Part shown: positions 1 through 64,000 of the stretch, piece by piece
Numbering within the stretch: the stretch's first letter is position 1
Layout: the number at the start of each line of letters is the position of its first letter
From: an uncultured Anaerolineaceae bacterium
GTDB lineage: Bacteria > Chloroflexota > Limnocylindria > Limnocylindrales > CSP1-4
Direction: 5' to 3'
Length of the DNA stretch: 64,000 nt
NCBI GenBank assembly: GCA_964626755.1
Contig: CAZVGO010000004.1
Location: forward strand, 11,272-75,271
Made by a program: the position numbers and the translations under genes
Notes under the pieces: generated by a model
The model's input: the letters and a program-made list of their open reading frames with translations, nothing else
Databases searched by the model: none
Told to the model about the DNA's origin: nothing

Positions 1-97
1 TGGGGGCGCTCCACGCGGCGGGGGCCGAAGCGGGGCGGGTCGGCGAAGTCGTGCCGGCCGACGGCGACCAGCGTTACGTCGAGGGGCCGCTATCGTC

Positions 98-2347
98 GTG
101 AGCCCGCGCGCGACCGGGAGAATCGCGGTGGGCGTCTCGGGCGCCGGATCGAATCTCCACGCGCTCGTCGCGGCTGCGCGGCGTGGCGAGGTTGGCGGCG
201 ACGTTGTCCTCGTCTTTGCCGACCGGCCGTGCCCCGCGCTCGACTGGGCGGCAGAGGAGGGGATCGACACGGCGCTCGTGCCCGGCGGCGATGACGCGGT
301 GCTGGATGACGCCCTCCAGGGGGCGGCGCCGGATGCGGTCGTCCTCGCCGGCTACCTGCGGATCGTCGGGCCCCTGGTACTTCGGCGATTCGGCGGACGG
401 ATCCTCAATACGCACCCGTCGCTCCTGCCCGCGTTTCCCGGGGCCCACGCCGTGCGCGACGCGCTCGCCGCCGGCGTCGTGGTGAGCGGCGTCACCGTCC
501 ATCTCGTCGACGCGACCCTCGACGGCGGCCCGATCGTCGCCCAGGAGGCCGTCCGGGTCATCGCCGACGACGACGAGGCGGAGCTCCACGAGCGGATCAA
601 GGCGGTCGAGCACCGGCTGCTGCCACGCACGGTCGCGCTGCTCCTTGCCGGCGCGCTGTCCGCCGGATCGGGCAGCCGGAGAGCCCGGGTCGACCTCGTC
701 GCCGCGGACGAGCGGGCACCTGTTCCGCGCCGGGCGCTGCTGAGCGTGTCGGACAAGACCGGGCTCACCGAATTGGGCGCCGGGCTCGCGCGCTTCGGGT
801 TCGAGCTCGTGTCCACGGGCGGGACCGCGCGGGCGCTCCGCGACGCCGGCCTCGCCGTGACCGACGTCGCGTCCGTCACGGGCTTTCCCGAGATGCTCGA
901 CGGCCGGGTGAAGACCCTCCACCCGAACGTCCACGCGGGGATCCTCGCCGACCGCCGGTCGGCCGGGCACCGCCGCCAGCTCATTGCCGCGGCGGTCGCT
1001 CCATTCGAGCTCGTCATCGTCAACCTCTACCCGTTTGCCGAGGCGGTCGAGCGGCCGGGGATCACGTTCGACGAGGTCGTCGAGGAGATCGATATCGGCG
1101 GACCGTCGCTCGTCCGTGCTGCCGCGAAGAACCACGCCAACGTCGCGGTCGTCACGGCGTCGACCCGCTACGGGGCGGTCCTCACCGCGCTCGCGGGGGA
1201 GGGGAGTGTTCCGGCGGACCTCCGGGCCGCGCTCGCGGTCGAGGCGTTCCGCCACACCGCGGCCTACGACGCGCGGATCGCCGCGGAGCTGCCGGGCGCG
1301 ATGGACGCCGCGGGCGTTGGGCTACCGGACGAGCCGGGCCTGCCGCGCTCGAGCGATGTCTACCCAACGACGCTGACGATCGGTCTCGAAAAGGTCGAGA
1401 CCCTCCGCTACGGCGAGAATCCGCACCAGGCCGCCGCGCTCTACCAGCGCCCCGGGGCGCGTCCCGCGGACGGGCCGTTCGCGACCGGCGAGCCGCCGCT
1501 GCAGGGCAAGGCGCTCAGCTACAACAACGTCCTCGACGCCTCGGCCGCGGCGGCGATCGCACGCTCTCTGCGGGGACCGGCCTGCGTCGTCGTCAAGCAC
1601 ACGAACCCGTGCGGCGCGGCCGAGCGGGCGACGCTCGTCGAAGCGTGGCAGGCGGCTCTCGCGGGCGACCCGGTCTCGGCGTTCGGCGGCGTCGTCGCGC
1701 TCACGCGCCTTGTCGACGCAGAGGTGGCCGCCGCGCTGACAGCGATCTTCCTCGAGGTGGTCGTCGCGCCCGGGTTCGACGACGCCGCTATCGAGCTGTT
1801 CGCCGCGAAGCCGAACCTCCGGCTGGTCGTCGATCCCGCCCTCGCATCTGACTGGCCGCCCCCATCGCCGAGCGCGACCGGGGCGATCCGGACCGCCGGT
1901 GGCGCCATTCTCGTGTCGACCCCGGATACGCTGCCGGACGACCCGGCCGAATGGGTCCAGCCGACCTCCCGCGCCCCGACCGACGTCGAGCGCCGCGACC
2001 TCGACCTCGCCTGGCGGCTCGTCCGCGCGGCGACCTCGAACGCCATCGTCATCGTCCGCGACGGGATGGAGATCGGGCTCGGGTCGGGCCAGACGAGCCG
2101 GGTCGACGCTGCCCGGCAGGCGGTCGCGAAGGCGCAGGCGATCCAGGGCGACGACGCGCTCGGCGGAGCGTCGGCCGCGTCCGATGCGTTCTTCCCGTTT
2201 CCGGACGCCGTCGAGGCGCTCCTCGAGGCCGGCGTCACCGCGATCGTCCAGCCGGGCGGCTCGGTCCGCGACGCGGAGGTGCTCGCGGCCGTGGAGCGGG
2301 CGGGCGCCACGATGCTCATCACCGGCCGCCGCCACTTCCGCCACTGA
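98..2347 (+). CDS. purH: Fused PurN (GAR formyltransferase, N-terminal ~200 aa) and PurH (AICAR formyltransferase/IMP cyclohydrolase) protein
   Basis: Continuous 749-aa ORF. The N-terminus carries PurN hallmarks (IAVGVSGAGSNL, NTHPSLLPAF, HLVDATLDGGPI). A short linker is followed by a PurH MGS-like domain (LLSVSDKTGL, VSTGGTA, KTLHPNVHAGILA) and an AICARFT domain (KHTNPCGAA). GTG start at 98. Confidence 0.8.
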   Translation: MSPRATGRIAVGVSGAGSNLHALVAAARRGEVGGDVVLVFADRPCPALDWAAEEGIDTALVPGGDDAVLDDALQGAAPDAVVLAGYLRIVGPLVLRRFGGRILNTHPSLLPAFPGAHAVRDALAAGVVVSGVTVHLVDATLDGGPIVAQEAVRVIADDDEAELHERIKAVEHRLLPRTVALLLAGALSAGSGSRRARVDLVAADERAPVPRRALLSVSDKTGLTELGAGLARFGFELVSTGGTARALRDAGLAVTDVASVTGFPEMLDGRVKTLHPNVHAGILADRRSAGHRRQLIAAAVAPFELVIVNLYPFAEAVERPGITFDEVVEEIDIGGPSLVRAAAKNHANVAVVTASTRYGAVLTALAGEGSVPADLRAALAVEAFRHTAAYDARIAAELPGAMDAAGVGLPDEPGLPRSSDVYPTTLTIGLEKVETLRYGENPHQAAALYQRPGARPADGPFATGEPPLQGKALSYNNVLDASAAAAIARSLRGPACVVVKHTNPCGAAERATLVEAWQAALAGDPVSAFGGVVALTRLVDAEVAAALTAIFLEVVVAPGFDDAAIELFAAKPNLRLVVDPALASDWPPPSPSATGAIRTAGGAILVSTPDTLPDDPAEWVQPTSRAPTDVERRDLDLAWRLVRAATSNAIVIVRDGMEIGLGSGQTSRVDAARQAVAKAQAIQGDDALGGASAASDAFFPFPDAVEALLEAGVTAIVQPGGSVRDAEVLAAVERAGATMLITGRRHFRH

Positions 2348-2385
2348 CGGCTGCCGCGGCCCGAGCGACTGCTAGGATCGCGTCC

Positions 2386-3930
2386 ATGAGCGTTGCCGCG
2401 CCCGGCAGGGTCATCGTCGACGACGCGCCGCTCACGTCGCGTGACGTCGTTGCGGTCGCACGCGGCGCGTCGATTGCACTGGGCCCCGCGGCCATCGAGC
2501 GGATCCGTGCGTCGCGGGCCGTCGTCGATCGTCTCGTTTCGGGCGACGAGCTGATCTACGGGTTGAACACAGGGCTCGGGCACGGGCGCAACGAGCGCCT
2601 GCCGGTCGAGGCCCTCGGCGGGAGCCAGGCCGACATCGTTCGGGCCCACGCCGGCGGGTTCGGGCCGCCGTTGCCGGTCGAGGTCGTCCGCGCGGCGATG
2701 GCCGTGCGGATTGCGGGCATCGCCCGCGGCGGGTCCGGCGCGTCGCCGGCGATCGCCGAAGCGTACGTCGGGTTGCTCAACGCGGGAATCCACCCGATCG
2801 TGCCGCTCGTCGGGTCGATCGGCGCGTCGGACCTCATGCACATGGCGGCGATCGCCCTCGTCGCGATGGGCGAGGGCGAGGCGGATCTGCGCGGCGAGCG
2901 CCTGTCCGGCGCAGAGGCGCTCGGCCGGGCCGACATCGCACCCCTCCGGCTCGGCCCGAAGGACGGGCTCACGGTGATCTCGGCGAACGGTGTGTCGATC
3001 GGGCAGGCGGCCCTCGTCGTCGACCGCGCGCAAGGACTCGCGGACGCCGCGGACCTCGTCGTGGCCCTCTCCCTCGAGGCGGCCCGCGGCAACCCGTCGA
3101 TCGTCGACGCGGCCGTCGCAGCCGCGAAGCCGGTGCCCGGCCAGGCCATCGTCGCCGAGAGGATTCGCCGCTTCCTCGGGGGCAGCAGCCTGTCCGTCGC
3201 CGGTGGCGCGGAGTCCGTGCAGGACCCGCTGTCGTTCCGGGTCGCGCCCCAGGTCCACGGCGCCTTCCGCGAGGTGCTCGCGTTCGCGGCCTCGTCGGTC
3301 GACGCGGAGCTCGCCGCGATGGACGACAACCCGCTCGTGTCGATCGCCGATGACCGGATGATCAGCAACGGGAACTTCCATCCGATGCTCCTCGCCCTCG
3401 CCGTCGATGCAGTGCGGCCGGCGCTCGCCCACGTCGGGCAGCTGTCCGACCGGCGGACCGGGCAGCTCTGGGACCGGATCGCCGCGGACACCGGTGCATT
3501 CAGCGCCGAGGCGTTCGAGAAGATGTCGCGGTACGGGTCGCCGCTCCTCCGGTACAGCGGGGCCGCGCGGGCGGCCGAGCTGCGAACGCTGGCCGGCCCC
3601 GCGACGCTCGATGTCGCTCCGCTCGATCTGGGCGTCGAGGACCACGCGACGAACGCGCACCTCGCGGTCCGGCTGACCGACGAGGCGCTCGACCTCGCCG
3701 CGGATGTCCTCGCGGTCGAGCTTCTCACGGCGACCGCCATTCTCGGGTCAGATGACGAAGCCCGGGCGAGGATGGGCCCGCGCACTGGGGCGGCGCTCGA
3801 GCTCGTCGCGTCGACTCTCGCCACGCTGGGTCAGGGCGCGTCCGCCGCCGCGGTTCACGCAGCCGCCCGCGACCTCCTCGATGGCCGGCTCCTCGCCGCC
3901 GCGTCCCCGCCCGGAGACGTGCCGGCTTGA
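2386..3930 (+). CDS. Histidine/aromatic-amino-acid ammonia-lyase family protein (HutH-like). The MIO-forming triad reads Ala-Ser-Asp instead of Ala-Ser-Gly
   Basis: HAL/PAL family similarity throughout (GLNTGLGHG, GSIGAS-DLMHMA, ISANGVSIG). ATG at 2386, in frame with track ORF 1951..3930. Confidence 0.75.
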   Translation: MSVAAPGRVIVDDAPLTSRDVVAVARGASIALGPAAIERIRASRAVVDRLVSGDELIYGLNTGLGHGRNERLPVEALGGSQADIVRAHAGGFGPPLPVEVVRAAMAVRIAGIARGGSGASPAIAEAYVGLLNAGIHPIVPLVGSIGASDLMHMAAIALVAMGEGEADLRGERLSGAEALGRADIAPLRLGPKDGLTVISANGVSIGQAALVVDRAQGLADAADLVVALSLEAARGNPSIVDAAVAAAKPVPGQAIVAERIRRFLGGSSLSVAGGAESVQDPLSFRVAPQVHGAFREVLAFAASSVDAELAAMDDNPLVSIADDRMISNGNFHPMLLALAVDAVRPALAHVGQLSDRRTGQLWDRIAADTGAFSAEAFEKMSRYGSPLLRYSGAARAAELRTLAGPATLDVAPLDLGVEDHATNAHLAVRLTDEALDLAADVLAVELLTATAILGSDDEARARMGPRTGAALELVASTLATLGQGASAAAVHAAARDLLDGRLLAAASPPGDVPA

Positions 3931-4113
3931 CCCGCGCCCCGGCCAGCCCGCATCATCGGCCGGTGAACCGCTTCGGGAGCAACATGGCGATGCCCCGGCG
4001 GTCGCGCTCCGGCCGGGCCTGACCCGCCTCCCGGACGCGGCGACCGCCGTCCCGGTCCGCCCGCGTCGCGCCCAGGCCGGCGCGTCGCCCTCTCCCGCAG
4101 CAGGACACCCTTC

Positions 4114-5751
4114 ATGCCCGACCGTCCCCGGTACTACCTGACGACCGCGATCGCGTACGCGAACAACCGGCCCGGACTCCACACGCTGTTCGAGGTCATC
4201 GGCGCCGACGTCATCGCGCGCTGGCACCGGATGAAGGGCGAGGACGTGCGGTTCCTCACCGGCACCGACGAGTACAGCGTCAACATCGCGCTGACCGCCG
4301 AGGCCCAGGGCAAGGACCCGAAGGCGTTCGTCGACGAGACGGTGGCCCAGTTTCGGACGGCCGAGGACGCGCTCTCGATCAGCCCGGATCGGTTCATCCG
4401 CACCACCGACCCAGATCATCAGCGGGCCGTCCACGAGTTCATCCGCCGGTCGTATGAGAACGGCGACCTGTACCTCGGCACGTACGAGGGCTGGTACTGC
4501 CCGAACGAAGGCTTCGTGCCGAAGGCCCAGCTCATCGACGATGCCGCCGGGACCCACTGCTCACACCATCCCAACGTCGAGCTTCAGTGGCTGTCGGAGC
4601 GGAACTGGTTCTTCCGTCTCTCGAAGTACCAGGAGGCGCTCGAGGGTTACTACGCCGAGCACCCCGACTGGATCGAGCCCGAGTACCGCAAGAACGAGAT
4701 GCTCGGGTTCATGGCCCAGGGCCTCGAGGACTTCTCGGCGTCCCGTCAGAACGCAAAGTGGGGGATCCCGTTCCCGATCGCCGAGAACGGCGAGACCGCC
4801 CGGCGCGAGGACGGCTCGTGGGACCCGGAGGCGGGCACGGTCTACGTGTGGTTCGACGCCCTGATCAACTACGTCACCGGAGCGGGCTTCCCCGACGACC
4901 CCGAGGCATTCGAGAAGTGGTGGCCGGCCGACCTCCACGTCATCGGCAAGGACATCAACCGCCTCCACACGATCATGTGGCCGGCGATGCTCATGAGCGC
5001 CGGTTTGCCCCTGCCGCGCAAGGTCTGGGTCCACGGATGGCTGCTTGTCCAGGGCGAGCGGATGAGCAAGAGCCGGGGCAATTTCCTCGATCCCAACGAC
5101 GTCGTTGCGGCGCTCGGGGCGGATGGAGCGCGCTACGCCACGCTGCGCGAAGTCGCGTTCGACCGCGACTCGGACGTGTCGTGGGACTCGTTCGTGCGCC
5201 GCTACAACGCGGACCTGGCAAACGACTTCGGGAACCTCGTCAACCGGACGGTCTCGATGGCGAATCGTTACCTCAGGGGCGAGCGGCCCGGACCGCGGCC
5301 GCCCGGTGATTCCCCGCTCGCCGAGGCCTGGGACGCCGCGGTTCGAGCCTACGGCGCGAAGCTCGACGCATACCTGCTCCACGAGGCGCTCGCCGAGTTA
5401 TGGGAGTTCGTTGGAGTTGCGAACAAGGCGGTCGACGCGGAGAAGCCGTGGGTCCTCGCGAAGGCCGCGGCCGGTGGCGATGTCGCCGCCACGGAGCGCC
5501 TTCGCGGCGTCCTCGGCGATCTTGTTGAGGCAAGCCGCCTGATCGGCCTGGCGGCGGCGCCGTTCCTGCCGAACACGTCGCCCCGCGTCCTCGCCCAGCT
5601 CGGCTACGACTACCCGTACGCCGCGGACGGCAACGCCGGTCCGCCGATCCTCGACGAGCTCCGCTGGGGCGCCCACGCCGACGCCGAGGGGCGCCTCGGC
5701 ACAGCGGAGCCGCTCTTCCCGCGACTGGATGTCGAGTCGCAGGAGGCCTGA
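4114..5751 (+). CDS. metG: Methionyl-tRNA synthetase
   Basis: 545-aa ORF. The N-terminus YYLTTAIAYANNRPGLHT (HIGH-region context) and the KMSKS-like motif MSKSRGN are present. Confidence 0.9.
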   Translation: MPDRPRYYLTTAIAYANNRPGLHTLFEVIGADVIARWHRMKGEDVRFLTGTDEYSVNIALTAEAQGKDPKAFVDETVAQFRTAEDALSISPDRFIRTTDPDHQRAVHEFIRRSYENGDLYLGTYEGWYCPNEGFVPKAQLIDDAAGTHCSHHPNVELQWLSERNWFFRLSKYQEALEGYYAEHPDWIEPEYRKNEMLGFMAQGLEDFSASRQNAKWGIPFPIAENGETARREDGSWDPEAGTVYVWFDALINYVTGAGFPDDPEAFEKWWPADLHVIGKDINRLHTIMWPAMLMSAGLPLPRKVWVHGWLLVQGERMSKSRGNFLDPNDVVAALGADGARYATLREVAFDRDSDVSWDSFVRRYNADLANDFGNLVNRTVSMANRYLRGERPGPRPPGDSPLAEAWDAAVRAYGAKLDAYLLHEALAELWEFVGVANKAVDAEKPWVLAKAAAGGDVAATERLRGVLGDLVEASRLIGLAAAPFLPNTSPRVLAQLGYDYPYAADGNAGPPILDELRWGAHADAEGRLGTAEPLFPRLDVESQEA

Positions 5752-5944
5752 GCGCCGGGGTCTGTGTCGAATATCAGTGGACGCGATGCAATCGGCGATC
5801 AGGGCGCCCCTCTGCCCCGTACGCCGCCGGGCGCAAGCGTGTCGCGGGCATCCTCCGAGCTGATGACGGCCGCGGAACGTCCGTACCATCGCCGGGGTTG
5901 ATATCTGCGCCAAACGGCCGTGTCACATCGGCGACAATCCGCCG

Positions 5945-6778
5945 ATGCGCCTCGTCGACAGCCATTGCCACCTCCAGGCCGACCGGTTCGACGATGACGT
6001 CGACCTCGTCGTCGGTGGGGCCCGGCTGGCCGGGGTCGAGCGGATCCTCGTCCCCGGCTGGGATCCCGCGTCGTGTGGCCGGGCCATCGGGCTCGTCGAC
6101 CGCTTCCCCTGGCTCGACGCGTCTGTCGGCGTGCATCCCCACGATGCGGCGAACGTCGACGACGACGCCTGGCAGGAGCTCGCCCGCCTGGCCCTCGATA
6201 ATCGCGTCGTCGCAATCGGCGAGACGGGCCTCGACTACGACCGTCTCCACTCGCCGATCCTCGCCCAGCTCGCGAACCTCCGGCGGAACCTCCAGCTCGC
6301 CGCCGAGACCGGCAAGCCTGCCATCCTCCACTGCCGCTCGGTCGAGGGCGAGCGGGAGGCCCAGGACGCGCTGCTGGCGGAGGTCCGGGCTTTTGGCAGC
6401 CGGCCGCCAGCGGTCCTCATCCACTCGTTCTCGGGGCCGGTCGACTATGCCGAGGCGATGCTGGCCCTCGGGGCGGCGATCAGCTTCTCCGGTCTGGTGT
6501 TCCGGCGGGGCGAGGAGGCCTCGGCGGACGTCGTCCGGCTCGTGCCCGAGGACCGCCTGCTCGTCGAGACTGACTCGCCGTTCCTCTCGCCGCCCGGGGC
6601 ACCGCGGGCGCGGAACGAGCCGGAGTGGGTCGTCGTGACCGCACGCTGGGTGGCCGAGCAGCGGGGCGTCGCGCCGGAGGCCCTCGGCGAGGGGCTCGTC
6701 GGAACGTACGACGCCCTCTTCCCGAGCGAGCGGCGCTCGGCGGCGCTGGCTGTTGCCGCCCGCCAAACCCCGTCTTGA
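5945..6778 (+). CDS. tatD: TatD-family metal-dependent hydrolase/DNase
   Basis: MRLVDSHCHL N-terminus and conserved TatD His/Asp/Glu positions. Classic position downstream of metG. Confidence 0.8.
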   Translation: MRLVDSHCHLQADRFDDDVDLVVGGARLAGVERILVPGWDPASCGRAIGLVDRFPWLDASVGVHPHDAANVDDDAWQELARLALDNRVVAIGETGLDYDRLHSPILAQLANLRRNLQLAAETGKPAILHCRSVEGEREAQDALLAEVRAFGSRPPAVLIHSFSGPVDYAEAMLALGAAISFSGLVFRRGEEASADVVRLVPEDRLLVETDSPFLSPPGAPRARNEPEWVVVTARWVAEQRGVAPEALGEGLVGTYDALFPSERRSAALAVAARQTPS

Positions 6779-6806
6779 CAGCCGTCGACCGGCCGCGGTA
6801 CTGTAG

Positions 6807-6833
6807 TTAGCACTCTCACATCGAGAGTGCCAA
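6807..6833 (+). promoter_or_regulatory. CIRCE element (HrcA operator) upstream of groES-groEL
   Basis: TTAGCACTC-tcacatcga-GAGTGCCAA is the consensus TTAGCACTC-N9-GAGTGCTAA with one mismatch. It lies ~170 bp upstream of groES. Confidence 0.8.
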
Positions 6834-7003
6834 GCGACGCGGGAACGCCGATCCGGAGGGGCCCGAGCGGCCCAGAGGAACGGATCGCGACCGCCGCGAC
6901 GCGCTCAATCAAGTTGGCGTGGCTGCCGGACGGCCTCGAGTCTGCCGGCGGCCCGCGATCAGGCGAGTTGGACGGCCCCAGGCCGTCACAGGAGGTACGC
7001 ACC

Positions 7004-7318
7004 TTGGCCACCGCCACCGCAGCCAAGACCAAGCTCCGGCCATTGATGGACCGGGTCGTCGTCAAGCCCACGCCCCGCGAGGAGATGACGAAGTCCGGCA
7101 TCGTGTTGCCCGACACCGCCAAGGAGAAGCCGCAGGAGGGGACCATCCTCGCCGCCGGCCCGGGCGGGTTCGACACCGAGGGCAAGCGGACGCCGATGGA
7201 CGTCAAGGCGGGCCAGAAGGTCCTCTACGCGAAGTACGCCGGGACCGAGTTCAAGATCGACGAAGAGGAGCTCCTGATCGTCAGCCAGAAGGACATCCTC
7301 GCGGTCGTCGAGGACTGA
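7004..7318 (+). CDS. groES: Co-chaperonin GroES (10 kDa)
   Basis: TTG start 8 nt after AGGAGG. The protein (M)[20 protein letters not shown]...[16 protein letters not shown] aligns with actinobacterial GroES. Confidence 0.9.
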
Positions 7319-8995
<1,677 letters not shown>

Positions 8996-9009
8996 TTCGC
9001 GACTGTGAT

Positions 9010-9041
9010 CCCCCGCATGCGCGGCGTTGCCGCTGCGGGGG
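9010..9041 (+). terminator. GC-rich hairpin just after the groEL stop (putative intrinsic terminator)
   Basis: cccccgca...tgcggggg stem 15 nt after the groEL stop. No strong U-tract, which is common in high-GC genomes. Confidence 0.4.
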
Positions 9042-9127
9042 CTCGCTCACGTACGTTCGAGTACGCTCACTCGCCTCCTCGACGGCGCCTTGCGCCTGCG
9101 GGGTCTGCCAGTCGCTCAAGCGCCAAG

Positions 9128-9153
9128 AGAGCCCGGGTCGCAAGGCCCGGGCT
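9128..9153 (+). terminator. Perfect 9-bp stem hairpin (gagcccggg/cccgggctc) followed by ttcgattcc
   Basis: Seen directly in the groEL-lipoprotein intergenic region. Confidence 0.35.
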
Positions 9154-9327
9154 CTTCGATTCCCGCGACTCCGGCCCGCGGCGGTTCCCGTTGCCCTCAG
9201 GCGACATTCCGAGCCCCGGGCCGCGTGGCGGGCACTCCCTCGACGAAGGCGCGACAATGGAGCGGTTGACACCCGGTCGCCATCCGGCGACCCTGATGTG
9301 CCGTCACTCAACCTAGCTGGAGTCACT

Positions 9328-10086
9328 ATGCCCCGCCGCCTGCTCATCTTCCTCGCGCTCGCCGCCTCGCTGGCGGTGGTCGCCTGCAGCAGCACCCCCC
9401 AGGCTCCCGCGCTGAGCGACCCGAAGGAGATCCTCGCCCAGTCGATCGCGTCACTCGCGAACGTCAAGACTGCGACGATCAAGGGGACCTTCGGCGGCTC
9501 CATCAACGCGGCCGAGGCCGGCAACTTCGACCTCTCCTCGGTGACGGTCGACCTGGCCATCGACATTCCGGCGAAGAAGACCCGCGCCACGGTCGACGCC
9601 CCGACCCTCATGGGGACGAACCTCGACCTCATCGTGGCCGACGGGAAGACCTACATCAAGGTCATCGGTCCACTCGCCACGTTCATCGGTGGCGACGCAA
9701 CAGGCAAGTACACGATGACGACTGCCGACACGAGCATCGTGCCGGATGAGGCAACCGATCCGACGAAGGCGATCGCGGAGCTCCGGAAGAGCCTCGACGA
9801 GCTTCCCAAGGCTCCGGAGAAGCTCGCCGACGAGCGGTGTGGCGACCAGGACTGCTATCACGTCAAGCTTGCCCTGACCGCCGACGAGCTGGGCGAGCTG
9901 GCCGAAGGCGCGACCATGGGCAGCGTCTCGGTCGATTTCTGGTCCCGGAAGAACGATCTCCGCCCCGCGAAGATCTCGTTTGCGATGGACATGGGCGCCC
10001 AGGGCACCGTGAGCGGCACGTTCGAGTTCACGTACGACCAGGCCGTGAACATCAGCGCCCCGCCGGCCGACCAGATCGCTCCCTGA
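9328..10086 (+). CDS. Secreted lipoprotein (LppX/LprG-like fold suspected)
   Basis: Signal peptide with a lipobox (LAVVAC) followed by a Ser/Thr-rich segment. ATG at 9328 is in frame with track ORF 9298. Confidence 0.55.
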   Translation: MPRRLLIFLALAASLAVVACSSTPQAPALSDPKEILAQSIASLANVKTATIKGTFGGSINAAEAGNFDLSSVTVDLAIDIPAKKTRATVDAPTLMGTNLDLIVADGKTYIKVIGPLATFIGGDATGKYTMTTADTSIVPDEATDPTKAIAELRKSLDELPKAPEKLADERCGDQDCYHVKLALTADELGELAEGATMGSVSVDFWSRKNDLRPAKISFAMDMGAQGTVSGTFEFTYDQAVNISAPPADQIAP

Positions 10087-10122
10087 GTTCAACGCCGGTC
10101 CGAGCCTGCCCCCACCGCCGAC

Positions 10123-10153
10123 GAATGGCCCGCCCTCGATGGGCGGGCCATTC
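10123..10153 (+). terminator. Perfect 13-bp inverted repeat with a 5-nt loop (intrinsic terminator candidate) after the lipoprotein gene
   Basis: gaatggcccgccc-tcgat-gggcgggccattc. Confidence 0.5.
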
Positions 10154-10222
10154 CCGTTCCGGAGGCTGGCCGTGCCACTCCTCCGCGAGTCGCCGGAGAG
10201 TCACCCCGCCTACAATCGATGA

Positions 10223-12883
10223 GTGAGTCCCAGCCCCCGTCGCCGGTCCCGCGCCCGCGCGGCCGACGCCGCCGTGGAAGTGCCCGGGACCGTCTTCGCC
10301 GAGCTCGATCCGGGCACCGCCGGCGCGCCGGTCGAGCCGGACTGGCTGCGCGACGCCCCGTCCGGTGAGGAGCCCCGCCCGCCCGATCCCGTGGCCGCAG
10401 CTGCCGCCGAGGCCGCCCGCGCGGCAGCCGCCGTCGAGCGAGCCGCCGCGATCGTCGGGGCCCTCAACCCTGAGCAGGCCAGGGCGGTAATCACGACCGA
10501 GGGCCCGCTCCTCATCCTCGCCGGCGCCGGCAGCGGCAAGACCCGCGTCCTCGCCCACCGGATCGCCTACCTCATCGGGGTCAAAGGCGTCCGCCCGTGG
10601 CAGGTCCTGGCGGTCACATTCACGAATCGCGCCGCGGGTGAGCTGCGCGACCGGATCATCGCCCTCGTGGGCGAGGCCGGGCGGGACGTCCAGGCCGGAA
10701 CATTCCACGCGCTCTGCGCCCGCGTTCTCCGCCGGGACGGGGAGGCGATCGGGATCAGCCGGCGCTTCGTGATCTACGACACGGACGACCAGGGTGCGCT
10801 GATGAAGCAGATCCTGCGCGACGAGGACCTGCCGCTGACCGGCGAGTTCCGCCCGTCCGCCGTGCTCGGCGCGATCAGCCGGGCGAAGAACGAGATGCTC
10901 GACCCGACGTTCCTCGAGGAGAACGCCGTCAACCGCCACGAGCGGATCGTCGCCCGGCTGGCGGTGAAGTACCAGGAGCGGCTCCGGAAGGTCGGCGCGC
11001 TCGACTTCGACGACCTCCTCCTCGAGGCGGTCCGGCTGTTCCAGGAGGCACCCGCTGTCCTCGCCCGGTACCAGGATCGGTGGCGCTACCTCCACGTCGA
11101 CGAGTACCAGGACACGAACCGGCCGCAATACCTGTGGGTCCGGGCGCTCGCCGCGAAGCACGGCAACCTCGCCGTCGTCGGCGATGACGACCAGTCGATC
11201 TACCGCTGGCGCGGGGCGGACCTCCGGAACATCCTGGACTTCGAGCGTGACTGGCCAAACGCGGCGGTCGTCAAGCTCGAGCGGAACTACCGCTCCACCC
11301 AGCTCATCCTCGATGCCGCCCACGCGGTCGTCTCGCGCAACACGGAGCGCACCGACAAGAAGCTCTGGACCGACCAGGCCGGCGGCAAGCCGATCCAGCG
11401 CTTCGAGGCGTACAACGAGGAGGAAGAGGCCGAGTGGATCGCCCGCCAGGTCGAGGGGCTGGCCGGCGGCCGCGGCTCGGCGCTCACCCGCCGGGCCGAC
11501 GACGAGGACGGCGTGTTCCGGTTCCAGGACGTCGCCGTGATGTACCGGATGAACGCCCAGTCCCGGGCGATCGAGGAGGCGTTCCTCCGCTACGGGATCC
11601 GCTACCAGCTCGTCGGCGGGACCCGGTTCTACGCCCGGCGCGAGGTGAAGGACGCCCTGGCGTACCTGCGGATCCTCCGCTCGGACGTGGACGCGGTGAG
11701 CTTCGAGCGGGTGATCAACGTTCCGGCGCGGGCGATCGGTGAGAAGACGATCGAGACGCTTCGCGGCGTGGCGGCGCGGGAGGGCGTGTCGACCTGGGAG
11801 GCGATCGAGCGGGGCGCGACCGGCCGGATCGAGACGATGGCGCCGCGGACGCGGAATGCGCTGGCCGAGTTCGCCGCGCTCGTCCGGCGGCTGCGGTCAC
11901 GGGTCGGCATCCTGCCGTTGCCGGAGCTCCTCGACGAGATCCTCGAATCGTCCGGCTACCGGGCGATGCTCGCCGATGGCTCGGAGGAGGGCGAGGAGCG
12001 CTGGGCGAACCTGCTCGAGCTGCGATCGGTCACGACCCGCTACGACGATCTCTCGCCCGAGGACGCCGTCGACCGGCTTCTCGAGGAGACGGCGCTCGTC
12101 GCGGACCAGGACAGCTATGAAGGCGGCGCGGACGCGGTCACGCTCATCACGCTCCATGCGGCGAAGGGCCTCGAGTTCCCGGTCGTCTTCATCGCCGGGC
12201 TCGAGGAGGGCCTCTTCCCGCACAGCCGCGCGCTCGACGACGAGAAGGAGCTGGAGGAGGAGCGCCGGCTGGCGTACGTCGGGATCACCCGGGCGAAACG
12301 CCGCCTCTACCTCTCCCACGCCTGGCGCCGTGCGACGTGGGGGATGGGCCAGGCATCGGTCCCGTCGCGCTTCCTCCTCGAGATCCCGGCCAGCCTGATG
12401 GAGGGACCGCAGCTCGAAGGGCCCGGCGATCCCGAATCCCCGGGCCCACTCGATCTCGACCTCGTCTTCGGTGCCCGGCGGGCGACCCGGTTCGGGACGC
12501 CGGTGCGCGCCGGCGGCGCCGCCTGGCGGCAGGGGAGCGGGCGACCCGGCGCGCCGGCGCCCGGTGAGCCGTTCCGCCCCACCCGCGACCTCGCCGCGCG
12601 CCGCGAAGCGTTCGCCGGCGGCGCCCCGTCCGGTTCCCTCGGTCGACCGGTCGAGGCCGGGCCCGCGCCGTTCCCGTCACCGGCAGCCAGCCGTCCGGTC
12701 ATCCCCGGTGAGCGGCGCTTCCGCGACGGCGACCGCGTCCGGCACGCCCGCTGGGGGGACGGCATCGTCGTGAGCTCGAAGCTCACCCGGAGCGACGAGG
12801 AGGTGATCGTGGCGTTCCGCGACCAGGCGGTCGGGCGCAAGACGATGCTCGCCAGCCTCGCGAACCTCGACGTCGTCGGATAG
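10223..12883 (+). CDS. ATP-dependent DNA helicase, UvrD/PcrA family, with an ~150-aa Pro/Gly-rich C-terminal extension
   Basis: Walker A GAGSGKTRVL, the motifs VDEYQDTNRPQ, ITLHAAKGLEFPVVF and AYVGITRAK. GTG start at 10223. Confidence 0.85.
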   Translation: MSPSPRRRSRARAADAAVEVPGTVFAELDPGTAGAPVEPDWLRDAPSGEEPRPPDPVAAAAAEAARAAAAVERAAAIVGALNPEQARAVITTEGPLLILAGAGSGKTRVLAHRIAYLIGVKGVRPWQVLAVTFTNRAAGELRDRIIALVGEAGRDVQAGTFHALCARVLRRDGEAIGISRRFVIYDTDDQGALMKQILRDEDLPLTGEFRPSAVLGAISRAKNEMLDPTFLEENAVNRHERIVARLAVKYQERLRKVGALDFDDLLLEAVRLFQEAPAVLARYQDRWRYLHVDEYQDTNRPQYLWVRALAAKHGNLAVVGDDDQSIYRWRGADLRNILDFERDWPNAAVVKLERNYRSTQLILDAAHAVVSRNTERTDKKLWTDQAGGKPIQRFEAYNEEEEAEWIARQVEGLAGGRGSALTRRADDEDGVFRFQDVAVMYRMNAQSRAIEEAFLRYGIRYQLVGGTRFYARREVKDALAYLRILRSDVDAVSFERVINVPARAIGEKTIETLRGVAAREGVSTWEAIERGATGRIETMAPRTRNALAEFAALVRRLRSRVGILPLPELLDEILESSGYRAMLADGSEEGEERWANLLELRSVTTRYDDLSPEDAVDRLLEETALVADQDSYEGGADAVTLITLHAAKGLEFPVVFIAGLEEGLFPHSRALDDEKELEEERRLAYVGITRAKRRLYLSHAWRRATWGMGQASVPSRFLLEIPASLMEGPQLEGPGDPESPGPLDLDLVFGARRATRFGTPVRAGGAAWRQGSGRPGAPAPGEPFRPTRDLAARREAFAGGAPSGSLGRPVEAGPAPFPSPAASRPVIPGERRFRDGDRVRHARWGDGIVVSSKLTRSDEEVIVAFRDQAVGRKTMLASLANLDVVG

Positions 12884-12917
12884 CGTCGCGGGCGCCTCCT
12901 GGGCTAGAGTGCCGCCG

Positions 12918-16583
<3,666 letters not shown>

Positions 16584-17060
16584 GCTCGCTCACCTGCGAG
16601 CGCGCCGCTTCCCACTCGGGCTGATCGCCGAAGATCGCCGTCCCGGGGCCCCAGCGCTTGAGCTGGGTCATCGCCGTGACGATCGTGTTGTGCTCGAACG
16701 TCCGTCGCCGGCCGCCGTCGACGCTGCCGGTCACGAAGTATCGCCGCACGAGATCGAACGGCGCCGTCCATTTGCCGATCCGGATGCGGTCGCCCTCGCG
16801 GAGGGACTCGAGCAGCTCGTCGTCGCCGACCGGATGATGGTCGTGCTCCCCGACGTGATGGTGGAGGTCGACGCGCTTGCTCGGATGATCGAGGCTCGGC
16901 AGCCGCCCGTCATCATCGACCGTCCGGTAGCAGACCGGGCACGACGGCAGCTCTGCGTTGGCGCGCGGCGGCGCCCCGTACGGCAGGCCGCAGCGCCGGC
17001 AGAAGCTCGAGCTCGTCGCCCCCGACGGCGTTCCACACTGGAGGCACGCTGTCACGGCCA

Positions 17061-17435
17061 TCAGCCCAGCCTCCGGCCGGACGCGAGTTGGTCGAGCGTC
17101 GAGCGGGTGATCCTGTCGGCCGCCTCCACCCGGATGTGCCAGTACTCGGGCGAATAGAGGCCGGCCGGGCTCCGGGTCACCGTCGGGCGGCCGTGGCCGC
17201 CGGCTTGTTCGAGGGCCGTCGCCACGGCGCCGCCGAGCCGCGCCGGAGAGTCGGGCCGGGGCATGTGGGGATCGAGAGACGCCGCGAGGGCGGAGATGAA
17301 CCGCTCGAGCTCGACCCGGCCGAGGGCGACGACGAGATCCTCGATCCGGTCGGGGTCGGGCGGGGGAGGGCCGGGCTCGGGGGCCGGGCGGGCGAGCTTC
17401 CGACGGGCGCGGTCGAGGCTCTTCTGGACCCACAT
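17061..17435 (-). CDS. Hypothetical protein, translationally coupled to the zinc-ribbon ORF
   Basis: ORF ending in an ATGA overlap with the downstream gene. No recognisable domain. Confidence 0.3.
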   Translation of the reverse strand: MWVQKSLDRARRKLARPAPEPGPPPPDPDRIEDLVVALGRVELERFISALAASLDPHMPRPDSPARLGGAVATALEQAGGHGRPTVTRSPAGLYSPEYWHIRVEAADRITRSTLDQLASGRRLG

Positions 17436-17637
17436 CGTGCGATCTGAACTCCGCTGGCGTGATGCGGTAGTCGGGGGCGTGGTGGACTCCGGACAGGATG
17501 TCCGCAGGGGCGGGGTACTGACCATCCCCCGACGGGGGCCCATCAGTACCGGTCCGGGCCGAGGCCACGCACGAATCGCGCGGTCGGCGGCCGTCAGGTG
17601 GTGCGCCGGGACAACCCTTCGCGGCTATCATCGGCCC

Positions 17638-17952
17638 ATGGCCACCCTCTCGCGGACGGACGTCGCGCACGTCGCCTACCTGGCGCGCCTGGGCCTCACG
17701 GATGCGGAGCTCGGCAGGCTCGAGGGCGAGCTCAACCACATCCTCGACCAGTACGCGGTCCTCGCCCGGCTCGACACGGACGCGATTCCCCCGACGGCCC
17801 AGACGATCGAGCTCGAGAACATCCTCCGGGACGACGTCGTGGCCCCGTCGTTGCCCGTCGACGCCGTCCTCGCCAACGCGGCCCTGACCGAGGGGCCGTT
17901 CATCGCCGTTCCGCCGATCCTCGGCGGGGACGCGACCGGCGAGCCCGGATGA
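17638..17952 (+). CDS. gatC: Glu/Asp-tRNA amidotransferase subunit C
   Basis: [28 protein letters not shown]...; the stop overlaps the gatA start. Confidence 0.85.
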
Positions 17953-19550
17953 CCGTCGCGGGCGATCCGCACGCCCTCGTCCGGCTGGCCGGCCACGAGC
18001 AGGCCGCCCTCCTCCGTGCCGGCACGGTCTCGTCGCGCGAGCTGACCGGCGCCCACCTCGCCCTCGCGGGACGCCAGAACCGGGCACTGAACGCATGGCT
18101 CGTGCTCGATCCGGAGGGCGCCCTCGCCCAGGCGGACGCCGCGGACACGATCCTCTCCGGCGCACGCGCCGCCGGCGCTGCAGCCCTCGATGCGCTTCCA
18201 CCACTGCTGGGCCTACCCGTCGCGCTCAAGGACCTCGTCTCGGTGAAGGGCGGCCAGGCGACGTCCGGGTCGCGGATCCTCGAGGGCTACCTCGCGCCGT
18301 ACGACGCCCACATCACCGAGCGGCTCCGGGCGGCCGGCGCGGTGATCCTCGGCAAGACGAACATGGACGAGTTCGCGATGGGCTCCTCGACGGAGCACTC
18401 GGCGTTCGGCCCGACCGCGAACCCGTGGGCGCTCGACCGGGTCCCGGGCGGCTCGTCCGGCGGTTCGTCTGCGGCCGTGGCCGCGTTCCACGTGCCGTTT
18501 GCGATCGGCACGGACACCGGCGGCTCGATCCGCCAGCCCGCGGCCCTGTGCGGGATCGTCGGGCTGAAGCCGACCTACGGCCGGGTCAGCCGCTACGGGA
18601 TCGTCGCGTTCGCGAGCAGCCTCGACCAGATCGGTCCGTTCGCCCGAAACGCGCGGGACGCCGCGGTGCTCCTCCACGCCGTCGCCGGCCGGGACGATCG
18701 GGACTCGACATCGGCCCCGGTGCCGGTGCCGGACGACCTCCTCCGCCTCCCGGCCGACGACGAAGCCGCGACGTCACTCCGCGGCAAGCGACTGGGGCTG
18801 CCCCGCGAGTACTTCGTCGCGGGCATGGAACCGGGAGTCGAGGCCCGCGTCCGCGAGGCCGTCGCCGCGCTGGAGTCAGCCGGCGCGATCGTCGAGGAGG
18901 TCTCGCTGCCCCACACGGAGTACGGGCTCGCGACGTACTACATCGTCGCGCCGGCCGAGGCGTCGGCGAACCTCGCCCGCTACGACGGGATCCGCTACGG
19001 GCCGCGGCTCGGCGACGGCGACGTGCTGACGACATACCTCGAGACCCGCGGCCGGGGCTTCGGGGCGGAGGTCAAGCGCCGGATCATGCTCGGCACGTAC
19101 GCGCTGTCGGCGGGCTACTACGACGCGTATTACCTGAAGGCCCAGAAGGTCCGAACGCTCATCAAGGGCGACTTCGACGGACTGTTCGGCCAGGGCTTCG
19201 ACGCGCTTGTCGCGCCGACGTCTCCGACCGTCGCCTTCCGGTTCGGGGAGAAGCTGGCCGATCCCGTCGCGATGTACCTGTCCGACGCGTGCACGCTGCC
19301 GGCGAACATGGCCGGCCTGCCGGGCGTGTCGATCCCTTGCGGTCTGTCGGAGAACCTCCCGGTCGGCCTCCAGCTGATCGGCGCGCCGTGGTCGGAGCTC
19401 GAGCTGTTCCGCCTCGCCCGCGGCTACGAGGCGATCACCGCCAGCGCACCGTGGCGCGCGATGGAACCCACGGAGCTCGCACTGGCCGACGACCCGGCCA
19501 CGCCGACGCCGGCCGAGCGCGCGGCGGAACTCGCAGGGTCCCACGCATGA
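17949..19550 (+). CDS. gatA: Glu/Asp-tRNA amidotransferase subunit A (amidase family)
   Basis: Amidase signature [13 protein letters not shown] and [14 protein letters not shown]. Confidence 0.9.
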
Positions 19551-19581
19551 GCCCGCGCCCTCATGGCGTAGATTCGACTGA

Positions 19582-20790
19582 ATGAGAGCGACGGACCGTC
19601 CCACACTTCGGGCCCGACTCGCCGAGCGCGCCCTCGCTGAGCGGGTCAACGCTGTCCCGCCGTCCGGGATCCGGCGGTTCTTCGACATCCTCGCGACGAT
19701 GGACGATGTCATCAGCCTCGGCGTGGGGGAGCCGGATTTCGACACGCCGCCCCAGGTCGTCGAGGCGGGCGTGCGCTCGCTCCGCGCAGGGCGGACCCAC
19801 TACACCTCGAACTACGGGACGATCGAGCTCCGTCGCGCGCTTGCCGCCCACCTCGGGAGGCGCTATGGCGTCTCGTACGATCCGGCCCGCGAGCTGCTGA
19901 TCACCGTCGGCGCGTCGGAGGCGGTCGATCTCGCCCTCCGCGCGACCTGCGATCCGGGCGACGAGGTCGTCCTCCACGAGCCGTCGTACGTCGCCTATCC
20001 GCCGGCCGTGACGTTCGCGGGCGGAGTCGTCCGGTTCGTCTCGACTCGGCTCGAGGACGACTTCGCCCTCGACCCGGCCGCGGTCGAGGCCGCGATCACG
20101 CCGCGGACGAAGGCGCTCTTCCTCGGCTACCCGTGCAACCCGACCGGCGCCGTGCTCCCGGACGACATCCAGGACGAGCTTGCGCGGATCGCCGTCCGGC
20201 ATGACCTGCTCGTCTACAGCGACGAGATCTACGACCGCCTCGCGTACGGCTCGTACCGCCACCGGGCGATGAGCGCGCTCGCGGGCATGCGCGACCGGAC
20301 GATCCTCGTGGGCGGCTTCTCGAAGGCCTACGCGATGACGGGCTGGCGGGTCGGCTACCTCGCCGCGCCGGCGGCGATCCTCGAGGGGATCGTCAAGGTC
20401 CACCAGTACGGGATCATGTCCGCCCCGACCACGGCGCAGGACGCGGCCCTGGTTGCGCTCACGTCCGCCGAGGACGATGTCGAGCGAATGCTCGCCGAGT
20501 ACGACCGCCGGCGTCGGTTGTTCGTCGACGGGCTGAATCGCCTGGGCCTCACGACATTCGAACCGCGCGGCGCGTTCTACGCGTTCCCGCGGGTCACCTC
20601 GACCGGCCTCGACTCCGAGGCGTTCGCCCGCGGGCTGCTCGAGGAGGAGCGGGTCGCGGTCGTGCCGGGCAACGCGTTCGGGCCGTCCGGCGAGGGCCAC
20701 GTCCGGGCGTGCTACGCGACGAGCTACGAGCAGCTCGAGGAGGCGCTCGTCCGGATCGGCCGTTTCGTGGATCGTCACCGGCCGGACTGA
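19582..20790 (+). CDS. Pyridoxal-phosphate-dependent aminotransferase, class I (AspC-like)
   Basis: Similarity to class I aminotransferases (GEPDF, NYGT, PCNPTGAV, FSKAYAMTGWRVGY). Confidence 0.85.
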   Translation: MRATDRPTLRARLAERALAERVNAVPPSGIRRFFDILATMDDVISLGVGEPDFDTPPQVVEAGVRSLRAGRTHYTSNYGTIELRRALAAHLGRRYGVSYDPARELLITVGASEAVDLALRATCDPGDEVVLHEPSYVAYPPAVTFAGGVVRFVSTRLEDDFALDPAAVEAAITPRTKALFLGYPCNPTGAVLPDDIQDELARIAVRHDLLVYSDEIYDRLAYGSYRHRAMSALAGMRDRTILVGGFSKAYAMTGWRVGYLAAPAAILEGIVKVHQYGIMSAPTTAQDAALVALTSAEDDVERMLAEYDRRRRLFVDGLNRLGLTTFEPRGAFYAFPRVTSTGLDSEAFARGLLEEERVAVVPGNAFGPSGEGHVRACYATSYEQLEEALVRIGRFVDRHRPD

Positions 20791-20907
20791 TCGCCGGCCG
20801 GACAGACCCGAGTGGTGCGGCCGGGCACCCCTATCTGCGCCGGAGTCCCGCCCACCCCTACCAACGGGCCCTAACCGCCACTAACGTGTAACGACGCGCC
20901 CGGGGCC

Positions 20908-21132
20908 GTGCGTGTCCCCGTTCCGGTCCCCGGCGCATCTTCGGTCCAGCCGAAGCCGGAGGAGCTGGCGATGTCATGGGATGACGTCCCGGTTGGAGTG
21001 GCTCGTCGCGAAGCGGTCCGCCACGTGCGGATTCGCCTCGCCGTGCCGGACGCGATGCCGGACGAATCGACGTTCTTCGTCCTCTCGCTGCTCGGCGGCG
21101 GGTTCCTCGGCTACCTGTTCGGGCTGAGCTGA
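20908..21132 (+). CDS. Small hypothetical protein with a C-terminal hydrophobic helix
   Basis: High GC3 ORF. The start is uncertain; an internal ATG lies at 20971. Confidence 0.25.
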   Translation: MRVPVPVPGASSVQPKPEELAMSWDDVPVGVARREAVRHVRIRLAVPDAMPDESTFFVLSLLGGGFLGYLFGLS

Positions 21133-21164
21133 CTCGCTGACCCCGGCCGCCCTGTCGCGGCCCT

Positions 21165-21446
21165 GTGCGAAACTGTCCGCCGATGGGATTCCTGCTGATC
21201 CTGTGCGGCACGATCGCGGCGACGGCCGGCCTGTACCGGGGGTTCGTCCTTGCCCGCGAGGCACTCTCACCGCTCGCCCACGAGGGCGACCCGACGCGGA
21301 CGGCGATCGAGGCGACACGTCCGTTCCCGGCCCGGCCCCGGGTTCGCCGGTTCGTCAGCCGCGTCCTCGGCGCGGTCGCCTGGCTCGCGGTCGCGATGTA
21401 CGGGCTCTATCTCATCTACCGGGCATCCGAGCTCTCGATCGGATGA
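21165..21446 (+). CDS. Small two-helix membrane protein, translationally coupled to gatB
   Basis: Hydrophobic N- and C-termini. The stop overlaps the gatB ATG (ATGA at 21443-21446). Confidence 0.4.
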   Translation: MRNCPPMGFLLILCGTIAATAGLYRGFVLAREALSPLAHEGDPTRTAIEATRPFPARPRVRRFVSRVLGAVAWLAVAMYGLYLIYRASELSIG

Positions 21447-22936
21447 CCGCCGTCCGACCCGGAGGTGCGTCGGCGGCGGTGCTCGAGCGCTACGAGCCGG
21501 TCATCGGCATCGAGGTCCACTGCCAGCTCCGGACGGCCTCGAAGATGTTCTGCGCGTGCTCGACCGAGTACGACGGCGCGCCGCCGAACAGCCGCGTCTG
21601 CCCGGTCTGCTTCGGCCTGCCGGGCGCCCTGCCGGTGATCAACCGCCGCGCCGTCGAGCACGTCCTCGCGACCGGCCTCGCCGTCGAATCGACGATCCCC
21701 GCCGCGACTCGCTGGGACCGCAAGAACTACTTCTACCCGGACCTGCCGAAGGGCTACCAGATCAGCCAGTACGATCTGCCGCTCGCGTCCGCCGGACGCC
21801 TGACGTTCGACACGTCCGACGGCCCGATCACGGTGGGCATCACGCGCGCCCACCTCGAGGAGGACACCGCGAAGCTTCTCCACACGACGGCACCGGACGG
21901 GCGGCGGGTCAGCCTGGTCGACTTCAACCGTTCCGGGGCGCCGCTCATGGAGATCGTCACCGAGCCGGACGTCCGAACGGCCGAGCAGGCCCGCCGTTAC
22001 GCGGAGGAGCTCCAGCTGCTCCTCCGGGCGATCGGCGCCTCCGACGCGGACATGGAGCGCGGCCAGCTCCGGGTCGAGGCGAACGTGTCGCTCCGGCGGC
22101 GGGGCGAGGACGCCTACGGGACCCGGGTCGAGATCAAGAACATGAACTCGTTCCGGTCGGTCGAGCGCGCGATCGGCAGCGAGATCGAGCGCCAGGCGGC
22201 GGCACTCGACGCCGGCGACTCGATCGTCCAGGAGACGCGGGGCTGGGACGAGAACCGGGGCGCGACGTACGTCATGCGGATCAAGGAATCGTCGGATGAT
22301 TACCGCTACTTCCCGGAGCCGGACCTCCCGCCGCTCCACATCGACACCGCCTGGCTCGACGGGATCCGGGCGGCGCTGCCGGAGCTGCCGTCCGCCCGGC
22401 GGGCGCGCTACCGCGAGGTGCTCGGGCTGAGTCCGTACGACGCGGCGGTCATCGTCGCCGACCCGGACGCCGCGCGCCTGTTCGAGGCGACCCTCGCTGC
22501 GGATCGCGCACTCGACGCGAAGCAGGTCGCGAACTGGGTCACCGGGGAGTACCTTCGCCTGCGCAACGCGTCGGCCGATCCGGTTGCCGTCGATCCATCC
22601 GACCTGGCCCACCTCGTCGGTCGCGTCGCCGACGCGACGATCTCGCGGGCCAACGCGAAGGAGATTCTCGAGCTCCACGTCGCAACGGGCGAACCTGCCG
22701 CCGCGCTCATCGAGGCGCGGGGATTCCGGCAGATCTCGGACGCGGGAGCACTCGCGACGGTCGTCGACGAGGTCCTCGCCGCGAATCCCGCGGCGGTCGC
22801 GGACTATCGGGCCGGCAAGGCCCAGGCCGTCGGTTTCCTCGTTGGGCAGGTGATGAAGGCGACCCGCGGCCAGGCAAACGCGGCCCTCGCCCAGTCGGCG
22901 GTGCGCGAGCAACTCGAGCGCGCGAGGGAGCGTTAG
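21443..22936 (+). CDS. gatB: Glu/Asp-tRNA amidotransferase subunit B
   Basis: YEPVIGIEVHCQL, YFYPDLPKGYQISQYDLP, RSGAPLMEIVTEPD. Confidence 0.9.
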   Translation: MTAVRPGGASAAVLERYEPVIGIEVHCQLRTASKMFCACSTEYDGAPPNSRVCPVCFGLPGALPVINRRAVEHVLATGLAVESTIPAATRWDRKNYFYPDLPKGYQISQYDLPLASAGRLTFDTSDGPITVGITRAHLEEDTAKLLHTTAPDGRRVSLVDFNRSGAPLMEIVTEPDVRTAEQARRYAEELQLLLRAIGASDADMERGQLRVEANVSLRRRGEDAYGTRVEIKNMNSFRSVERAIGSEIERQAAALDAGDSIVQETRGWDENRGATYVMRIKESSDDYRYFPEPDLPPLHIDTAWLDGIRAALPELPSARRARYREVLGLSPYDAAVIVADPDAARLFEATLAADRALDAKQVANWVTGEYLRLRNASADPVAVDPSDLAHLVGRVADATISRANAKEILELHVATGEPAAALIEARGFRQISDAGALATVVDEVLAANPAAVADYRAGKAQAVGFLVGQVMKATRGQANAALAQSAVREQLERARER

Positions 22937-23209
22937 GTGGGCGCGCTCAACCTCGCGCTGTGGGGGGCCGGGATCGCCCTCGTCGTCCTCGGCTACACGC
23001 GGGCGCGCCGGCCGTGGAGCCGCTACCAGGCGCTGAAGGAGCAGGAAGCGAACGTCGCCCGGTACGAATCATGGCGCGGCGGCGTCCGCGACCGGTCGAC
23101 GACCGGTGCGTCGGTGGCGATGGACATGGCCCGCCGGGAGGCGCGCCTGTGGGGCCTCGCGGCGATCATCGGGTTCGTGTTGATCGTCGCCGGTTTCGCG
23201 ATCCGCTGA
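22937..23209 (+). CDS. Small membrane protein (two TM helices) starting at a GTG immediately after the gatB stop
   Basis: ALNLALWGAGIALVVLGY ... LAAIIGFVLIVAGFAI. Confidence 0.35.
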   Translation: MGALNLALWGAGIALVVLGYTRARRPWSRYQALKEQEANVARYESWRGGVRDRSTTGASVAMDMARREARLWGLAAIIGFVLIVAGFAIR

Positions 23210-23699
23210 CCGCCTGGCTCGCCCGAAACCGGCGATGCTCGATCGCCGTGCAGCGATCCATGACGACGGCGAGCCCGCCCTCGTGGGCGATCCGGGCCGC
23301 CTCCCAGCTGACGACACCGAGCTGGAGCCACAGGCAGCGCGCGCCGTTCGCCACGGCCTCCTCGGCGTGCGGGACGCACAGCTCGGAGCGGCGGAAGACG
23401 TCGACGATGTCGAACGGCCCGGTCGCGGCGACGGCCTCGGCGAGCGTCCGGAACGCGGGGATGCCGAGGACGTCGCGTTCGAGCGGGTTCACCGGTACGC
23501 AGTCGAAGCCGTTGTGGACGAGATAGCGGAAGACCCCGAACGAGGGTCGCGACGGCTTCGACGAGGCGCCGACCACCGCGATGCGGCGGGCCGTCCGGAG
23601 GATCTCCGCGATGCCTTCGTCGTCGACGAGGGGGACGGCGCCCCGGGCCTCCTCGAGGTCGAGGACCTCCCGCGCCCGGGCGCGCTCCTCGGCGGTCAC
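23166..23699 (-). CDS. CoA-binding domain protein (YccU/YneT-like)
   Basis: RRIAVVGASSKPSRPSFGVFRYL; CLWLQLGV. Confidence 0.65.
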   Translation of the reverse strand: MTAEERARAREVLDLEEARGAVPLVDDEGIAEILRTARRIAVVGASSKPSRPSFGVFRYLVHNGFDCVPVNPLERDVLGIPAFRTLAEAVAATGPFDIVDVFRRSELCVPHAEEAVANGARCLWLQLGVVSWEAARIAHEGGLAVVMDRCTAIEHRRFRASQAVSGSRNRRRSTRTR

Positions 23700-23712
23700 G
23701 GGACGCCCAGGC

Positions 23713-24759
23713 TCAGGCGCGAGCCTCCTTCTCGTACGGGATGCCGTCCGCGGCCGGCGGGATCGACCGCCCGACGACCCCGGCGAGGATGATGATCGTC
23801 AGGACGTACGGGAACGCGGCGTAGAAGTCGGTCGGGATCGAGCCGAGCACCTGTCCGAGCTGGCCCTCCGGACGGGCGACGCTGATGACGGTCTGGATCC
23901 CGCTCGCCGCGCCGAACAGGAGCGCCCCCCCGAGCGCGCCGAGCGGCGTCCACCGCCCGAAGATCACGGCGGCAAGCGCAATGAACCCGCGGCCCGCCGA
24001 CATCTCGTTCTGGAACGCGCCGTTCGAGCCGATGACGATGTACGCCCCGGCAAGGCCGGCGAGGGCGCACCCGGCGATGACGTTGAGGTAGCGCAGGCGA
24101 ATGACGTTGATCCCCACCGTGTCCGCCGCCTTCGGGTGCTCGCCGACTGCCCGCGTGCGAAGGCCCCAGCGCGTTCGGTAGAGCAGCACCTGGAGGCCGA
24201 TGACGAGGAAGATCACGCTCACCGCGATCGCGTTCGAGTTGAACAGCATCGCGAGGATCGGGCCGACCACCGGGATCTCGGCGATCGCGGCCGGGACCAG
24301 GTTGAGGTCCGGCAGCACCCCGGCTCCGCCGCGACCGGTCGGGGTGATGATGATCCGGTTGAAGTAGCTCGTGATCCCGATGGCGGCGACGTTGAGAAAG
24401 ACGCCGGCGATGATCTGGTCGGCCCGCACGGAGATCGTGAGCCAGCCGTGGACGACGCCGAGGATGGCGCCGACGAGAACCGCCACCGCCACCCCGGCGA
24501 CGAGCGCCGGGAAGTTGCCGATCGAGTCCTTCAGGAGGAAGCCGGTCAGGTACGCGGCGAACGCCGTCGTCAGCATGATCCCCTCGATCCCGATGTTGAC
24601 GACCCCGGATCGCTCGCACATGACCCCGCACAGGGCGCCGAGGGCGAGCGGCGCCGTGAACAGCATGATGATCTCGAGGGCGCTCGGGCTGAGGAAGAGG
24701 ATCTCGACGAGGTAGCGGACGAGGTCGACGAGGAGGCCCGGGATCGCGGTGATGTCCAT
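23713..24759 (-). CDS. ABC transporter permease (BMP/nucleoside-type, second permease)
   Basis: Polytopic membrane protein. The ATG overlaps the stop of the upstream permease. Confidence 0.8.
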   Translation of the reverse strand: MDITAIPGLLVDLVRYLVEILFLSPSALEIIMLFTAPLALGALCGVMCERSGVVNIGIEGIMLTTAFAAYLTGFLLKDSIGNFPALVAGVAVAVLVGAILGVVHGWLTISVRADQIIAGVFLNVAAIGITSYFNRIIITPTGRGGAGVLPDLNLVPAAIAEIPVVGPILAMLFNSNAIAVSVIFLVIGLQVLLYRTRWGLRTRAVGEHPKAADTVGINVIRLRYLNVIAGCALAGLAGAYIVIGSNGAFQNEMSAGRGFIALAAVIFGRWTPLGALGGALLFGAASGIQTVISVARPEGQLGQVLGSIPTDFYAAFPYVLTIIILAGVVGRSIPPAADGIPYEKEARA

Positions 24760-26054
24760 CAGCGGGCCACCTGCTCGCCCCATGAGGCCGCGACCGTCGG
24801 GACCTCACCCTCGATCGCGCCCTTGGCCCTCTTCAGCCGGAAGAGACGCCGGACAATGATGTCCGCGGCGAGGAACAGGATGATCAGCGCCTGGATGACG
24901 TCGATCACCTCGATCGGGACCTGGTTCTGGGTCCGCAGCTGCATGAGGTTCTGGCCGGCGCGGAGGACGCCGAACAGGAGCGCGGAGAACATGATCCCGA
25001 TCGGCGAGGACCGGCCCAGCAGCGCGACGGTGATCGAATCGAACCCGACCTTGGCGCTGATCCCGGTCGCGTAGAACGTCTGGACACCGAGCATCTGGAT
25101 CGAGCCCGCAAAGCCCGCGAGCAGACCGGAGATGGTCATCGCCAGGGTGATGATGACGACGGGCCGGATGCCCGCGTACCGGGCAGCGTTCGGATTGGCC
25201 CCGACCGTCCGGATCTCGAACCCGAGGGTGGTGCGGTCGAGCAGCCAGCGGATGATGAAGATCGCGAGGAACGCGAGCAGGACGCCGAGGTGGACGTTCC
25301 GTCCGAAGATGACCGGCAGCGTGGCGTTGCCGATGTCGCCCGTCCTCGGGAACGAGAAGCCGGCGACCTTGACGAGATCGAGCCCCCAGGCGAGCAACTG
25401 GAGGGCAATCGCGTTGAGCATGATCGTCGTGACGACCTCGTGGGCCCCGGTGCGCGCCTTGAGGAAGCCCGGGATGAACCCATACGCTGCCCCGGCGATG
25501 CCTCCGATCGCGAGCGCCAGGGGGACCGCGACGTTCGTGTCGAGCGTGGCGAACGTCGCGCCGGCGACCGCGGCGAAGAACGCGCCAACGAGGAACTGGC
25601 CGGCGACGCCGATGTTGAACAGGCCGGCCTTGAAGGCGAGACCGACCGCCAGGCCGCCGAACATCAGCGGGGCGGCCTTGACCAGCGTGTCCCCGATCGC
25701 GTTGAACCGGCGGGCCTCGTCCGCCCACTGGACGGGGGTCCCAAACGCCCCCTCGAGAAGCGCGAGGTACGCCGTGATCGGCAGGTCCGGCTGGATCGGC
25801 TTGCCCGCCGTCAGCGGCGACAGGAGGATGACCATCGCGCCGATGAACAACGCCAGGACGATCGACAGGATCGGCACAGCGCTTGCCCGCCACGTCCGGA
25901 GGACCGCACCGGCCGGGCCGCGGCGTGGGGCACGGGCCGGCTTGTCGTCACGAGTCGCGGCGCCGGCCGGGTCCTTGCCCACCAGCTGATCGGCGCCGCC
26001 GGCCTGGGCCCGGGCGGACTCGCGGGCGGCGCGCGGATCCACCGGTTCGGTCAT
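24759..26054 (-). CDS. ABC transporter permease (BMP/nucleoside-type, first permease)
   Basis: Polytopic membrane protein. ATGA overlap with the upstream ATPase gene. Confidence 0.8.
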   Translation of the reverse strand: MTEPVDPRAARESARAQAGGADQLVGKDPAGAATRDDKPARAPRRGPAGAVLRTWRASAVPILSIVLALFIGAMVILLSPLTAGKPIQPDLPITAYLALLEGAFGTPVQWADEARRFNAIGDTLVKAAPLMFGGLAVGLAFKAGLFNIGVAGQFLVGAFFAAVAGATFATLDTNVAVPLALAIGGIAGAAYGFIPGFLKARTGAHEVVTTIMLNAIALQLLAWGLDLVKVAGFSFPRTGDIGNATLPVIFGRNVHLGVLLAFLAIFIIRWLLDRTTLGFEIRTVGANPNAARYAGIRPVVIITLAMTISGLLAGFAGSIQMLGVQTFYATGISAKVGFDSITVALLGRSSPIGIMFSALLFGVLRAGQNLMQLRTQNQVPIEVIDVIQALIILFLAADIIVRRLFRLKRAKGAIEGEVPTVAASWGEQVAR

Positions 26055-27640
26055 CGCCCGCCCTCCGCCGACCCGCCGGCCCCCGTCCCGATGGTCTGCC
26101 GCGCCGCGCCGCCCGACAGGCCGGCCTCGCCGCGGGCCATGAGCAGGCCGATCCGCTCCCTGTCCGCGTCGGCGGCGTCGAATGTCGCGACGATCCGGCC
26201 CCGGAAGATCACCGCGATCCGGTCCGACAGCTCGAGCACCTCGTCGAGCTCCGCGGACACGAGCAGGATCGCGGATCGCGCGTCGCGCTTGCCGATGATC
26301 TGCTTGTGGATGAACTCGATGCTGCCGACGTCGACGCCGCGGGTCGGTTGGTCGAGGACGAGGAGCGTCGTCGGGTCGGCGAACTCGCGGGCGACGACGA
26401 GCTTCTGCTGGTTGCCGCCCGACAGGCTGCTCGCGCGGACCTTCGCGGACGGGGCGCGGATGTCGAACCGTTCGACGAGCTCGGCACCCCGACGCTCGAT
26501 CTCGCGCTCGTTGCGGAGGATGCCCCGGGCGAAGGGCCGCTCCGAGTACCGGGTCAGCACGAGGTTGTCCTCGATCGTGTACGACAGGATCAGGCCGTAG
26601 CGCTGCCGGTCGGCCGGGACGTACGCGACGGCGCGCTGCCGGACCTGGCGCGTCGAATGGCCGGTGATGTCGCGGTCGCCCAGGACGATCCGGCCGGCAC
26701 TCGGCTTGCGCAGCCCGACAAGGGCCTCGACGAGCTCGTCCTGGCCGTTACCGGCGACGCCCGCGATCCCGAATATTTCGCCCTCGCGGACTTCGAAGTC
26801 GACACCGCTCACGCGCTCGTGACCGCGATCGTCCTTCGCCCGCAGGCCCTCGACCCGGAGGACGGGCCCGGCCGGATGCGACACGCCCCGGTCGACGACG
26901 AGCGAGACTTCCCGGCCGACCATGAGCTCGGCCAGCTCTTCCTCCGTCGTCTCCGCCGGCCGGCGTGTGCCGACGACCTTTCCGCGCCGGATGACCGTGA
27001 TCCGGTCCGCGATCGCGAGAACCTCGTCCAGCTTGTGGGTGATGAAGATGATGCTCGTCCCCTCCGCCTTGAGGCGGCGCAGGACGGCGAAGATCTCGAG
27101 CGTCTCCTGGGGGGTGAGCACCGCGGTCGGCTCGTCGAGGACGAGGAGCCGGGCGCCCCGGTAGAGTGCCTTGAGGATCTCCACCCGCTGCTGCTGGCCG
27201 ACGCTCAACTGGTCGATCCGTGTCCGCGGGTCGATCTGGAACCCGAGCTGTTCGGCAAGTGCCCGGATCCGGCGCTCTGCATCCGCCATGTCGAGGACCC
27301 CGGGCCCGACGACGGTCTCCTGGCCGAGGATGACGTTCTCGGCGACCGTCAGGACCGGGACGAGCATGAAGTGCTGGTGGACCATCCCGATCCCGCGCCG
27401 GATGGCGTCCGCAGGATCGCGGATCGTGACTTTCTCGCCGCCCATGAGGATCTCACCCTCGTCGGGCGCGACGAGCCCGTAGAGGATGTTCATCAGCGTG
27501 CTCTTGCCGGCGCCGTTCTCGCCGAGGAGCGCGTGGACTTCCCCGGCCCGTAAGTCGAGGTCGATGTGATCGTTGGCCACCGTCCCCGGGAAACGCTTCG
27601 TGATGCCGCGCATCTCGAGGATCGGGACGGGGTCCGTCAT
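26051..27640 (-). CDS. ABC transporter ATP-binding protein with duplicated ABC domains
   Basis: Two Walker A motifs (GENGAGKST; GVAGNGQDE), signature LSVGQQQRVEI / LSGGNQQKLVV. Confidence 0.85.
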   Translation of the reverse strand: MTDPVPILEMRGITKRFPGTVANDHIDLDLRAGEVHALLGENGAGKSTLMNILYGLVAPDEGEILMGGEKVTIRDPADAIRRGIGMVHQHFMLVPVLTVAENVILGQETVVGPGVLDMADAERRIRALAEQLGFQIDPRTRIDQLSVGQQQRVEILKALYRGARLLVLDEPTAVLTPQETLEIFAVLRRLKAEGTSIIFITHKLDEVLAIADRITVIRRGKVVGTRRPAETTEEELAELMVGREVSLVVDRGVSHPAGPVLRVEGLRAKDDRGHERVSGVDFEVREGEIFGIAGVAGNGQDELVEALVGLRKPSAGRIVLGDRDITGHSTRQVRQRAVAYVPADRQRYGLILSYTIEDNLVLTRYSERPFARGILRNEREIERRGAELVERFDIRAPSAKVRASSLSGGNQQKLVVAREFADPTTLLVLDQPTRGVDVGSIEFIHKQIIGKRDARSAILLVSAELDEVLELSDRIAVIFRGRIVATFDAADADRERIGLLMARGEAGLSGGAARQTIGTGAGGSAEGGR

Positions 27641-27730
27641 CGAACGTCCTGTGGCGTGGTGGCGGTATGCGAGCGGGCCGACCCGGTGAGACCGGGTCGG
27701 CCCGCAGTTCGGCTCAGCTCGTCGAGCGCC

Positions 27731-28819
27731 TTACTCGAGGTTCGGGCCGCTGCAGTCGACCGGCGCGCACGGGTCGAGCGACCCGTCCTTGAAGCCTGCG
27801 AGGGCCGCGTCGATCTTCGCCTGGACGTCGGCAGGAATCGTCACGTTCGTGAACGGCGACAGCCCGATGCCGTCGTTGTTCGCGTCGTTGAAGAAGTTGC
27901 CACTCACGAGACCGTCGGCGGCGAACCGCTCGATGGCCTGCTTGACGGAGATCTGGAGCTTCTTCTCGGCGCTCGTGACGATGCACGCGGCCGAGTTCGG
28001 GAGCGACTGCGCCTGGTCGACGTCGACGCCGATCCCCCAGATGTCCGCGGCGCAGGCCGCCTGCAGGGCGCCGGCGCCGGTGAGGCCGGCGACCTGGAAG
28101 ATGACGTCAGCGTCCTGCCCGATCATCGCCTGGGCGGCTGCCTGGCCCTTGTCCGGTGCGTTGAAGTCCTGGGTGTAGTTCACGAGGACCTCGATCGCGG
28201 GGTTGACCGACGCGGCACCGTTCCGGTAGCCGTTGATGTAGGCGTAGACCGGTGGCACGTCGTCGCGACCGCCAACCGCCCCGATCGTCCCGCTCTCGCT
28301 GATGCTCGCAGCGACGATGCCGGCCAGGTAGCCGGGCTGTGCCTCAGCGAACAGGATGCCCTGGTAGTTCGGCGGGGGAGGCGACGCGACGAACTGGTCG
28401 ACGCCGAAGAACTGGATCTCCGGGTTGACGAGCGCCGCGGCGCGCGTGTCGGTGCCGATGAGGAAGCCAACCGTGACGATGATGTTATAGCCGTCGTCGA
28501 CGAGCGACTGGATGTTCGCCTTGTAGTCGGCGGTGTCGGCGGTGACGATGTTCGTGGGCGGGGGCGCGCCGATCGCGGCGGCGCCGTCCTGGACGCCCTT
28601 CCAGCTGTACTCGTTGAACGACTTGTCCTCGAGCTGGCCGATATCGGTGACCATCCCGATCTTGACGTCGCCGCCCGGCTCGACCGAGGCCGGCGGGCTC
28701 GACGCGACCGATCCGCCCGGGCTCGCCGCAGGCGTGCTCGCGCTGGGACTGGCGCCGGTGTTCGTACAGGCCGCGATGACAAGCATCGCGACGAGCACGA
28801 CAAGGGCTCGTGTGCGCAT
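27731..28819 (-). CDS. BMP-family (PnrA-like) ABC transporter substrate-binding lipoprotein
   Basis: Signal peptide plus lipobox (IAAC); KIGMVTDIGQLEDKSFNE. Confidence 0.85.
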   Translation of the reverse strand: MRTRALVVLVAMLVIAACTNTGASPSASTPAASPGGSVASSPPASVEPGGDVKIGMVTDIGQLEDKSFNEYSWKGVQDGAAAIGAPPPTNIVTADTADYKANIQSLVDDGYNIIVTVGFLIGTDTRAAALVNPEIQFFGVDQFVASPPPPNYQGILFAEAQPGYLAGIVAASISESGTIGAVGGRDDVPPVYAYINGYRNGAASVNPAIEVLVNYTQDFNAPDKGQAAAQAMIGQDADVIFQVAGLTGAGALQAACAADIWGIGVDVDQAQSLPNSAACIVTSAEKKLQISVKQAIERFAADGLVSGNFFNDANNDGIGLSPFTNVTIPADVQAKIDAALAGFKDGSLDPCAPVDCSGPNLE

Positions 28820-29043
28820 TGACTCCTCCTCCAGATCGCGTCCGCCACCGCCCGGGATGGGGCGGGGGCCCTCCGACAGCGCGGTCGCTTCCGACCCATG
28901 GCGGGGCGGCCGTTGGCGCGCATCCTAATCGCGGCCGACGGGCCGGGCAAGTAGCCACGGCGCGGCGGGCGCCCCCGGGGATGATACGTGGGTTGGGGTA
29001 CCGGGGTGCGCGTCCGGTGGCGACCGCCCGTCATACTGGCCCG

Positions 29044-29883
29044 ATGGAGTCGAGCATCGTCGAGGGGCGGACGGCCGGCGGGCTCGCCTGGGATGCGACC
29101 GGCGAGGGCGAAGCGCTCGTGCTCGTCCACGCCGGTGTCGCCGATCGCCGGATGTGGGAGCCCCAGTGGGGCGGCTTCGGGGGCACGTTCCGGGCGCTCC
29201 GCTACGACGCCCGGGGGTTCGGTGAGACGCTCTCACCGGCCGGACCGTGGTCCCATCACGGCGACCTCGGCGCCCTGCTCGACGAGCTCGGTCTCGAGCG
29301 CATCCACCTCGTCGGAGCGTCGATGGGCGCCGGCATTGCCGTGGAGGTCGCGCTCGAGCGGCCGGCGATCGTTGCCTCGCTCGTGCTCGTTGCCCCAGGC
29401 GGAGCACTCCTCGGCGAGGCCCCGGACGTCCTTCGGTCGGTCTGGCGGGCCGAGGGTGAGGCTCTCGACCAGGGCGACCTGGGCGCGGCGGTCGAGGTGA
29501 ACCTGCGGGCCTGGGTGGACGGACCGGCCCGATCCCGAGAGGCAGTCGATCCCGCGGTCCGCGCGTTCGTTGGCGGAATGCAGCGGCGAGCGTTCGAGCT
29601 GCCCGGCTGGGATGGCGACGGCGCGCCGGAGAGCGAGCTGGAGCCGTCCGCCGCCGACAGGCTGGACGAGCTCCGGGTCCCGGTCCTCGTGCTGGTCGGG
29701 ATGGCCGACTGGCCGCCGGTCATCGAGGTGGCGGAGCGGATCGGCCGCGAGGTCCCGGGAGCGCGGGTCGTCCGCTGGCCCGGGGTGGCCCACCTTCCGT
29801 CGCTCGAGCGCCCAGCCGAGTTCGAGCGACTCGTCCGGGAGTTCGTCCTCGGCGCGCGGGCGGACGCCACACCGGCCGGGTGA
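29044..29883 (+). CDS. Alpha/beta-fold hydrolase
   Basis: LVLVHAGVADRRMW; GASMGAGIA nucleophile elbow. The start is chosen at MESSIV. Confidence 0.7.
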   Translation: MESSIVEGRTAGGLAWDATGEGEALVLVHAGVADRRMWEPQWGGFGGTFRALRYDARGFGETLSPAGPWSHHGDLGALLDELGLERIHLVGASMGAGIAVEVALERPAIVASLVLVAPGGALLGEAPDVLRSVWRAEGEALDQGDLGAAVEVNLRAWVDGPARSREAVDPAVRAFVGGMQRRAFELPGWDGDGAPESELEPSAADRLDELRVPVLVLVGMADWPPVIEVAERIGREVPGARVVRWPGVAHLPSLERPAEFERLVREFVLGARADATPAG

Positions 29884-30494
29884 CCGCGGCCACGGGCCTG
29901 CGCTACGTCGCCCTGGGCGACTCGTACACGATCGGCACGTCGGTGACCCAGGCCGAGCGCTGGCCGGACCAGCTCGTCGACCGGCTCGCGTCGACGGCCT
30001 CGCCGCTCAGCCTCGTCGCCAACCTCGGCGTCAACGGCTTCACCTCAGGGGACGTCGTCGACGTCGAGCTGCCGCGGCTGCCCGAGCTCGACCCGGAGTT
30101 CGCGTCACTCCTCGTCGGGGTGAACGACGTCGTCCAGGGCGTGCCGGTCGAGCGGTTCGAGGCGAACGCGGCCCGGATCCTCGACGCGCTCCGCGCGCGC
30201 CTGGCGGCCGGCCGGATCGTTGCCGTGGCAACGCCCGACTACACGGTCACCCCGCAGGGCGCGAGCTACGGCGCGCCGGACTCGCAGCGGGCCGGCATCG
30301 TGACGAACAACGCGATCCTCGCCCGCCTGGCGGCCGAGCGGGGAATCGCCTTCGTCGACGTCTTCGAGATCTCCCGTCGGGCGGGGGCCGAGCGCGCCCT
30401 CGTGGCCGCCGACGGCCTCCATCCCAGCGGCGCCCAGTACGAGCTGTGGGTCGATGCGGTCGCCCCGGTCGTCGAGCGACTCCTCCGCCGCTAG
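29880..30494 (+). CDS. SGNH/GDSL hydrolase-family protein
   Basis: YVALGDSYTIG motif. GTG overlaps the upstream stop. Confidence 0.7.
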   Translation: MTAATGLRYVALGDSYTIGTSVTQAERWPDQLVDRLASTASPLSLVANLGVNGFTSGDVVDVELPRLPELDPEFASLLVGVNDVVQGVPVERFEANAARILDALRARLAAGRIVAVATPDYTVTPQGASYGAPDSQRAGIVTNNAILARLAAERGIAFVDVFEISRRAGAERALVAADGLHPSGAQYELWVDAVAPVVERLLRR

Positions 30495-31444
30495 GGGGTC
30501 GGGGTCGGGTTCGGCAGGAGGTTGCCGAGGTCGAGGATGAGCGGCCCGCCGTCCGACGGGACGAGCATCACCTGGATCTGGTCGGACAGCTTCTCGATAT
30601 AGCGGTTCTGGAGGATCGCCGCGGTCAGCGATGCCCCGACGAGCCGGTTCGACTCGGCTTCGCCGCGGGCCCGCTCGATCTGGGAATCCGCGTCGCCCTT
30701 CGCCGCGGCCACCTTCTGCTGGGCGATGATCTCGGCCTGGGCGAGCTTCTGGCGCTCGGTCTCGACCTGCTGCTGGGCGACCTGCTTGTCCTCGATCGCC
30801 TGGTTGTACGCCGGCGAGTAGCTGAAGTTCTGGATGTTGATACCCACGACGATGAAGCCGCGCGGCTCGAGCTCGGTGCGAAGCAGTTCGACCGCGCGCT
30901 GGCGGATCTCATCACGGCTGTTGAGCACGATCGCGGTGGGGTAGTCGTCGGTGACGGACTTCGGGATGTCGAGGAAGCGCGGCCGCACGATCGTGTCCTC
31001 GAAGTTCAGGCCGAGCTCCTGGACGATGCGTGGGGCGTCGCTCGGACGGACCGCGTAGTTGAGGGCGATGTCGAGGAACAGGTCCTGCTGCTCCTTCGAT
31101 GCCGCCTGGTAGTCCGGGATCTGGATCGACCGGACCCGCGTGTCGAGGATGTCGACGGTGTTGACCACCGGCGCAACGAAGTGGAGCCCGGGGTCAAGCA
31201 CCGCGCCGGTGACCGCCCCGAACGTGCGGACGACGCCGACGAAGCCCGCCGGGATCTGGATGAAGGCCGAGAGAACGACCGCGGCCGCCAGCGTGAGCAG
31301 CCCGCCGCCGAGGAACAGGCGACCCGGCAGCCCGGGCAGCGTCTCACGCTGTGGTGGGCGCGCGGCGTTGATGAAGATCGCGGCGGCCGCGAGGATGACG
31401 AGTCCGAACCCTACGAGGAACAACAGGCCGCTGATGGCATCCAT
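30491..31444 (-). CDS. SPFH/band-7 (prohibitin/HflC-like) membrane protein
   Basis: N-terminal TM helix then an SPFH domain and a coiled-coil C-terminus (KLAQAEIIAQQKVAAAKGDA). The ATG is at 31444, within a longer track ORF. Confidence 0.75.
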   Translation of the reverse strand: MDAISGLLFLVGFGLVILAAAAIFINAARPPQRETLPGLPGRLFLGGGLLTLAAAVVLSAFIQIPAGFVGVVRTFGAVTGAVLDPGLHFVAPVVNTVDILDTRVRSIQIPDYQAASKEQQDLFLDIALNYAVRPSDAPRIVQELGLNFEDTIVRPRFLDIPKSVTDDYPTAIVLNSRDEIRQRAVELLRTELEPRGFIVVGINIQNFSYSPAYNQAIEDKQVAQQQVETERQKLAQAEIIAQQKVAAAKGDADSQIERARGEAESNRLVGASLTAAILQNRYIEKLSDQIQVMLVPSDGGPLILDLGNLLPNPTPTP

Positions 31445-31517
31445 GACGACGGGGCACCTCTCTTGACACGCGGCCGGTGGCCGTGACGACAGCGTAACGG
31501 CGCGAGGGCCGGCCCGG

Positions 31518-31892
31518 TCAGCGCTCTCGACGCCGGAGCTCGCCCAATCGCGCGTCATCGATCCCGAAGTGATGCGCGACCTCGTGACGCACGACATCCT
31601 CGACCGCGGCCGCGAGCGCCGCCGGCTGCCGGTACGTCCGCTCGAGCGGGCCACGGAACACGGTGATCTTGCTCGGCACCGCGGCGCCGTCGGCCCCCCA
31701 GTGCGTCCGCGGGACGCCCTGGTACAGCCCGAAGAGCCCGCGCGCCGCGACGGACCCGAGCTGCTCCGGCGTCGGCTCGTCCTCGACGACGATCGCGACC
31801 GACCCGAGGCGCTCGAGAACTTCCGGCGGCAGTCCCGCGATCGCCGCTTCGACCATCCGACCGAACGCGTCTCCGGCATCGTCAGCCATCAC
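31518..31892 (-). CDS. Small zincin-like metallopeptidase-family protein (HExxH)
   Basis: VRHEVAHHFG motif near the C-terminus; ~124 aa. Confidence 0.6.
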   Translation of the reverse strand: MMADDAGDAFGRMVEAAIAGLPPEVLERLGSVAIVVEDEPTPEQLGSVAARGLFGLYQGVPRTHWGADGAAVPSKITVFRGPLERTYRQPAALAAAVEDVVRHEVAHHFGIDDARLGELRRRER

Positions 31893-31931
31893 CCGACGAT
31901 ACCCCCCGCCGTCGGGCTACCATAGCCACCC

Positions 31932-34900
31932 GTGACCCTGGCCCCGAACGACTTCACCCACCTCCACGTCCACTCCGAGTTCTCGCTGCTGGACGGCCTC
32001 GGCCGGATCACCGACCTCGTCGACGCCGCGGCGCGGCAGGGCTTCGACTCGCTCGCGCTGACTGATCACGGTGCGCTTTACGGCGCCGTCGCGTTCTGGC
32101 AGGCCGCGACGAACAAGGGGATCAAGCCGATCATCGGCGTCGAGACGTACGTCGCCCGCCGATCGATGACCGACCGCGAGGGCAAGGCTGATGCCCAGCC
32201 CTACCACTTGATCCTCCTCGCGAAGGACTGGACCGGCTACCGGAATCTCTGCCGGCTCGTCACCGACGCGCACCTGGACGGGTACTACTACAAGCCCCGA
32301 ATCGACCGTGAATATCTCGCCCAGCACAGCGAGGGGCTGATCGGGCTGAGCGCCTGCCTGAACGGCGAGGTGTCGCGGGCCCTCGAGGTCGACGACTGGG
32401 ACCTCGCGCGCCGGCTCGCCGGAGAGTACGGCGAGATCTTCGGCAAGGACGGCTTCTTCCTCGAGCTCCAGGACCATGGCCTGCCGGAACAGCGCCGCCT
32501 CAACGAGCAGCTCATCCGGCTCGGCCGCGAAACCGGCCTGCCCCTCGTCGTGACGAACGACCTCCATTACGTCAACGAGGCCCAGAGCTCGGCCCACGAC
32601 GTCCTGCTGTGCGTCGGGACCGGCAACAACCTCGACACGGCGGGTCGGCTGAAGTTCGAGACGAACGACTTCTGGCTGAAGTCGGCCGCCCAGATGGCGG
32701 CGATCTTCCCGGACCAGCGCGACGCGATCCTCAACAGCCGCCGGATCGCCGAAATGTGCGCCCTGGCAATGCCGCTCGGCCAGCTGCGGATGCCGCACTT
32801 CCCGCTGCCCGACGGAGAGACCGCCGAGAGCTGGCTCCGCAAGGAGTGCCAGGCCGGCCTCGTCCGGCGCTACGGGACGGTCACGCCTGCGCTCCAGGAG
32901 CGGCTCGACTACGAGCTGGGCGTCATCACCTCGATGGGCTACGCCGGGTACTTCCTCATCGTGGCGGATTTCATCGCGTTCGCCCGCCGGGAGGGGATCC
33001 AGACGACCTGCCGGGGCAGCGCGCCCGGCTCGATCGTCACCTACACGCTCGGGATCACGCCAGTCGACCCGATCCTCTACGGGCTCCCGTTCGAGCGCTT
33101 CCTCAACCCGGACCGGGTCACGATGCCGGACATCGACGTGGATTTCGAGGACAGCCGGCGCGACGAGGTGATCGCCTACGTCACCCGCAAGTACGGCTCG
33201 GACCACGTCGCCCAGATCATCACGTTCGGGACGATGCTCGCCCGGGCTGCGATTCGCGACGTGGGGCGGGTGCTGGGGCACAGCTACGGGGAAGTCGACC
33301 GGATCGCCAAGGCCGTCCCGAATCAGCTCGGGATCAAGCTGGACGAAGCGCTCGAGATCGCCCCGCAGCTGCGCGAGATGTACGACGCCGATCCGGGCGT
33401 CAAGCGGGTGATCGATTTCGCGAAGCAGCTCGAGGGCGTCGCGCGGAACGCCTCGACCCACGCCGCGGGCGTGGTCATCTCGCTCGAACCGCTGACCGAG
33501 CTCATGCCGCTCCAGAAGGCGACGAACTCGGAAGCGCTGATGACCCAGTACGAGATGCACGCGATCGAAGCACTCGGCCTGCTGAAGTTCGACTTCCTCG
33601 GCCTGAGCAACCTGACGATTCTCCGCCACGCCGTCGACCTCGTCCGCCAGCACCGGGGCGCGGAGATCGGCGCGATCGACCTCGACGCGATCCCGCTCGA
33701 CGACGCGAAGACCTTCGAGCTCCTCGCATCGGGCGAGACGACGGGCATCTTCCAGCTCGAGTCGGCCGGGATGCGCCGCTACATCCGGGACCTCAGGCCG
33801 ACGTCCGTCCTTGACCTCGCGGCAATGGTCGCGCTCTACCGCCCCGGGCCGATGGACAACATCCCCGCGTACATCCGGCGGAAGCACGGCCAGGAGAAGG
33901 TCACCTACCTCCATCCGCTGCTCGAGCCGTACCTCGAGAAGACGTACGGGATCTTCGTCTACCAGGAAGACATCATGTCCGCCGCGATCGCCCTCGGCGG
34001 GTTCACCGGCCCGGAGGCGGACACCCTCGGCTACGCGATCCGCAAGAAGAAGTCGTCGGTCCTTCGCGCCCAGAAGGAGAAGTTCGTCACCCAGGCCGCC
34101 GAGCGGGGAGTCGACGCCCGGATCATCGACCAGGTCTTCGCGGCTTTCCAGCCGTTCGAGCGATATGGCTTCAACAAGGCTCACGCGACGTGCTACGGGC
34201 TGATCGCGTACCAGACGGCATACCTCAAGGCGAACTACACGGTCGAGTACATGACCGCCGTCCTGACCGCCTTCCGCTCGAACGAGGAAAAGGTGGCTGC
34301 AGCGATCGCCGAGTGCCGCCGGATGGGCATCGAGGTCCTCCCGCCGGACGTCCACCGGTCCGATATCGAGTTCACGGTCGAGGGTGACGCGATCCGGTTC
34401 GGGCTGCTCGCCGTGAAGAACGTCGGGCAGGGGGCGATCGAATCGATCATCCGCGCGCGGACCGACGAGGGGGAGTTCCGCTCCCTGCGCGATTTCTGCG
34501 AGCGAGTCGACCTGCGTCTCGTCAACTCGCGGGTCATCGAGGCGCTTGCCTGGGTCGGCGCGCTCTCGGCGTTCGGCCATCCCGCCCAGATCGTCGACGC
34601 GCTGCCGACGATCCTGCCCGCCGCCCAGAACTCACAGCAGCAGCGCGCGACCGGCCAGGTGTCGGCGTTCGACCTCCTGTTCGCCGAGGTCGCCGACGCG
34701 CCGTTGCCGCCGAGCCCCGAGGCGACCCGCCGCGAGCGGCTCCGCAAGGAGAAGGAGCTCCTCGGCCTCTACCTGTCCGAGCACCCGATGGGCGAGGTCG
34801 CCGAGCAGGTCGGCCAGTTCGTCAATGCGTACAGCGGCGACCTGAAGGACGAATCCCTCGACGGCCAGCGGCTCGTCATCGGCGGGATCGTGACCGGCTT

Positions 34901-35762
34901 CCGGACGATCATCACGAAGGCCAGGTCGACGATGGGCGTCGCGACGCTCGAGGACCTCCAGGGGACGATCGAGGTCGTCGTCTTCCCGAAGCTGTACGAG
35001 CAGACTGTCGGCATCTGGCGGGAGGGCTCGATCCTTCTCGTCGCCGGACGGGTCGACCACCGGGGCGAGGAAGCGTCGCTGCTCGCCGACCTCGTGATGG
35101 AATGGGACTCGGCGCTCGCTGCCGGCCCTGAGGCGTTCGGGCGCCAGGTCGCCGCGGGGGATCGCGGCAGCTTCCGGCGGCGCGGCCCGGGTGGCCCCGG
35201 CCCCACGAACGGCTCGTCGAACGGACACGGACCCGACTCCGGGCCGGGACGCGCGCCGGTCGCGGTCGGGCCAGGCCGTCCCTCCGAGCTCGCGGCCGCC
35301 GCCCCGGTTCGCGTTTCGCCGTTGCGAGCCGGTGCAGGCGGTTCCGAGTCTGCGTCGCGGCTGCCGCCGATCGCGCCGGCCGAGCCAATCCCGACGTGGG
35401 GCGAGCCGGTCGGCACCGCCGGCTCGTACCCCGCGGGCGACCCGGACGAGCCGGCCCTTCCCGACGAGGCGCGGGCAAAGGCGGCAGAGGCGGCAGGCGC
35501 GCCAACCCGGCCCGTGGACGCCGGTCCCGGACAGGTGCTGCACGTCCGGTTCATCGGCCCCGCCGAGCGCCTCGTCGGCGCGATGGAGGCATTCAAGGGC
35601 CTCCTCCGGGACCGCCCCGGCGCGACGCAGGTCGTGCTCCACTTGCCCGGTCGCGACGGCGGGGAGATGGAGCTTCGGCGCGGTGTCGCGTACGACGCAG
35701 AGCTCGTCGCCGACGTCCGCCGCCGGCTCGGGGAAGGCGCGGTCGAGCTCAGCCTGGACTGA
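31932..35762 (+). CDS. dnaE: DNA polymerase III alpha subunit, with an ~130-aa low-complexity/novel C-terminal extension
   Basis: PHP domain HLHVHSEFSLLDG; polymerase core; OB fold. GTG start. Confidence 0.9.
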   Translation: MTLAPNDFTHLHVHSEFSLLDGLGRITDLVDAAARQGFDSLALTDHGALYGAVAFWQAATNKGIKPIIGVETYVARRSMTDREGKADAQPYHLILLAKDWTGYRNLCRLVTDAHLDGYYYKPRIDREYLAQHSEGLIGLSACLNGEVSRALEVDDWDLARRLAGEYGEIFGKDGFFLELQDHGLPEQRRLNEQLIRLGRETGLPLVVTNDLHYVNEAQSSAHDVLLCVGTGNNLDTAGRLKFETNDFWLKSAAQMAAIFPDQRDAILNSRRIAEMCALAMPLGQLRMPHFPLPDGETAESWLRKECQAGLVRRYGTVTPALQERLDYELGVITSMGYAGYFLIVADFIAFARREGIQTTCRGSAPGSIVTYTLGITPVDPILYGLPFERFLNPDRVTMPDIDVDFEDSRRDEVIAYVTRKYGSDHVAQIITFGTMLARAAIRDVGRVLGHSYGEVDRIAKAVPNQLGIKLDEALEIAPQLREMYDADPGVKRVIDFAKQLEGVARNASTHAAGVVISLEPLTELMPLQKATNSEALMTQYEMHAIEALGLLKFDFLGLSNLTILRHAVDLVRQHRGAEIGAIDLDAIPLDDAKTFELLASGETTGIFQLESAGMRRYIRDLRPTSVLDLAAMVALYRPGPMDNIPAYIRRKHGQEKVTYLHPLLEPYLEKTYGIFVYQEDIMSAAIALGGFTGPEADTLGYAIRKKKSSVLRAQKEKFVTQAAERGVDARIIDQVFAAFQPFERYGFNKAHATCYGLIAYQTAYLKANYTVEYMTAVLTAFRSNEEKVAAAIAECRRMGIEVLPPDVHRSDIEFTVEGDAIRFGLLAVKNVGQGAIESIIRARTDEGEFRSLRDFCERVDLRLVNSRVIEALAWVGALSAFGHPAQIVDALPTILPAAQNSQQQRATGQVSAFDLLFAEVADAPLPPSPEATRRERLRKEKELLGLYLSEHPMGEVAEQVGQFVNAYSGDLKDESLDGQRLVIGGIVTGFRTIITKARSTMGVATLEDLQGTIEVVVFPKLYEQTVGIWREGSILLVAGRVDHRGEEASLLADLVMEWDSALAAGPEAFGRQVAAGDRGSFRRRGPGGPGPTNGSSNGHGPDSGPGRAPVAVGPGRPSELAAAAPVRVSPLRAGAGGSESASRLPPIAPAEPIPTWGEPVGTAGSYPAGDPDEPALPDEARAKAAEAAGAPTRPVDAGPGQVLHVRFIGPAERLVGAMEAFKGLLRDRPGATQVVLHLPGRDGGEMELRRGVAYDAELVADVRRRLGEGAVELSLD

Positions 35763-35788
35763 GAGCTCGGGGCTGGTCGGCGGAACCT

Positions 35789-35805
35789 GACCCGTTCCGC
35801 GGGTC
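35789..35805 (+). terminator. Short GC hairpin (gacccg-ttccg-cgggtc) 27 nt after the dnaE stop
   Basis: Seen directly; sits in a convergent intergenic region. Confidence 0.3.
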
Positions 35806-35948
35806 AACCGACGGCGCGAGCAACGAGTCACCCGTTGACCGGGCAAAGCGTCGAAGGGAGGCCCGCCGAATCGAGCGCCGCGCCGCCCGACCGCGCCTTC
35901 CCCCGCCCGTTGACCCGGCCAGCTTGTCGACTTGCTCTCCGCCGGGCC

Positions 35949-36392
35949 TCAGGCGTCCCTGTTGAGCTCTCGGAGGGCCCGGATCGCGGACAACCGCTCG
36001 ACGAACTCCGCCCGGACGGCGTTGAGCTGCTCCCGCGACAGGTCGAGCTCGCGGGCGATCTGGTTGACGACGGAGGCCTCGTTTGCGCTGATCGAGTCGT
36101 CCGCCGCGCTCACGGCGAAGCAGCAGCGCAGAAGGGCGAGCTTCTGCTCCGGGGTCGCGATCCGGGCGAACTCGCGAGTCACGAGGAAGTCCTCGGTCGC
36201 GCCGTGCAGGCTGGTCTGGAGCTTGGCCATCTCGACCACCACGATCGCCTGGGCCTCGTCGAGTCCCCCGAGCTCGACGACGTAGCGCTCCATCGCCGCG
36301 GTCTCGGCATCGCTGATGTGGAGGTCGGCGTGGGCGGCCCGGCTCATGACGTATGCAAAGGCGGCGAGATGACGGGCCTCGGCCGGCGGCAT
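35949..36392 (-). CDS. TerB-like (tellurite-resistance TerB / DjlA N-domain family) protein
   Basis: Helical protein with TerB-like features. The ATG at 36392 is inside a longer track ORF. Confidence 0.5.
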   Translation of the reverse strand: MPPAEARHLAAFAYVMSRAAHADLHISDAETAAMERYVVELGGLDEAQAIVVVEMAKLQTSLHGATEDFLVTREFARIATPEQKLALLRCCFAVSAADDSISANEASVVNQIARELDLSREQLNAVRAEFVERLSAIRALRELNRDA

Positions 36393-36546
36393 CGCGTCGA
36401 GCCGCGCCACGATCCGCCGGACCGTGGCGGTCTCGGCGGCAGCGACCTCGGGGGTGCGTCCGGGCAGATCGGGCACGCCTGACTCAGCCGGACGGTCCGC
36501 TCGTGGCTCGGGTCGGAGGAAGCGGCGGAAGAGCACTCGGCCGGCC

Positions 36547-37068
36547 CTACCAGCGCCCGAAAGCCGGGTGGCCGGGGCCAACGGCCACGAACGTGCCGCG
36601 GCAGGTCGCAGTCGTCCGGTCGCCCGCCAGCAGCTCGGCCTCGACCGTCGCCCGGTCCTCGTCCGCCTCCACGACCCATGCCCGAATGCTGACCGGCGCG
36701 GCGGTGGGCGTGGGCCGGAGGAGCCGGATGGAGTACTCGGCGGTGACGCAGGCCGGTGGCCGGTCGTCGCCTCGGGCCCGCATGAGATGCATCGCCGCCG
36801 TCCAGTTCGAGTGACAGTCGAGGAGCGTCCCGATGATCCCTCCGTTGAGTACGCCGTCAAAGGCCTCGTGGTTCGGCCCTGGCGTCCAGTCGGCGACGAG
36901 CTCTGCGCCGCTCTCGCGGCTCCCGATCCGGAGTCCGGCGGGGTTGGCGGGTCCGCACCCGAAGCACCGGCTGTCGGGCGCGAATCGGTCCTGGAGGCTG
37001 GGCGCACCCACGCTGCCGAGTCTAGACTGTCGGGCCACCGCAACGCCGCCGGGTGCCATGGGAGCCAC
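36547..37068 (-). CDS. Hotdog-fold acyl-CoA thioesterase (PaaI/4HBT-like)
   Basis: CFGCGPANPAGL; DGVLNGGIIGTLLD. Confidence 0.7.
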   Translation of the reverse strand: MAPMAPGGVAVARQSRLGSVGAPSLQDRFAPDSRCFGCGPANPAGLRIGSRESGAELVADWTPGPNHEAFDGVLNGGIIGTLLDCHSNWTAAMHLMRARGDDRPPACVTAEYSIRLLRPTPTAAPVSIRAWVVEADEDRATVEAELLAGDRTTATCRGTFVAVGPGHPAFGRW

Positions 37069-37101
37069 GGCGCAACTGCTCAGCGCTCACGCTGGCGGGC
37101 A

Positions 37102-37362
37102 ATGGGCGAACAACAGGGGTCGCTCGACCAGCGCGCGCGCCCCATCCGGCGGAAGGGCTCCGATCGGCTGCTCCGAGCGGTCGATGAGCTCCGCGCGCTC
37201 GAACGGGAGAAGCGGCTCCAGGAGGCGTCGAGCGCCCCCCTCCACGAGCTCGAGCGGCGGGTCGAGGAGAAGGCGCGCGCCGTCTACCGGCTGGCCCAGC
37301 AAGAGGGCGGGGCCGGGACACTGGCGCGCCCCCGCGGCACGACCGGAGGTTCCGAAACATGA
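37102..37362 (+). CDS. Small hypothetical coiled-coil protein
   Basis: High-GC3 ORF (last 86 codons of track ORF 36424..37362) ending 27 bp before attL. Confidence 0.25.
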   Translation: MGEQQGSLDQRARPIRRKGSDRLLRAVDELRALEREKRLQEASSAPLHELERRVEEKARAVYRLAQQEGGAGTLARPRGTTGGSET

Positions 37363-37388
37363 GAATCGCGCACGGGGACTGACCGACC

Positions 37389-37445
37389 GATGGGGGAGCG
37401 TGGTGCCGAAGCCGGGATTTGAACCCGGACGAGGTTGCCCTCAAC
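37389..37445. repeat. attL: 57-bp direct repeat, a displaced copy of the 3' end of tRNA-Leu
   Basis: Identical over 57/57 bp to 47020..47076. It contains only the T-arm and acceptor 3' half, so it is not a functional tRNA. Confidence 0.85.
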
Positions 37446-37575
37446 GGTGTTTGAGAGCGCCGCCCGGCGTCCGGGAGCGTCTGCCGGTGTTCGGTTTGTG
37501 CTCCCGGACCGTTCTATTCGCCGGGCGGCGTCCGCCGCTGTGCGAGCGTGAAGCTGCCAGATAAGCTGCCAGGCG

Positions 37576-37983
37576 TCAGGCGTCGACGAGCTCCGGCTCA
37601 GCCTCTTCGCGGGCGGCCTTCCGCGCGGCCGCCCCGTTCGGCCAGTGCCCTCGAGGAATGTCCGGGTGCGCCTTCGCGAACGCGACGGCGACCTCGACGA
37701 GGCCGTTGACGAGCTCCTGCGTGGCCGCCCGCTCGACGATCGTGCGGACGTCATGGATCGCCTGCTCGAGCTCGGCGTACTCGCTCGGCCGCATGTCGGC
37801 CCACAGCGTGCCGGGATGGTCCGCCGATGGGCTGAAGTCGTCCGTCCAGACCGCGCGGACCAGGGCACGGTCGCTGTCGATGAGCGGTCGCAGCCAGTCG
37901 AGCTGGATGTCCTCGTCGGCGTACCCGCCGCCGATGCTCTGCGTGAGGGCCTCGCGGATCTCGGTCTCGGTCGGGGCGGTCAT
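37576..37983 (-). CDS. Hypothetical protein (island cargo, attL-proximal)
   Basis: 135-aa ORF with no recognisable domain. The start of the downstream ORF overlaps its stop. Confidence 0.45.
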   Translation of the reverse strand: MTAPTETEIREALTQSIGGGYADEDIQLDWLRPLIDSDRALVRAVWTDDFSPSADHPGTLWADMRPSEYAELEQAIHDVRTIVERAATQELVNGLVEVAVAFAKAHPDIPRGHWPNGAAARKAAREEAEPELVDA

Positions 37984-38177
37984 CGGTCAGTCCTCCTGTC
38001 GTCGAATAGCGGGAGCCTGAGCACACGGCGCGTCGCCATCGCGGCCCGTGCCTCAATTTCCCGCAGACGCTCCTCGCGGACAAGCCGCTCATGGAGCTCG
38101 GGGTCGTCCTGGAGCCGCCACAGGCGCGCCAGCGCGCCCACCGTGCGCCACGTCTCGGCCGTCTCGGGATCGACCAT
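37980..38177 (-). CDS. Small hypothetical protein (65 aa), Arg/Glu-rich
   Basis: ATGA overlap with the downstream ORF. Confidence 0.3.
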   Translation of the reverse strand: MVDPETAETWRTVGALARLWRLQDDPELHERLVREERLREIEARAAMATRRVLRLPLFDDRRTDR

Positions 38178-38397
38178 CGCTCACCTCCTGAACGCCAACG
38201 CCCCCGACGACGGTGAGTACAGCACCGACGCCAGGGGCGAGGTCAGGATGACGTATTCGGGGGGCCGCTGTACTCGGCCCGGTGATCCTACGCCGTCGCA
38301 GCTGCCCCGGCAAGCCGGCTCTACCCCGCCGGCGGCCGTCGAGTGGCCGTGGTGACCGGATTCGCCCGTGTCACACTTTCGGGCGGCCTGCCGGGCG

Positions 38398-38712
38398 CTA
38401 GGCGTCCAGGTTGCGGGGACCGCCGATTGGAGTGGCGCTCTCGTCGAGCGGACCGATCAACATCCGGACAAGCTCGCCGCAGTCCGGGCACCCGGAAGGC
38501 AAGGCCAGCTGACCGCGGGATCCGCACGCGTGACACTCGAACAGGACGGTGCCCGGCTCGCGGGCGAGGAGCTCCTCGCCACAGTCGGGGCAGGTGCTCG
38601 TGTCGACGTCCGGCCGCGCCGGCGAGATGAGGGTCCAGCACGCCAGGCAGGAGAACAGGCGCCGGCCGGCGAGGTCCTCCGGGGTCGACGGTCGGACGCG
38701 GGAGCTCGTCAC
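38398..38712 (-). CDS. Zinc-ribbon protein (four CxxC motifs)
   Basis: CLAC...CPDC...CHAC...CPDC; starts 2 nt after the tape-measure-like stop. Confidence 0.45.
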   Translation of the reverse strand: MTSSRVRPSTPEDLAGRRLFSCLACWTLISPARPDVDTSTCPDCGEELLAREPGTVLFECHACGSRGQLALPSGCPDCGELVRMLIGPLDESATPIGGPRNLDA

Positions 38713-38713
38713 C

Positions 38714-40462
38714 TCAGTAGCCCTCGGTCGACCAGCGGAGCGCGGCCCGCCGGAGCGCTCGACCCGTCTCGCGCTCGACGTCGCCCGGCTGGACGCCGTA
38801 GATGTTCTGGGAGCCGATCAGCGGGCCGCCGCGCCCCCCGCCGCCCGAGAGGATCAGCCTCGCCGCCGCCGTGATGGTCTCGCTGTCACCGGCGGGCGCC
38901 ACGGCCGAATGCCTGGGCAGGAAGACGGTCTCGGGGCCACGCTCGTTCATCCGGGCGAACCCGCCCATCCAGTCGCGGTCGCCGCCGGCGAGGCGCGGGA
39001 TCGTCTTGAGGCCGAGGCCTGGCCAGTCGAACCGGGCGACGACGCCGAATGGCGTCTCGAACCCGGGGATGTGGATCTGGATGCCGTTCAGGTGGCGGAT
39101 CATCCCGTTGACGAGATCGATGACGAAGTTGATCCCGCCCTTGATGACGTTGCCGATCCCCTTCCACAGCCCGGTGAAGAACCCTGTCAACCCCTGCCAC
39201 GCGTCCGTCACGAAGCTGGCCGCCGCGACGATGGCGCCTGCCGCGACGTCGAAGACGCCCACCGCGATCGAGAGGGAGGCCTTGACGGCCACGGCGATCC
39301 CGCCGAAGACCCGCCCGAACAGGTTGCCGAGGAACGCGACCACGCCCGGGATCGTGTCGCCGAGCCACTTCACGACGACCGCGAAGATGGGCTGGAGGCG
39401 CTTCCACACGGCCTCGAGGAAGCTGCGGATGCCGCCCCAGTCGGATTCCCACGCCTCGAACAGGATGGCGACGGCCGCGACGACCGCGCCGACCGCGAGG
39501 ATGAGCGGGGCGAGTGCCAGGACCATCGACACGATCGCCGGGACCACGGCCGCAGCGATCACGAGGGCCAGAGCGGTCGCGATCGGGACCGCGTGCTCCT
39601 GCACGAAGGCGAAGACGGCCTCGAGCTCCGGTCGCAGCTGCTCGAACAGGTCCTTGCCCGCCTGGATCGCGGGGCCGAGCATGTCCCGGAGGCCGGTCGC
39701 CAGTGTGATCACGGCAGGGTAGAGGGCGGTGATGATGCCCTCGACCATCTCGGCGAACATCGCGGACATTTCGTTGCCCACGCGGATGCCCTCGGCCGTG
39801 CCGGCGGCGTAGGCGGCCTGCGCGTCGGTCGTCTTCTCGAAGAGCAGCTGCTGGGTCGCGAGCGCCTTTGCCTGCTCGAGCGCCGAGCCGGTCAGTGCGT
39901 CCTGGCCGTTCTTGAGCAGGCGGGCCGACACGTCGGCCTCGGTGATCGAGATCCCGAGCTCCTTGAGGCCGTCCCGCTCGCCGAGCAGGCTCTTCTGCAG
40001 GACCACGGCGACCTCGGCCGCGGTGCGGGTCCCGCCCGACCACTCGGACAGCGCGCCGGACAGGCCGATGATGTCGGTCGACATCTCGGCGGCCTGCTCC
40101 CGGGACATGCCCATCGGGACGAGGAGGTCGCCGAGGTTCGCCGCGAGCCCGGTCGCCTCCCGCCGGGTGAGGCCCATCGCCGCGGCGCTCGTGGCGGCCC
40201 ACTTCTCCACGACGCCCAGGCTCTCGCCGAAGACGGTCTGCGCCTTCGCGTCCATCGCCTCGAATTTGGCCCCGACGTCGAAGACCTGCTTGCCGATGGC
40301 GAGCGCGGCACCGAGGGCCGTGGCGATGACGACCGTGGCCTTCTTCGCGACGTCGGCGAGCGAGGTGAACAGGCCCTTCGAGCCCTTCACGCCCGAGTCG
40401 AACTTCGAGCGGTCGAGCGCCAAGGTCGCATAGAGCGCCCCGACGGGGATCCCGGCGGCCAT
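38714..40462 (-). CDS. Phage tail tape-measure-like protein (TP901-type core), short form (582 aa)
   Basis: N-terminal LALDRSKFDSGVKG...AKFEAMDAKAQTVFG pattern, a long Ala/Val/Ile-rich hydrophobic segment, and a Gly-rich C-terminus. These are typical of TMPs. Confidence 0.65.
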   Translation of the reverse strand: MAAGIPVGALYATLALDRSKFDSGVKGSKGLFTSLADVAKKATVVIATALGAALAIGKQVFDVGAKFEAMDAKAQTVFGESLGVVEKWAATSAAAMGLTRREATGLAANLGDLLVPMGMSREQAAEMSTDIIGLSGALSEWSGGTRTAAEVAVVLQKSLLGERDGLKELGISITEADVSARLLKNGQDALTGSALEQAKALATQQLLFEKTTDAQAAYAAGTAEGIRVGNEMSAMFAEMVEGIITALYPAVITLATGLRDMLGPAIQAGKDLFEQLRPELEAVFAFVQEHAVPIATALALVIAAAVVPAIVSMVLALAPLILAVGAVVAAVAILFEAWESDWGGIRSFLEAVWKRLQPIFAVVVKWLGDTIPGVVAFLGNLFGRVFGGIAVAVKASLSIAVGVFDVAAGAIVAAASFVTDAWQGLTGFFTGLWKGIGNVIKGGINFVIDLVNGMIRHLNGIQIHIPGFETPFGVVARFDWPGLGLKTIPRLAGGDRDWMGGFARMNERGPETVFLPRHSAVAPAGDSETITAAARLILSGGGGRGGPLIGSQNIYGVQPGDVERETGRALRRAALRWSTEGY

Positions 40463-40499
40463 CAGGCGTGCACCGGCTGGCGGATCGCGCGGATCGTGG

Positions 40500-40832
40500 T
40501 CATCTCATCTCCTCGTTCACAGGGTCGGACGGTGGCGTCCAGGACAGCGGTGCGCTCAGGCGCGCGCTCATCTGGAGCTCGAGGACGCGATCGCGGGCCC
40601 GATCGCTCGCGGTGCACGCCTCGCACGGTGGCGGGTCGTCGACTCGCCGGCGATCGACCGGGCCGCAGCCTCGCCGCGCCTCGAGGGCCTCGAGCAGCCC
40701 GCGGCTGAGCCGGTACGCGCCCTCGTGGTCGCCCCGCTCGACGAGGACCTCGAGCTCCGGCAGGTCCACGCGCCACCAGGTATCGCCGGGCGGACGATGC
40801 CGAGGAGCGGCGGGAGCGCGCAGGACGGCCAC
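40500..40832 (-). CDS. Hypothetical protein (Cys-containing), between the TerS-like and tape-measure-like genes
   Basis: GTG at 40832, 12 nt after the upstream stop. The N-terminal part of the track ORF is rejected as non-coding. Confidence 0.25.
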   Translation of the reverse strand: MAVLRAPAAPRHRPPGDTWWRVDLPELEVLVERGDHEGAYRLSRGLLEALEARRGCGPVDRRRVDDPPPCEACTASDRARDRVLELQMSARLSAPLSWTPPSDPVNEEMR

Positions 40833-40843
40833 GACCCGACAGC

Positions 40844-41248
40844 CTATCCCGCGCGCCCGGCGCCGCGGCGAGCCCAGCGGGCCCGCGCTGCCGAACGTGC
40901 GCGGACCGATGCCAGGCTTGTGATGCGATCGGTCCCGTCGCCCGGCTGCGCCGTCGTGGCGTCGGGCAGGTCGAGCTGCGCCGCCAGGCGGGCCACGATG
41001 ACGCGATGGGCCCGCTCCTCGGCAAGCAGGGGGTGGGCGACCGTCTGGCCCCGGCTGCCGGTCACCACGGCACCGTCGGTCGCGACGATCGCGCGGACTT
41101 CGTCGACACGATCGAGGGACCGCGCCAGCTCGTGGAGGAGGGCGAGCTCGCGCGGTGCGAAGTCGTACGTGGCGAGGAGCTTCCGCCACAGCCGGCGGCC
41201 ACGGCCACCGGGTGCCAGGTCGGGAGGTGGTGAGCGGCGCGCCGTCAC
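40844..41248 (-). CDS. Possible phage small terminase subunit (P27-like), tentative
   Basis: The segment RLWRKLLATYDFAPRELALLHELARSLDRVDEVRAIVATDGAVVTGSRGQTVAHPLLAEERAHRVIVARLAAQLDLPDA resembles the P27-family pattern. GTG at 41248. Confidence 0.35.
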   Translation of the reverse strand: MTARRSPPPDLAPGGRGRRLWRKLLATYDFAPRELALLHELARSLDRVDEVRAIVATDGAVVTGSRGQTVAHPLLAEERAHRVIVARLAAQLDLPDATTAQPGDGTDRITSLASVRARSAARARWARRGAGRAG

Positions 41249-41411
41249 GAATAACCACCCGCTAATCGGGCGTTGTGGCCGGTTTGGGGTGCATATACGG
41301 CCGATAATCGGCGCGACCGGACCAGGGGGGGGACCCCCAAGTCCCGTCGAGGGAGCGGCCACCTGCGCACGCCCGCCACCGTGCGTACGTGCTTGCGGGC
41401 CAGTTTCCCGG

Positions 41412-41732
41412 TCATGCCGGAGCCCGCCGCGGTGCCACTGCCCCGACGTGGACGTCGGTCGGGCCGTAGGAACCGTCCGGCCTCCACCCGACGCGTCGCT
41501 CCCAGCGCTGGGGCGGCCGCGGTGAGCCGTCGGTGCCGAGCAGCTTCCTGATCGCCGGCGAGCTGTCCTCCGGCCGACTGCGGACGTCGCCGGCGACCCG
41601 GTCCCGCGCCTGGCCGAGCCGCTCGGCGGTCCGAGCTCGATCACGTCCGGCGGCCGAGGCCTGAGCGACGCGATCGGCCGATGTGACCCGGCCTGACGGC
41701 ATGCTCTCTCGCGGCAGCTCGCGGTAGGCCAT
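41412..41732 (-). CDS. Hypothetical protein
   Basis: ORF whose ATG lies 2 nt after the upstream gene's stop. Function unknown. Confidence 0.3.
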   Translation of the reverse strand: MAYRELPRESMPSGRVTSADRVAQASAAGRDRARTAERLGQARDRVAGDVRSRPEDSSPAIRKLLGTDGSPRPPQRWERRVGWRPDGSYGPTDVHVGAVAPRRAPA

Positions 41733-41734
41733 CG

Positions 41735-42247
41735 TCAGCCCCGCGGGATCGCGGCCACGTCGGCCACGGTATCGAACGTCTCGGCCGCCGGCGGATCCCA
41801 GTCGGCCAGGCCGTTCGACGCCTGGTGATCCGCCAGCTCGCCGATCGCTTTCCAGACGCTGCCCATGTCGCCGGTACGGATCGTCTCGGTCCAGGCTTCG
41901 ACGTTCGAGTCCCAGGCGAACTGCGCGTGCTCGGTCAGCGACTTGAACACGGGATCCTTGTGGAGCTTGGCCCGGCGAGTGGCCGCGGACTCGATGCGCG
42001 ACTCGGCGATCGTCGAATGGGCCATCTGCCGAAGAGCCTCGTACCGCGGCCGGTACGCGGCATAGGCCGCCTTCCGGTCATCCCGCTGGCGGTTCGTCTC
42101 CACCTGGCGATCGACATACTCCTCGAGCTCATTGGCGAGGCGCTTCCTCTTCACGTCCGGGTCTTCGGCCATCCCGGGCGGACCCTCCCAGGCGTCGGCG
42201 AGGTTGGTCAGGCGCTGTCCGGGGTTCGTGCGCTTCGGCTTCGTCAT
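41735..42247 (-). CDS. Hypothetical phage-associated protein (170 aa)
   Basis: MTKPKRTNPGQRL...; the ATG overlaps the upstream ORF stop (ATGA). Confidence 0.5.
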   Translation of the reverse strand: MTKPKRTNPGQRLTNLADAWEGPPGMAEDPDVKRKRLANELEEYVDRQVETNRQRDDRKAAYAAYRPRYEALRQMAHSTIAESRIESAATRRAKLHKDPVFKSLTEHAQFAWDSNVEAWTETIRTGDMGSVWKAIGELADHQASNGLADWDPPAAETFDTVADVAAIPRG

Positions 42248-42711
42248 GCGGCGATCGTCGTCCCTGCCGACTTTGCGCGCGACTTTGCACAGCGACCGCG
42301 GCCGCCGCACCACGATCGCGGTCGCCCCATGCCCCGAGCTGGCAGCGGGGCGCCGCATCCGCGGCAGCGGCCCGGCCGGGGTTTCCGCGCGAAAACTGTC
42401 CGCGGCCCCTTGGCCTCGAGCTCGGCGAGGTCGAGCATGCGGCCGGCGGCCCGCCGCAGGGCCTCGACCATGACCCGCGGCAGGCCGTGCCCGTGGTCGT
42501 CGGCGATCGCGACGAGCGCGCGCGACAGGTTCTCCGGCGTCCATTCGGGGCCGCTCACAGCGCCAACCCGACGCGCTCCAGGCAACGCGGGCACCGCGAT
42601 CGAGCTGGCCAGGCGTTGCGCTCGGCCGTCGGCGTCGCCCCGCAGGCTGTCCGGCCCGACCCGGCGCGTGGCGGCTGGGCGTGGCCCACGCCATCGCGGC
42701 CGGCGACCCAC
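42244..42711 (-). CDS. Hypothetical small basic protein with a C-terminal Cys cluster (CRGCG...WCGGRGRC). Start uncertain
   Basis: Its stop overlaps the downstream ATG. Confidence 0.3.
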   Translation of the reverse strand: MGRRPRWRGPRPAATRRVGPDSLRGDADGRAQRLASSIAVPALPGARRVGAVSGPEWTPENLSRALVAIADDHGHGLPRVMVEALRRAAGRMLDLAELEAKGPRTVFARKPRPGRCRGCGAPLPARGMGRPRSWCGGRGRCAKSRAKSAGTTIAA

Positions 42712-42747
42712 ACGAACCGCCCGACCGGCATCAGCTCGTCGGGCGGG

Positions 42748-44418
42748 TCACGATGCCCACCCGGGCTCGACGAGGCCCTGAGCAGCGATCGCCGCGACGT
42801 CGTCGGGCATACCCTCGACCCGGTCCTCGTCGCCGCCGTCGAAGATGCCGACCCCCTCGTCGCCGACTGACACGGCCTCGACTGACACTGACACCACGTC
42901 ACCCCCTACGGGGGGAGTGACGCTGTCAGCGCGATCTACTGACATGACAGTGTCAACGCCTGACGCTGACGCCCCGCCCACGCTCGCGGGGCCACTGACA
43001 GGCGGACTGACAGGCACTGACACGGCCCCCGACACGCGAAGTGGCATGTCAGGCTCCACGCGCCCGGTCTCGCGGAGCTTCGCGATCTGCCGCCAGACCG
43101 TCCGCTCGGACAGCTCGAGGTAGGTCGCGATGGCCCCGGCGTCGGCGTACCCGGTGGCGATGCAGCCGTGAATCTTCTCCATCGTGCTGACGCCGAGATC
43201 CTCGCCGGCGACGACCTGGACGACGTCGAACGTGCCGCCCTCGGCCCGGAGGACGAGCTGCGCGTGGGGGGCGCGCTTGCGGACGGTCCAGAGGACGCGC
43301 TGGGCGCCGGCGTCGGCCATGAGCGCGACGGTGTCGGCCTGGCGGGTCCACTGACCCATGACGTCGGCGAGGGCGGTCCCGTGCTGGGCGTTCGGCTCGG
43401 GCTTGCCGCGGGCCTTCGCCCCGCCGGCGACCCTGGCCGGCTTGACGAGGTGGACGAAGACAATGATCGCGCAGCCGTACTGGCGGGCGAGGCCCCGGAG
43501 GAACCGGATCGCGGCCTTGAGCTCCTTGCCCCACTCGTCGCCGAGCATGCTCGAGCCGGTGTCGAACATCACGACCGCGGGCTCGACCCGCTCGATCGAC
43601 GCCCGGATGTAGGCCTGGTCGAGCGGGTCGGTCAGCGACAGGCCCTCGAGGCTGACCCCCCAGTAGTCGGCCAGGTCGGCCCGGGTGAGGCCGAGGCGGG
43701 CCAGGGTCTCTTCCTCGCGCCGGACCTCCTCCTCCTCGCCGTTCTCGACGTCGATCGACAGGACGCGCCCCGGGCGCGGGATCCGGTAGTGGTTGAAGAG
43801 CGCACCGTGGCCGGTCGCCTTCCGGATCCCGAGCTCGATCCGGGCGTGCGATTTGCCAAGGCCCTCGGGCCCCGCGACGACGAGCAGCCGACGTCGCCGG
43901 AGGAGGCTGTCGATCTCCCAGTCGTCGACCATGGCGGCCGCCGCATCGGCCTCGCTCCGCGGCCGCGGCCAGGGACGCTCCTCAGCGTGCCTTTCAGTGA
44001 CGTGAATGGCACGCGCCGGCGTCCGGGCCGCCCGGTCGCGTTCGAGGCCGGCGACGGCGGCCAGGTAGTCCTCCGGGCTGTCGTAGCCGGCGGCGTGCAG
44101 CGAGTCGACGAGTCGGGCCCGCCAGCCGGCGGCGTCGACCACGATCGCCTCACGCTCCTCGTCGGTCAGGCGATTCCACGGGTCGATCCGGTCCGCCGAG
44201 GCCGTGAGCTCAGCCTCCGCGCGGATCCCGGCGCTGTCCGCCGGCGCGTGGCCGTTCGGCTTGCTCTTGCGAACGTTCCGCGCGGAGACTTTCCGGGCCC
44301 CTGGCGCCGCCGGCAGCCACACCGGCGCGCCGGCGTTGGCATCGCCTGCAGCTTTCGGCGCGGCCGTGCCCTCGAAGAACGACGCGACCTCGGCTTCCTT
44401 CGCGGAACGTCTGGTCAT
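42748..44418 (-). CDS. Replication protein: RepA-like/AAA_25-type RecA-fold ATPase with a C-terminal HTH and a low-complexity VSV-rich tail
   Basis: Walker A VVAGPEGLGKS; Walker B-like VVMFDTGSS; HTH ATYLELSERTVWRQIAKLRETG. The ATG at 44418 is inside track ORF 42748..44562. Confidence 0.65.
   Translation of the reverse strand: MTRRSAKEAEVASFFEGTAAPKAAGDANAGAPVWLPAAPGARKVSARNVRKSKPNGHAPADSAGIRAEAELTASADRIDPWNRLTDEEREAIVVDAAGWRARLVDSLHAAGYDSPEDYLAAVAGLERDRAARTPARAIHVTERHAEERPWPRPRSEADAAAAMVDDWEIDSLLRRRRLLVVAGPEGLGKSHARIELGIRKATGHGALFNHYRIPRPGRVLSIDVENGEEEEVRREEETLARLGLTRADLADYWGVSLEGLSLTDPLDQAYIRASIERVEPAVVMFDTGSSMLGDEWGKELKAAIRFLRGLARQYGCAIIVFVHLVKPARVAGGAKARGKPEPNAQHGTALADVMGQWTRQADTVALMADAGAQRVLWTVRKRAPHAQLVLRAEGGTFDVVQVVAGEDLGVSTMEKIHGCIATGYADAGAIATYLELSERTVWRQIAKLRETGRVEPDMPLRVSGAVSVPVSPPVSGPASVGGASASGVDTVMSVDRADSVTPPVGGDVVSVSVEAVSVGDEGVGIFDGGDEDRVEGMPDDVAAIAAQGLVEPGWAS
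42866..43026. repeat. Iteron-like cluster: at least 8 direct copies of (A)CTGACA(C/G/T) plus a palindromic TGACAGTGTCA
   Basis: Copies at 42866, 42881, 42888, 42938, 42994, 43006 and 43016. The palindrome is at 42945..42955 and a tandem TGACGC x2 at 42961. All lie inside the 3' end of the rep gene. Confidence 0.6.
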
Positions 44419-44703
44419 GGCCGCGGGCAGCACGCGCCGACCTCCTCGAGCAGCCGCAGGTCGGTGCGGACAGCGGAGGCCTCCGCCCGCCGGCCGACGG
44501 CGTCGAGGTGATCGCGGAGCTGCTCGAGGTGCCTGGCCAGGCGCTCGCGGGCCGTCCGGCAAGCGATCCCTTCGCGCGGATGACCGCGACGAGCTCGATG
44601 CCCCCGACGCGGGGCCGGCCGGCTGATCCCGAGCCGGCCCGCGTCGGGGAGGAGGACGTGATCCGCAGAAGACGACGGATCAGGTTGTGGCCCGCGTCGA
44701 CGC

Positions 44704-44761
44704 GGCCAATGCGCCGTCGAGGACCTCAGATGGTCAGGTCGACGCGGATCGCGCATTGGCC
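44704..44761. promoter_or_regulatory. Large hairpin (11-bp perfect arms ggccaatgcgc/gcgcattggcc) spanning the 3' end of the Xis-like gene
   Basis: Seen directly. It could be a terminator or a protein-binding site between the regulatory and replication modules. Confidence 0.3.
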
Positions 44762-45015
44762 TCGCGCCTCCCGACGTCGCCGTTGACGTAGCTCGCGATC
44801 GCGCCCGCCGGCACCAGGCGCCGGCGACCGATGGTGACGGTTCGAAGCCGGCCCGCCGCGATCTCGCCGTAGAGTGCGGATCTGCCGATTCCGAGCCGCT
44901 CCGCGGCAAGCGTGGTCGACAGGAGCTGCTCGGGCGCCGTCGCAGGCGCGATCGCGAGCTCCTCGCGGAGCGCGTCGACGAGCTCGGCAACGGCGGCCAC
45001 CAGGCGATCGCTCAT
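44734..45015 (-). CDS. Excisionase-like HTH DNA-binding protein (MerR/Xis superfamily)
   Basis: LSTTLAAERLGIGRSALYGEIAAGRLRTVTIGRRRLV is a classic actinophage Xis/HTH pattern. Confidence 0.6.
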   Translation of the reverse strand: MSDRLVAAVAELVDALREELAIAPATAPEQLLSTTLAAERLGIGRSALYGEIAAGRLRTVTIGRRRLVPAGAIASYVNGDVGRREANARSAST

Positions 45016-45200
45016 CGAGCGGGCACCTTCGGCCGCCCGGCCACCGCCTCACGCTCGATCCCGTCGACGAGGATGCGCAGGGCCTCGCGCTTGGGGTCCC
45101 GGTAGTTCTGCCGCGCCAGGTCGCCGAGCGCGTCGCTCGTCTCGGGCGGCAGGGTCAGAACGAGCCGCGGCCACGTCCGCCGGGTCGAGTGTGAGTCCAT
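45012..45200 (-). CDS. Ribbon-helix-helix (CopG/Arc-like) DNA-binding protein
   Basis: LTLPPETSDALGDLARQNYRDPKREALRILVDGIER; its stop overlaps the Xis-like ATG. Confidence 0.6.
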   Translation of the reverse strand: MDSHSTRRTWPRLVLTLPPETSDALGDLARQNYRDPKREALRILVDGIEREAVAGRPKVPAR

Positions 45201-45241
45201 GAGGCGTATTGGGCCGGACTACAGGCCCTCGTGTCGCGGAC

Positions 45242-45272
45242 CAAAAGCGGCAGCCGCCAACAGCCGCTTTTG
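45242..45272. terminator. Perfect 10-bp inverted repeat (caaaagcggc/gccgcttttg) between the int-proximal operon and the RHH gene
   Basis: Seen directly. Candidate terminator and/or operator. Confidence 0.4.
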
Positions 45273-45279
45273 CCCGCCC

Positions 45280-45753
45280 TCAGAGTCGGCGGCGTTGCGC
45301 CTCAGCCTTGGCCCATGCCCACGTCTTGCCAGCCGCTCGCAGCTGCGCCCGGATCCAGCGCTCCTCGCCGACCGCCGAGTTGCGGCCGAAGTCGTCCTGA
45401 GTCGGCGGCCACGACCCCGACCATTCGACGAGCGCCGCGACGATCCGCTCCGCTGCCGCCATCGCCGGCTCCGCCTCGGCATCGGGCAGCGTGATCGCGC
45501 CGTCGCGCGCGACCACCCCAAACCGCTCGCACCGCCGACAGCGGACAACCACCGTGCCATCGCGACCCGAGAGCCAGTCGAGCTCCGGACCGTCGCGCAG
45601 CCATGGGGCGACACAGTTCGCGGCGTGGGCGATCGATCGCGGTGCCGCGAGCAGCACGGCGGCGGGCATCGCGCGGAGCTCTGGGGGTTCAATCGGGTGC
45701 CGGAGGGCTTCGCTCAGCCAGCGGATGGCGTCCTGAGCCGTCTCGTCGGTCAT
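45280..45753 (-). CDS. Hypothetical protein (157 aa), co-transcribed with the integrase
   Basis: The ATG overlaps the integrase stop (ATGA). Contains CRRCERFG. Confidence 0.5.
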   Translation of the reverse strand: MTDETAQDAIRWLSEALRHPIEPPELRAMPAAVLLAAPRSIAHAANCVAPWLRDGPELDWLSGRDGTVVVRCRRCERFGVVARDGAITLPDAEAEPAMAAAERIVAALVEWSGSWPPTQDDFGRNSAVGEERWIRAQLRAAGKTWAWAKAEAQRRRL

Positions 45754-46892
45754 CGCGCACCGCCTCCCAGCGCCCGATCCAGGGCGTCTGCTGCCGCGCG
45801 TCGCTGGTCCGGCGTGACGTGCGAGTAGACGTCGGCGGTGATCGTGATCGACGAATGACCGAGGGCCCGCGATACCTCGAGGAGCGAGGCGCCCTGGGCA
45901 AGCATGAGCGACGCCGCGGTGTGCCGGAGGTCGTGGAGGCGCACCGGGAGCCCGAGCCGGTCGGCGGCCGCGCGGAAGGCCGCGGAGACCGTGTACGGCG
46001 CCCACGGCCGCCCCAGCGCGTCCGTGAAGGCCAGGCGGTCCCGGTCCTGCCACGATGCGCCGGCGGCGAGGCGCTCGGCCGCCTGGCGGGCTTTCTGGCG
46101 CCGGAGGCCGTCGATCGCGGTCGTCGTCAGGTCCACGGTCCGGCGGCTCCGGGCCGTCTTCGGCTCCGCGAGCTCCCACCCGCCGCCGTGGGCCCGCGAC
46201 AGGGAGCGCCGGACCGTGAGCGATCGCCCCTCGAGGTCGACGTCGGTCCATCGCAGCCCGAGCAGCTCGCCGAGCCGGAGCCCGGTGCCGGTCGCGACCG
46301 CGAAGAGCGGCCCGAATGGATCGTCCGCAGTCGCGTCGATCAGGCGGCCGACCTCGCCGGCCGTCAGGGCCCGCATCTCGCGCCGCTCGAGGCGCGGCGG
46401 CCGCGCCAGGGCGGCCACGTTCCGGGTGAGCAGCCCGTCGCGCTGCGCGTCGTGGAGCGCGCGCCGGAGGGTCGATCGGGCGTGTCGGATCGTCTGCGAC
46501 GAGAGCCCGCGACCGGCGAGCTCGGCCATCGTCCGCTCGACGTGCGCCGGCGTCAGCTTGGTCAGCGGGATCCGCGCCAGGGCGGACCAGTAGGCCGAGA
46601 CGTGACGGGCGTACTCGCGGTGCGTGGCGGCCCGGAGTCGCGGCCGGACCGCGACGACCCATCCCGCCAGGTAGGCGCCCGTCGTCTCGCCGGTCGCGAA
46701 CCCCGCGCTCGCCTCGCGGCGCAGCGCCTCGAACTTGCGGACGACGTCGGCCCGCGTGCGACCCGACACATAGCGGCGGACGCTCCGGGTCCCGTCGGGG
46801 TGGGGGAGTACGAGCGACCCGCGGAGTCGGCCGTCGGCGGTCGGGTAGATCGCGCCTTCGCCGGCGGATCTCCGGGCGGTAGACTTGGCCAT
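45750..46892 (-). CDS. int: Tyrosine-type site-specific integrase (phage integrase family)
   Basis: MAKSTARRSAGEGAIYPTADGRLRG N-terminus. The C-terminal catalytic region has RHTAAS...HSSITIT...Y (R-H-R-Y pattern). It sits adjacent to the tRNA. Confidence 0.9.
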   Translation of the reverse strand: MAKSTARRSAGEGAIYPTADGRLRGSLVLPHPDGTRSVRRYVSGRTRADVVRKFEALRREASAGFATGETTGAYLAGWVVAVRPRLRAATHREYARHVSAYWSALARIPLTKLTPAHVERTMAELAGRGLSSQTIRHARSTLRRALHDAQRDGLLTRNVAALARPPRLERREMRALTAGEVGRLIDATADDPFGPLFAVATGTGLRLGELLGLRWTDVDLEGRSLTVRRSLSRAHGGGWELAEPKTARSRRTVDLTTTAIDGLRRQKARQAAERLAAGASWQDRDRLAFTDALGRPWAPYTVSAAFRAAADRLGLPVRLHDLRHTAASLMLAQGASLLEVSRALGHSSITITADVYSHVTPDQRRAAADALDRALGGGAR

Positions 46893-47019
46893 TGGGTGGC
46901 GTCCTCCGTAGCAGGAGCGCGACCTTGACGGCCTCCGGTTCGCGCCGGGGGCCGTCGCGCTATGTCCGTCAGTGTACGCCATTGTCGCGGACCGCGAAGC
47001 TGCCGCGAAGCTGCCAGGG

Positions 47020-47076
47020 GTGGTGCCGAAGCCGGGATTTGAACCCGGACGAGGTTGCCCTCAACGGTGTTTGAGA
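47020..47076. repeat. attR: 57-bp direct repeat forming the 3' part of the intact tRNA-Leu
   Basis: Identical to 37389..37445. Confidence 0.85.
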
Positions 47077-47107
47077 CCGTCGCGTCTGCCAGTTCCGCCA
47101 CTTCGGC
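47021..47107 (-). tRNA. tRNA-Leu (anticodon CAA), class II with a long variable arm and encoded CCA
   Basis: Acceptor stem GCCGAAG/CTTCGGC, anticodon loop CTCAAAC, T-loop GGTTCAAATCC, long variable arm. Confidence 0.85.
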
Positions 47108-47186
47108 ACGGAGGGTGACGCCCGGATCGTAGCGCGCCCGCCCATGTCGCCCCGGCGCAACGGCCCGTGGCGCTCGTGCACCACCC

Positions 47187-47213
47187 GGAACCCCCGGTTC
47201 GGGACAGGCGTCT
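47187..47213 (+). promoter_or_regulatory. Candidate ECF-type autoregulatory promoter (GGAAC-N17-CGTCT)
   Basis: A GGAAC -35-like and a CGTC -10-like element 14 nt upstream of the sigma-factor ATG. Confidence 0.3.
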
Positions 47214-47226
47214 CGCCGGGGAAGCG

Positions 47227-47886
47227 ATGCTAGACTCCGCCCGCCTGCGAATCGCCGTCCGGAGGGACCCCCAGATCGTGGAGGACCTTCGCTCGACGAC
47301 GGTCACCGACGACCCCGTCCAGCGCCGCGACCTCATCCTGATCGAGCGAGCCCGAGGGGGCGACCTCGACGCCTTCAACGACCTCGTCGCGTGCTACCAG
47401 GACCACCTCTACGCGCTGGTCGTGCGGATGGTCCCCGATCGCGACCAGGCCGCGGACGCCGTCCAGGAGGCGTTCTTCTCGGCCTTCCGGAACATGCACT
47501 CGTTCCGCGGCGGAAGTGTCCGCTCCTGGTTGAGCCGCATCTGCGTCAACGCGGCAATGGACGCGCAACGGGCGAAGAAGCGCCGCCCGGTCCAGCCCTA
47601 CCCGGAGCTCGACGACGACAACTGGCAGCCGCCGGCAGGCATCGACGCCGACCCCGAGCGGACAGCCCTCACGTCCGAGCGGGCGAACGCGCTCAACAAG
47701 GCGCTGTCCCTCATCACCGACGACCAGCGGGCGGCGATCGTCCTCTTCGACGTGGAGGGCTACGACTACGCGGAGATCGCCGGCATGACCGGCGTGTCAT
47801 TGGGCACGGTGAAGTCGCGGATCCATCGCGGCCGCCTGGCCCTCCGCGCGCTGCTGGAAGGGCAGATGGAGCTGTTCCGTGGCTGA
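47227..47886 (+). CDS. ECF (sigma-70 family) RNA polymerase sigma factor
   Basis: Region 2 (DLVACYQDHLYALVVRM...DAVQEAF) and region 4 (YAEIAGMTGVSLGTVKSRIHRGR). Confidence 0.85.
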   Translation: MLDSARLRIAVRRDPQIVEDLRSTTVTDDPVQRRDLILIERARGGDLDAFNDLVACYQDHLYALVVRMVPDRDQAADAVQEAFFSAFRNMHSFRGGSVRSWLSRICVNAAMDAQRAKKRRPVQPYPELDDDNWQPPAGIDADPERTALTSERANALNKALSLITDDQRAAIVLFDVEGYDYAEIAGMTGVSLGTVKSRIHRGRLALRALLEGQMELFRG

Positions 47887-48610
47887 CCAGCGCCCCTTCG
47901 ACCGCCCTGCTCGGCACTCGGACCATGACCTGCTGCTCGTGGCGGCGTTCGTTGCCGGCGACCTCGACGGTGACGACCGAGCGCGCGCGGACGTGCTCGT
48001 CGGCGCGTGCGGCCAATGCGCGACCCTCGGCGCGGACCTCCGGGCGATCTCCCAGGCGACCGCCGAGCTGCCCGTGCCCCGCCGGCCCCGCGACTTCTTC
48101 GTTCGGCCGGCCGACGCGGAGCGGCTCCGGCCGCGCGGGCTGCGCCGGCTGGCCGCCGCGGTCACCGGTCCGCGGGTCCAGCTCGCCCGCCCGCTCGCCG
48201 GCGGGCTGATGATGCTCGGGTTCGCGGGGCTGCTCGTCGCGACCCAGCCCGGGTTGTCTCTGTTCGGCGGTGCGTCGACCGCCGATCAGCGGCTCGAGTA
48301 CCGCGCCAGCTCGGCGCCCGAGTCGGAGATCCAGGGCGGGCCGGACGCTGCGTACGCCTCCGGAGCGCCCTCGGCGACGGACGCCGCGTTCGGCGGTGTG
48401 CGCGGCAGTGCCCGCCAGGTCGGAAGCCTCCAGCCCGCGGCCGGAGGGCCGATCACGACCTCGACCGAGGCTCCCGACGAGGTCAAGGCCGGCCGCGAAC
48501 CCGTTGCCGCCGGCCCATCGGGGCTCCTGATCGGCTCGCTGGCGCTCGTCGCGATCGGGGCCTTCCTGTTCCTCGCCTCGCTGCTCCGACCGGGGCCAGG
48601 CCGCTCGTAG
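47879..48610 (+). CDS. Anti-sigma factor (ZAS-type HxxxCxxC motif) with a C-terminal TM anchor
   Basis: HDLLLVAAFVAGDL...CGQCATLGADL; the GTG overlaps the sigma-factor stop. Confidence 0.6.
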   Translation: MADQRPFDRPARHSDHDLLLVAAFVAGDLDGDDRARADVLVGACGQCATLGADLRAISQATAELPVPRRPRDFFVRPADAERLRPRGLRRLAAAVTGPRVQLARPLAGGLMMLGFAGLLVATQPGLSLFGGASTADQRLEYRASSAPESEIQGGPDAAYASGAPSATDAAFGGVRGSARQVGSLQPAAGGPITTSTEAPDEVKAGREPVAAGPSGLLIGSLALVAIGAFLFLASLLRPGPGRS

Positions 48611-48650
48611 CCGGGAACCGATCGGGAGCGCGGCCCGTCAGTACGGGGAA

Positions 48651-49355
48651 ATGACCGACCGATTCCCCGCCACCCACACCGACCACGACCCGCTGCTCGT
48701 CGCCGCCTTCGCGGCCGGCGACCTCGGCCCGGCCGATCGCGAGCAGGCAGAGCTCCTCGCCTCGACCTGTGCCGACTGCGCCCTGCTGGAGGCGGACCTC
48801 CGGGCGATCGCGGCGGCGACTGCGACCCTCCCGGTGCCCGCCCGCCGGCGCGACTTCTCGCTCAGCGCCGGAGACGCGGCCCGCCTGCGCCGGCGCGGCT
48901 TGCGTTGGGTGCTTCGGGTTCTCGCCGGGCCGCGGTCGGCGGCCCTGAAGCCCCTCGCCACGGGGCTGACGACGCTCGGGCTTGCAGGGCTTCTCCTCGC
49001 AGCCCTGCCGGCGATCCAGCTGGGTGGCTCGGCGGCCGGCCCGATCGGCCCGGCTGCTCCCGCGGCCCCGCCTGTGGAGCGCGATACGAGCTCCGGAGGT
49101 GACGACTTCTTCCCGGCCGCCAGCACCACCCCGGAGAGGATGGGCGGGTACGGCGGCGCTTCGCCGCTCGTGGCCGAAGGGGATCGTGGCGAGGCTACGG
49201 ACGAACAGGGTCGGGCGCCACTGGGTCGGCCGGAGCCCGCACCCCCCGTGGGACGTGGCCCGTCGCTACTGGCCCTTCTGTCCGGCACGTTCCTCGTCAT
49301 CGGGCTCGCCCTGTTCGGGATTCGCTGGACGGCCCGCCGCCTCAGCGGCGCCTGA
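48651..49355 (+). CDS. Second anti-sigma-factor paralog (ZAS-like)
   Basis: HDPLLVAAFAAGDL...CADCALLEADL parallels the upstream gene; similar TM segment. Confidence 0.55.
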   Translation: MTDRFPATHTDHDPLLVAAFAAGDLGPADREQAELLASTCADCALLEADLRAIAAATATLPVPARRRDFSLSAGDAARLRRRGLRWVLRVLAGPRSAALKPLATGLTTLGLAGLLLAALPAIQLGGSAAGPIGPAAPAAPPVERDTSSGGDDFFPAASTTPERMGGYGGASPLVAEGDRGEATDEQGRAPLGRPEPAPPVGRGPSLLALLSGTFLVIGLALFGIRWTARRLSGA

Positions 49356-49504
49356 AGGAATCGAGGTCGGAGGCGGAGGTCCCCGACGCCGTCCGCTCGA
49401 GGTTTGCAACGTGGTAACGCCGGGCCGCGGAGGCCCGCTCTCAGGCCCGGCCGGTACACTTGACCCGACACCGTCCCTCCCTTCGACACCCGCCGAGGCT
49501 GCCG

Positions 49505-52429
49505 ATGGAACGCCTGATGCTGCTCGACGGCTACGGGCTCGTCTATCGCGGATATTTCGCCCTCCCGCCCCTCACCACGAGCCGTGGCGAGCTGGTCAAC
49601 GGCGTGTTCGGGTTCTGCAGCATCGTCCTCCGCGGCTTCCAGGACCTGAGGCCGGACTACGTGGCGGTTTCGTTCGACCTCCCCGGGCCGACCTTCCGGC
49701 ACGAGCAGTACGCCGAGTACAAGGCGACCCGGCAGCGGATGCCGGACGACCTCCGGGACCAGTTCCCGAAGGTCCGCGAGGTCGTCAAGGCGCTCCGGAT
49801 CCCCGTCTACGAGATGCAGGGCTACGAGGCGGACGACGTCATCGGCACGATCAGCCGCCAGGTCGAGAGCAACGAGGACCTCGAGACGACGATCGTCACG
49901 GTCGACCTCGACATGCTCCAGCTCGTCGGTCCCCGAACCCGCCTGATGACGACGCGCTCGGGCGTCGAGAACACGGTCATCTACGACGTGGCCCGGATCG
50001 ACGAGCGATTCGGGCTCCGGCCGGACCAGATGGTCGACTACAAGGCGCTCAAGGGCGACCCCACCGACAACATCCCCGGCGTCCCAGGGGTGGGCGAGAA
50101 GACTGCGGCGAAGCTCATCCGCGAGTTCGGCGACCTCGAGTCCCTCTATGCCCGGCTCGACGACGTCACGCCGGAGAAGCTCCGCGCCAGGCTGCTCGAG
50201 CACCGCGACCAGGTCCACCAGGGTCGCGAGCTGTCGCGGATCGTCGTCGACCTGCCGGTCCATCTCGACCTCGAGGCGGCTCGCCTTGGCGACTACGATC
50301 GGGACACGGTCGTCCGGCTCTTCCGGGAGTACGAGTTCCGGACGCTCATCGAGCGCCTGCCGGCGATCAGCGGCGAGTCCGCGGCGGATGCGCAGGACGC
50401 CCTCCGCCGGGTCGTGGCGAGCGGCTCCGTTCCGGCGGCGCGGGTCGCCGGGCGCCCGTCAGGCTGGGGTCCGGGACGTCCGGTCCGCCCGCCCGACGGT
50501 GGTGAGCTCCAGCTCCGGCTCGACTTCGACACCGTTGCAAAGGCCACGCCGGACGCGGGCGACGGGCGGGTGGCCCGGGAGCCGACCGGTGACCTGCCCT
50601 CGGAGCTGGCCGCGGCGATCGCGGATCCGGGCCGGATCGAGGTCCGGGACGAGGACGCCGTTGACGATCTCGCCGGGTGGATCGGATCCCAGCCCGCGCT
50701 CGGCATCGCGCTGTTGCTCGACGATCCGCGGCCCCGCCGCGGTACGCCGCTCGCGCTCGCGGTCGCGGGCCTGGACGGGCGGGTCGTCGCGGTTGAGGGC
50801 GCGGCCGCGGTTGATCGGCTGCGGGCCCTCGTCGAGCGGCTCGGCGTGCCGCTCGTCGGCCACGAGGTCAAGCCGCTCGTCGTGGCCCGGTTCGCCGCGG
50901 ATCCCGCGGCTCCGACGACGCCGGTCGCGTTCGACACGCAGATCGCCGCGTACATCCTCAACGCCTCGCTCCGCAGCCAGACGATCGCCGACATCGTCGC
51001 CGAGCAGCTCGACCAGATCCTTCCGCCGCCCGCGGACCTGACGTACGCCGCGCGGGCGGGACTCGAGGCCCTTTCCGCGCTCGCCGTCCGCGAGCCGCTC
51101 GAGCGACGGTTGGCGGACGAACACCTCGACAGGCTGTTCCGCGAGATCGAGCTCCCACTCCTCCCGGTCCTCGCCCGGATGGAGGCGACCGGGGTCGCGC
51201 TCGATCACGAGGCGCTCGGCATCCTCGACCGGGAGTTTGCCGCCGAGATCGCCCGGCTCGAGCAGGAGATCTACGTCGACGTCGGCCACGAGTTCAACCT
51301 CGGCAGCCCGAAACAGCTCGAGCAGGTCCTGTTCTTCGAGCTCAACCTGCCGAAGGGCAGGCGGACGAAGACCGGCTTCTCGACCGACGCGTCGGTCCTC
51401 GAGGACCTCCGCCCTGCTCACCCGATGATCGACAAGCTCCTCGAGTGGCGCGTCTACACGAAGCTCCGCTCGACGTACGTCGAGGCCCTGCCGACGCTGA
51501 TCGCCGCCGACGGCCGGCTCCACACGACCTTCCACCAGGCGGTCGCCGCGACGGGCAGGCTGTCGTCGTCCGATCCGAACCTCCAGAACATCCCGATCCG
51601 GACGGTTCTCGGGCGGCGCATCCGCCGGGCGTTCGTCGCCGGCGCACCGGACGTGACGCTGCTCGCTGCCGACTACTCCCAGATCGAGCTCCGGATCCTT
51701 GCCCACGTGTCGGGCGACGAGCACCTCCGCGACGCATTCGCCCGCAATGCCGACATCCATCGCGAGACCGCGGCCCGGGTGCTCCACAAGGACCCGGCCG
51801 ACGTGACTCACAGCGAGCGCTCGATGGCGAAGATGGTGAACTTCGGGCTGGCCTACGGGATGAGCGACTTCGGGCTGTCGAGCCGGGCGAACATCTCGCG
51901 CCAGGAGGCCCAGGAGTTCATCAACAGCTACTTCGCCGCGTACTCCGGGATCAGCTACTACATGATGGCGATCAAGGAAACGGCCAGGTCGCAGGGCGGA
52001 GTCGAGACGCTCCTCGGGCGGAAGCGCCAGATCCCCGAGCTGCGGGCGTCGAACCCGGCGCTCCGCGGGGCGGGGGAGCGGATGGCGATCAACATGCCGA
52101 TCCAGGGCACCGCCGCGGACATCCAGAAGATCGCGATGATCCGGCTCGACGAGCGGCTCCGCGCCGACGGGTTCCGGGCGCGGCTGCTGCTGTCCGTCCA
52201 CGACGAGCTGCTCCTCGAGGTGCCGCGCGACGAAGTCGAGCGACTCGCCCCCGTCGTCCGGGCGACGATGGAGGGCGCCCTCCCGCTCGACGTGCCGCTG
52301 ACGGTCGACATCAAGGTCGGCGACGACTGGGAGTCGATGACGCCCCTGACCCGCGAGGACGCGGTCGCGGCCGAGGCCGACGAGCCGCCCGAGATCGACG
52401 CGGCGTTGCCGCTCGCGGGCCAGGTCTGA
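49505..52429 (+). CDS. polA: DNA polymerase I (5'-3' exonuclease, degenerate 3'-5' exo-like domain, polymerase domain)
   Basis: LLDGYGLVYRGYFA; GYEADDVIGT; RRAFV; YSQIELRILAH; KMVNFGLAYGMS; LSVHDELLLE. Confidence 0.9.
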   Translation: MERLMLLDGYGLVYRGYFALPPLTTSRGELVNGVFGFCSIVLRGFQDLRPDYVAVSFDLPGPTFRHEQYAEYKATRQRMPDDLRDQFPKVREVVKALRIPVYEMQGYEADDVIGTISRQVESNEDLETTIVTVDLDMLQLVGPRTRLMTTRSGVENTVIYDVARIDERFGLRPDQMVDYKALKGDPTDNIPGVPGVGEKTAAKLIREFGDLESLYARLDDVTPEKLRARLLEHRDQVHQGRELSRIVVDLPVHLDLEAARLGDYDRDTVVRLFREYEFRTLIERLPAISGESAADAQDALRRVVASGSVPAARVAGRPSGWGPGRPVRPPDGGELQLRLDFDTVAKATPDAGDGRVAREPTGDLPSELAAAIADPGRIEVRDEDAVDDLAGWIGSQPALGIALLLDDPRPRRGTPLALAVAGLDGRVVAVEGAAAVDRLRALVERLGVPLVGHEVKPLVVARFAADPAAPTTPVAFDTQIAAYILNASLRSQTIADIVAEQLDQILPPPADLTYAARAGLEALSALAVREPLERRLADEHLDRLFREIELPLLPVLARMEATGVALDHEALGILDREFAAEIARLEQEIYVDVGHEFNLGSPKQLEQVLFFELNLPKGRRTKTGFSTDASVLEDLRPAHPMIDKLLEWRVYTKLRSTYVEALPTLIAADGRLHTTFHQAVAATGRLSSSDPNLQNIPIRTVLGRRIRRAFVAGAPDVTLLAADYSQIELRILAHVSGDEHLRDAFARNADIHRETAARVLHKDPADVTHSERSMAKMVNFGLAYGMSDFGLSSRANISRQEAQEFINSYFAAYSGISYYMMAIKETARSQGGVETLLGRKRQIPELRASNPALRGAGERMAINMPIQGTAADIQKIAMIRLDERLRADGFRARLLLSVHDELLLEVPRDEVERLAPVVRATMEGALPLDVPLTVDIKVGDDWESMTPLTREDAVAAEADEPPEIDAALPLAGQV

Positions 52430-52439
52430 CCTCCGTCTC

Positions 52440-53429
52440 ATGCCGGAGCTGCCCGAGGTCGAGACGGTCGCGCGCGACCTCCGCCCCCGCCTCGTCGGGG
52501 CGGAGATCGTCGGGGCCCTGACGCCGTGGGCGCGGACGCTGCGGACGCACGATCCGGAGGCGTTCGCCACGGCCGTGGCGGGACGGACGGTCGAGACCGT
52601 CGGGCGGCGGGGGAAGCAGCTTGTCGTCGGGCTGTCCGGTGGCTTCGCCCTGACGATCCACCTGAAGATGACCGGCCAGCTGTTCGTCGTCCCGGCGTCC
52701 GCGCCGGAGGATCCATACGTCCGGCTCGTCCTCAACCTGGCCGGCGAAAAGGAACTCCGGTTCCGGGACATCCGGAAGTTCGGGCGGGTGGGTCTCTACG
52801 TCCGTGACCCGGCGAGCGGGGAGCTCCTCCTCGAGCCCGGCGGGGCCGGCGTCTTCGGCGCCACGGGCCCGGAACCGCTCGACGAGGTGTTCACGCTGCG
52901 CGCCTTCCGTCGCCGCCTCCGCGCCCGGCGGGGGCGGCTCAAGCCGCTCCTGCTCGATCAATCGTTCCTCGCCGGCGTCGGAAACATCTACGCCGACGAG
53001 GCGCTGTGGGCGGCGCGCCTCCACCCGCTCCGCTCCGCCGCCACCCTCCGACCAGCCGACGAGGGCAGGCTGTTCGGCAGCATCCGGTCCGTCCTCGCCG
53101 AGGCCGTCGAGCGGCGCGGGTCCTCGATCGATGACTACACCGCGCCCGACGGCGACGGATCGATGCAGGAGCGGTTGCTCGTCTACCAGCGCACGGGCGA
53201 GGCCTGTCCCCGTTGCCGCCGGCCGATCCGGCGGATCGTCGTCGGCGGTCGGGCGACGCATTTCTGCTCGTGGTGCCAGCGGCTCCGTGCCGCCGACCGC
53301 AAGGCCGCGGCCGCGCTCCTGCGCCCGGCCCCTCCGCACGGCCCGTCGCGCTCCGAGCCAACGAAGCGCGCAGCGGCCGCGCGGCGCGCCGCCGCCCGGC
53401 GGGCAATGGACCCGGAATCGGTGAACTGA
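52440..53429 (+). CDS. mutM: Formamidopyrimidine-DNA glycosylase
   Basis: MPELPEVETV N-terminus; zinc finger CPRCRRPI...CSWCQ. Ala/Arg-rich C-terminal tail. Confidence 0.85.
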   Translation: MPELPEVETVARDLRPRLVGAEIVGALTPWARTLRTHDPEAFATAVAGRTVETVGRRGKQLVVGLSGGFALTIHLKMTGQLFVVPASAPEDPYVRLVLNLAGEKELRFRDIRKFGRVGLYVRDPASGELLLEPGGAGVFGATGPEPLDEVFTLRAFRRRLRARRGRLKPLLLDQSFLAGVGNIYADEALWAARLHPLRSAATLRPADEGRLFGSIRSVLAEAVERRGSSIDDYTAPDGDGSMQERLLVYQRTGEACPRCRRPIRRIVVGGRATHFCSWCQRLRAADRKAAAALLRPAPPHGPSRSEPTKRAAAARRAAARRAMDPESVN

Positions 53430-53430
53430 G

Positions 53431-55470
53431 GTGTCGATCCTGCGGCTGACCGGTGTGAGCCGGGAGGTCGGGACATTCGTCATCCTCGACTCGATCGACG
53501 CGTCGGTCGCGCTCGGCGACCGGATCGGCCTCGTCGGGCCGAACGGCGCGGGCAAGACGACCCTCCTCCGGATCGCGGCGGGCCTCGACGAGCCGGACGG
53601 CGGGGCCGTCCACCGGAAGCGCGCGTTGACGGTCGGCCTCCTCGCCCAGGAGTCCCACCTCGACGAGGTCTTCATGGCCGCGCCGGACCTGCGCACGGCG
53701 GTCCGCCACGGTGCGGCCCACCTCGAGCGAATGACCGACGAGCTGGCCGCCCTCGAGCGCGACCATCGGGTGACGGAGCCCGAATACGAGGAGCTCCAAC
53801 ACCGGTTCGAGGGGCTCGGCGGCTACACGCTCGACCAGCGGGTCGACGAGACCCTGTCCGGCCTCGGGTTCGCGCGCCCGGACTGGGCACGGCCGCCGGC
53901 GAGCCTGTCGGGTGGCGAGCAGACGCGGGCGGCGCTCGCCCGCCTCGTCATCGCGGACCCGGAGCTCCTGTTCCTCGACGAACCGACGAACCATCTCGAC
54001 CTCGACGCCCTCGAATGGCTCGAGGACCGCCTCCGGCGGCGCTCCGGGTCGCTGGTCGTCGCGTCGCACGACCGGGCCTTTCTCGACGCGACCGTCAACC
54101 GGATCTGGGAGCTCCGCGACCGGCGCATGACGGCGTTCCGGGGTGACTACTCCGCATATCACCGCCAGCGCGAGGAGCGTGACGCGCGGGCGGCGAAGGA
54201 CGTCGCGACCCAGGCCGACCAGATTGCCCGCGAGAAGGAGCTCGTCCAGCGCTATCGAAGCCATCGCAAGTTCGCCAAGATGCACGAGCACGAGGCCCGG
54301 CTCGAGCGCCTGGAGGAGGGTCGGATCGAGGCTCCGAAAGCCGGCCGCCGCCTTCGCCTGCCACCGCGGGCCCTCGCCGGGGACGGGCCCGTTCGAACGG
54401 GCGAGCTCGCCGTCCGGGTCGAGGAGCTCGTCGCCGGCTACCTGCCCGGCCGCGGCGCGCTGGACGCGAGCGGGGCGCCGGCCACCGAGGCTCGGGCGGT
54501 CGTCCGCGCCGCATACCTCGCGGCGCGGCGCGGGGATCGGATCGGGATCGTCGGACCGAACGGCGCAGGCAAGACGACGCTCCTTCGGACAATCGCCGGG
54601 GAGCTGCCGCCGCTCGAGGGCGGGCTCGTCTTCGGCCACGCGGTCCAGCTCGGGTACCTCGCCCAGCTCCGTGGCGCGGCGATCCCGGGGACGACCGTCC
54701 TCGACGCGCTGGTCCGGGCGATGCCGATGACCCAGGGCGAGGCGCGCGGCTACCTCGCCCGATTCCTGTTCCGGGGCGACGACGCGCTCAAGGAGGTCCG
54801 ATCGCTGTCCGGCGGCGAGCGGTCACGCCTCGAGCTGGCGCTGCTCGGCATCATGCCGGCCAACCTCCTGCTCCTCGACGAGCCGACGAACCACCTCGAC
54901 ATCCCGGCCCGCGAGGCGATCGAGGCGTTCATGGCGGAGACGCCCGCGACGTTGCTCGTTGTCAGCCACGACCGCCGCCTGCTCGAGACGGTGTGCGACC
55001 GGCTGTGGGTCGTCGACAGGGGGCTGGCGGCGCCGTTCGAGGGCGGCTACAGGGCGTGGCGCGCAGCGATCGCGGACGGGTGGACGGTGGCAGGCGCGGT
55101 CGAGCAGGAGGCGAGGCGGTTGCGGGCTGCGCCGGTCCTGGCGGGCGCCCGGTCCGCGACCCTCCCAATCGTCCGACCTGGGGCCGCTGTCGCGCCCGTG
55201 TCCGCCCGGCGGGACCGTCCGGCCCGTCGTGTCTCGGGGAGGAAGGAGAGACTGTCGAAGGATGCCTACCGGAAGCAGAAAGCACAGGTCGAGGGGGAGC
55301 TGACCCGGCTCGGGCTGCGAAAGAGCCACCTCGAGCTGGCCATGGGAGATCCGGCCGTCGCCGCGAACTTCGTCGAGCTCCGCCGGATCACGAGCGAGAT
55401 GGCCGACGTCGACGCGGCGTTGTCGGCGACGGAGGACCAGTGGCTCGACATCGAGGAGCGGGCCCCGTGA
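53431..55470 (+). CDS. ABC-F family ATPase (tandem ABC domains, no TM domain)
   Basis: Two Walker A motifs (GPNGAGKTTLL x2), signatures LSGGEQTRAAL / LSGGERSRLEL, and an inter-domain linker. Confidence 0.85.
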   Translation: MSILRLTGVSREVGTFVILDSIDASVALGDRIGLVGPNGAGKTTLLRIAAGLDEPDGGAVHRKRALTVGLLAQESHLDEVFMAAPDLRTAVRHGAAHLERMTDELAALERDHRVTEPEYEELQHRFEGLGGYTLDQRVDETLSGLGFARPDWARPPASLSGGEQTRAALARLVIADPELLFLDEPTNHLDLDALEWLEDRLRRRSGSLVVASHDRAFLDATVNRIWELRDRRMTAFRGDYSAYHRQREERDARAAKDVATQADQIAREKELVQRYRSHRKFAKMHEHEARLERLEEGRIEAPKAGRRLRLPPRALAGDGPVRTGELAVRVEELVAGYLPGRGALDASGAPATEARAVVRAAYLAARRGDRIGIVGPNGAGKTTLLRTIAGELPPLEGGLVFGHAVQLGYLAQLRGAAIPGTTVLDALVRAMPMTQGEARGYLARFLFRGDDALKEVRSLSGGERSRLELALLGIMPANLLLLDEPTNHLDIPAREAIEAFMAETPATLLVVSHDRRLLETVCDRLWVVDRGLAAPFEGGYRAWRAAIADGWTVAGAVEQEARRLRAAPVLAGARSATLPIVRPGAAVAPVSARRDRPARRVSGRKERLSKDAYRKQKAQVEGELTRLGLRKSHLELAMGDPAVAANFVELRRITSEMADVDAALSATEDQWLDIEERAP

Positions 55471-56111
55471 GCCGCAGCCTCCGGATCGGGCTCACCGGGC
55501 CCATCGGCTGCGGCAAGTCGACGGTCGCGGGCTGGCTCGCCGAGCTGGGAGCATCGGTCATCGATGCCGACGAGGTCGCCCGGGAGGTCACGGCGCCCGG
55601 CGAGCCGGTCCTGGCGGAGATCGCCGATCGGTTCGGGCGCCAGCTCGTACGGCCCGACGGATCTCTCGACCGGGCCGCGCTCGCCCGGATCGTGTTCGCC
55701 GACGACGAGCGCCTGCGCGAGCTCGAGTCGATCGTTCACCCGGCGGTCCGGCCGCTGCTCATCGCCGCGGTCGAGGCGGCCGAGGAGTCAGGTGTCCCGA
55801 TCGTCGCGATCGAGGCGATCAGGCTCGTCGAGGGCGGCCTCGCCGCCCTGTGCGACGAGGTCTGGCTCGTCGCCTGCGATCCGGGCGAGCAGCGAGCGCG
55901 CCTGGCCGGCCGGGGCGACGACCCGGCCGACGCGGAACGGCGGATTGCAGCTCAGGACCGCTTGGTCGATCGCCTGCGCCCGTTCGCCACCCGGGTGATC
56001 GACACGTCGGGGCCCGTCGGCCCCGCGCAGACCCGGGTCTCCGAGGCTCTCCGGCTTGCCCGGGAGGCGCGGCTCAACGCTCCAGGAGGACCTGCGGGCT
56101 TCCCGTGGTGA
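55467..56111 (+). CDS. coaE: Dephospho-CoA kinase
   Basis: IGLTGPIGCGKST P-loop. GTG overlaps the upstream stop. Confidence 0.8.
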   Translation: MSRSLRIGLTGPIGCGKSTVAGWLAELGASVIDADEVAREVTAPGEPVLAEIADRFGRQLVRPDGSLDRAALARIVFADDERLRELESIVHPAVRPLLIAAVEAAEESGVPIVAIEAIRLVEGGLAALCDEVWLVACDPGEQRARLAGRGDDPADAERRIAAQDRLVDRLRPFATRVIDTSGPVGPAQTRVSEALRLAREARLNAPGGPAGFPW

Positions 56112-57318
56112 TGCCGGTTCCCTGGTTCTGGATCGTGATGTTCGAGCCGTTGAGACGAATTGCCCAGCCGAGGAGCCAGCCGGACACCGAGCTGTTGTTC
56201 TGACCGGCCATCTCGAGCAGCCCGTAGGGCGCCCACATCAGGCCGATCCACGTGTTGTTGCTGCCCGATACCGAGACGGTGAACTTGTCGCACCTGTCAG
56301 CGCCGGCGTACTGCCGGCCGGCGAAGGCGAGGAGGTCGTCCCGGAACGGCGACAGGTCGTTGTTCGAGCCCGAGATGCTGACCTCGCTCTCGGCGACCAG
56401 CGTGAGCTCCATCGTCCGGTTGCTGAACGAGAGGTAGATGTTCCCCGTCGCGTAGTAGAGGCCGGTGCCGCGAGCGAGCATGTAGGCGCTGTCGATGTCG
56501 CCGTTGACGTAGTACAGGTTGTCCGACGGGTTGGCCTGGGCAAGTGCCTTGTAGGTGGCCAGCCGGCCGGCTACGTCGGTGGGCCCGAAGCCGGTCGGCC
56601 AGGCCTTGGCCGGGAGCTGGGACGGGTAGGTCGCGTCGTAGACGTTGCCCGACTGGTTGGCGTCGAGGGACACCGTGTAGGTGAATGGATCGGGTGGAGC
56701 CAGGTTATCGGTCCAGTAGTTGGGCGCGGTCGCGACGTAGGCGTTGCCGTTCGTGTGGACTCCACCGATCATCGTCTGGAACGAGCCGCTCACGTCGAGC
56801 TGGCGCTTTCCGAAGCCCGGGCATGTATCGCCCCCGGCGAAGACCGCGTCCGGCATCGGCGCCGTCGCGCCGCCACCAGGGCCGCCTGGAATGCAGTCCG
56901 CGGTCGCCTGCGCGCCAACCGCGAAGCTGTCCATCCCGATCAGGCGCGAGAACGTCCCGGGGACGTGAGAGGTGATCGAGGCATCGAACTCGTTCGAACC
57001 CTTCGAGAGGACCGACACCGAGTTCGAGACGCCGTCATTGTCGTAGCCATTCACCGCCGCGGCTGCGAGGCCCGCTGCCTGGGCGTCGGCAACGGAACCG
57101 CCGGTACAGGTGCTGTATGCCGCCGCGGTGGCGGCGTGATCCACGGCATTCTGGGTCGCCCGCCGCTCCTCGAGCAATCGGCCGCCGTCGATCGCCAGAG
57201 CGGCCGCGCCGAACAGGACGAAGATCCCGATGCCGACGATCGCGAGGACAGATCCTCGCTCCCCGACCCGGTCGGCCCTGGCGGGAGTGCTGGTGGACCT
57301 GTCTGCGGTTGCCGTCAA
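56074..57318 (-). CDS. TadE/TadG-like Flp-pilus assembly protein (pseudopilin-like N-terminus)
   Basis: N-terminal TM LAIVGIGIFVLFGAAALAIDGG is typical of the TadG N-terminus. The TTG start at 57318 was chosen; the longer upstream frame is judged non-coding. Confidence 0.5.
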   Translation of the reverse strand: MTATADRSTSTPARADRVGERGSVLAIVGIGIFVLFGAAALAIDGGRLLEERRATQNAVDHAATAAAYSTCTGGSVADAQAAGLAAAAVNGYDNDGVSNSVSVLSKGSNEFDASITSHVPGTFSRLIGMDSFAVGAQATADCIPGGPGGGATAPMPDAVFAGGDTCPGFGKRQLDVSGSFQTMIGGVHTNGNAYVATAPNYWTDNLAPPDPFTYTVSLDANQSGNVYDATYPSQLPAKAWPTGFGPTDVAGRLATYKALAQANPSDNLYYVNGDIDSAYMLARGTGLYYATGNIYLSFSNRTMELTLVAESEVSISGSNNDLSPFRDDLLAFAGRQYAGADRCDKFTVSVSGSNNTWIGLMWAPYGLLEMAGQNNSSVSGWLLGWAIRLNGSNITIQNQGTGITTGSPQVLLER

Positions 57319-57355
57319 CGAGGCGTCCTTCCGCTGTGTGCGCCTTTGCTGAATG

Positions 57356-58240
57356 TCAAGGTGGGGGAGGGGAGACGGCCGGCGGCGAGGTGGGCGTCGG
57401 TGGCGGGAGCGGCGTCGCCAGTGGTGGAGGAGTCCGGATCGGCCCGAACCCGGCCGGGTAGGTCTCGGGGATCGGCAGCCCGTACTTCGTGATGATCCGG
57501 GTGGTCGTGGCACCAAGACTCGAGGCGTCCGCCACGCGAATGTCGATGTCCGGCCGGAGGGCGAGGCTGAACGTCGCCGTGCCGCTTGCCTGGAGATGGG
57601 CGATCTCCTCGGCGATCTGGAGATGCGCCTTGAGGACGTACGCCCGTTCGACCCGGGCGATGATCGGGACGTCCTGGTAGACGATCTTCGTGGACCGGTC
57701 GCTGTAATAGCGGCCCTCCTCGATGAGCCCCTCGGGCAGGAGGACGAGGGCCGTTACGAAGACGTCGACGGTCTGGCCCGGGTACAGGAGGCCACCGACA
57801 GCGAGGTCGTCCGGGACGGTGATCGAGACCGCCCGCCAGTACGGCGATTCCGGGCCGACCGTCTCCCCTGGCGAGAGGATCGAGAAGCTTCCGACGCCGG
57901 TTCCCACGGCCAGGAGGTTCGAGGTGACGAGCTGGCCCTGGAGGATCGGGACGACCGGGATTCGCCCGATCACCAGCTCCACCTCGGCCACGCTGTGGAG
58001 ATTCGTGTCGTCCAGCGGGATCTGGCGGACCTCGACCTGGTCCGCGGTGATCGGCTGGCGGATCGGGAGCACCGTCCGGGCGACAACGGCCGGCACCCGC
58101 TGGAGAGCCCCCTGGCCGCCCTGCTGCTGGGCCTGGCTCACCGCGAAGTAAGCGGCGCCACCGGCGACGATTGCGAGGACCAGCCCGAGGCCCATCACGA
58201 TGCGTCCCCGGCGCCCCTCGTCGTGGAATTCGAGCTCCAT
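57356..58240 (-). CDS. cpaB: Flp pilus assembly protein CpaB (RcpC-like, SAF domain)
   Basis: N-terminal TM, then a SAF-like domain and a Pro-rich C-terminal tail. Confidence 0.7.
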   Translation of the reverse strand: MELEFHDEGRRGRIVMGLGLVLAIVAGGAAYFAVSQAQQQGGQGALQRVPAVVARTVLPIRQPITADQVEVRQIPLDDTNLHSVAEVELVIGRIPVVPILQGQLVTSNLLAVGTGVGSFSILSPGETVGPESPYWRAVSITVPDDLAVGGLLYPGQTVDVFVTALVLLPEGLIEEGRYYSDRSTKIVYQDVPIIARVERAYVLKAHLQIAEEIAHLQASGTATFSLALRPDIDIRVADASSLGATTTRIITKYGLPIPETYPAGFGPIRTPPPLATPLPPPTPTSPPAVSPPPP

Positions 58241-58418
58241 CCGCGGATTGGCCCTCTCGTGATCAGTCCCGTCGCGGGCTCAGGGGCGCGGGGCTACGTC
58301 CACGCCGCGGGTCCGGGAGGCCAATCTGGTCCCTGCGTCGTGCATCACGTCATGCCCCTGACGTCCCACCCGATCAGACCGATGGTCATACGCGGTGTTA
58401 CTACGTCCTTCGCTTCGG

Positions 58419-58436
58419 TTCGAACGGCCGTTCGAA
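58419..58436 (+). promoter_or_regulatory. LexA (SOS) box upstream of uvrB
   Basis: TTCGAAC-GGCC-GTTCGAA is a perfect palindrome matching the actinobacterial consensus TCGAAC-N4-GTTCGA. It lies 28 bp upstream of the uvrB start. Confidence 0.75.
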
Positions 58437-58463
58437 ATCGGGCGGCGCTGGTATCCTGCGCAG

Positions 58464-60821
58464 GTGCCCGAGTTCAGCCTCGTCGCCCCGTTCGAGCCGA
58501 CCGGCGACCAGCCCCAGGCGATCGATCGCCTCGTCTCCGGACTGGCTCGCGGCGTGCGCGACCAGGTGCTCCTCGGGGCGACCGGGACCGGCAAGACCTA
58601 CACGATCGCCCAGGCCATCGCCCGCCACCAGAAGCCGACGCTGGTCCTTGCCCACAACAAGACGCTCGCCGCCCAGCTGTACGCGGAGTTCCGGGAGTTC
58701 TTCCCGGACAACGCCGTCGAGTACTTCGTCAGCTACTTCGACTACTACCAGCCGGAGGCGTACCTGCCCCGGAGCGACACGTACATCGAGAAGGACTCGA
58801 GCCGGAACGACGAGATCGACCGGCTGCGCCACGCCGCCACCCACGCCCTGTTCGAGCGGCGGGACGTGATCATCGTGGCCAGCGTGTCGTGCATCTACGG
58901 CCTCGGGGCGCCGGTCGACTACGGGGCGACGATCCTCCGCCTCCGGCAGGGCGGCCAGTACCGTCGGGACTCGGTGCTCCGCCACCTTGTCGACCTCCAG
59001 TACCAGCGCAACGACGCTGCCCTCGGCCGGGCCCGCTTCCGGGTCAGGGGGGACACGCTGGAGTACCAGCCAGCCTCGGAGGAGACGCTGGTCCGGGTCG
59101 AGTTCTTCGGGGACGAGGTCGAGCGGATCACCGAGCTGGACCCGCTGACCGGCGAGCTCCTGGCCGAGCGCAAGGAGGTCAACGTCTACCCCGCGTCCCA
59201 CTACGTCACGCCGGCGGACAAGTTGAAGCTGGCGATCGGCGACATCGAGGTCGAGATGGAGGAGCGGGTCGGCCAGCTCGAGGCGGAGGGCCGGATCCTC
59301 GAGGCTGCCCGGCTCCGCCAGCGGACGACGTTCGACCTCGAGATGATGCGCGAGCTCGGCTTCTGCAGCGGGATCGAGAACTACTCCAGGCACCTGTCGC
59401 GGCGCGAGGCGGGCAGCCGGCCGTGGACGCTGCTCGACTACTTCCCGCCGGACTGGCTGCTCGTCGTCGACGAATCGCACATGACGATCCCCCAGGTCGT
59501 CGGGATGTACAAGAACGACCGGACCCGGAAGGAGATCCTCGTCGACTTCGGGTTCCGTCTCCCGTCCGCGCTCGACAACCGGCCCCTGACGTTCGAGGAG
59601 TTCCAGGGCCACCTCAACCAGGTGGTCTACATGAGCGCCACCCCGGGGCCCTACGAGCTCGAGCGGAGCGAGCAGGTCGTGGAGCAGCTCATCCGGCCGA
59701 CGGGGATCGTCGACCCGGTCATCAGCGTCCGCCCGACCGAGGGCCAGATCGATGACCTGCTCGAGGAGATCCGCCGCCGGGTCGAGCGCGGGGAGCGTGC
59801 GCTCGTGACGACGCTCACCAAGAAGATGGCGGAAGACCTCGCCGACTACCTCAAGGAGCTGGGGGTCAAGGTCCAGTACCTCCACAGCGAGGTCGACACC
59901 CTCGAGCGGGTCGCGATCCTGCGCGATCTCCGGCTCGGCGTCTACGACGTCCTCGTCGGGATCAACCTCCTGCGCGAGGGGATCGACCTGCCGGAGGTGA
60001 CCCTCGTGGCGATCCTCGATGCGGACAAGGAGGGGTTCCTGCGGTCCGCGTGGTCGCTCATCCAGATGATCGGCCGGGCCGCTCGCAACGTCGGCGGGGA
60101 GGTCGTCATGTACGCGGATCGGGTCACCGAGTCGATGCAGGCGGCAATCGGCGAGACGGACCGCCGGCGGAGCGTCCAGGAGGCGCACAACCGGGAACGC
60201 GGGATCGAGCCGACGACGATCATCAAGGAGATCCACGACATCAACGAGCGACTCCGGGTGGTCGCGGAGTCGACGACGATGTACACGGGCGAGCGGGGCC
60301 GCGACTTGTCGGACCTGGACCGGACGCGGGTGGAGCAGCTGGTCAGCCAGATGGAGGCCGAGATGAAGGCCGCGGCAAGGCAGCTCGAGTTCGAGCGCGC
60401 GGCGGCCCTCCGCGACGAGATCCAGCAGGTCCGCCTCCGCGTGCTCGAGGACGATGCCTCGACGATCGTCGCGAAGGCGGCCGAGCGGGCCGGGCGAGGC
60501 GGCGGACTCGTCGGCGCCGCGGACCGGAAGCGGGGCAGGGCGCTGACCGAGGCTCGGGCATCGACACCCTCGCTCGAGGTGACGTCCGTCACGGTGCTAC
60601 CCGCGGACGAGGAGCCGGCCGACACCCTGGACGGAGTGCCCGCGCCGGACGAGGGGACCGCGTCCGACTGGCTGCCGGGCATCCGCGACGAGCACGACGA
60701 CGACGGCGGCGGCTGGCAGGCACGCTGGCTCGACCGACCGACCTGGGACCACACCGTCACCCCGAACGTCGTCAAGCGCACGGGCACGCGCGCTCCGCGC
60801 CCCGGCCGAAGGCGTCGCTAG
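58464..60821 (+). CDS. uvrB: Excinuclease ABC subunit B, with an ~100-aa acidic/basic C-terminal extension
   Basis: GATGTGKT Walker A, helicase motifs, UVR domain ([14 protein letters not shown]). Confidence 0.9.
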
Positions 60822-60839
60822 GACCGCGCCACCGCGCGG

Positions 60840-61658
60840 TCAGTGAGTCCAGCTCGTGAGCCAGCGCCAGTGCTTGCGCGTCCCGGGCGGCGGCTCGGCG
60901 CGGGCGTGGACGTCGGCGACGGGTCCCGCCACGAGGGCCTCGAGCCGGTGGGTGATCGTCCCGGCGAGCTCGCGCTCTTCGTTCGTTCCGGGAGCGGGGA
61001 GAGGCGCATCGGGCGGCAGGCCGGCGAGCTCCCGTGCCGTCACCGGTTCGAGGACGTGGAGGATGATCGTGCGTCCCAGGTACAGCTCGTGGGCGCCGCC
61101 GAGGACGAGCGGGACGATCCGGGCGCCCGACCTCAGCGCGAAGTACCCGATCCCCGGGCTGAGCGGCCTCGCGCGATCGACGGGCACCGCGGGCCCGACC
61201 TCCGGGAAGAGGCCGAAGACGGCGCCCGCGTCGATGACCGAGCGGGCAGCCTCGACGTGCTCCTCGAAGGCCTTGCGCCCGCCGCTTGGCCAGATCGGGA
61301 TGACCCCGCCGATCCGCGAGAAGACGAACCTCCGCAGACGGGACCGGTAGATGGCTCGCCCGTCGCCCAGCCAGTTGATCCGCGGCTCGACCGGCAGGAG
61401 CAGGGCGAGGACGAACGGATCGATCCACGTCCGGTGGGGGAGTCCCGCGGCGATCCAGCCGCCGGCCGGGCGTTCGTCCGGGCCGGTCGGAAGCCGCTCG
61501 GCGCCCTCGAGCCGGAACCGGAACCCGAGACACCGAGCGATCGCCCGACAGCCGAGCAACAGGAGCCGGTAGAAGCGGGGCGCCCGGGGCGAGGCGCGAC
61601 CGACGAGTCCGCCTGGCCGGGCTGAAGACGGTCGCGCGGGCATGTCGAGGCGGAGCAT
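60840..61658 (-). CDS. Lysophospholipid (1-acyl-glycerol-3-phosphate) acyltransferase family protein
   Basis: PHRTWIDP (HxxxxD) and the FPEVG motif. Confidence 0.7.
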   Translation of the reverse strand: MLRLDMPARPSSARPGGLVGRASPRAPRFYRLLLLGCRAIARCLGFRFRLEGAERLPTGPDERPAGGWIAAGLPHRTWIDPFVLALLLPVEPRINWLGDGRAIYRSRLRRFVFSRIGGVIPIWPSGGRKAFEEHVEAARSVIDAGAVFGLFPEVGPAVPVDRARPLSPGIGYFALRSGARIVPLVLGGAHELYLGRTIILHVLEPVTARELAGLPPDAPLPAPGTNEERELAGTITHRLEALVAGPVADVHARAEPPPGTRKHWRWLTSWTH

Positions 61659-61694
61659 ACGACTCTGGCTTCGGGGAATCGGTAGAGTCGGGAC

Positions 61695-62825
61695 GTGAAT
61701 TCAGCGCCCCTCGCCCCGCTCCGCGTCTGGCTCGAGCGCGACTACGACGGCGGACAGTGGGGGGCCTGGCTGCTCGACCTGCCCGGTGCCTTCTCGTGGG
61801 CACCCTCCAGGGCCCTGGCGCTGTCACAGTCGCCGTCGACCCTCGGCTGGTTCCGGGACTGGCTCGCCCGGCACGGCGAGCAGTCGGACCTCCCGGCGGT
61901 CGGTTCGGTCGAGGAGGTGGAGGCCGCCGCTGCGACGGTCGTCGACGGGTACGAGCGGAACGCCACGTTCGCGATGGACCGCCGCCCGGTGACAGCCGAT
62001 GAGCTGGAGGCGGCGATCCGGCGTCTCGATCACGCCCGTCACGACCTGGCAGGGGTCGCGACGGCAGTGCGCGCGCGCGAAGCCGCCTCCGGCGCACTCG
62101 AGACGGCGTCCGATGCAGGTGAGCGGACCCCGGATGAGGTCCTCCGTCACCTGGCGGGCGCGGAGGTCTGGCTCGGCAGCCGGCTCGATCCGGCGGCTCG
62201 CTTCGACGGCCCGCCGCGGGACGGTGAGCCAGACGCCTACCTCGAGGCGACTCGAGCGTGGGCAATCGCGAACCTCAGGCGGCTCCACGCGGCGGATCCG
62301 GGAGCGTCACGGACGGATGGCAAGGGCGAGTCGTGGACACTCGCCAAGGTCGTCCGGCGGTACGTCTACCACTCCATTGACCACCTCCGCGAGCTCGACC
62401 GCCGCCTCGGCCGCGCCGAGCGCCGCTCCGACCGCCTGTCATTCCGCACCGAGCGCCTCGAGGACGTGGCCCCGCTCATCCGGCTTCTTCGGTCGGTCGG
62501 CTGGGACCGCCGGACCCAGGATCCGGAACGTCTGCAGCGGGCGATCGCCGCGACCCACGCGATGGTCGGCGCGTGGGACGGCGACGAGCTGGTCGGCTTC
62601 ACACGCGAGCTCGGCGACGGCGAGATGAACGCGTTCCTGTCGATGGTTGTCGTCGATCCCCGCTGGCAGGGCTTCGGCATCGCGGATCGCCTCGTCCACG
62701 CGCTGATCGACGGCCGGCCGGATGTCCGGTTCAGCCTCGCCGCGGCCGACGGCGTCGACGCGTACTACCGGCGCTTCGGGTTCGAGCCGGACACGAACGC
62801 GATGGTGAAGCGGCGGAAGGCCTGA
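61695..62825 (+). CDS. Two-domain protein: N-terminal DinB/YfiT-like helical domain plus a C-terminal GNAT acetyltransferase
   Basis: C-terminal [33 protein letters not shown]...YYRRFGFEP (GNAT motifs A/B). GTG start at 61695. Confidence 0.6.
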
Positions 62826-62846
62826 TGTTCATGCCATGACATGGCA

Positions 62847-62860
62847 CGAACACCTGTTCC
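62847..62860 (+). promoter_or_regulatory. LexA (SOS) box upstream of uvrA
   Basis: CGAAC-ACCT-GTTCC matches the GAAC-N4-GTTC core, with one mismatch per half-site against TCGAAC-N4-GTTCGA. A 7-bp palindrome TGCCATGaCATGGCA lies adjacent at 62832..62846. The region is locally AT-rich. Confidence 0.6.
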
Positions 62861-62893
62861 AATTGAATCATCTCAAGTACACTTGATTCCGCC

Positions 62894-64000
62894 ATGCCCC
62901 AGGACCAGCTCGTCGTTCGCGGCGCTCGCGAGCACAACCTCAAGGACGTCACGGTCGCGTTTCCGCGCGACCGGCTCGTCGTCATCACCGGTCTGTCCGG
63001 CTCGGGCAAGAGCAGCCTCGCCTTCGACACGATCTATGCGGAGGGGCAGCGCCGCTACGTCGAGAGCCTGAGCGCCTACGCGCGCCAGTTCCTCGGCCAG
63101 ATGGAGAAGCCGGACGTCGACCAGATCGACGGCCTGTCGCCGGCGATCTCGATCGATCAGAAGGGCGCGAGTCGCAACCCGCGCTCGACGGTCGGAACGG
63201 TCACGGAGATCTACGACCATCTCCGGCTGCTCTTCGCCCGGGCTGGTCATCCTCACTGCCCGACGTGCGGCCGCGAGATCCAGCGCCAGTCCGTCCAGCA
63301 GATCGTCGACCAGGTCCTGTCGCTGCCGGAGGACACCCGGCTGCTCATCCTCGGGCCGCTCATCAAGGACCGCAAGACCGAGGGCGACCGTGTCTTCGAG
63401 GCCGCCCGGCGGCAGGGCTTTGTCCGAATCCGGGTCGATGGCGAGATGTACGACCTCGCCGACGCGCCGAAGCTCGACAAGTACAAGCGCCACAGCATCG
63501 AGGTCGTCGTCGACCGCTATGTCGTCCGTCACGCCGAGGCACCTGAGGGCGCGGCGCTCGACGCCGAGGGCCGGCCGATCGACCCGGCCACGGGCGAGCC
63601 GATCCCGGACCCGGACGCGACGCGGCTCGCCGACTCGGTCGAGACGGCGCTCCGTCTCGGCGAGGGCGTTGTGCTCATCGCACCCGCGTCGAGGGACGAT
63701 GCGCCGCCGGGCTTCGAGGAGCGACGCTACAGCGAGCGGTACACGTGCGCGTACGACGGCACCACGATCGATGAGCTCGAGCCGCGCAGCTTCTCGTTCA
63801 ACTCGCCGCACGGCGCCTGCCCCGCCTGCACCGGCCTCGGCACACGGCTCGAGATCGACCCGGCCCTCGTCATTCCGGACCGTTCGAAGAGCCTCGCCCA
63901 GGGCGCGCTCGTGCCGTGGTCGAGGATGCCGACGGACGCGTCGTGGCGGCTGAAGATCCTCGAGGCGATCTGCCGGGCCCACGGCTGGGACTTCAAGGCC
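62894..64000 (+). CDS. uvrA: Excinuclease ABC subunit A (5' portion; continues beyond the window)
   Basis: Hand-translated as [66 protein letters not shown]. The ORF is absent from the track because it has no stop within the window. Confidence 0.9.

Follow-up and report, generated by a model that had tools for sequence, protein, structure and literature searches.

Does a block of about 9.6 kb, inserted in a tRNA gene of an uncultured bacterium, constitute a phage satellite, or is it a prophage remnant or an integrative element of another kind? Well-characterised phage satellites come from Proteobacteria and Firmicutes and, only of late, from Actinobacteria; a full-text search of the literature found no study on satellites of Chloroflexota. 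An earlier note on this DNA had proposed a candidate actinobacterial phage satellite, and we analyzed the locus within its window, i.e. the whole stretch of 64 kb.

The DnaE encoded beside the island shares 90% identity with proteins that carry the name Candidatus Limnocylindrales (Chloroflexota). Of seven genome matches for relatives of the island's Rep protein, six are Chloroflexota MAGs and the seventh is labelled Candidatus Eisenbacteria. These sequences place the element in an uncultured Candidatus Limnocylindrales (Chloroflexota) and not in an actinobacterium; the source is a MAG, so the host assignment and the contiguity rest on the assembly. Limnocylindria are abundant and uncultured, and to our knowledge almost nothing is known about their phages.

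Integration into a tRNA-Leu gene

The island is bounded by two direct repeats of 57 bp that are perfectly identical (Table 1); the similarity extends beyond these 57 bp, to 64 nt at 97%. An exact match of 57 nt within 64 kb excludes chance. The earlier note had the right copy in place. Its left copy (37389..37445) was 11 nt off, and the sequences at the coordinates it gave differ. ARAGORN and Rfam both call one tRNA-Leu(CAA), of which the right repeat is indeed the intact 3' end. The repeat spans nucleotides 32-87 of the tRNA and one further base; hence the identity starts at the first base of the anticodon loop.

Empty-site alleles, which had been suggested as a check, were found in two loci of close relatives, L018 and L019. 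In both the tRNA is uninterrupted, the neighbourhood is as here and the island is absent. The flanks are 92-95% identical to L018 and about 80-92% to L019. Furthermore, the 37 bp to the left of the distal att copy (37363..37399) match the sequence directly downstream of the tRNA in these loci. The empty sites with their matching neighbourhood reveal a clean insertion of 9,620 bp. The island was thus inserted in the anticodon loop of tRNA-Leu(CAA) via tyrosine-integrase recombination; it brought a new 3' part of the tRNA and the old 3' part was displaced by 9.6 kb. A tandem repeat (CCGCGAAGCTG) between the integrase gene and the att copy is possibly an arm-type recombinase binding site.

A Logan contig of 9,623 bp corresponds to the island. 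It was considered as a circular form and rejected, because a break of the k=31 graph at the 57-bp repeat explains the contig.

The proposed comparison of composition with the flanks gave a divided answer. The GC content does not differ (0.728 in the island versus 0.713), while the tetranucleotide L1 distance is 0.151, compared with 0.092 ± 0.006 for host chunks of equal size; the tetranucleotide signature of the island is foreign.

Table 1. Features of the island and its integration site (window coordinates; L006, L007 and L012 are related elements described in the text).
Feature	Position	Strand	Basis or remark
distal att copy	37400..37456	.	displaced original 3' part of tRNA-Leu, 57 bp
orf135, backbone gene	37576..37983	-	same terminal position in L007, 54% aa
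orf65	37980..38177	-	ATGA overlap with orf135
double zinc-ribbon protein, 104 aa	38398..38712	-	DUF7129 4e-8, Zn_ribbon_6 3e-5
full-length tail tape measure protein (TMP), 582 aa	38714..40462	-	phrog_991 8e-25 and 13 other TMP PHROGs
orf110, partner gene directly after TerS	40500..40832	-	kept in L006 (94 aa) and L007 (101 aa), 40-47% aa
small terminase subunit (TerS), P27 (Terminase_4) type, 134 aa	40844..41248	-	phrog_1496 9.8e-17
orf106, backbone gene upstream of TerS	41412..41732	-	L006/L007, in frame of their called genes, 54-59% aa
orf170, predicted helical	41735..42247	-	called as gene in Logan assembly
orf155, uncertain gene, Cys-rich C-terminus	42244..42711	-	weak L006 match, 40% over 76 aa, 5e-5
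Rep, RecA-fold SF4 (DnaB/RepA-type) helicase with winged HTH	42748..44433	-	AAA_25 1e-14, HTH_11 6e-6
iteron array, 7 exact TGTCAGT plus degenerate and inverted copies	42866..43022	-	inside 3' end of rep
HTH_17 excisionase/AlpA-type DNA-binding protein (predicted), 93 aa	44734..45015	-	HTH_17, phrog_66
orf62, RHH-like by inspection only	45012..45200	-	kept in L007 and L012, 56-61% aa
orf157, variable slot	45280..45753	-	unrelated 159- and 160-aa proteins here in sister islands
tyrosine integrase, 380 aa as called (410 aa from ATG at 46982)	45750..46892	-	Phage_integrase 1.8e-21, Phage_int_SAM_1, phrog_1 8.8e-69
11-bp tandem repeat CCGCGAAGCTG, 2.2 copies	46992..47015	.	between int and att
proximal att copy	47020..47076	.	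3' part of intact tRNA-Leu
tRNA-Leu(CAA), integration target	47021..47107	-	ARAGORN; Rfam tRNA 56.3 bits

Gene layout and missing functions

All supported genes between the repeats lie on the minus strand and follow the order given in the earlier note. ATGA overlaps, which it had described as the rule, occur at only 4 of 13 junctions (int/orf157, orf62/xis, orf155/orf170 and orf65/orf135). The profile searches set out in that note supported the integrase and, with AAA_25, the Rep assignment; Terminase_4 fell just below its cutoff and PhageMin_Tail did not match the TMP itself.

The assignment of a Xis-like HTH protein is borne out by HTH_17 (2e-6; 28.4 bits versus a cutoff of 27) and by a near match to TIGR01764 'excise' (28.7 versus 28.8). 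The protein, which is 67% identical in L007, may act as excisionase, as AlpA-type activator or in both roles. In PICIs an alpA, merR or stl homologue controls induction; a divergent Stl-like repressor is absent from the island. The single-sequence AlphaFold model of orf157 was unusable (pLDDT 49); its gene is followed by a terminator-like hairpin (45250..45267). Family matches were found neither for orf62 (Pfam, PHROGs, NCBIfam) nor for orf65 (Pfam, PHROGs) or orf155 (Pfam), whose true start is probably later than called.

Searches with Pfam, PHROGs and NCBIfam bear out the note's claim that genes for capsid, portal, large terminase, major tail and lysis are missing. With no large terminase, no portal, no major capsid or tail-tube gene and no lysis gene, the island is not a complete prophage; nor was a holin or lysin found. 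A capsid-morphogenesis or packaging-interference gene, which in PICIs is optional and confined to Type A, had no matching ORF in these three databases, with several ORFs remaining without an assigned function.

Replication module

The view of Rep as a RepA-like AAA ATPase with an HTH was upheld. The AlphaFold core (residues 160-480) has a pLDDT of about 85-95, and Foldseek retrieved DnaB (2e-10) and RSF1010 RepA (1nlf_A, TM 0.68). The ORF may start as far upstream as 44562, and the C-terminus, which is encoded by the iteron region, is predicted to be disordered. A primase domain is absent from the island Rep; some relatives have an N-terminal Prim-Pol domain. The core has a dN/dS of about 0.3 versus the L006/L007 family.

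The iterons are real and conserved. All 7 TGTCAGT copies in the 64-kb window fall within 157 bp, where 2.2 scattered copies are expected in the window by chance, and clusters occur at the matching place in six or more related elements (7-9 copies in L006, L007, L008, L010 and L020/21; 5 in L068). The array is presumably the replication origin.

The size of the island, its tRNA target and the int-xis-rep order resemble pSAM2 and SLP1, which are integrative and conjugative elements of actinomycetes. Elements of the AICE/ICE/IME kind integrate in tRNA genes, carry int-xis-rep and measure about 9-24 kb. That the island is such a conjugative or mobilisable element is nevertheless close to refuted. 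In none of the ORFs did Pfam, NCBIfam or PHROGs detect a translocase of the FtsK/SpoIIIE type, a relaxase, a coupling protein or a gene for type IV secretion, so that neither the translocase nor the relaxase with mating-pair genes expected of an AICE or ICE is present; the sole large protein other than Rep is a TMP, and the host is not an actinomycete.

Small terminase and related elements

The P27-type assignment of TerS holds by its PHROG match, with a borderline Terminase_4 score (24.1 bits versus a cutoff of 24.7); 26 of 45 relatives match Terminase_4. In tblastn the protein is 36-45% identical to the annotated TerS gp1/gp2 of Microbacterium phage Footloose and Mycobacterium phage Bernal13. 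It has 2,820 representative homologues, of which the best 150 are mostly about 110-170 aa long. By sequence it is a small terminase, as expected of a PICI, and may redirect packaging.

Related islands with variable cargo, for which the earlier note had advised a search, do exist. L006 (9.8 kb) and L007 (10.1 kb) have rep/ori (79-83% nt), orf106, TerS and orf110 in common with the island; L007, which ends in direct repeats of 21 bp, additionally shares orf62, xis and orf135. TerS is 79-85% identical in both, with a dN/dS of 0.18-0.26, so that purifying selection acts on it in at least three such islands. The partner orf110 is weakly constrained (dN/dS about 0.8-0.9); orf135, which has no Pfam, PHROG or PADLOC match, has a dN/dS of about 0.33. 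A morphogenesis gene was not detected in L006 or L007, and a large terminase or portal is absent from these two and from the more distant L012, in which the backbone is combined with a major head protein. The slot downstream of TerS varies accordingly: it holds the TMP in the island, 141- and 303-aa proteins in L007, 320- and 164-aa proteins in L006, and a capsid gene in L012.

Elements that lack TerS also carry the Rep-iteron module, together with an MmeI-type restriction-modification system (L008) or with HTH_31, UDG and a serine recombinase (L068). Therefore the replicon alone is no proof of satellite biology. Such unrelated cargo agrees with a general integrative replicon in which accessory genes accumulate, and the island could be a plasmid-like element (int plus Rep/iteron) whose TerS and TMP homologues poison packaging and tail assembly of incoming phages, the element itself not being transduced. 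Assembly-interference defences borne on mobile elements are known (PMC11364771, PMC10884400). We consider this explanation distinctly improbable. PADLOC defence models gave no convincing match to any island protein, and TerS is full length and kept with two flanking partner genes in three islands. Furthermore, L012 pairs the same TerS with a major head protein, which argues for particle formation rather than mere interference, and the spread of the family would be unexplained without a transfer route.

Tape measure protein

The tape-measure assignment is confirmed by the PHROG matches. In the PDB it matches FtbJ (9j1k_J, 4e-9), and tblastn matched only annotated TMPs of actinophages. Pfam PhageMin_Tail does not match the island TMP, while a distant homologue (P0106) carries PF10145. 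The closest relatives are TMPs of five metagenomic contigs of small temperate siphophages (L002, L005, L064-L066), with 61-68% aa identity over residues 59-289 and 73-77% nt identity over about 600 bp. In all five contexts examined the homologue lies in a phage morphogenesis module, downstream of head genes. The GC3 of the gene is 0.96. The zinc-ribbon gene starts 1 nt after the TMP stop codon; both genes are absent from the sister islands L006 and L007 (the zinc-ribbon gene by tblastn). Since the TMP was found in only one family member, the window island, it could be a passenger acquired by recombination with a phage.

TerS and TMP are ordinary phage genes in phage order, and deleting the genes between them and after the TMP would yield the map of the island. 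The closest TMP relatives, moreover, reside in small phage genomes of about 18 kb. The island could therefore be a cryptic prophage remnant, i.e. a small temperate siphophage that is left with int, xis, rep, TerS and TMP after the loss of its genes for head, tail and lysis, and is excisable without a helper-dependent cycle. Several observations make this unlikely. At least three independent elements of about 10 kb keep the backbone (70-83% nt) without a head or tail-tube gene, two of them without a TMP. TerS and Rep are under purifying selection, none of the island ORFs is disrupted and the two att repeats are still identical. Neither between TerS and TMP nor downstream of the TMP are there pseudogene fragments of TerL, portal or capsid, and the island has no phage-gene remnants other than the TMP. 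The phage contigs with related TMPs have TerL, portal, protease, capsid, connector and tail-tip genes, and nothing but the TMP is common to them and the island. The opinion that this is not an old decayed prophage is thus borne out, in that no sign of decay was seen (TerS dN/dS about 0.2).

Comparison with known satellites

Predictions of PICI-type elements already exist for Mycobacterium and Rhodococcus (PMC10085698), so the statement that they are hardly described in Actinobacteria is outdated. The island resembles PICIs of the Gram-negative layout (e.g. EcCICFT073; PMC10085698). These measure about 10 kb and are encoded on one strand with a terminal integrase beside att; next come an AlpA/HTH_17-type regulator, for which the HTH_17 protein is the candidate in the island, a replication protein whose iteron origin lies beside it, and a small terminase. 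They too lack a large terminase, a portal, a capsid, a tail tube and lysis genes. Compared by gene content, the island differs in that it has no recognisable capsid-morphogenesis or packaging-interference gene, a helicase-only Rep, a TMP and a Chloroflexota host. It thus combines integrase and att integration, its own replicase and origin, and a small terminase with a full-length TMP, although PICIs should have no tail or lysis genes; the SatelliteFinder PICI model treats a tail gene as a 'forbidden' component (PMC10085698).

The view that a tape measure is atypical for known satellites was likewise overstated. The TMP of Vibrio cholerae PLE11 replaces that of its helper and sets a different tail length, as was shown experimentally (PMC12987554, Nature 2026), and small PLE11 proteins act on helper tail assembly (PMC12987554). 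PLE11 and the island each encode a TMP. PLE11 differs in that it parasitises a lytic myovirus, in its additional tail assembly chaperone and baseplate hub, and in its integrase and replication module; the tail-related genes of the island are the TMP and the coupled zinc-ribbon protein only.

The EPIPs of Mycolicibacterium aichiense also carry TerS and TMP (PMC12822802, preprint 2025). By their description they are about 11 kb, high in GC and without tail tube or lysis genes. In contrast to the island, whose integrase is a tyrosine recombinase and which has a Rep/iteron replicon but neither head nor connector genes, they use a serine integrase, possess genes for head-tail adaptor, stopper and scaffold as well as capsid-related ones, and have been isolated in particle form; TerS and TMP are the only common functions.

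The phiRv1/phiRv2-type elements of Mycobacterium, scored as PICI by SatelliteFinder (PMC10085698), are integrated elements of about 10 kb that encode an integrase, a primase/replicase and a few proteins for head or packaging. Among the family members, the distant L012 with its TerS and major head protein looks most like them. They differ from the island in their serine integrase and their capsid, protease and terminase genes; the island has a TMP instead of head genes.

Discussion

The integration, the replicon, TerS, the family of elements, the intact TMP and the precedents for satellite TMPs together lead us to regard the island as probably a PICI-type phage satellite, that is, a candidate for a phage-derived element of 9,620 bp that integrates and replicates itself. 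PICIs are induced by a helper phage and move at high frequency in particles derived from it; no helper phage lies within the 64-kb window. Upon infection by or induction of a helper siphophage, Int and the HTH_17 protein would excise the island; Rep would melt the iteron origin and recruit host primase and polymerase. The island TerS would pair with the large terminase of the helper, so that island DNA is packaged in helper capsids. By analogy with Vibrio PLE11, the 582-aa TMP would replace the helper's ruler and give chimeric tails of the island's own length. A small co-transcribed protein may block helper tail assembly, for which the TMP-coupled zinc-ribbon protein is the obvious candidate.

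Only tentatively do we combine these points into a broader proposal, which we find rather doubtful as a whole. The elements would form an undescribed Chloroflexota satellite lineage with an int-regulator-Rep/iteron-TerS chassis and one exchangeable virion part after TerS (TMP here, capsid in L012, the 303- and 320-aa proteins in L007 and L006). Its TMP member would build chimeric tails and, with a small co-encoded inhibitor, exclude the helper TMP as PLE11 does, a solution arrived at independently in a siphophage system of an uncultured phylum from soil and freshwater.

At this locus the limits of the element are clear, the corresponding empty site is available, the origin is defined and there is a small family of related elements; together these can seed profile-based searches for Chloroflexota satellites and their helper phages. 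Satellite TMPs have precedents in PLE11 and the EPIPs, so what is new is the variant in a phylum for which no satellite study was found. Tail-ruler substitution was shown experimentally only in 2026 (PMC12987554). If true, the satellite-encoded TMP would be an independent second or third case of it, and this further case would strengthen the view that the hijacking of tails by satellites is as modular as that of capsids.

Insertion at tRNA-Leu(CAA)

Empty sites were sought among metagenomic contigs carrying relatives (98% and 93% aa identity) of DnaE, which is encoded 1.6 kb left of the island. Two contigs, L018 and L019, have the gene order dnaE, TerB-domain gene, 4HBT thioesterase, small ORFs, tRNA-Leu(CAA) and ECF sigma factor, and in both the island is absent between the tRNA and the left flank. 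In blastn comparisons with the window, L018 is 95.3% identical over 13.9 kb leftward, 91.6% up to 37363 and 92-95% right of the tRNA. Both att copies in the window align with the 64-nt att region of L018, and the 37 nt flanking the distal repeat on its left have their counterpart directly downstream of the tRNA in the two empty loci. The empty alleles that the earlier note had suggested looking for were found in both relatives, and since their flanks match, the island is a clean insertion.

A segment of about 315 bp, containing a 112-aa ORF, lies between the left flank and the tRNA in both relatives and is missing from the window. The breakpoint in the window, at 37363, is 37 bp away from the distal att copy. 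A deletion associated with integration or excision at this hotspot may account for the absence.

The two 57-bp repeats had been placed at 37389..37445 and 47020..47076. The right position holds, but an exact search puts the left copy at 37400..37456, 11 nt rightward; the sequence at 37389..37445 differs from the right repeat, whereas the 57-mers at 37400..37456 and 47020..47076 are identical. Similarity extends to 64 nt at 97%, and the interior plus one repeat amounts to 9,620 bp. The repeat consists of tRNA nucleotides 32-87 and one further base; identity thus begins where the anticodon loop begins, at its first base. Williams reportedly described this position in 2002 as the usual crossover point of tRNA-targeting tyrosine integrases. 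A tandem repeat separating the start of the integrase gene from the att core could be an arm-type binding site for Int or Xis.

The island comes from a MAG, and an independent assembly of the public run SRR10083321 yielded a 9,623-bp Logan contig (L001) identical to it in sequence. We rejected this contig as a circular or excised form: it spans 37427..47049, the interior with 30 nt from either repeat, and a k=31 graph breaks at a 57-bp repeat, leaving k-1 = 30 nt per side. GC content does not distinguish the island from its flanks (0.728 vs 0.713); by tetranucleotide profile it stands about 10 standard deviations away from host segments of the same length. The analysis confirms the island with its att sites and gene content, as well as its mobility in evolutionary time.

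Features of the island and of related loci. Coordinates are those of the window unless a contig is named.
Feature	Location	Strand	Evidence or remark
tRNA-Leu(CAA)	47021..47107	-	sole tRNA in window (ARAGORN; Rfam concurs)
att repeat, right	47020..47076		57 bp
att repeat, left (distal)	37400..37456		57 bp
Tandem repeat CCGCGAAGCTG	46992..47015		perfect, 11 bp, 2.2 copies
Tyrosine integrase	first from tRNA	-	Phage_integrase 1.8e-21; phrog_1 8.8e-69
orf157	45280..45753, after integrase	-	no matches
orf62	after orf157	-	RHH-like by inspection only
xis, 93 aa, HTH_17/excisionase-type	after orf62	-	Pfam 28.4 bits, above cutoff; TIGR01764 28.7 vs 28.8
Rep (DnaB/RepA-fold helicase)	after xis	-	AAA_25 1e-14; HTH_11
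Rep residues about 490-561	42748..42960		C-terminus, predicted disordered
TGTCAGT array	42866..43022		3' end of rep
orf155 (doubtful), orf170, orf106	after Rep, in this order	-
TerS (small terminase), 134 aa, then orf110	after orf106	-	phrog_1496 1e-16; Terminase_4 24.1 bits vs gathering score 24.7
TMP (tape measure protein), 582 aa	after orf110	-	14 TMP PHROGs
Double zinc-ribbon protein	starts 1 nt past TMP stop codon	-	DUF7129
orf65, orf135	last two genes from tRNA	-
Post-integrase gene, L006	L006 1393..1875
Post-integrase gene, L007	L007 1414..1893
~315-bp segment, L018	L018 15324..15662
~315-bp segment, L019	L019 15262..15600
TerS-plus-capsid element	L012 8005..15775		730-kb Chloroflexia MAG contig
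Restriction-modification element	L008/L011 5037..7733		Anaerolineaceae MAG
Glycosylase element	L068 3854..13266
Prim-Pol element	L010 2929..11193		about 8 kb

Gene content

All supported genes of the island lie on the minus strand. The earlier note had described them as mostly joined by 4-nt ATGA overlaps; these are present, but at four gene pairs rather than at most of them. HMM searches bore out its TerS and Rep assignments, Terminase_4 being borderline. PADLOC detected no defence system in the island, a promoter scan found nothing, and an Rfam match to Cyano-2 below the gathering score was taken as chance. Since Pfam, NCBIfam and PHROG searches of the island detected no translocase, relaxase or any other transfer gene, a conjugative element (AICE/ICE) is excluded for practical purposes.

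The gene after the integrase encodes 157-160 aa in the island and in two close sister elements, L006 and L007. Homology of orf157 to these counterparts was rejected, as there is no detectable similarity, and its single-sequence AlphaFold model was unusable (pLDDT 49). The slot is either fast-evolving or swapped, as would suit an immunity or specificity factor.

Rep and a putative origin

The AlphaFold model of Rep, built with 24 homologues, is confident at residues 160-480 and matches DnaB-family helicases (2e-10) and RSF1010 RepA (TM 0.68, target-normalised); a PDB sequence search with Rep gave no match. Rep is without a primase domain, and several relatives have an N-terminal Prim-Pol domain. 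The iterons claimed earlier are real: all seven exact copies of TGTCAGT in the 64-kb window fall within 157 bp, where about 2.2 scattered copies would be expected by chance, and the array also holds degenerate and inverted copies. Clusters occur at the same place in related loci (7-9 copies in L006, L007, L008, L010 and L020/21; five in L068). The array is a putative origin to which the Rep wHTH would bind. The C-terminal 70 residues of Rep, which the iterons encode, are predicted to be disordered, and this modelled disorder fits constraint on the DNA rather than the protein. The origin thus appears to be overprinted on the rep coding sequence, an arrangement conserved in related elements.

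Related elements

The contexts of Rep homologues, together with tblastn/blastn comparisons, revealed the two sister elements. L006 measures 9.8 kb; L007 measures 10.1 kb and carries perfect 21-bp direct repeats at its ends. Both have in common with the island the Rep core and origin (79-83% nt), orf106, TerS (79-85% aa) and orf110; L007 additionally shares orf62, xis and orf135. Their integrases are just 36-48% identical, and the post-integrase proteins of the three elements are all unrelated. TMP and the zinc-ribbon gene are absent from L006 and L007. The slot after TerS instead encodes proteins of 320 and 164 aa in L006 and of 141 and 303 aa in L007, none with a Pfam or PHROG match; the 303- and 320-aa proteins had none in a PDB sequence search either. 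Nei-Gojobori estimates of dN/dS among the three elements were 0.18-0.26 (TerS), about 0.3 (Rep core) and 0.33-0.37 (orf62, xis and orf135); orf110 was close to neutral.

A more distant element, on contig L012, combines int, orf62, Rep and TerS (38% aa) with a 120-aa protein and then a 560-aa major head protein (phrog_10 6e-38); there is no portal or large terminase in its vicinity. The element is reminiscent of phiRv1/phiRv2 or of a minimal island that forms capsids. Two loci are without TerS. One (L008/L011) has int, Rep, iterons and an 898-aa MmeI-type restriction-modification cargo. The other (L068) combines the same module, at 75% aa, with genes for an HTH_31 regulator and a uracil-DNA glycosylase, and its serine recombinase appears to interrupt an MMPL gene. 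A further locus (L010) encodes Prim-Pol plus an AAA_25 Rep with iterons, Endonuclease_7 and a Terminase_6N protein that is short, at 286 aa. The integrase of this locus is at the far end, adjoining tRNA-Pro(GGG).

The occurrence of the Rep/iteron module with differing cargo in L008 and L068 indicates that the replicon is a module shared by integrative elements of different kinds in Chloroflexota. This promiscuity agrees with an integrative plasmid whose phage genes would serve as cargo for interference, but such a plasmid accommodates neither the member with TerS plus capsid nor the absence of other transfer routes, and we consider it distinctly improbable. The TerS-carrying Rep/iteron elements are a satellite-like subset. 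Scans of metagenome and viral contigs with a four-sequence TerS alignment gave no matches, nor did a single-protein TMP scan of viral contigs; the family is therefore known only from Rep-based searches and protein-cluster contexts, and is small as sampled.

TerS and the probable origin of the tape measure gene

Among the aligned TerS homologues, 26 of 45 match Terminase_4, and tblastn gave 36-45% identity to annotated TerS gp1/gp2 of Microbacterium and Mycobacterium phages. An exhaustive search returned 2,820 representative homologues, the best 150 being mostly about 110-170 aa.

The best PHROG match of TMP scored 8e-25. Its one match to a solved chain (4e-9) was FtbJ (9j1k_J), which we take from its gene name to be part of an F-type tailocin. 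All five TMP homologue contexts examined were morphogenesis modules of ordinary siphophages, in which TerL, portal, protease, capsid and connectors come before TMP and tail-tip genes after it. Residues 59-289 are 61-68% identical to these phage TMPs, and about 600 nt are 73-77% identical. Composition-corrected tblastn in either direction showed TMP alone to be common to the island and these phages; unfiltered tblastx was discarded, as it gave about a thousand spurious high-GC matches. TMP equals in length that of the phage contig L005, and its GC3 (0.96) is the highest in the island.

The gene order would also agree with a deletion remnant of a prophage. However, no fragments of head or tail-tube genes were found between TerS and TMP or past TMP, and pseudogene debris is absent. 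Conserved sister elements without TMP and purifying selection do not fit a remnant either, and we regard this explanation as unlikely. TMP appears to have been taken intact from a phage, along with its coupled zinc-ribbon gene, into the variable slot of an existing chassis.

Comparison with known satellites, and the host

A phage satellite is the best-supported reading of the island, and we consider it probable. The PICI model of SatelliteFinder has five core components, with capsid-morphogenesis optional and tail genes barred (PMC10085698). Integrase, replicase and TerS are present, and the HTH_17 protein is a candidate for the regulator, which would make four of the five; the optional capsid-morphogenesis gene is missing, and TMP breaks the rule against tail genes. 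We therefore term the island PICI-like rather than PICI.

A satellite-encoded TMP was considered anomalous until recently (precedents in PMC12987554 and PMC12822802). PLE11, from Vibrio cholerae, brings a TMP, tail chaperone and hub of its own, forms chimeric tails about 10 nm shorter than those of its helper, and blocks the helper's TMP with the 80-aa Rta; the paper on it further names PLE-like elements and cf-PICIs as carriers of putative tmp genes (PMC12987554). In Mycolicibacterium, 11-kb EPIPs with both TerS and TMP have altered tail lengths (PMC12822802). The island likewise encodes a TMP as PLE11 does, and it shares the TerS-TMP pair with EPIPs. By analogy, its TMP would most likely serve ruler substitution in hijacked tails. 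The co-resident TMP remains unusual, as the earlier note had it, but given these cases it has ceased to be unprecedented.

The supposed actinobacterial host is unsupported, since the window derives from a Limnocylindria MAG. Named DnaE relatives at 75-90% identity are all MAGs of Candidatus Limnocylindrales bacterium or Chloroflexota bacterium. A scan of a genome collection with the Rep alignment found seven loci, six in Chloroflexota MAGs (Anaerolineaceae, Chloroflexia and Limnocylindrales) and one labelled Candidatus Eisenbacteria. A Chloroflexota host raises, rather than lowers, the interest of the island.

Follow-up and report, generated by a model that had tools for sequence, protein, structure and literature searches.

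The window analysed here, i.e., the whole 64-kb stretch of DNA, contains at positions 38714–40462 (minus strand) an open reading frame resembling the tail tape-measure proteins (TMPs) of phages, and the question is what such a gene does on a small island from which other tail and capsid genes appear to be missing. In a preliminary description of this DNA, three readings were proposed, namely a last relic of a deleted structural module, a satellite-encoded factor that could re-size the tail of a helper phage and a TMP-derived protein co-opted for another role.

The similarity of the 582-aa product to TMPs was confirmed by PHROG, PDB-profile and GenBank phage matches, which agreed with one another. 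Sixteen matches were obtained in the PHROG search, 14 of which were annotated as "tail length tape measure protein" (top match phrog_991, 7.9e-25), and the profile of the protein family matched the solved TMPs FtbJ (9j1k, 1.8e-23) and 80alpha gp57 (6v8i, 8.8e-16). A total of 231 GenBank phage records matched the TMP; an annotated tape measure gene underlay the match in all 20 of the records listed, and the annotated genes included those of Microbacterium, Arthrobacter and Curtobacterium phages. The gene starts with ATG and its GC3 of 0.96 is the highest of the island (0.91–0.94 in the host genes), which, for an ATG-started ORF of 582 aa, indicates a real gene and not a chance ORF in high-GC DNA. 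The search for a PhageMin_Tail domain, proposed earlier, gave no match: no Pfam family was found in the TMP at E ≤ 0.01, including PF10145 (PhageMin_Tail) and PF20155 (TMP_3). Both of these families were present in the equivalent region of an aligned relative, the 667-aa TMP P0106 of the L007-type phage, so the core of the island TMP can be considered a divergent relative and not a Pfam member.

Three hydrophobic segments were found in the protein (aa 38–61, 283–340 and 359–421). The composition of residues 290–429 (21% Ala, 17% Val and 8% Ile) and 430–582 (18% Gly) agrees with the hydrophobic Ala/Val/Ile segment and the Gly-rich C-terminus noted before. Modeling using AlphaFold 2 led to a long model that was helical throughout, with pLDDT above 90 for residues 55–260. 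A Foldseek comparison of this model with the PDB gave nothing below E = 0.001 and generic helical repeats only, an outcome that is to be expected of a TMP and not informative. The protein keeps 11 invariant and most near-invariant positions of its family. A lysozyme or peptidase motif at the C-terminus, also proposed for checking, was not found using Pfam. Thus, by sequence family, the island gene is a genuine, complete siphophage TMP. It belongs to the same sequence family as the TMPs of temperate siphophages (e.g., 80alpha gp57, PDB 6v8i; PhageMin_Tail/TMP_3 families), lies within their length range and shares with them the helical core, the hydrophobic segments and a Gly-rich region at the C-terminus. 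It differs from them in its location on an island of 9.6 kb, where it is found between TerS-orfC and the zinc-ribbon gene, with no flanking chaperone or distal-tail genes.

The TMP had been called short, which is not borne out by its relatives: their lengths range from 420 to 810 aa, and one phage copy (P0004) is likewise 582 aa long. Residues 1–581 could be aligned end to end with residues 1–666 of P0106. The homologues in L001, L002, L004, L005 and L007 are located within complete siphophage modules, and where an IMG/VR locus extends at least 8 kb upstream of the TMP homologue, TerL, portal, protease or major capsid protein (MCP) genes are present in most cases. Homologues in complete tail modules, named earlier as evidence against an unusual gene if the island copy was a truncated one, were therefore found, but the island copy is not truncated. 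The identity to other TMPs varies along the protein. The N-terminal 42 aa and the C-terminal ~150 aa (~430–582) are ~80% and ~65% identical to P0106, respectively, and the core (residues 59–289) is 66–68% identical to the TMPs of the L001/L004-type phages. Judging from these alignments, the full-length TMP is a mosaic, with its ends resembling one phage type (L007/P0106) and its core another (L001/L004). Mosaic TMPs are common in ordinary phages too, and the chimera may predate its capture by the island.

The island is 9.62 kb long and is located in a tRNA-Leu gene, with 64-nt direct repeats at both ends. The integration target is tRNA-Leu(CAA) (47021–47107, minus strand), found using ARAGORN; a second copy of its 3' part is located at the opposite island end (repeat family D1). 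The integrase-proximal att repeat (47020–47083) lies inside the intact tRNA gene and the distal one (37400–37463) is a leftover tRNA 3' fragment forming the other island end; the two copies are 97% identical and 9620 nt apart, start to start. By coordinate arithmetic, the Logan unitig L006 (9623 bp) corresponds to window positions 37427–47049, both of its ends being within the att repeat. An excised circle was considered for this unitig and rejected, as it ends 30 nt into each att copy, the position at which a repeat is expected to interrupt a k = 31 unitig.

The genes of the island are all located on one (minus) strand, in the order integrase, Xis, AAA_25 replication protein (Rep), TerS, orfC, TMP, zinc ribbon, orf65 and orf135. 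The tyrosine integrase (45750–46892, 380 aa; PF00589, 1.5e-21; phrog_1, 1.5e-68) is 36–54% identical to the integrases of related loci. Its stop codon is overlapped through ATGA by orf157 (45280–45753, a gene call in L006). ORFs of 156–160 aa with the same ATGA overlap, but with different sequences, occupy this position in L132, L133 and L135, and a recombination directionality or regulatory role of orf157 is possible. Next to it are orf62 (45012–45200), a small protein with a weak Arc/RHH-like match (phrog_38161, 0.025) that is 61% identical in L133 and whose position in L145 is occupied by an RHH_5 gene, and the excisionase/AlpA-like HTH_17 protein (44734–45015, 93 aa; PF12728, 2e-06), which is 62–67% identical in L133 and L107. 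Rep (42748–44433, 561 aa) consists of an AAA_25 RepA/DnaB-like ATPase domain (PF13481, 8e-15) and a C-terminal HTH_11 domain (PF08279, 5e-06), with PHROG matches to primase/helicase; the N-terminal Prim-Pol domain (PF09250) that its homologues often carry is missing.

Three ORFs separate Rep from the terminase gene. The small Cys-containing orfA (42244–42603) was missed by automatic annotation and was recognized by its frame-specific GC3 (0.93–0.97); its C-terminal part is weakly conserved in L132 and L133 (50% identity over ~40 aa). No function could be assigned to orf170 (41735–42247), a gene call with no Pfam or PHROG match. The third, orfB (41412–41732, 106 aa), lies upstream of TerS, has a GC3 signal and is 54–59% identical in L132 and L133. 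The small terminase subunit TerS (40844–41248, 134 aa) was attributed to the Terminase_4/P27 type (phrog_1496, 1.4e-17; PF05119, 4.8e-05, just under the Pfam cutoff). It is directly followed by orfC (40500–40835, ~100–110 aa; frame GC3 0.88–0.90), which is 36–41% identical to the post-TerS ORF of L132, L133 and L136 and stops 37 nt short of the TMP start codon. A deletion scar was considered for the 381-nt "gap" that separates TerS from the TMP and was rejected, as this gap is occupied by orfC, conserved in related islands. Beyond the TMP and the zinc-ribbon gene, the variable segment contains orf65 (37980–38177), a gene call with no family match. The last gene, orf135 (37576–37983), is 54% identical in L133 and 30% in L132; related islands likewise have it at their att-distal end, so it closes the variable slot. 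A promoter and terminator scan revealed no promoter and three terminator-like sites, none of which was judged informative.

The zinc-ribbon protein Zn104 (38398–38712, minus strand, 104 aa; DUF7129, 4e-08) is encoded in an operon with the TMP. As described before, a four-CxxC ORF directly follows the TMP gene: four pairs were found (C22/25, C41/44, C60/63 and C75/78), and the stop codon of the TMP is separated from the start codon of Zn104 by 1 nt (TGA-g-GTG, with GAGG upstream). Among 1.84 billion representatives, one true homologue was found, P0170, in which all eight cysteine residues are conserved. The P0170 gene (L140–L142) is located two genes after a 655-aa TMP, with no chaperone or tube gene upstream, on a contig of 5.4 kb; its neighboring TMP thus seems to lie outside a tail module, in a context that is incomplete on this short contig. 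A gp10-like gene is also present in the L140-type element. The scan of IMG/VR with Zn104 found no relatives, and the scan with the L140 TMP found distant phages only. The AlphaFold 2 model of Zn104 (pLDDT 56) was too poor for a structure search.

Chaperone, major tail, baseplate, lysin, capsid, portal, TerL, connector and protease/scaffold genes were not found in the island or in the 64-kb window using Pfam, PHROGs and custom HMMs. In addition, no chaperone- or hub-like protein was found among the island proteins in searches including PHROGs, and orfC and Zn104 are without family assignment. The statement that the island lacks every other tail or capsid gene therefore stands as regards tail, capsid and TerL genes, but it needs correction in that a gene for virion assembly, that of TerS (40844–41248), is present. 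Structural relics or pseudogenes were not found around the TMP: comparison of the island with related phage loci using tblastn and tblastx gave matches to the TMP only, and structural-gene HMMs revealed no remnant across the window.

At least five other loci (L132, L133, L135, L136/L137 and L145) share the layout of integrase, HTH_17 Xis-like protein, Rep and TerS, although the Xis-like gene was not called in L135. Their TerS proteins are identical to that of the island by 79–85% in L132/L133, 74% in L135, 68% in L136 and 45% in L145. In L132/L133, similarity extends to Rep (76–79%), orfB (54–59%), orfC (40%) and orf135 (up to 54%). L135 adjoins a tRNA-Leu(TAA) gene, chromosomal genes directly follow the island in L136/L137, and L145 was found in a Ca. 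Dormibacteraeota MAG. Where their ends are visible, the related loci are 8–10 kb long, and none of the five contains a TMP, a capsid gene or a tail module; this indicates that small size is the normal state of the family. The slot after TerS-orfC is variable, being filled by the TMP, Zn104 and orf65 genes here and by other genes in the related loci. In L133, it encodes a 303-aa protein matching a head-module gene of Streptomyces phages, so the cargo of this slot is also derived from a phage virion module, like the TMP. The recurrence of the backbone in at least five loci with other genes in the TMP slot points to a PICI-like satellite family with the TMP as acquired cargo, and not to a decayed prophage.

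The TMP is carried by one member of the island family only, the island studied here, and an accidental recent capture would look alike. IMG/VR scans with Rep and with TerS found no relatives. The scan of the genome collection with Rep revealed one locus, L089, which shares the integrase and Rep but has neither TerS nor TMP; a restriction-modification gene of the MmeI type lies downstream of its Rep gene. The metagenome scan with the Rep alignment revealed 42 loci, none of which (0/42) had a TMP.

Taken together, the island looks like a phage satellite, i.e., a parasite of a helper phage. A comparison with PICIs (SaPI and EcCI types; SatelliteFinder, NAR 2023, PMC10085698) indicated the same small size and the same order of int, AlpA/Xis HTH_17, rep and terS, with all genes on a single strand and the accessory ones following terS. 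Three core PICI components, namely the integrase with att repeats, the AlpA/Xis regulator (PF12728) and TerS, are all present; the primase/replicase component may be represented by AAA_25 and HTH_11 domains with PHROG primase/helicase matches, Prim-Pol being absent. Unlike in PICIs, no capsid-morphogenesis or packaging-interference gene (Cpm/Ppi type) was recognized on the island using Pfam or PHROGs, so it would be a "type B" PICI element (four of five components). It also differs in its host, which belongs to an uncultured, high-GC lineage with very few PICIs described so far, and in carrying a tail gene. Tail and holin genes are forbidden components in the PICI model of SatelliteFinder, and such clusters are rejected or rescued only as single-forbidden-gene exceptions (PMC10085698).

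Satellites with tmp genes are known: putative ones have been reported in cf-PICIs, and a TMP in EPIP satellites. Like these, the island combines TerS and TMP without tail tube, tip or lysis genes, and EPIPs are of similar size (~10–11 kb) and reside in high-GC Gram-positive hosts. Unlike the island, both groups encode capsid, scaffold and head–tail connectors; in addition, EPIPs have a serine integrase and reported longer tails, whereas the island integrase is of the tyrosine type. The PICMIs of Vibrionaceae (Nat Commun 2024, PMC10803314) resemble the island in int, the AlpA-like regulator, rep and an int-overlapping ATGA gene (iolg there, orf157 here), but they contain neither terS nor any structural gene and have no sequence relationship to it.

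A functional precedent is provided by the PLE satellites of Vibrio cholerae (PLE11, PLE1 and PLE4), for which a satellite-encoded TMP and chimeric tails were shown experimentally (Nature 2026, PMC12987554). The satellite TMP replaces that of the helper in satellite virions and, being 95 aa shorter, leads to tails that are 10 nm shorter, and the small PLE11 protein Rta targets the helper TMP (PMC12987554). The island shares with PLE its integrative nature, a complete TMP, the lack of its own tail module, a length offset from the putative helper TMP (85 aa if the helper is P0106-like, compared with 95 aa in PLE11) and a small protein of unknown fold near the TMP, where PLE11 has Rta. There is no sequence relationship between them. 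The island backbone is PICI-like and TerS-based, and a siphophage is expected as the helper instead of a contractile-tailed phage. The PLE TMP is accompanied by a satellite chaperone, in some cases also by a baseplate hub, and the island TMP by neither; it would thus depend on a compatible helper chaperone. At its ends, the island TMP shows 65–80% identity to a phage TMP, compared with only 20% between the TMPs of PLE11 and ICP1.

The explanation that we favor, with guarded confidence, is that a small, integrative, PICI-like phage satellite took up a complete siphophage TMP as cargo and that this TMP acts in the tail assembly of the helper. By analogy with PLE, the presence of a complete TMP gene suggests that the satellite may rebuild the tail of its helper. 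Among the three readings of the preliminary description, the factor able to re-size a helper tail is accordingly the one best supported by the PICI-type Int-Xis-Rep-TerS backbone together with the PLE precedent (PMC12987554), to the extent that the analogy holds. Replication of a helper siphophage in the same cell would be accompanied by excision and replication of the island, whose TerS would redirect the large terminase of the helper onto island DNA. The TMP would be co-transcribed with TerS-orfC and would replace or compete with the helper TMP in tail assembly, using the chaperones, tube and tip proteins of the helper, as the island encodes none of these. The N- and C-termini of the TMP, being helper-like, would make contact with the tip complex and with the machinery for tail completion. 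A change in tail length would result from the foreign core and the altered protein length, amounting to ~13 nm if the helper TMP is of the 667-aa P0106 type (at ~0.15 nm per residue). Sensitivity to TMP-targeting factors, such as the exclusion systems of recipient lysogens or the satellite's own inhibitor, may be altered by the foreign core as well. Zn104 could be the partner of the TMP, either a dedicated chaperone or an inhibitor of helper tail assembly. The assignment of the L007-type phage as the helper is weak, because the island TerS has no detectable similarity to the TerS of this phage, whose TMP termini resemble those of the island TMP.

A bolder version, which we consider rather doubtful, is that the TMP and Zn104 form a portable two-gene "tail takeover" module moving between satellites, in which the chimeric TMP would build satellite tails with Zn104 as its specific partner. 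Zn104 would then stand in for the missing chaperone or, by analogy with Rta in PLE11, block the helper TMP.

It is also conceivable, but unlikely, that the chimeric TMP, perhaps together with Zn104, poisons the tail assembly of infecting phages, thereby protecting the host population and favoring the satellite. Interference with helper assembly is common in satellites and is known to be directed at tails as well (Rta in PLE11, Tai and Tab); the restriction-modification gene of L089 indicates that a related backbone carries defense cargo, and native ends combined with a foreign core are the expected look of a dominant-negative subunit. However, PADLOC found no defense family among ten island proteins (a negligible CARF match was obtained for Rep only), and the TMP retains all the conserved features of functional TMPs. 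Moreover, poisoned tails would harm a satellite that itself depends on helper tails, and no way round this is visible. This reading overlaps with the favored one, as incorporation and interference can coexist, as in PLE11.

The reading of the island as a decaying prophage is less plausible still and, in our view, distinctly improbable. According to it, a temperate siphophage of ~35–40 kb would have lost the genes from TerL to the chaperones, the distal tail genes and the lysis genes, leaving the TMP as a functionless relic that is not yet degraded. The order TerS ... TMP is the same as in phages, TMP homologues are otherwise nearly always found in full modules, long stretches of the island have a weak coding signal, and the TMP occurs in a single family member. 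However, this reading requires two clean deletions, independent of each other, that stopped exactly on either side of an intact TMP, and tblastn, tblastx and HMM searches found no other structural-gene remnant. The TMP ORF is intact and alignable end to end, with the highest GC3 of the island; the att repeats and the integrase are intact as well. The relic proposed in the preliminary description is therefore disfavored by the full-length TMP, the lack of flanking remnants and the five other loci that share the Int ... Rep ... TerS-orfC backbone at 8–10 kb without a structural module.

Finally, the idea of a non-phage, AICE-like integrative mobilizable island with a TMP-derived protein in a membrane or cell-wall role, to which the three strongly hydrophobic segments, the similarity of the Int-Xis-Rep backbone to actinomycete integrative elements and the non-phage cargo on the same backbone in L089 would be suited, is highly improbable, as Pfam revealed no FtsK/SpoIIIE-type Tra, Spd, relaxase or peptidoglycan hydrolase domain in the island proteins, TerS is conserved across the family (45–85% identity), pointing to phage packaging, and the hydrophobic segments and Gly-rich C-terminus are ordinary TMP features common to the phage-borne relatives. 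Co-option of the TMP for a role outside the tail, as proposed in the preliminary description, is as such neither favored nor disfavored by the searches, in which no enzymatic domain and no defense-family match were obtained for the protein.

Until 2025–26, it was assumed that satellites use the tails of their helpers without modifying them, and islands with tail genes are still discarded by detection tools. The island differs from the known cases in that its TMP comes without a chaperone and is clearly chimeric, its makeup indicating the type of helper with which it would be compatible. It offers a natural construct for distinguishing the TMP regions that carry assembly contacts from those that are swappable, a candidate TMP partner in the form of the zinc-ribbon protein and an argument for applying the "no tail genes" rule less strictly in satellite mining. 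If the TMP is a recent passenger only, the interest of the locus is modest. If the two-gene "tail takeover" reading is true, two genes would be enough for the PICI-type satellites of uncultured soil bacteria to govern tail assembly, and this class would be systematically missed by finders that forbid tail genes. The island is thus an indication that TMPs are also captured by satellites of a minimal, TerS-only, PICI-like family from uncultured high-GC bacteria.

The gene at positions 38714–40462 (minus strand) begins with ATG and encodes a protein of 582 aa. Its GC3 of 0.96 is the highest value in the island, and the neighbouring host genes have values of 0.91–0.94. A Pfam search matched no family, but the PHROGs search gave 16 matches, 14 of them labelled 'tail length tape measure protein' (best 7.9e-25), and a profile of the protein with 27 homologues matched the solved tape-measure proteins (TMPs) 80alpha gp57 (8.8e-16) and FtbJ (1.8e-23). 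A tblastn search against GenBank phages matched 231 records; an annotated TMP gene lay under the match in all 20 of the rows listed, mostly from Microbacterium, Arthrobacter and Curtobacterium phages. Hydrophobic stretches were found at residues 38–61, 283–340 and 359–421; Ala, Val and Ile abound in residues 290–429, and Gly makes up 18% of residues 430–582. The AlphaFold model was helical throughout, with a confident core at residues 55–260 and low confidence elsewhere, as is common for TMPs. The TMP-like traits named in the preliminary description, namely the hydrophobic Ala/Val/Ile part and the Gly-rich C-terminus, were thus confirmed, whereas the lysozyme- or peptidase-like C-terminal motif that it had considered was absent in a domain search. 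Judged by sequence and architecture, the protein is classified as a TMP, although it falls below the Pfam threshold and lies outside the genomic context of a tail gene.

The same description called the protein short, which did not hold: a database search found 208 relatives, which among the matches listed have 362–810 aa, the phage TMP P0004 also has 582 aa, and TMP ORFs in 88 loci are mostly 440–750 aa long. Since residues 1–581 align with the 667-aa phage TMP P0106, the protein is complete and no fragment. Its nearest relatives (loci L001, L002, L004, L005 and L007) belong to siphophage modules of standard layout, which run from TerL, portal, protease and capsid through small head–tail and tail genes to the TMP and the distal tail proteins. 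In IMG/VR (80 loci), most of the loci with at least 8 kb upstream carry recognisable genes for TerL, portal, protease or capsid, spaced from the TMP as expected. The homologues therefore do belong to complete tail modules, as had been considered, but the accompanying idea of a truncated copy in the island is contradicted by the alignment. When the island was compared with the related phage loci, the TMP alone matched, and none of the other island genes or intergenic stretches did. The phage-like contig L004 has an unusual gene order: at 7297–9455 the gene after the 582-aa TMP encodes 136 aa and matches 'major tail protein' PHROGs, the genes beyond it are on the reverse strand, and no distal tail genes come after the TMP.

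The island is bordered by tRNA-Leu(CAA) (47021–47107) and a repeat of its 3' 64 nt (37400–37463; 97% identity, spacing 9620 nt). The genes that the repeats enclose share the minus strand and run in the order integrase, orf157, orf62, HTH_17 excisionase/AlpA-like protein, AAA_25 + HTH_11 replication protein (Rep), orfA, orf170, orfB, small terminase (TerS; phrog_1496, 1.4e-17), orfC, TMP, zinc-ribbon, orf65 and orf135. Genes for a capsid, portal, protease, TerL, tail tube, chaperone, baseplate or lysis function were found neither in the island nor elsewhere in the 64-kb window, in agreement with the lack of tail-assembly chaperone, major tail, baseplate and lysin genes described earlier. The flanks are ordinary chromosome (DnaE, PolA). 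DnaE (31932–35762) carries a C-terminal extension of ~200 aa, Gly/Pro/Ala-rich and of low complexity, followed by a short ordered-looking tail. A 9623-bp Logan contig was considered as an excised circle and rejected, since it is the unitig of the island interrupted at the repeat. The ORFs orfC (40500–40835), orfB (41412–41732) and orfA (42244–42603), all on the minus strand, sit in apparent long intergenic gaps; they were missed by the gene calls of the Logan contig and are kept in related islands, where TerS always precedes orfC. About 150 N-terminal residues of Rep (42748–44433) contain no domain, and several near homologues (P0123, P0128, P0130, P0139–P0142) have an N-terminal Prim-Pol domain (PF09250) there, so the primase part seems to have been lost or replaced.

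Related loci were reached through homologues of Rep and TerS. The island L132 (9.8 kb, NCBI MAG contig) shares Int, Xis and orfA with the window island, and its Rep (79%), orfB (59%), TerS (85%), orfC (41%) and orf135 (about 30%) are identical to the extent shown; L133 (10.1 kb) shares Int, orf62, Xis and orfA, together with Rep (76%), orfB (54%), TerS (79%), orfC (40%) and orf135 (54%). L135, adjoining tRNA-Leu(TAA), shares Int and TerS (74%) and has a different protein at the Rep position. L136/L137, with chromosomal genes directly beyond the island, contain Int, HTH_17, AAA_25 Rep, TerS (68%) and an orfC homologue, and L145, from a Candidatus Dormibacteraeota MAG, contains Int, HTH_17, AAA_25 Rep and TerS (45%). 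The order Int ... Rep ... TerS is common to these loci, HTH_17 was called in all except L135, islands with visible ends measure 8–10 kb, and no structural module was found in any of them. Every island of the family has an ORF of ~126–160 aa (orf157 in the window) whose start overlaps the integrase stop by ATGA, at 45750–45753 in the window island, 1393–1396 in L132, 1414–1417 in L133, 1568–1571 in L135 and 5345–5348 in L145; these proteins are mostly non-homologous, and only the L133 and L135 copies are related (62% identical).

The segment beyond TerS-orfC differs in each island: proteins of 141, 303, 92 and 89 aa in L133, of 320, 164 and 130 aa in L132, a ParB_N-like protein in L135 and small ORFs in L136. 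Homologues of the 303-aa L133 protein lie among the head genes of the Streptomyces phages phiScoe10 and phiCAM. Among these islands, a TMP was found in the window island only. The gene might be regarded as left over from a deleted structural module, but that reading needs two clean deletions around an intact TMP gene. Moreover, because the related islands share it, a small size without structural genes is the normal state of this family with its PICI-like plan, which argues against a relic. The TMP, zinc-ribbon and orf65 block, lying between the conserved orfC and orf135, is the cargo of this member. In L089 (uncultured Anaerolineaceae MAG contig), a more distant backbone relative with an integrase, a Rep 71% identical and no TerS or TMP, an 898-aa MmeI-type restriction-modification enzyme is encoded instead (5037–7733); the Int-Rep backbone is therefore common to packaging-type and defence-cargo elements. 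L091 (12270–13528; Rep 67% identical) has a 137-aa ORF matching head-maturation protease PHROGs (1e-26), with a further fragment-like match after it; this may be a relative that forms capsids or one that has decayed.

The TMP itself is a mosaic, with P0106-like ends (residues 1–42, ~80% identical; residues ~430–582, ~65%) and an L001/L004-like core (residues 59–289, 66–68%) at which P0106 differs and has a PhageMin_Tail domain. P0106 comes from the L007-type phage, which has 72% GC and encodes a Terminase_4 TerS, TerL, an SPP1-type portal, a scaffold and a capsid protein. In siphophage tails, the TMP termini lie at the tip complex and the head-proximal end, and tail length is ~0.15 nm per TMP residue. 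The ends would therefore be predicted to fit an L007-like tail, with a core of another type and a length that differs by 85 aa (~13 nm). Ordinary phages also yield mosaic TMPs, and the island TerS has no detectable similarity to that of L007. GC3 is uniform over the mosaic segments (0.96), with 0.84–0.85 in the adjacent TerS/orfC (40500–41248) and 0.92–0.95 in L007-type phage genes, which is consistent with a phage-like history of the TMP unlike that of the island backbone. The L007 contig (GCA_035477825.1, DATIKG010000285.1) belongs to a MAG labelled 'Patescibacteria group bacterium' despite its 72% GC; the binning or the label is probably wrong.

The four-CxxC zinc-ribbon ORF reported directly after the TMP was found there, its GTG start lying one nucleotide past the TMP stop; it encodes 104 aa with a DUF7129 match. 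When 1.84 billion representatives were searched exhaustively with HMMER, one true homologue emerged, P0170 (89 aa, 46% identical, 6e-11, 8/8 cysteines conserved), seen on contigs of several samples. Its locus contains, in sequence, four small non-structural ORFs, a 655-aa P0106-type TMP (PHROG TMP 6.5e-36), a 114-aa HK97-gp10-like tail-completion protein, the zinc-ribbon and a reverse-strand DUF3800 gene, with no chaperone or tube gene found in the 1.9 kb upstream of the TMP. Because both known members of this zinc-ribbon family closely follow a TMP that is not part of a normal tail module (the second on a contig of only 5.4 kb), their arrangement suggests that the two proteins form a functional pair.

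The idea of TMP-encoding satellites is already published. The PLE TMP, the closest experimental precedent, is 95 aa shorter than that of ICP1, gives tails 10 nm shorter, is selectively incorporated and confers immunity to Rta, the tail-assembly inhibitor that PLE itself makes (PMC12987554). EPIP satellites of Mycolicibacterium have a TMP and altered tail lengths, and cf-PICIs have also been described with putative tmp genes; unlike both, the island has no capsid genes. It differs from PLE in lacking a chaperone or hub gene, in its siphophage-type TMP and in its TerS-based backbone. The int-overlapping ORF resembles iolg of PICMI satellites, which is required for excision (PMC10803314), but the island additionally has TerS and TMP. 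With Rep, whose primase part seems lost or replaced, counted as the replication component, the island has four of the five core components of a PICI; it departs from the 'no tail genes' rule applied by the SatelliteFinder model (PMC10085698), and islands of this kind are therefore likely under-reported. What is new is the minimal PICI-like setting, together with the chimeric design, the lack of a chaperone and a candidate zinc-ribbon partner.

Gene content, island borders, family conservation and mosaic structure are the demonstrated part of the following model. By analogy with PICIs, the island would be excised and replicated with a helper and packaged under the direction of TerS. The TMP would be co-expressed with TerS-orfC and taken up by tails otherwise made of helper parts, with the zinc-ribbon protein as its putative partner, either a chaperone substitute or an inhibitor of the helper TMP. 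Judged from other systems, conceivable gains for the island are evasion of TMP-targeted exclusion or defence and the ability to tell satellite from helper particles.

Follow-up and report, generated by a model that had tools for sequence, protein, structure and literature searches.

In SaPI/PICI elements the replication origin consists of 6–12 short (penta- or hexanucleotide) iterons that lie immediately 3' of rep, are opposed around an AT-rich centre and are read by the C-terminal winged helix of Rep (PMC9371898, PMC6092414). The origin of phage lambda lies within the initiator gene O (PMC5043065). Its four 19-bp inverted-repeat iterons are bound by dimers of the O N-terminal domain beside a 40-bp A+T tract, and O, which is no helicase, recruits host DnaB through P. 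We analyzed a 64,000-base stretch of DNA (the window, whose coordinates are used throughout; the rep-sense reading is the minus strand) containing a 9.6-kb element integrated in tRNA-Leu, in which a repeat array overlaps the 3' end of a putative initiator gene, rep. Based on the comparisons reported below, we consider this array the likely origin of vegetative replication for the element.

The locus resembled the SaPI/PICI systems in being a small island with a specific att site and the order int - xis - rep - ori - ... - terS. In addition, its initiator combines a helicase with a winged-helix domain at the C-terminus, the predicted reader of the iterons, and the iterons are at the rep 3' end, within the known range of copy number (nine exact copies), with opposed copies flanking a centre. 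It differed in its ATPase, which is of the RecA-fold AAA_25 (DnaB/RepA-like) type, whereas SaPI Reps are AAA+ SF3/MCM-like; because these folds differ, the two Reps are analogues and not homologues. The putative origin is also inside the rep ORF, and what corresponds to the central A+T region is only a TA core between a run of C and a run of G. We recognised no divergent repressor gene, and the relatives are found mostly in Chloroflexota MAGs. The embedding of repeated sites (here putative Rep-binding sites) in initiator coding sequence is shared with lambda, the array occupying 42867-43052 of ORF 42748-44562. In contrast to lambda, the units are of 6–7 nt (hexamer/heptamer) and sit at the very 3' end of a gene for a helicase, a long A+T tract is lacking, and the initiator carries its own helicase domain.

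P4 alpha is a multifunctional primase-helicase-origin-binding protein with cognate short repeats. The likeness of the locus to such Prim-Pol/helicase proteins (P4 alpha, pRN1 ORF904, AICE Prim-pol) came through Rep homologues with Prim-Pol, AAA_25 and HTH domains and through PHROG primase/helicase matches; the window Rep itself differs in having no Prim-Pol, and conjugation genes are absent from the island. RSF1010 RepA is of the same AAA_25/RecA-fold hexameric helicase class as the island Rep. To our knowledge, no domain of RSF1010 RepA reads DNA sequence and it is a separate protein, RepC, that binds the plasmid iterons, whereas helicase and predicted iteron reader would form one polypeptide in the island Rep. 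Iteron plasmids of the RepA/pi/TrfA type have 17–22-bp direct repeats and a WH1-WH2 Rep; the island repeat has a core of 6–8 nt at 10–12-nt spacing, and Pfam revealed no Rep_3-type or similar domain in the island Rep. P4 alpha and its ori are mentioned in PMC6092414, and a review of AICEs described the role of Prim-pol in their replication as unknown and pMEA-type elements as having no iterons (PMC2440964).

The island and its Rep protein

The att direct repeats bounding the island are 64 nt long and 97% identical, with a start-to-start spacing of 9620 (Table 1). Its gene content suggested a phage-satellite-like element: 9.6 kb between 57–64-nt repeats at tRNA-Leu, an integrase and excisionase, an incomplete virion gene set and, as a packaging-hijack device, its own TerS homologue, whose match to Terminase_4 (2.3e-04) was under the Pfam cut-off. 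Capsid, portal and large terminase genes were not found among the 12 island ORFs, all of the genes are on one strand, and no repressor-like (Stl/Rpr) gene was recognised in the island. A family search with the Cys-rich ORF that follows rep gave no match; among the related loci (labelled L0xx), a similar peptide follows rep in L009, and genes of 77–81 aa abut rep in L051, L055 and L057. A 9,623-nt Logan contig (L001) corresponding to the island was considered as an excised circle and rejected. Its length is that of the 9,563-nt unique segment enclosed by the perfect att repeats plus 2 x 30 nt, and because a de Bruijn assembler with k=31, which we take to be the Logan setting, would break at the att repeat and give the same length, the contig says nothing on excision.

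Table 1. Coordinates of the island, of rep and of the elements of the repeat array in the window.
Feature	Position	Strand	Details
attL	37400..37463		distal copy of tRNA-Leu 3' part; left boundary of 9.6-kb island
Tape-measure-like protein	38714..40462	-	582 aa; phrog_991 7.9e-25 and 12 other tape-measure PHROGs
TerS (small terminase subunit) homologue	40844..41248	-	phrog_1496 9.8e-17; gene call in L001
Small conserved Cys-rich ORF	42555..42727	-	directly downstream of rep; MPVGRFVWVAGRDGVGHA...RCPRC...; from ORF list
rep (initiator/helicase)	42748..44433	-	561-aa database call P0001; longest ORF reaches 44562 (604 aa)
Post-array part of rep ORF	42751..42866	-	acidic C-terminal peptide (..DEDRVEGMPDDVAAIAAQGLVEPGWAS)
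Block C	42867..42929	-	large imperfect inverted repeat, centre 42897-42922
Block B	42933..42972	-	two degenerate iterons CGTCAG x2 (42960-42971), palindrome TGACAGTGTCA (42945-42955), exact iteron 42939-42944
Spacer between iteron blocks	42973..42994		G+C-rich, variable
Block A	42995..43022	-	three direct iterons TGTCAGT (rep sense), 10–12-nt spacing
Inverted iteron	43047..43052	+	TGTCAG on + strand, CTGACA in rep sense; most rep-proximal copy
Winged-HTH recognition helix	43069..43107	-	ERTVWRQIAKLRE; HTH_11 residues 475-500; AF2 helix 443-455 of P0001
AAA_25 ATPase domain	43438..43923	-	RecA-fold, DnaB/RepA-like; residues 214-375 of 604-aa ORF
Excisionase-like HTH_17 protein	44734..45015	-	PF12728 2e-06
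Tyrosine integrase	45750..46982	-	Phage_integrase 1.8e-21; phrog_1 8.8e-69
attR	47020..47083		inside tRNA-Leu(CAA) (47021-47107, - strand); right island boundary

Rep, which occurs as an identical protein in two assemblies, has a disordered N-terminus followed by the RecA-fold AAA_25 ATPase (Pfam, 9.9e-15), the winged HTH (HTH_11, 5.9e-06) and a tail encoded by the array. Its PHROG matches were to primase/helicase families. A PDB sequence search with Rep produced no match, although the PDB contains SaPI Rep structures, and a fold search was therefore needed. The AF2 model had a core pLDDT of ~90 and a three-helix bundle at residues 417–455. Foldseek neighbours of the modelled core were RadA, DnaB, RAD51 and RSF1010 RepA (PDB 1nlf), the last being the best-covered structural match (TM-score 0.68, normalised to target), and on this basis the predicted core resembles hexameric helicases. 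In many close Rep homologues the AAA_25 + HTH module is the same but is joined to a Prim-Pol (PF09250) at the N-terminus, in some cases along with PriCT_1. Since no Prim-Pol or primase domain was recognisable in the window Rep, autonomous replication of the island may need other factors.

The repeat array

The 64-kb window contained 12 CTGACA/TGTCAG hexamers, of which nine fell within 42867-43052, with CTGACA on the plus strand at 42867, 42882, 42888, 42939, 42995, 43007 and 43017, and on the minus strand at 42924 and 43047. The window as a whole had no excess of this hexamer (12 copies on both strands vs 14.2 expected from shuffles); with the shuffle mean spread evenly, ~0.04 copies would be expected per 186 bases vs the 9 observed, to which ~6 degenerate copies can be added. 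All island-internal copies are in the array, there being no second iteron cluster in the island. By maximum hexamer count per 300 bases (9 in the array; window median 4, 99th percentile 7), the array is one of the two most repeat-dense stretches of the window. Some other G+C-rich hexamers locally reach 8–9 copies/300 nt in the window.

An earlier note on this DNA had described an array of ~160 bp at 42866-43026. The plus-strand repeats are indeed there, but that extent is short by ~30 bases, as it leaves out the inverted copy at 43047-43052. Its other observations were reproduced: at least eight same-orientation TGACA copies (8 in the region, 18 in the window), a palindrome and a tandem TGACGC x2 (42961-42972), all within the part of rep encoding a VSV-rich tail, where the minus-strand ORF reads ...VSGAVSVPVSPPVSGPASV...VVSVSVEAVSVG.... 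An imperfect palindrome, CGTCACCCCC-TAC-GGGGGGAGTGACG (42897-42922), was absent from that note.

In rep sense the array starts 17 nt past the last codon of the recognition helix. The block A iterons are at 43017-43022, 43007-43012 and 42995-43000, with a degenerate fourth copy, GTGTCG, at 43030-43035. Both the least stable 25-mer and the lowest-GC 30-mer of the whole island are in block B (42933-42957), the candidate unwinding segment; even so, the softest segment is still 47% G+C and there is no long A+T tract. Block C reads CTGACA-GCGTCAC-TCCCCCC-GTA-GGGGG-TGACG-TGG-TGTCAG-TGTCAG-(9 nt)-TGTCAG in rep sense, and its centre could form a DNA hairpin (dG -20.7 kcal/mol, z -3.85). The A+T-rich element of the array is weak: the central element CCCCCC-GTA-GGGGG is there, but it is no true A+T-rich tract and has a TA core of only 3 nt. 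Known RNA families, promoter-like sites and terminator-like sites were not found in the array, nor was any promoter-like site found adjoining it. Two other readings of the region were rejected. Arm-type integrase/Xis sites would be far from the att sites, which are ~4–5.5 kb off at the island ends, and an antisense ORF (42845-43123, plus strand, 92 aa, TD/T-rich) opposes the well-supported HTH coding sequence and is merely the complement of the repeats.

Translation of the array was unusual in its codons. The TGTCAG motif is read in two codon phases (GTG TCA G and cT GTC AGt) and in both orientations, the inverted copies being translated as D-S, D-M and L-T instead of Val-Ser. TCA and AGT together accounted for 9/12 Ser codons in the array, compared to 0/19 in the body of rep and 4.2% across 14 reference ORFs (P = 8e-11), and A/T-ending codons for 31% in the array vs 7.6% (P = 1e-8). 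The use of two phases and of rare codons for Val-Ser indicates that it is TGTCAG that is kept. The tail is predicted to be disordered (AF2 model), and its PPVGG is the translated CCCCCC-GTA-GGGGG palindrome.

Array and recognition helix in relatives

In the close relatives (n=9–10; identity figures are for nine), the iteron blocks were conserved at all codon positions, with identities of 80% for block A and 82% for blocks B+C, compared to 83/87.5/63% at codon positions 1/2/3 of the rep core, 55% (pairwise) in the spacer and 41% in the post-array DNA. Indels sit in the spacer, and those of L053 and L054 shift the frame and bring rep to an end. In these two loci rep stops after iteron 3 and the rest of the array, with the palindrome, is retained as non-coding DNA, which in L053 sits between called genes. 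The ORF is open throughout the array in 8/10 close relatives, among which the tail motif (T/S)V(S/T)PP(V/I)GGD looks conserved. The array was also found in L051 and L054, both without a recognisable terS. A peptide related to the acidic C-terminus, EPEDV(D/E)AAIAA.FPW, was retained in L051, L052 and L056, where most of the differences fall on the third base of a codon, which suggests that a read-through product (array plus acidic peptide) is made.

In ~35 more distant relatives (40–49% identity), rep ends ~15 codons past the HTH, with no tail. Most of those with a clear array had 8–13 copies of a lineage-specific hexamer (including AGTCCA, AGTGCA, ACTGCC, AGTACG, AGTGCG, ATTCCC, TTCACC and ACGACA), and in most the first copy was at the rep stop codon or a few bases off. 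Exceptions were L015, L021 and L017, with the array or its centre 200–370 nt past the rep stop; in L006, L007 and L008 the best hexamer had only 3–4 copies and the array was less clear. Arrays of other lineages included AGTCCACG and GAGTACGG. The post-HTH stretch was the most repeat-dense 300 nt in 19/24 loci. Most relatives had a common layout of direct iterons, then 2–3 iterons, a C-run/TA/G-run centre and 2–3 inverted iterons. This centre was present in 30/48 related loci vs 0.014 expected per 450 nt, and in L046 it is flanked by opposed iterons as ACTGCCAAACTGCCACCACC-TATATA-GGTGGCAGTGGCAGTGGCAGT. Homologues without the repeats, which the earlier note had named as evidence that would refute its reading, were not what the comparison gave: these distant relatives have an equivalent array of a different hexamer. 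A stop-free-frame test on the distant arrays was rejected as uninformative, G+C-rich stretches of 120–200 nt often being open in some frame, and for this reason our argument uses the position of the rep stop. Some other lineages also translate into their own arrays, giving VSP/VTP tails with TGTCACC and ET-rich tails with GAGACT.

Comparison of the arrays with the HTH helices indicated that iteron sequence co-varies with the recognition helix, an association partly confounded by shared ancestry. Helix KQTLYDAL goes with GAGTACGG, and KRTLYDAL and HRTFYDAL with GAGTGCGG (Gln with A, Arg with G); ERSLYNAL goes with ACTGCCA and KRSLYNAL with AGTGCCA; and ERTVWRH goes with TGTCAGT and LRTVRRH with TGTCACC. 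The helix ERTVWRQIAKLRE is accordingly the proposed reader of the iterons in the island.

Origin function and alternative explanations

The earlier note had put forward an iteron-type ori adjoining or overlapping the initiator gene, and the position of the array in relatives and the co-variation of helix and hexamer both argue for such an origin. In the mechanism we propose, Rep would act as a RecA-fold (DnaB/RepA-like) helicase whose C-terminal winged HTH, through helix ERTVWRQIAKLRE, reads the heptamer TGTCAGT. The three direct iterons of block A, ~one helical turn apart, would nucleate Rep oligomers. At the easily melted 42933-42957 and the C-run/TA/G-run palindrome, both flanked by opposite-orientation copies, Rep would then assemble, probably into a pair of opposed rings, separate the strands and, after loading itself, serve as the replicative helicase; replication would be bidirectional. 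Priming would be supplied by the host or a helper because the island Rep has no primase domain, unlike many relatives with their N-terminal Prim-Pol. In the close-relative clade, where no stop occurs in the rep frame ahead of the origin, the origin would be translated into a disordered VS-rich linker and then a short acidic peptide. The odd VSV-rich tail would therefore be translated origin DNA, the origin being within the 3'-terminal 200 bases of rep, and under this explanation, which we favour as a whole, the linker sequence is probably a by-product of the iterons.

Of the alternatives, the one that survives best, although we consider it unlikely, is that Rep binds the array for regulation or copy control (as an operator, a site of "handcuffing" or a roadblock over the small ORF, terS and the tape-measure-like gene that lie downstream) and that replication does not start there. 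Co-variation of helix and iteron shows only that the HTH protein probably binds at the array, which is between rep and downstream genes that are all co-directional; its A+T-rich element is weak, and plasmid iterons commonly serve both initiation and control. However, the presumed binding protein is a helicase and no plain repressor, there is no promoter-like site in or beside the array, and the island has no second iteron cluster to serve as the true origin. Moreover, direct and opposed repeats around a palindromic TA centre match the experimentally proven SaPI/PICI origins (PMC6092414, PMC9371898).

It is very unlikely that the TerS homologue encoded by the island recognises the array as a packaging (pac) site. 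Pac sites can be short repeat arrays, but this array goes with the rep 3' end and not with terS, 1.5 kb away, is present in two relatives (L051 and L054) with no recognisable terS, and has a sequence that tracks the Rep HTH helix.

Still less probable is that a repetitive VS-rich peptide is selected, with the DNA pattern as a by-product. The ORF that remains open in 8/10 close relatives, the seemingly conserved (T/S)V(S/T)PP(V/I)GGD motif and the conserved acidic peptide after the array are what such selection would explain. We rejected this reading and upheld the contrary proposal of the earlier note, that the DNA repeat is selected, based on the two codon phases and orientations, the rare codons, the conservation at synonymous positions, the untranslated arrays in L053 and L054 and the relatives, which are the majority, with an array and no tail. 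The iteron blocks are 80–82% identical among close relatives, and conservation at the protein level only is contradicted by the synonymous positions and the non-coding arrays. In addition, the tails of other lineages differ as dictated by their own iterons (VSP/VTP, ET-rich), PPVGG is merely the palindrome in translation, and the tail is predicted to be disordered. Finally, a chance cluster or low-complexity artefact of G+C-rich DNA is scarcely credible: the window-wide CTGACA count is not above expectation and other G+C-rich hexamers reach 8–9 copies/300 nt in places, but 9 copies in 186 nt stand against ~0.04 expected, and the sequence and position of the array are conserved in tens of independent loci.

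If the array is an origin, the SaPI/PICI design (a winged-helix helicase-initiator, hexamers at the rep end and opposed copies around a melting centre) would have arisen on a different helicase fold. The island would provide a concrete candidate origin and initiator for small integrative elements of poorly studied, mostly uncultured high-G+C bacteria, a pair from which vector design and the recognition of satellites in such bacteria could start. The more than 12 natural helix/iteron pairs, including the Gln-A vs Arg-G swaps, are a data set for DNA-recognition specificity. That a DNA element overlapping the gene accounts for a low-complexity tail of the protein is also a warning against annotating such tails as protein features.

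More tentatively, and with considerable doubt about the combination as a whole, we speculate that these loci represent an undescribed, mainly Chloroflexota-associated family of phage/satellite replicons. The family would have an SF4-type (DnaB/RepA-like) self-loading helicase-initiator and lineage-specific hexamers around a nearly invariant C-run/TA/G-run palindrome, and its rep genes would several times have become fused in translation through their own origins (tails rich in VS, VSP or ET in separate lineages, some fusions reaching a downstream micro-ORF or acidic peptide). If this speculation is correct, the same ~190 bp would be origin DNA and, in translation, a disordered linker that has a role of its own, possibly in tethering an acidic partner-binding tail or in coupling Rep synthesis to origin occupancy. 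The host group of the island is inferred from its relatives, 6/7 of which were in Chloroflexota MAGs.

Repeat array within the 3' end of rep

Analysis of the window (G+C content 71.5%) identified 12 copies of CTGACA/TGTCAG in 64 kb against 14.2 expected, indicating no global excess. The interval 42867-43052 accounted for nine of the twelve, of which seven are CTGACA on the + strand and the other two lie on the - strand. An earlier note had described at least eight same-orientation TGACA copies, a palindrome (TGACAGTGTCA) and a TGACGC tandem; eight copies were counted in the array region and both other features were present. The array therefore exists as had been proposed, although it is slightly larger than described. 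Tandem Repeats Finder detected solely a 12-nt-spaced triplet, indicating a dispersed array rather than a simple tandem repeat. An imperfect palindrome, CGTCACCCCC-TAC-GGGGGGAGTGACG, also lies within the array, and the island-wide minimum stability 25-mer and lowest-G+C 30-mer (47%) are both located mid-array. The DNA of block C, the iteron group at 42867-42929, had a hairpin of -20.7 kcal/mol (z = -3.85). Searches of the array for Rfam families, sigma-70-like promoters and intrinsic terminators found none.

Read in the direction of rep, the motif is TGTCAG. Of its forward copies, five read GTG-TCA-G (Val-Ser), two others are one base out of phase (cT-GTC-AGt) and also encode Val-Ser, and the two inverted copies read GAC-AGC and GAC-ATG. 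TCA and AGT together made up 9 of the 12 serine codons in the array, versus none of the 19 rep-body serine codons and 4.2% in 14 reference ORFs (P = 8e-11). A/T-ending codons were similarly elevated (31% versus 7.6%, P = 1e-8), and codon usage was normal again past the array. Retention of the hexamer thus costs rare codons.

The DNA of nine further loci whose Reps are 67-81% identical was obtained, and the array could be aligned base for base across these close relatives. Its common parts were three direct TGTCAGT units, a variable spacer, ...TGTCAGTGACATGTCAG..., and CGCACTGACACTGTCAGT-CCCCCC-GTA-GGGGG-nGAC-nnn-GTGTCAGTGTCAGTC. Mean pairwise identity, computed on 9 of the 10 aligned loci (the related locus L009 was left out), was 80% for iteron block A and 82% for blocks B and C, compared to 83%, 87.5% and 63% at codon positions 1, 2 and 3 of the Rep core, 55% in the spacer between the iteron blocks and 41% in the DNA after the array. 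These values indicated that the iteron blocks are constrained at every position, as expected of a DNA site. In two loci, L053 and L054, a spacer indel causes a frameshift and rep ends after the third iteron; the rest of the array and the palindrome are retained beyond the early stop, in L053 in a gap between called genes. Together, the two phases, the rare codons, the conservation at all positions and the retention past early stops bear out the proposal that the DNA repeat, rather than the peptide, is selected. The acidic peptide after the array (EPEDV-AAIAA-FPW-like) varied between relatives mainly at third codon positions, which indicated that the read-through Rep protein is probably made.

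Position and layout of the array in distant relatives

The ORF ends about 15 codons past the HTH in about 35 loci whose Reps are 39-49% identical. In most of these the array's first repeat either overlaps the rep stop codon or lies directly next to it (e.g., AATGAGTCCACG); in L015 and L021 a short insert displaces the start of the array by about 155 nt. Within 400 nt past the HTH were 8-13 copies of one hexamer that was rare or absent elsewhere in the locus and that differed by lineage: AGTCCA(CG), AGTGCA/CTGCACT, ACTGCCA, AGTGCCA, GAGTACGG, GAGTGCGG, CATTCCC, TTTCACC or AACGACACG. Among 24 loci of 3.5 kb or more, the post-HTH stretch was the densest 300 nt for repeats in 19. The common layout comprised 4-7 direct copies (~10-11-nt spacing), 2-3 copies, a centre of C-run, TA-core and G-run (e.g., ACTGCCAAACTGCCACCACC-TATATA-GGTGGCAGTGGCAGTGGCAGT in the related locus L046) and 2-3 inverted copies. 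Of 48 distinct loci, 30 had a strict form of the centre motif past the HTH, generally at a distance of 127-149 nt from the anchor; 0.014 per 450 nt would be expected from background.

A still more distant branch, which includes two IMG/VR viral contigs (34.6 and 21.2 kb), shared this design; its iterons are CAGTGCC or GTGAGACT and its centre is CCCCCTACGGGGG. In three members of the branch rep again reads into the array, producing ET-rich tails, and read-through in L003 and L004 (iteron TGTCACC) produces VSP/VTP tails. As the tails differ with the lineage iteron, the iteron dictates the tail sequence, and the apparent conserved peptide SV(S/T)PP(V/I)GGD is the central palindrome translated. 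The island's clade would translate its origin as a disordered linker because the frame through it happens to lack stops. The L003 and L004 tails are fused to a Cys-rich peptide, for which L046 has its own 30-codon ORF; rep has apparently been fused repeatedly with whatever adjoins the far side of its origin. This peptide, DY.AHQ..HRRDG.GW.C..C, forms the C-terminal end of Rep in L003, L004 and protein P0007, at roughly 250-350 nt past the HTH of rep, and in L046 its ORF is downstream of the origin.

Rep, its recognition helix and a candidate origin

In the Rep ORF an AAA_25 ATPase (E = 9.9e-15) precedes an HTH (HTH_11), and the PHROG matches of the ORF were primase/helicase families. An N-terminal Prim-Pol, with or without PriCT_1, was frequent among the 27 homologues found and absent from the island's copy. 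The AlphaFold model, built with 26 homologues, had a confident core (pLDDT about 90), with residues 417-455 (561-aa numbering) forming a three-helix HTH, while the tail (470-561) had pLDDT below 50 and no secondary structure. Foldseek neighbours of the core were RecA-fold ring helicases/recombinases, namely RadA, DnaB, RAD51 paralogues and RSF1010 RepA (1nlf; TM-score 0.68 on target); there was no sequence match to Rep in the PDB. Related rep-ori modules were paired with a tyrosine integrase in L051 and L053 and with a serine recombinase (Resolvase) in L052 and L054, and their Reps had or lacked the N-terminal Prim-Pol, indicating that the replicon module is shuffled among different integration modules.

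The HTH recognition helix varied together with the iteron across lineages.

Recognition helices and the iterons with which they occur
Helix	Iteron
ERTVWR(Q/H)	TGTCAGT
LRTVRRH	TGTCACC
RSG(T/V)YKV	AGTCCACG
ERSLYNAL	ACTGCCA
KRSLYNAL	AGTGCCA
KQTLYDAL	GAGTACGG
KRTLYDAL, HRTFYDAL	GAGTGCGG
RNRIFAAI	CATTCCC
KKRVYAAI	TTTCACC

Part of this co-variation is owed to shared ancestry. Gln/A versus Arg/G at the first helix residue fits the usual side-chain/base preferences. Fixed position combined with sequence turnover is, all the same, the classic signature of cognate initiator-iteron pairs. Conservation, fixed position and co-variation support the reading in the earlier note of the array as the island's iteron-type origin at the initiator gene, and we consider it likely that this interpretation of a real array is correct.

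We infer that Rep would act as a self-loading helicase-initiator, with its wHTH binding the iterons and oligomers nucleating on the direct copies at helical spacing. The opposed copies around the centre would position two rings, and Rep would encircle the single strands once the duplex has opened, which may happen at the soft segment or at the palindrome. Priming would be supplied by the fused Prim-Pol in many relatives and would have to come from the host or a helper in this island. These data define a putative replicon for an uncharacterised element family and provide a natural set of helix-iteron pairs.

The SaPI/PICI replicon is the closest functional match. In that system the penta- or hexanucleotide iterons are read by the C-terminal winged helix of Rep, itself a helicase, and 6-12 of them lie directly downstream of rep around an A+T-rich centre, with at least two copies each side in opposite orientation (PMC9371898; PMC6092414). 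The island's gene order is also similar to that of PICI. However, its Rep is not a member of the SaPI Rep family, and the different ATPase folds (RecA-fold AAA_25 versus AAA+ SF3/MCM-like) indicated that the two are analogues. The lambda ori, embedded in gene O (PMC5043065), is a parallel for an origin inside the initiator gene, although the repeat type and initiator differ. AICE Prim-pol proteins have domains related to Rep, but have no origin defined, and pMEA-type elements are without iterons (PMC2440964). The island's rep-ori belongs to a well-known kind of element, as a variant not described before.

Gene content and occurrence of the island

The 9.6-kb island is bounded by a 64-nt direct repeat (97% identical, 57 nt perfect) that duplicates the 3' part of tRNA-Leu(CAA), and all of its genes are on the - strand.

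Features of the island, the array and one hexamer-rich stretch outside the island
Feature	Position	Strand	Remarks
Direct repeat copies	37400-37463; 47020-47083
Tyrosine integrase	45750-46982	-
Two small ORFs	between integrase and excisionase-like gene	-
Excisionase-like gene	44734-45015	-	HTH_17
rep	42748-44433/44562	-	contains array
12-nt-spaced triplet	42993-43022
TGACGC tandem	42961-42972
Palindrome TGACAGTGTCA	42945-42955
Least stable 25-mer, lowest-G+C 30-mer	42933-42957
Imperfect palindrome	42897-42922
Small Cys-rich ORF	42555-42727	-	GRDG.AHA...TAC...ER.AWP...RCP.C; conserved; also after rep in L009
ORF with C-terminal motif	42244-42711	-	CRGCG...RxxWCGGRGRCAKSR; overlaps Cys-rich ORF
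170-aa ORF	downstream of rep	-
Cyano-2 sRNA match	41772-41863	-	inside 170-aa ORF
TerS homologue	40844-41248	-
Tape-measure-like protein	38714-40462	-	582 aa; 13 tape-measure PHROGs, best 7.9e-25
Double-zinc-ribbon protein	after tape-measure-like gene	-
Two more small ORFs		-
GCTCGA/TCGAGC stretch	~51000-51400	+	inside ORF 49418-52429

No capsid, portal or large terminase was found among the island genes, and the gene content suggests a phage-satellite-like element. The tape-measure-like protein is odd cargo for such an element, in an island that has no further gene recognisable as tail, capsid or portal; it may be a remnant or serve to interfere with a helper. The Cys-rich ORF and the ORF overlapping it occupy the 500 nt separating rep from the next called gene; neither matched Pfam or PHROG families. 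The Cyano-2 sRNA match in Rfam was sub-threshold (26 bits versus a gathering score of 40, E = 0.004) and is probably due to chance. Outside the island, GCTCGA/TCGAGC occurs 9 times in 300 nt within a 1,004-codon ORF, a raw hexamer density equal to that of the iteron array.

An independent assembly, Logan contig SRR10083321_82723 (L001; 9,623 nt), is exactly the island (window ~37427-47049). We rejected this contig as evidence of a circular form, as its length is the sum of the 9,563 nt of unique sequence that separate the perfect att repeats and 2 x 30 nt, as expected from a de Bruijn assembler (k=31 assumed) breaking at the repeat. Contigs of about 9.5-10.7 kb also carry several of the relatives. 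Judged by its relatives, the window probably comes from a Chloroflexota host of high G+C content rather than from an actinomycete: of the seven relatives in genome collections (L002-L008), six belong to Chloroflexota MAGs (Anaerolineaceae, Chloroflexia, Limnocylindrales), the seventh to a Candidatus Eisenbacteria MAG.
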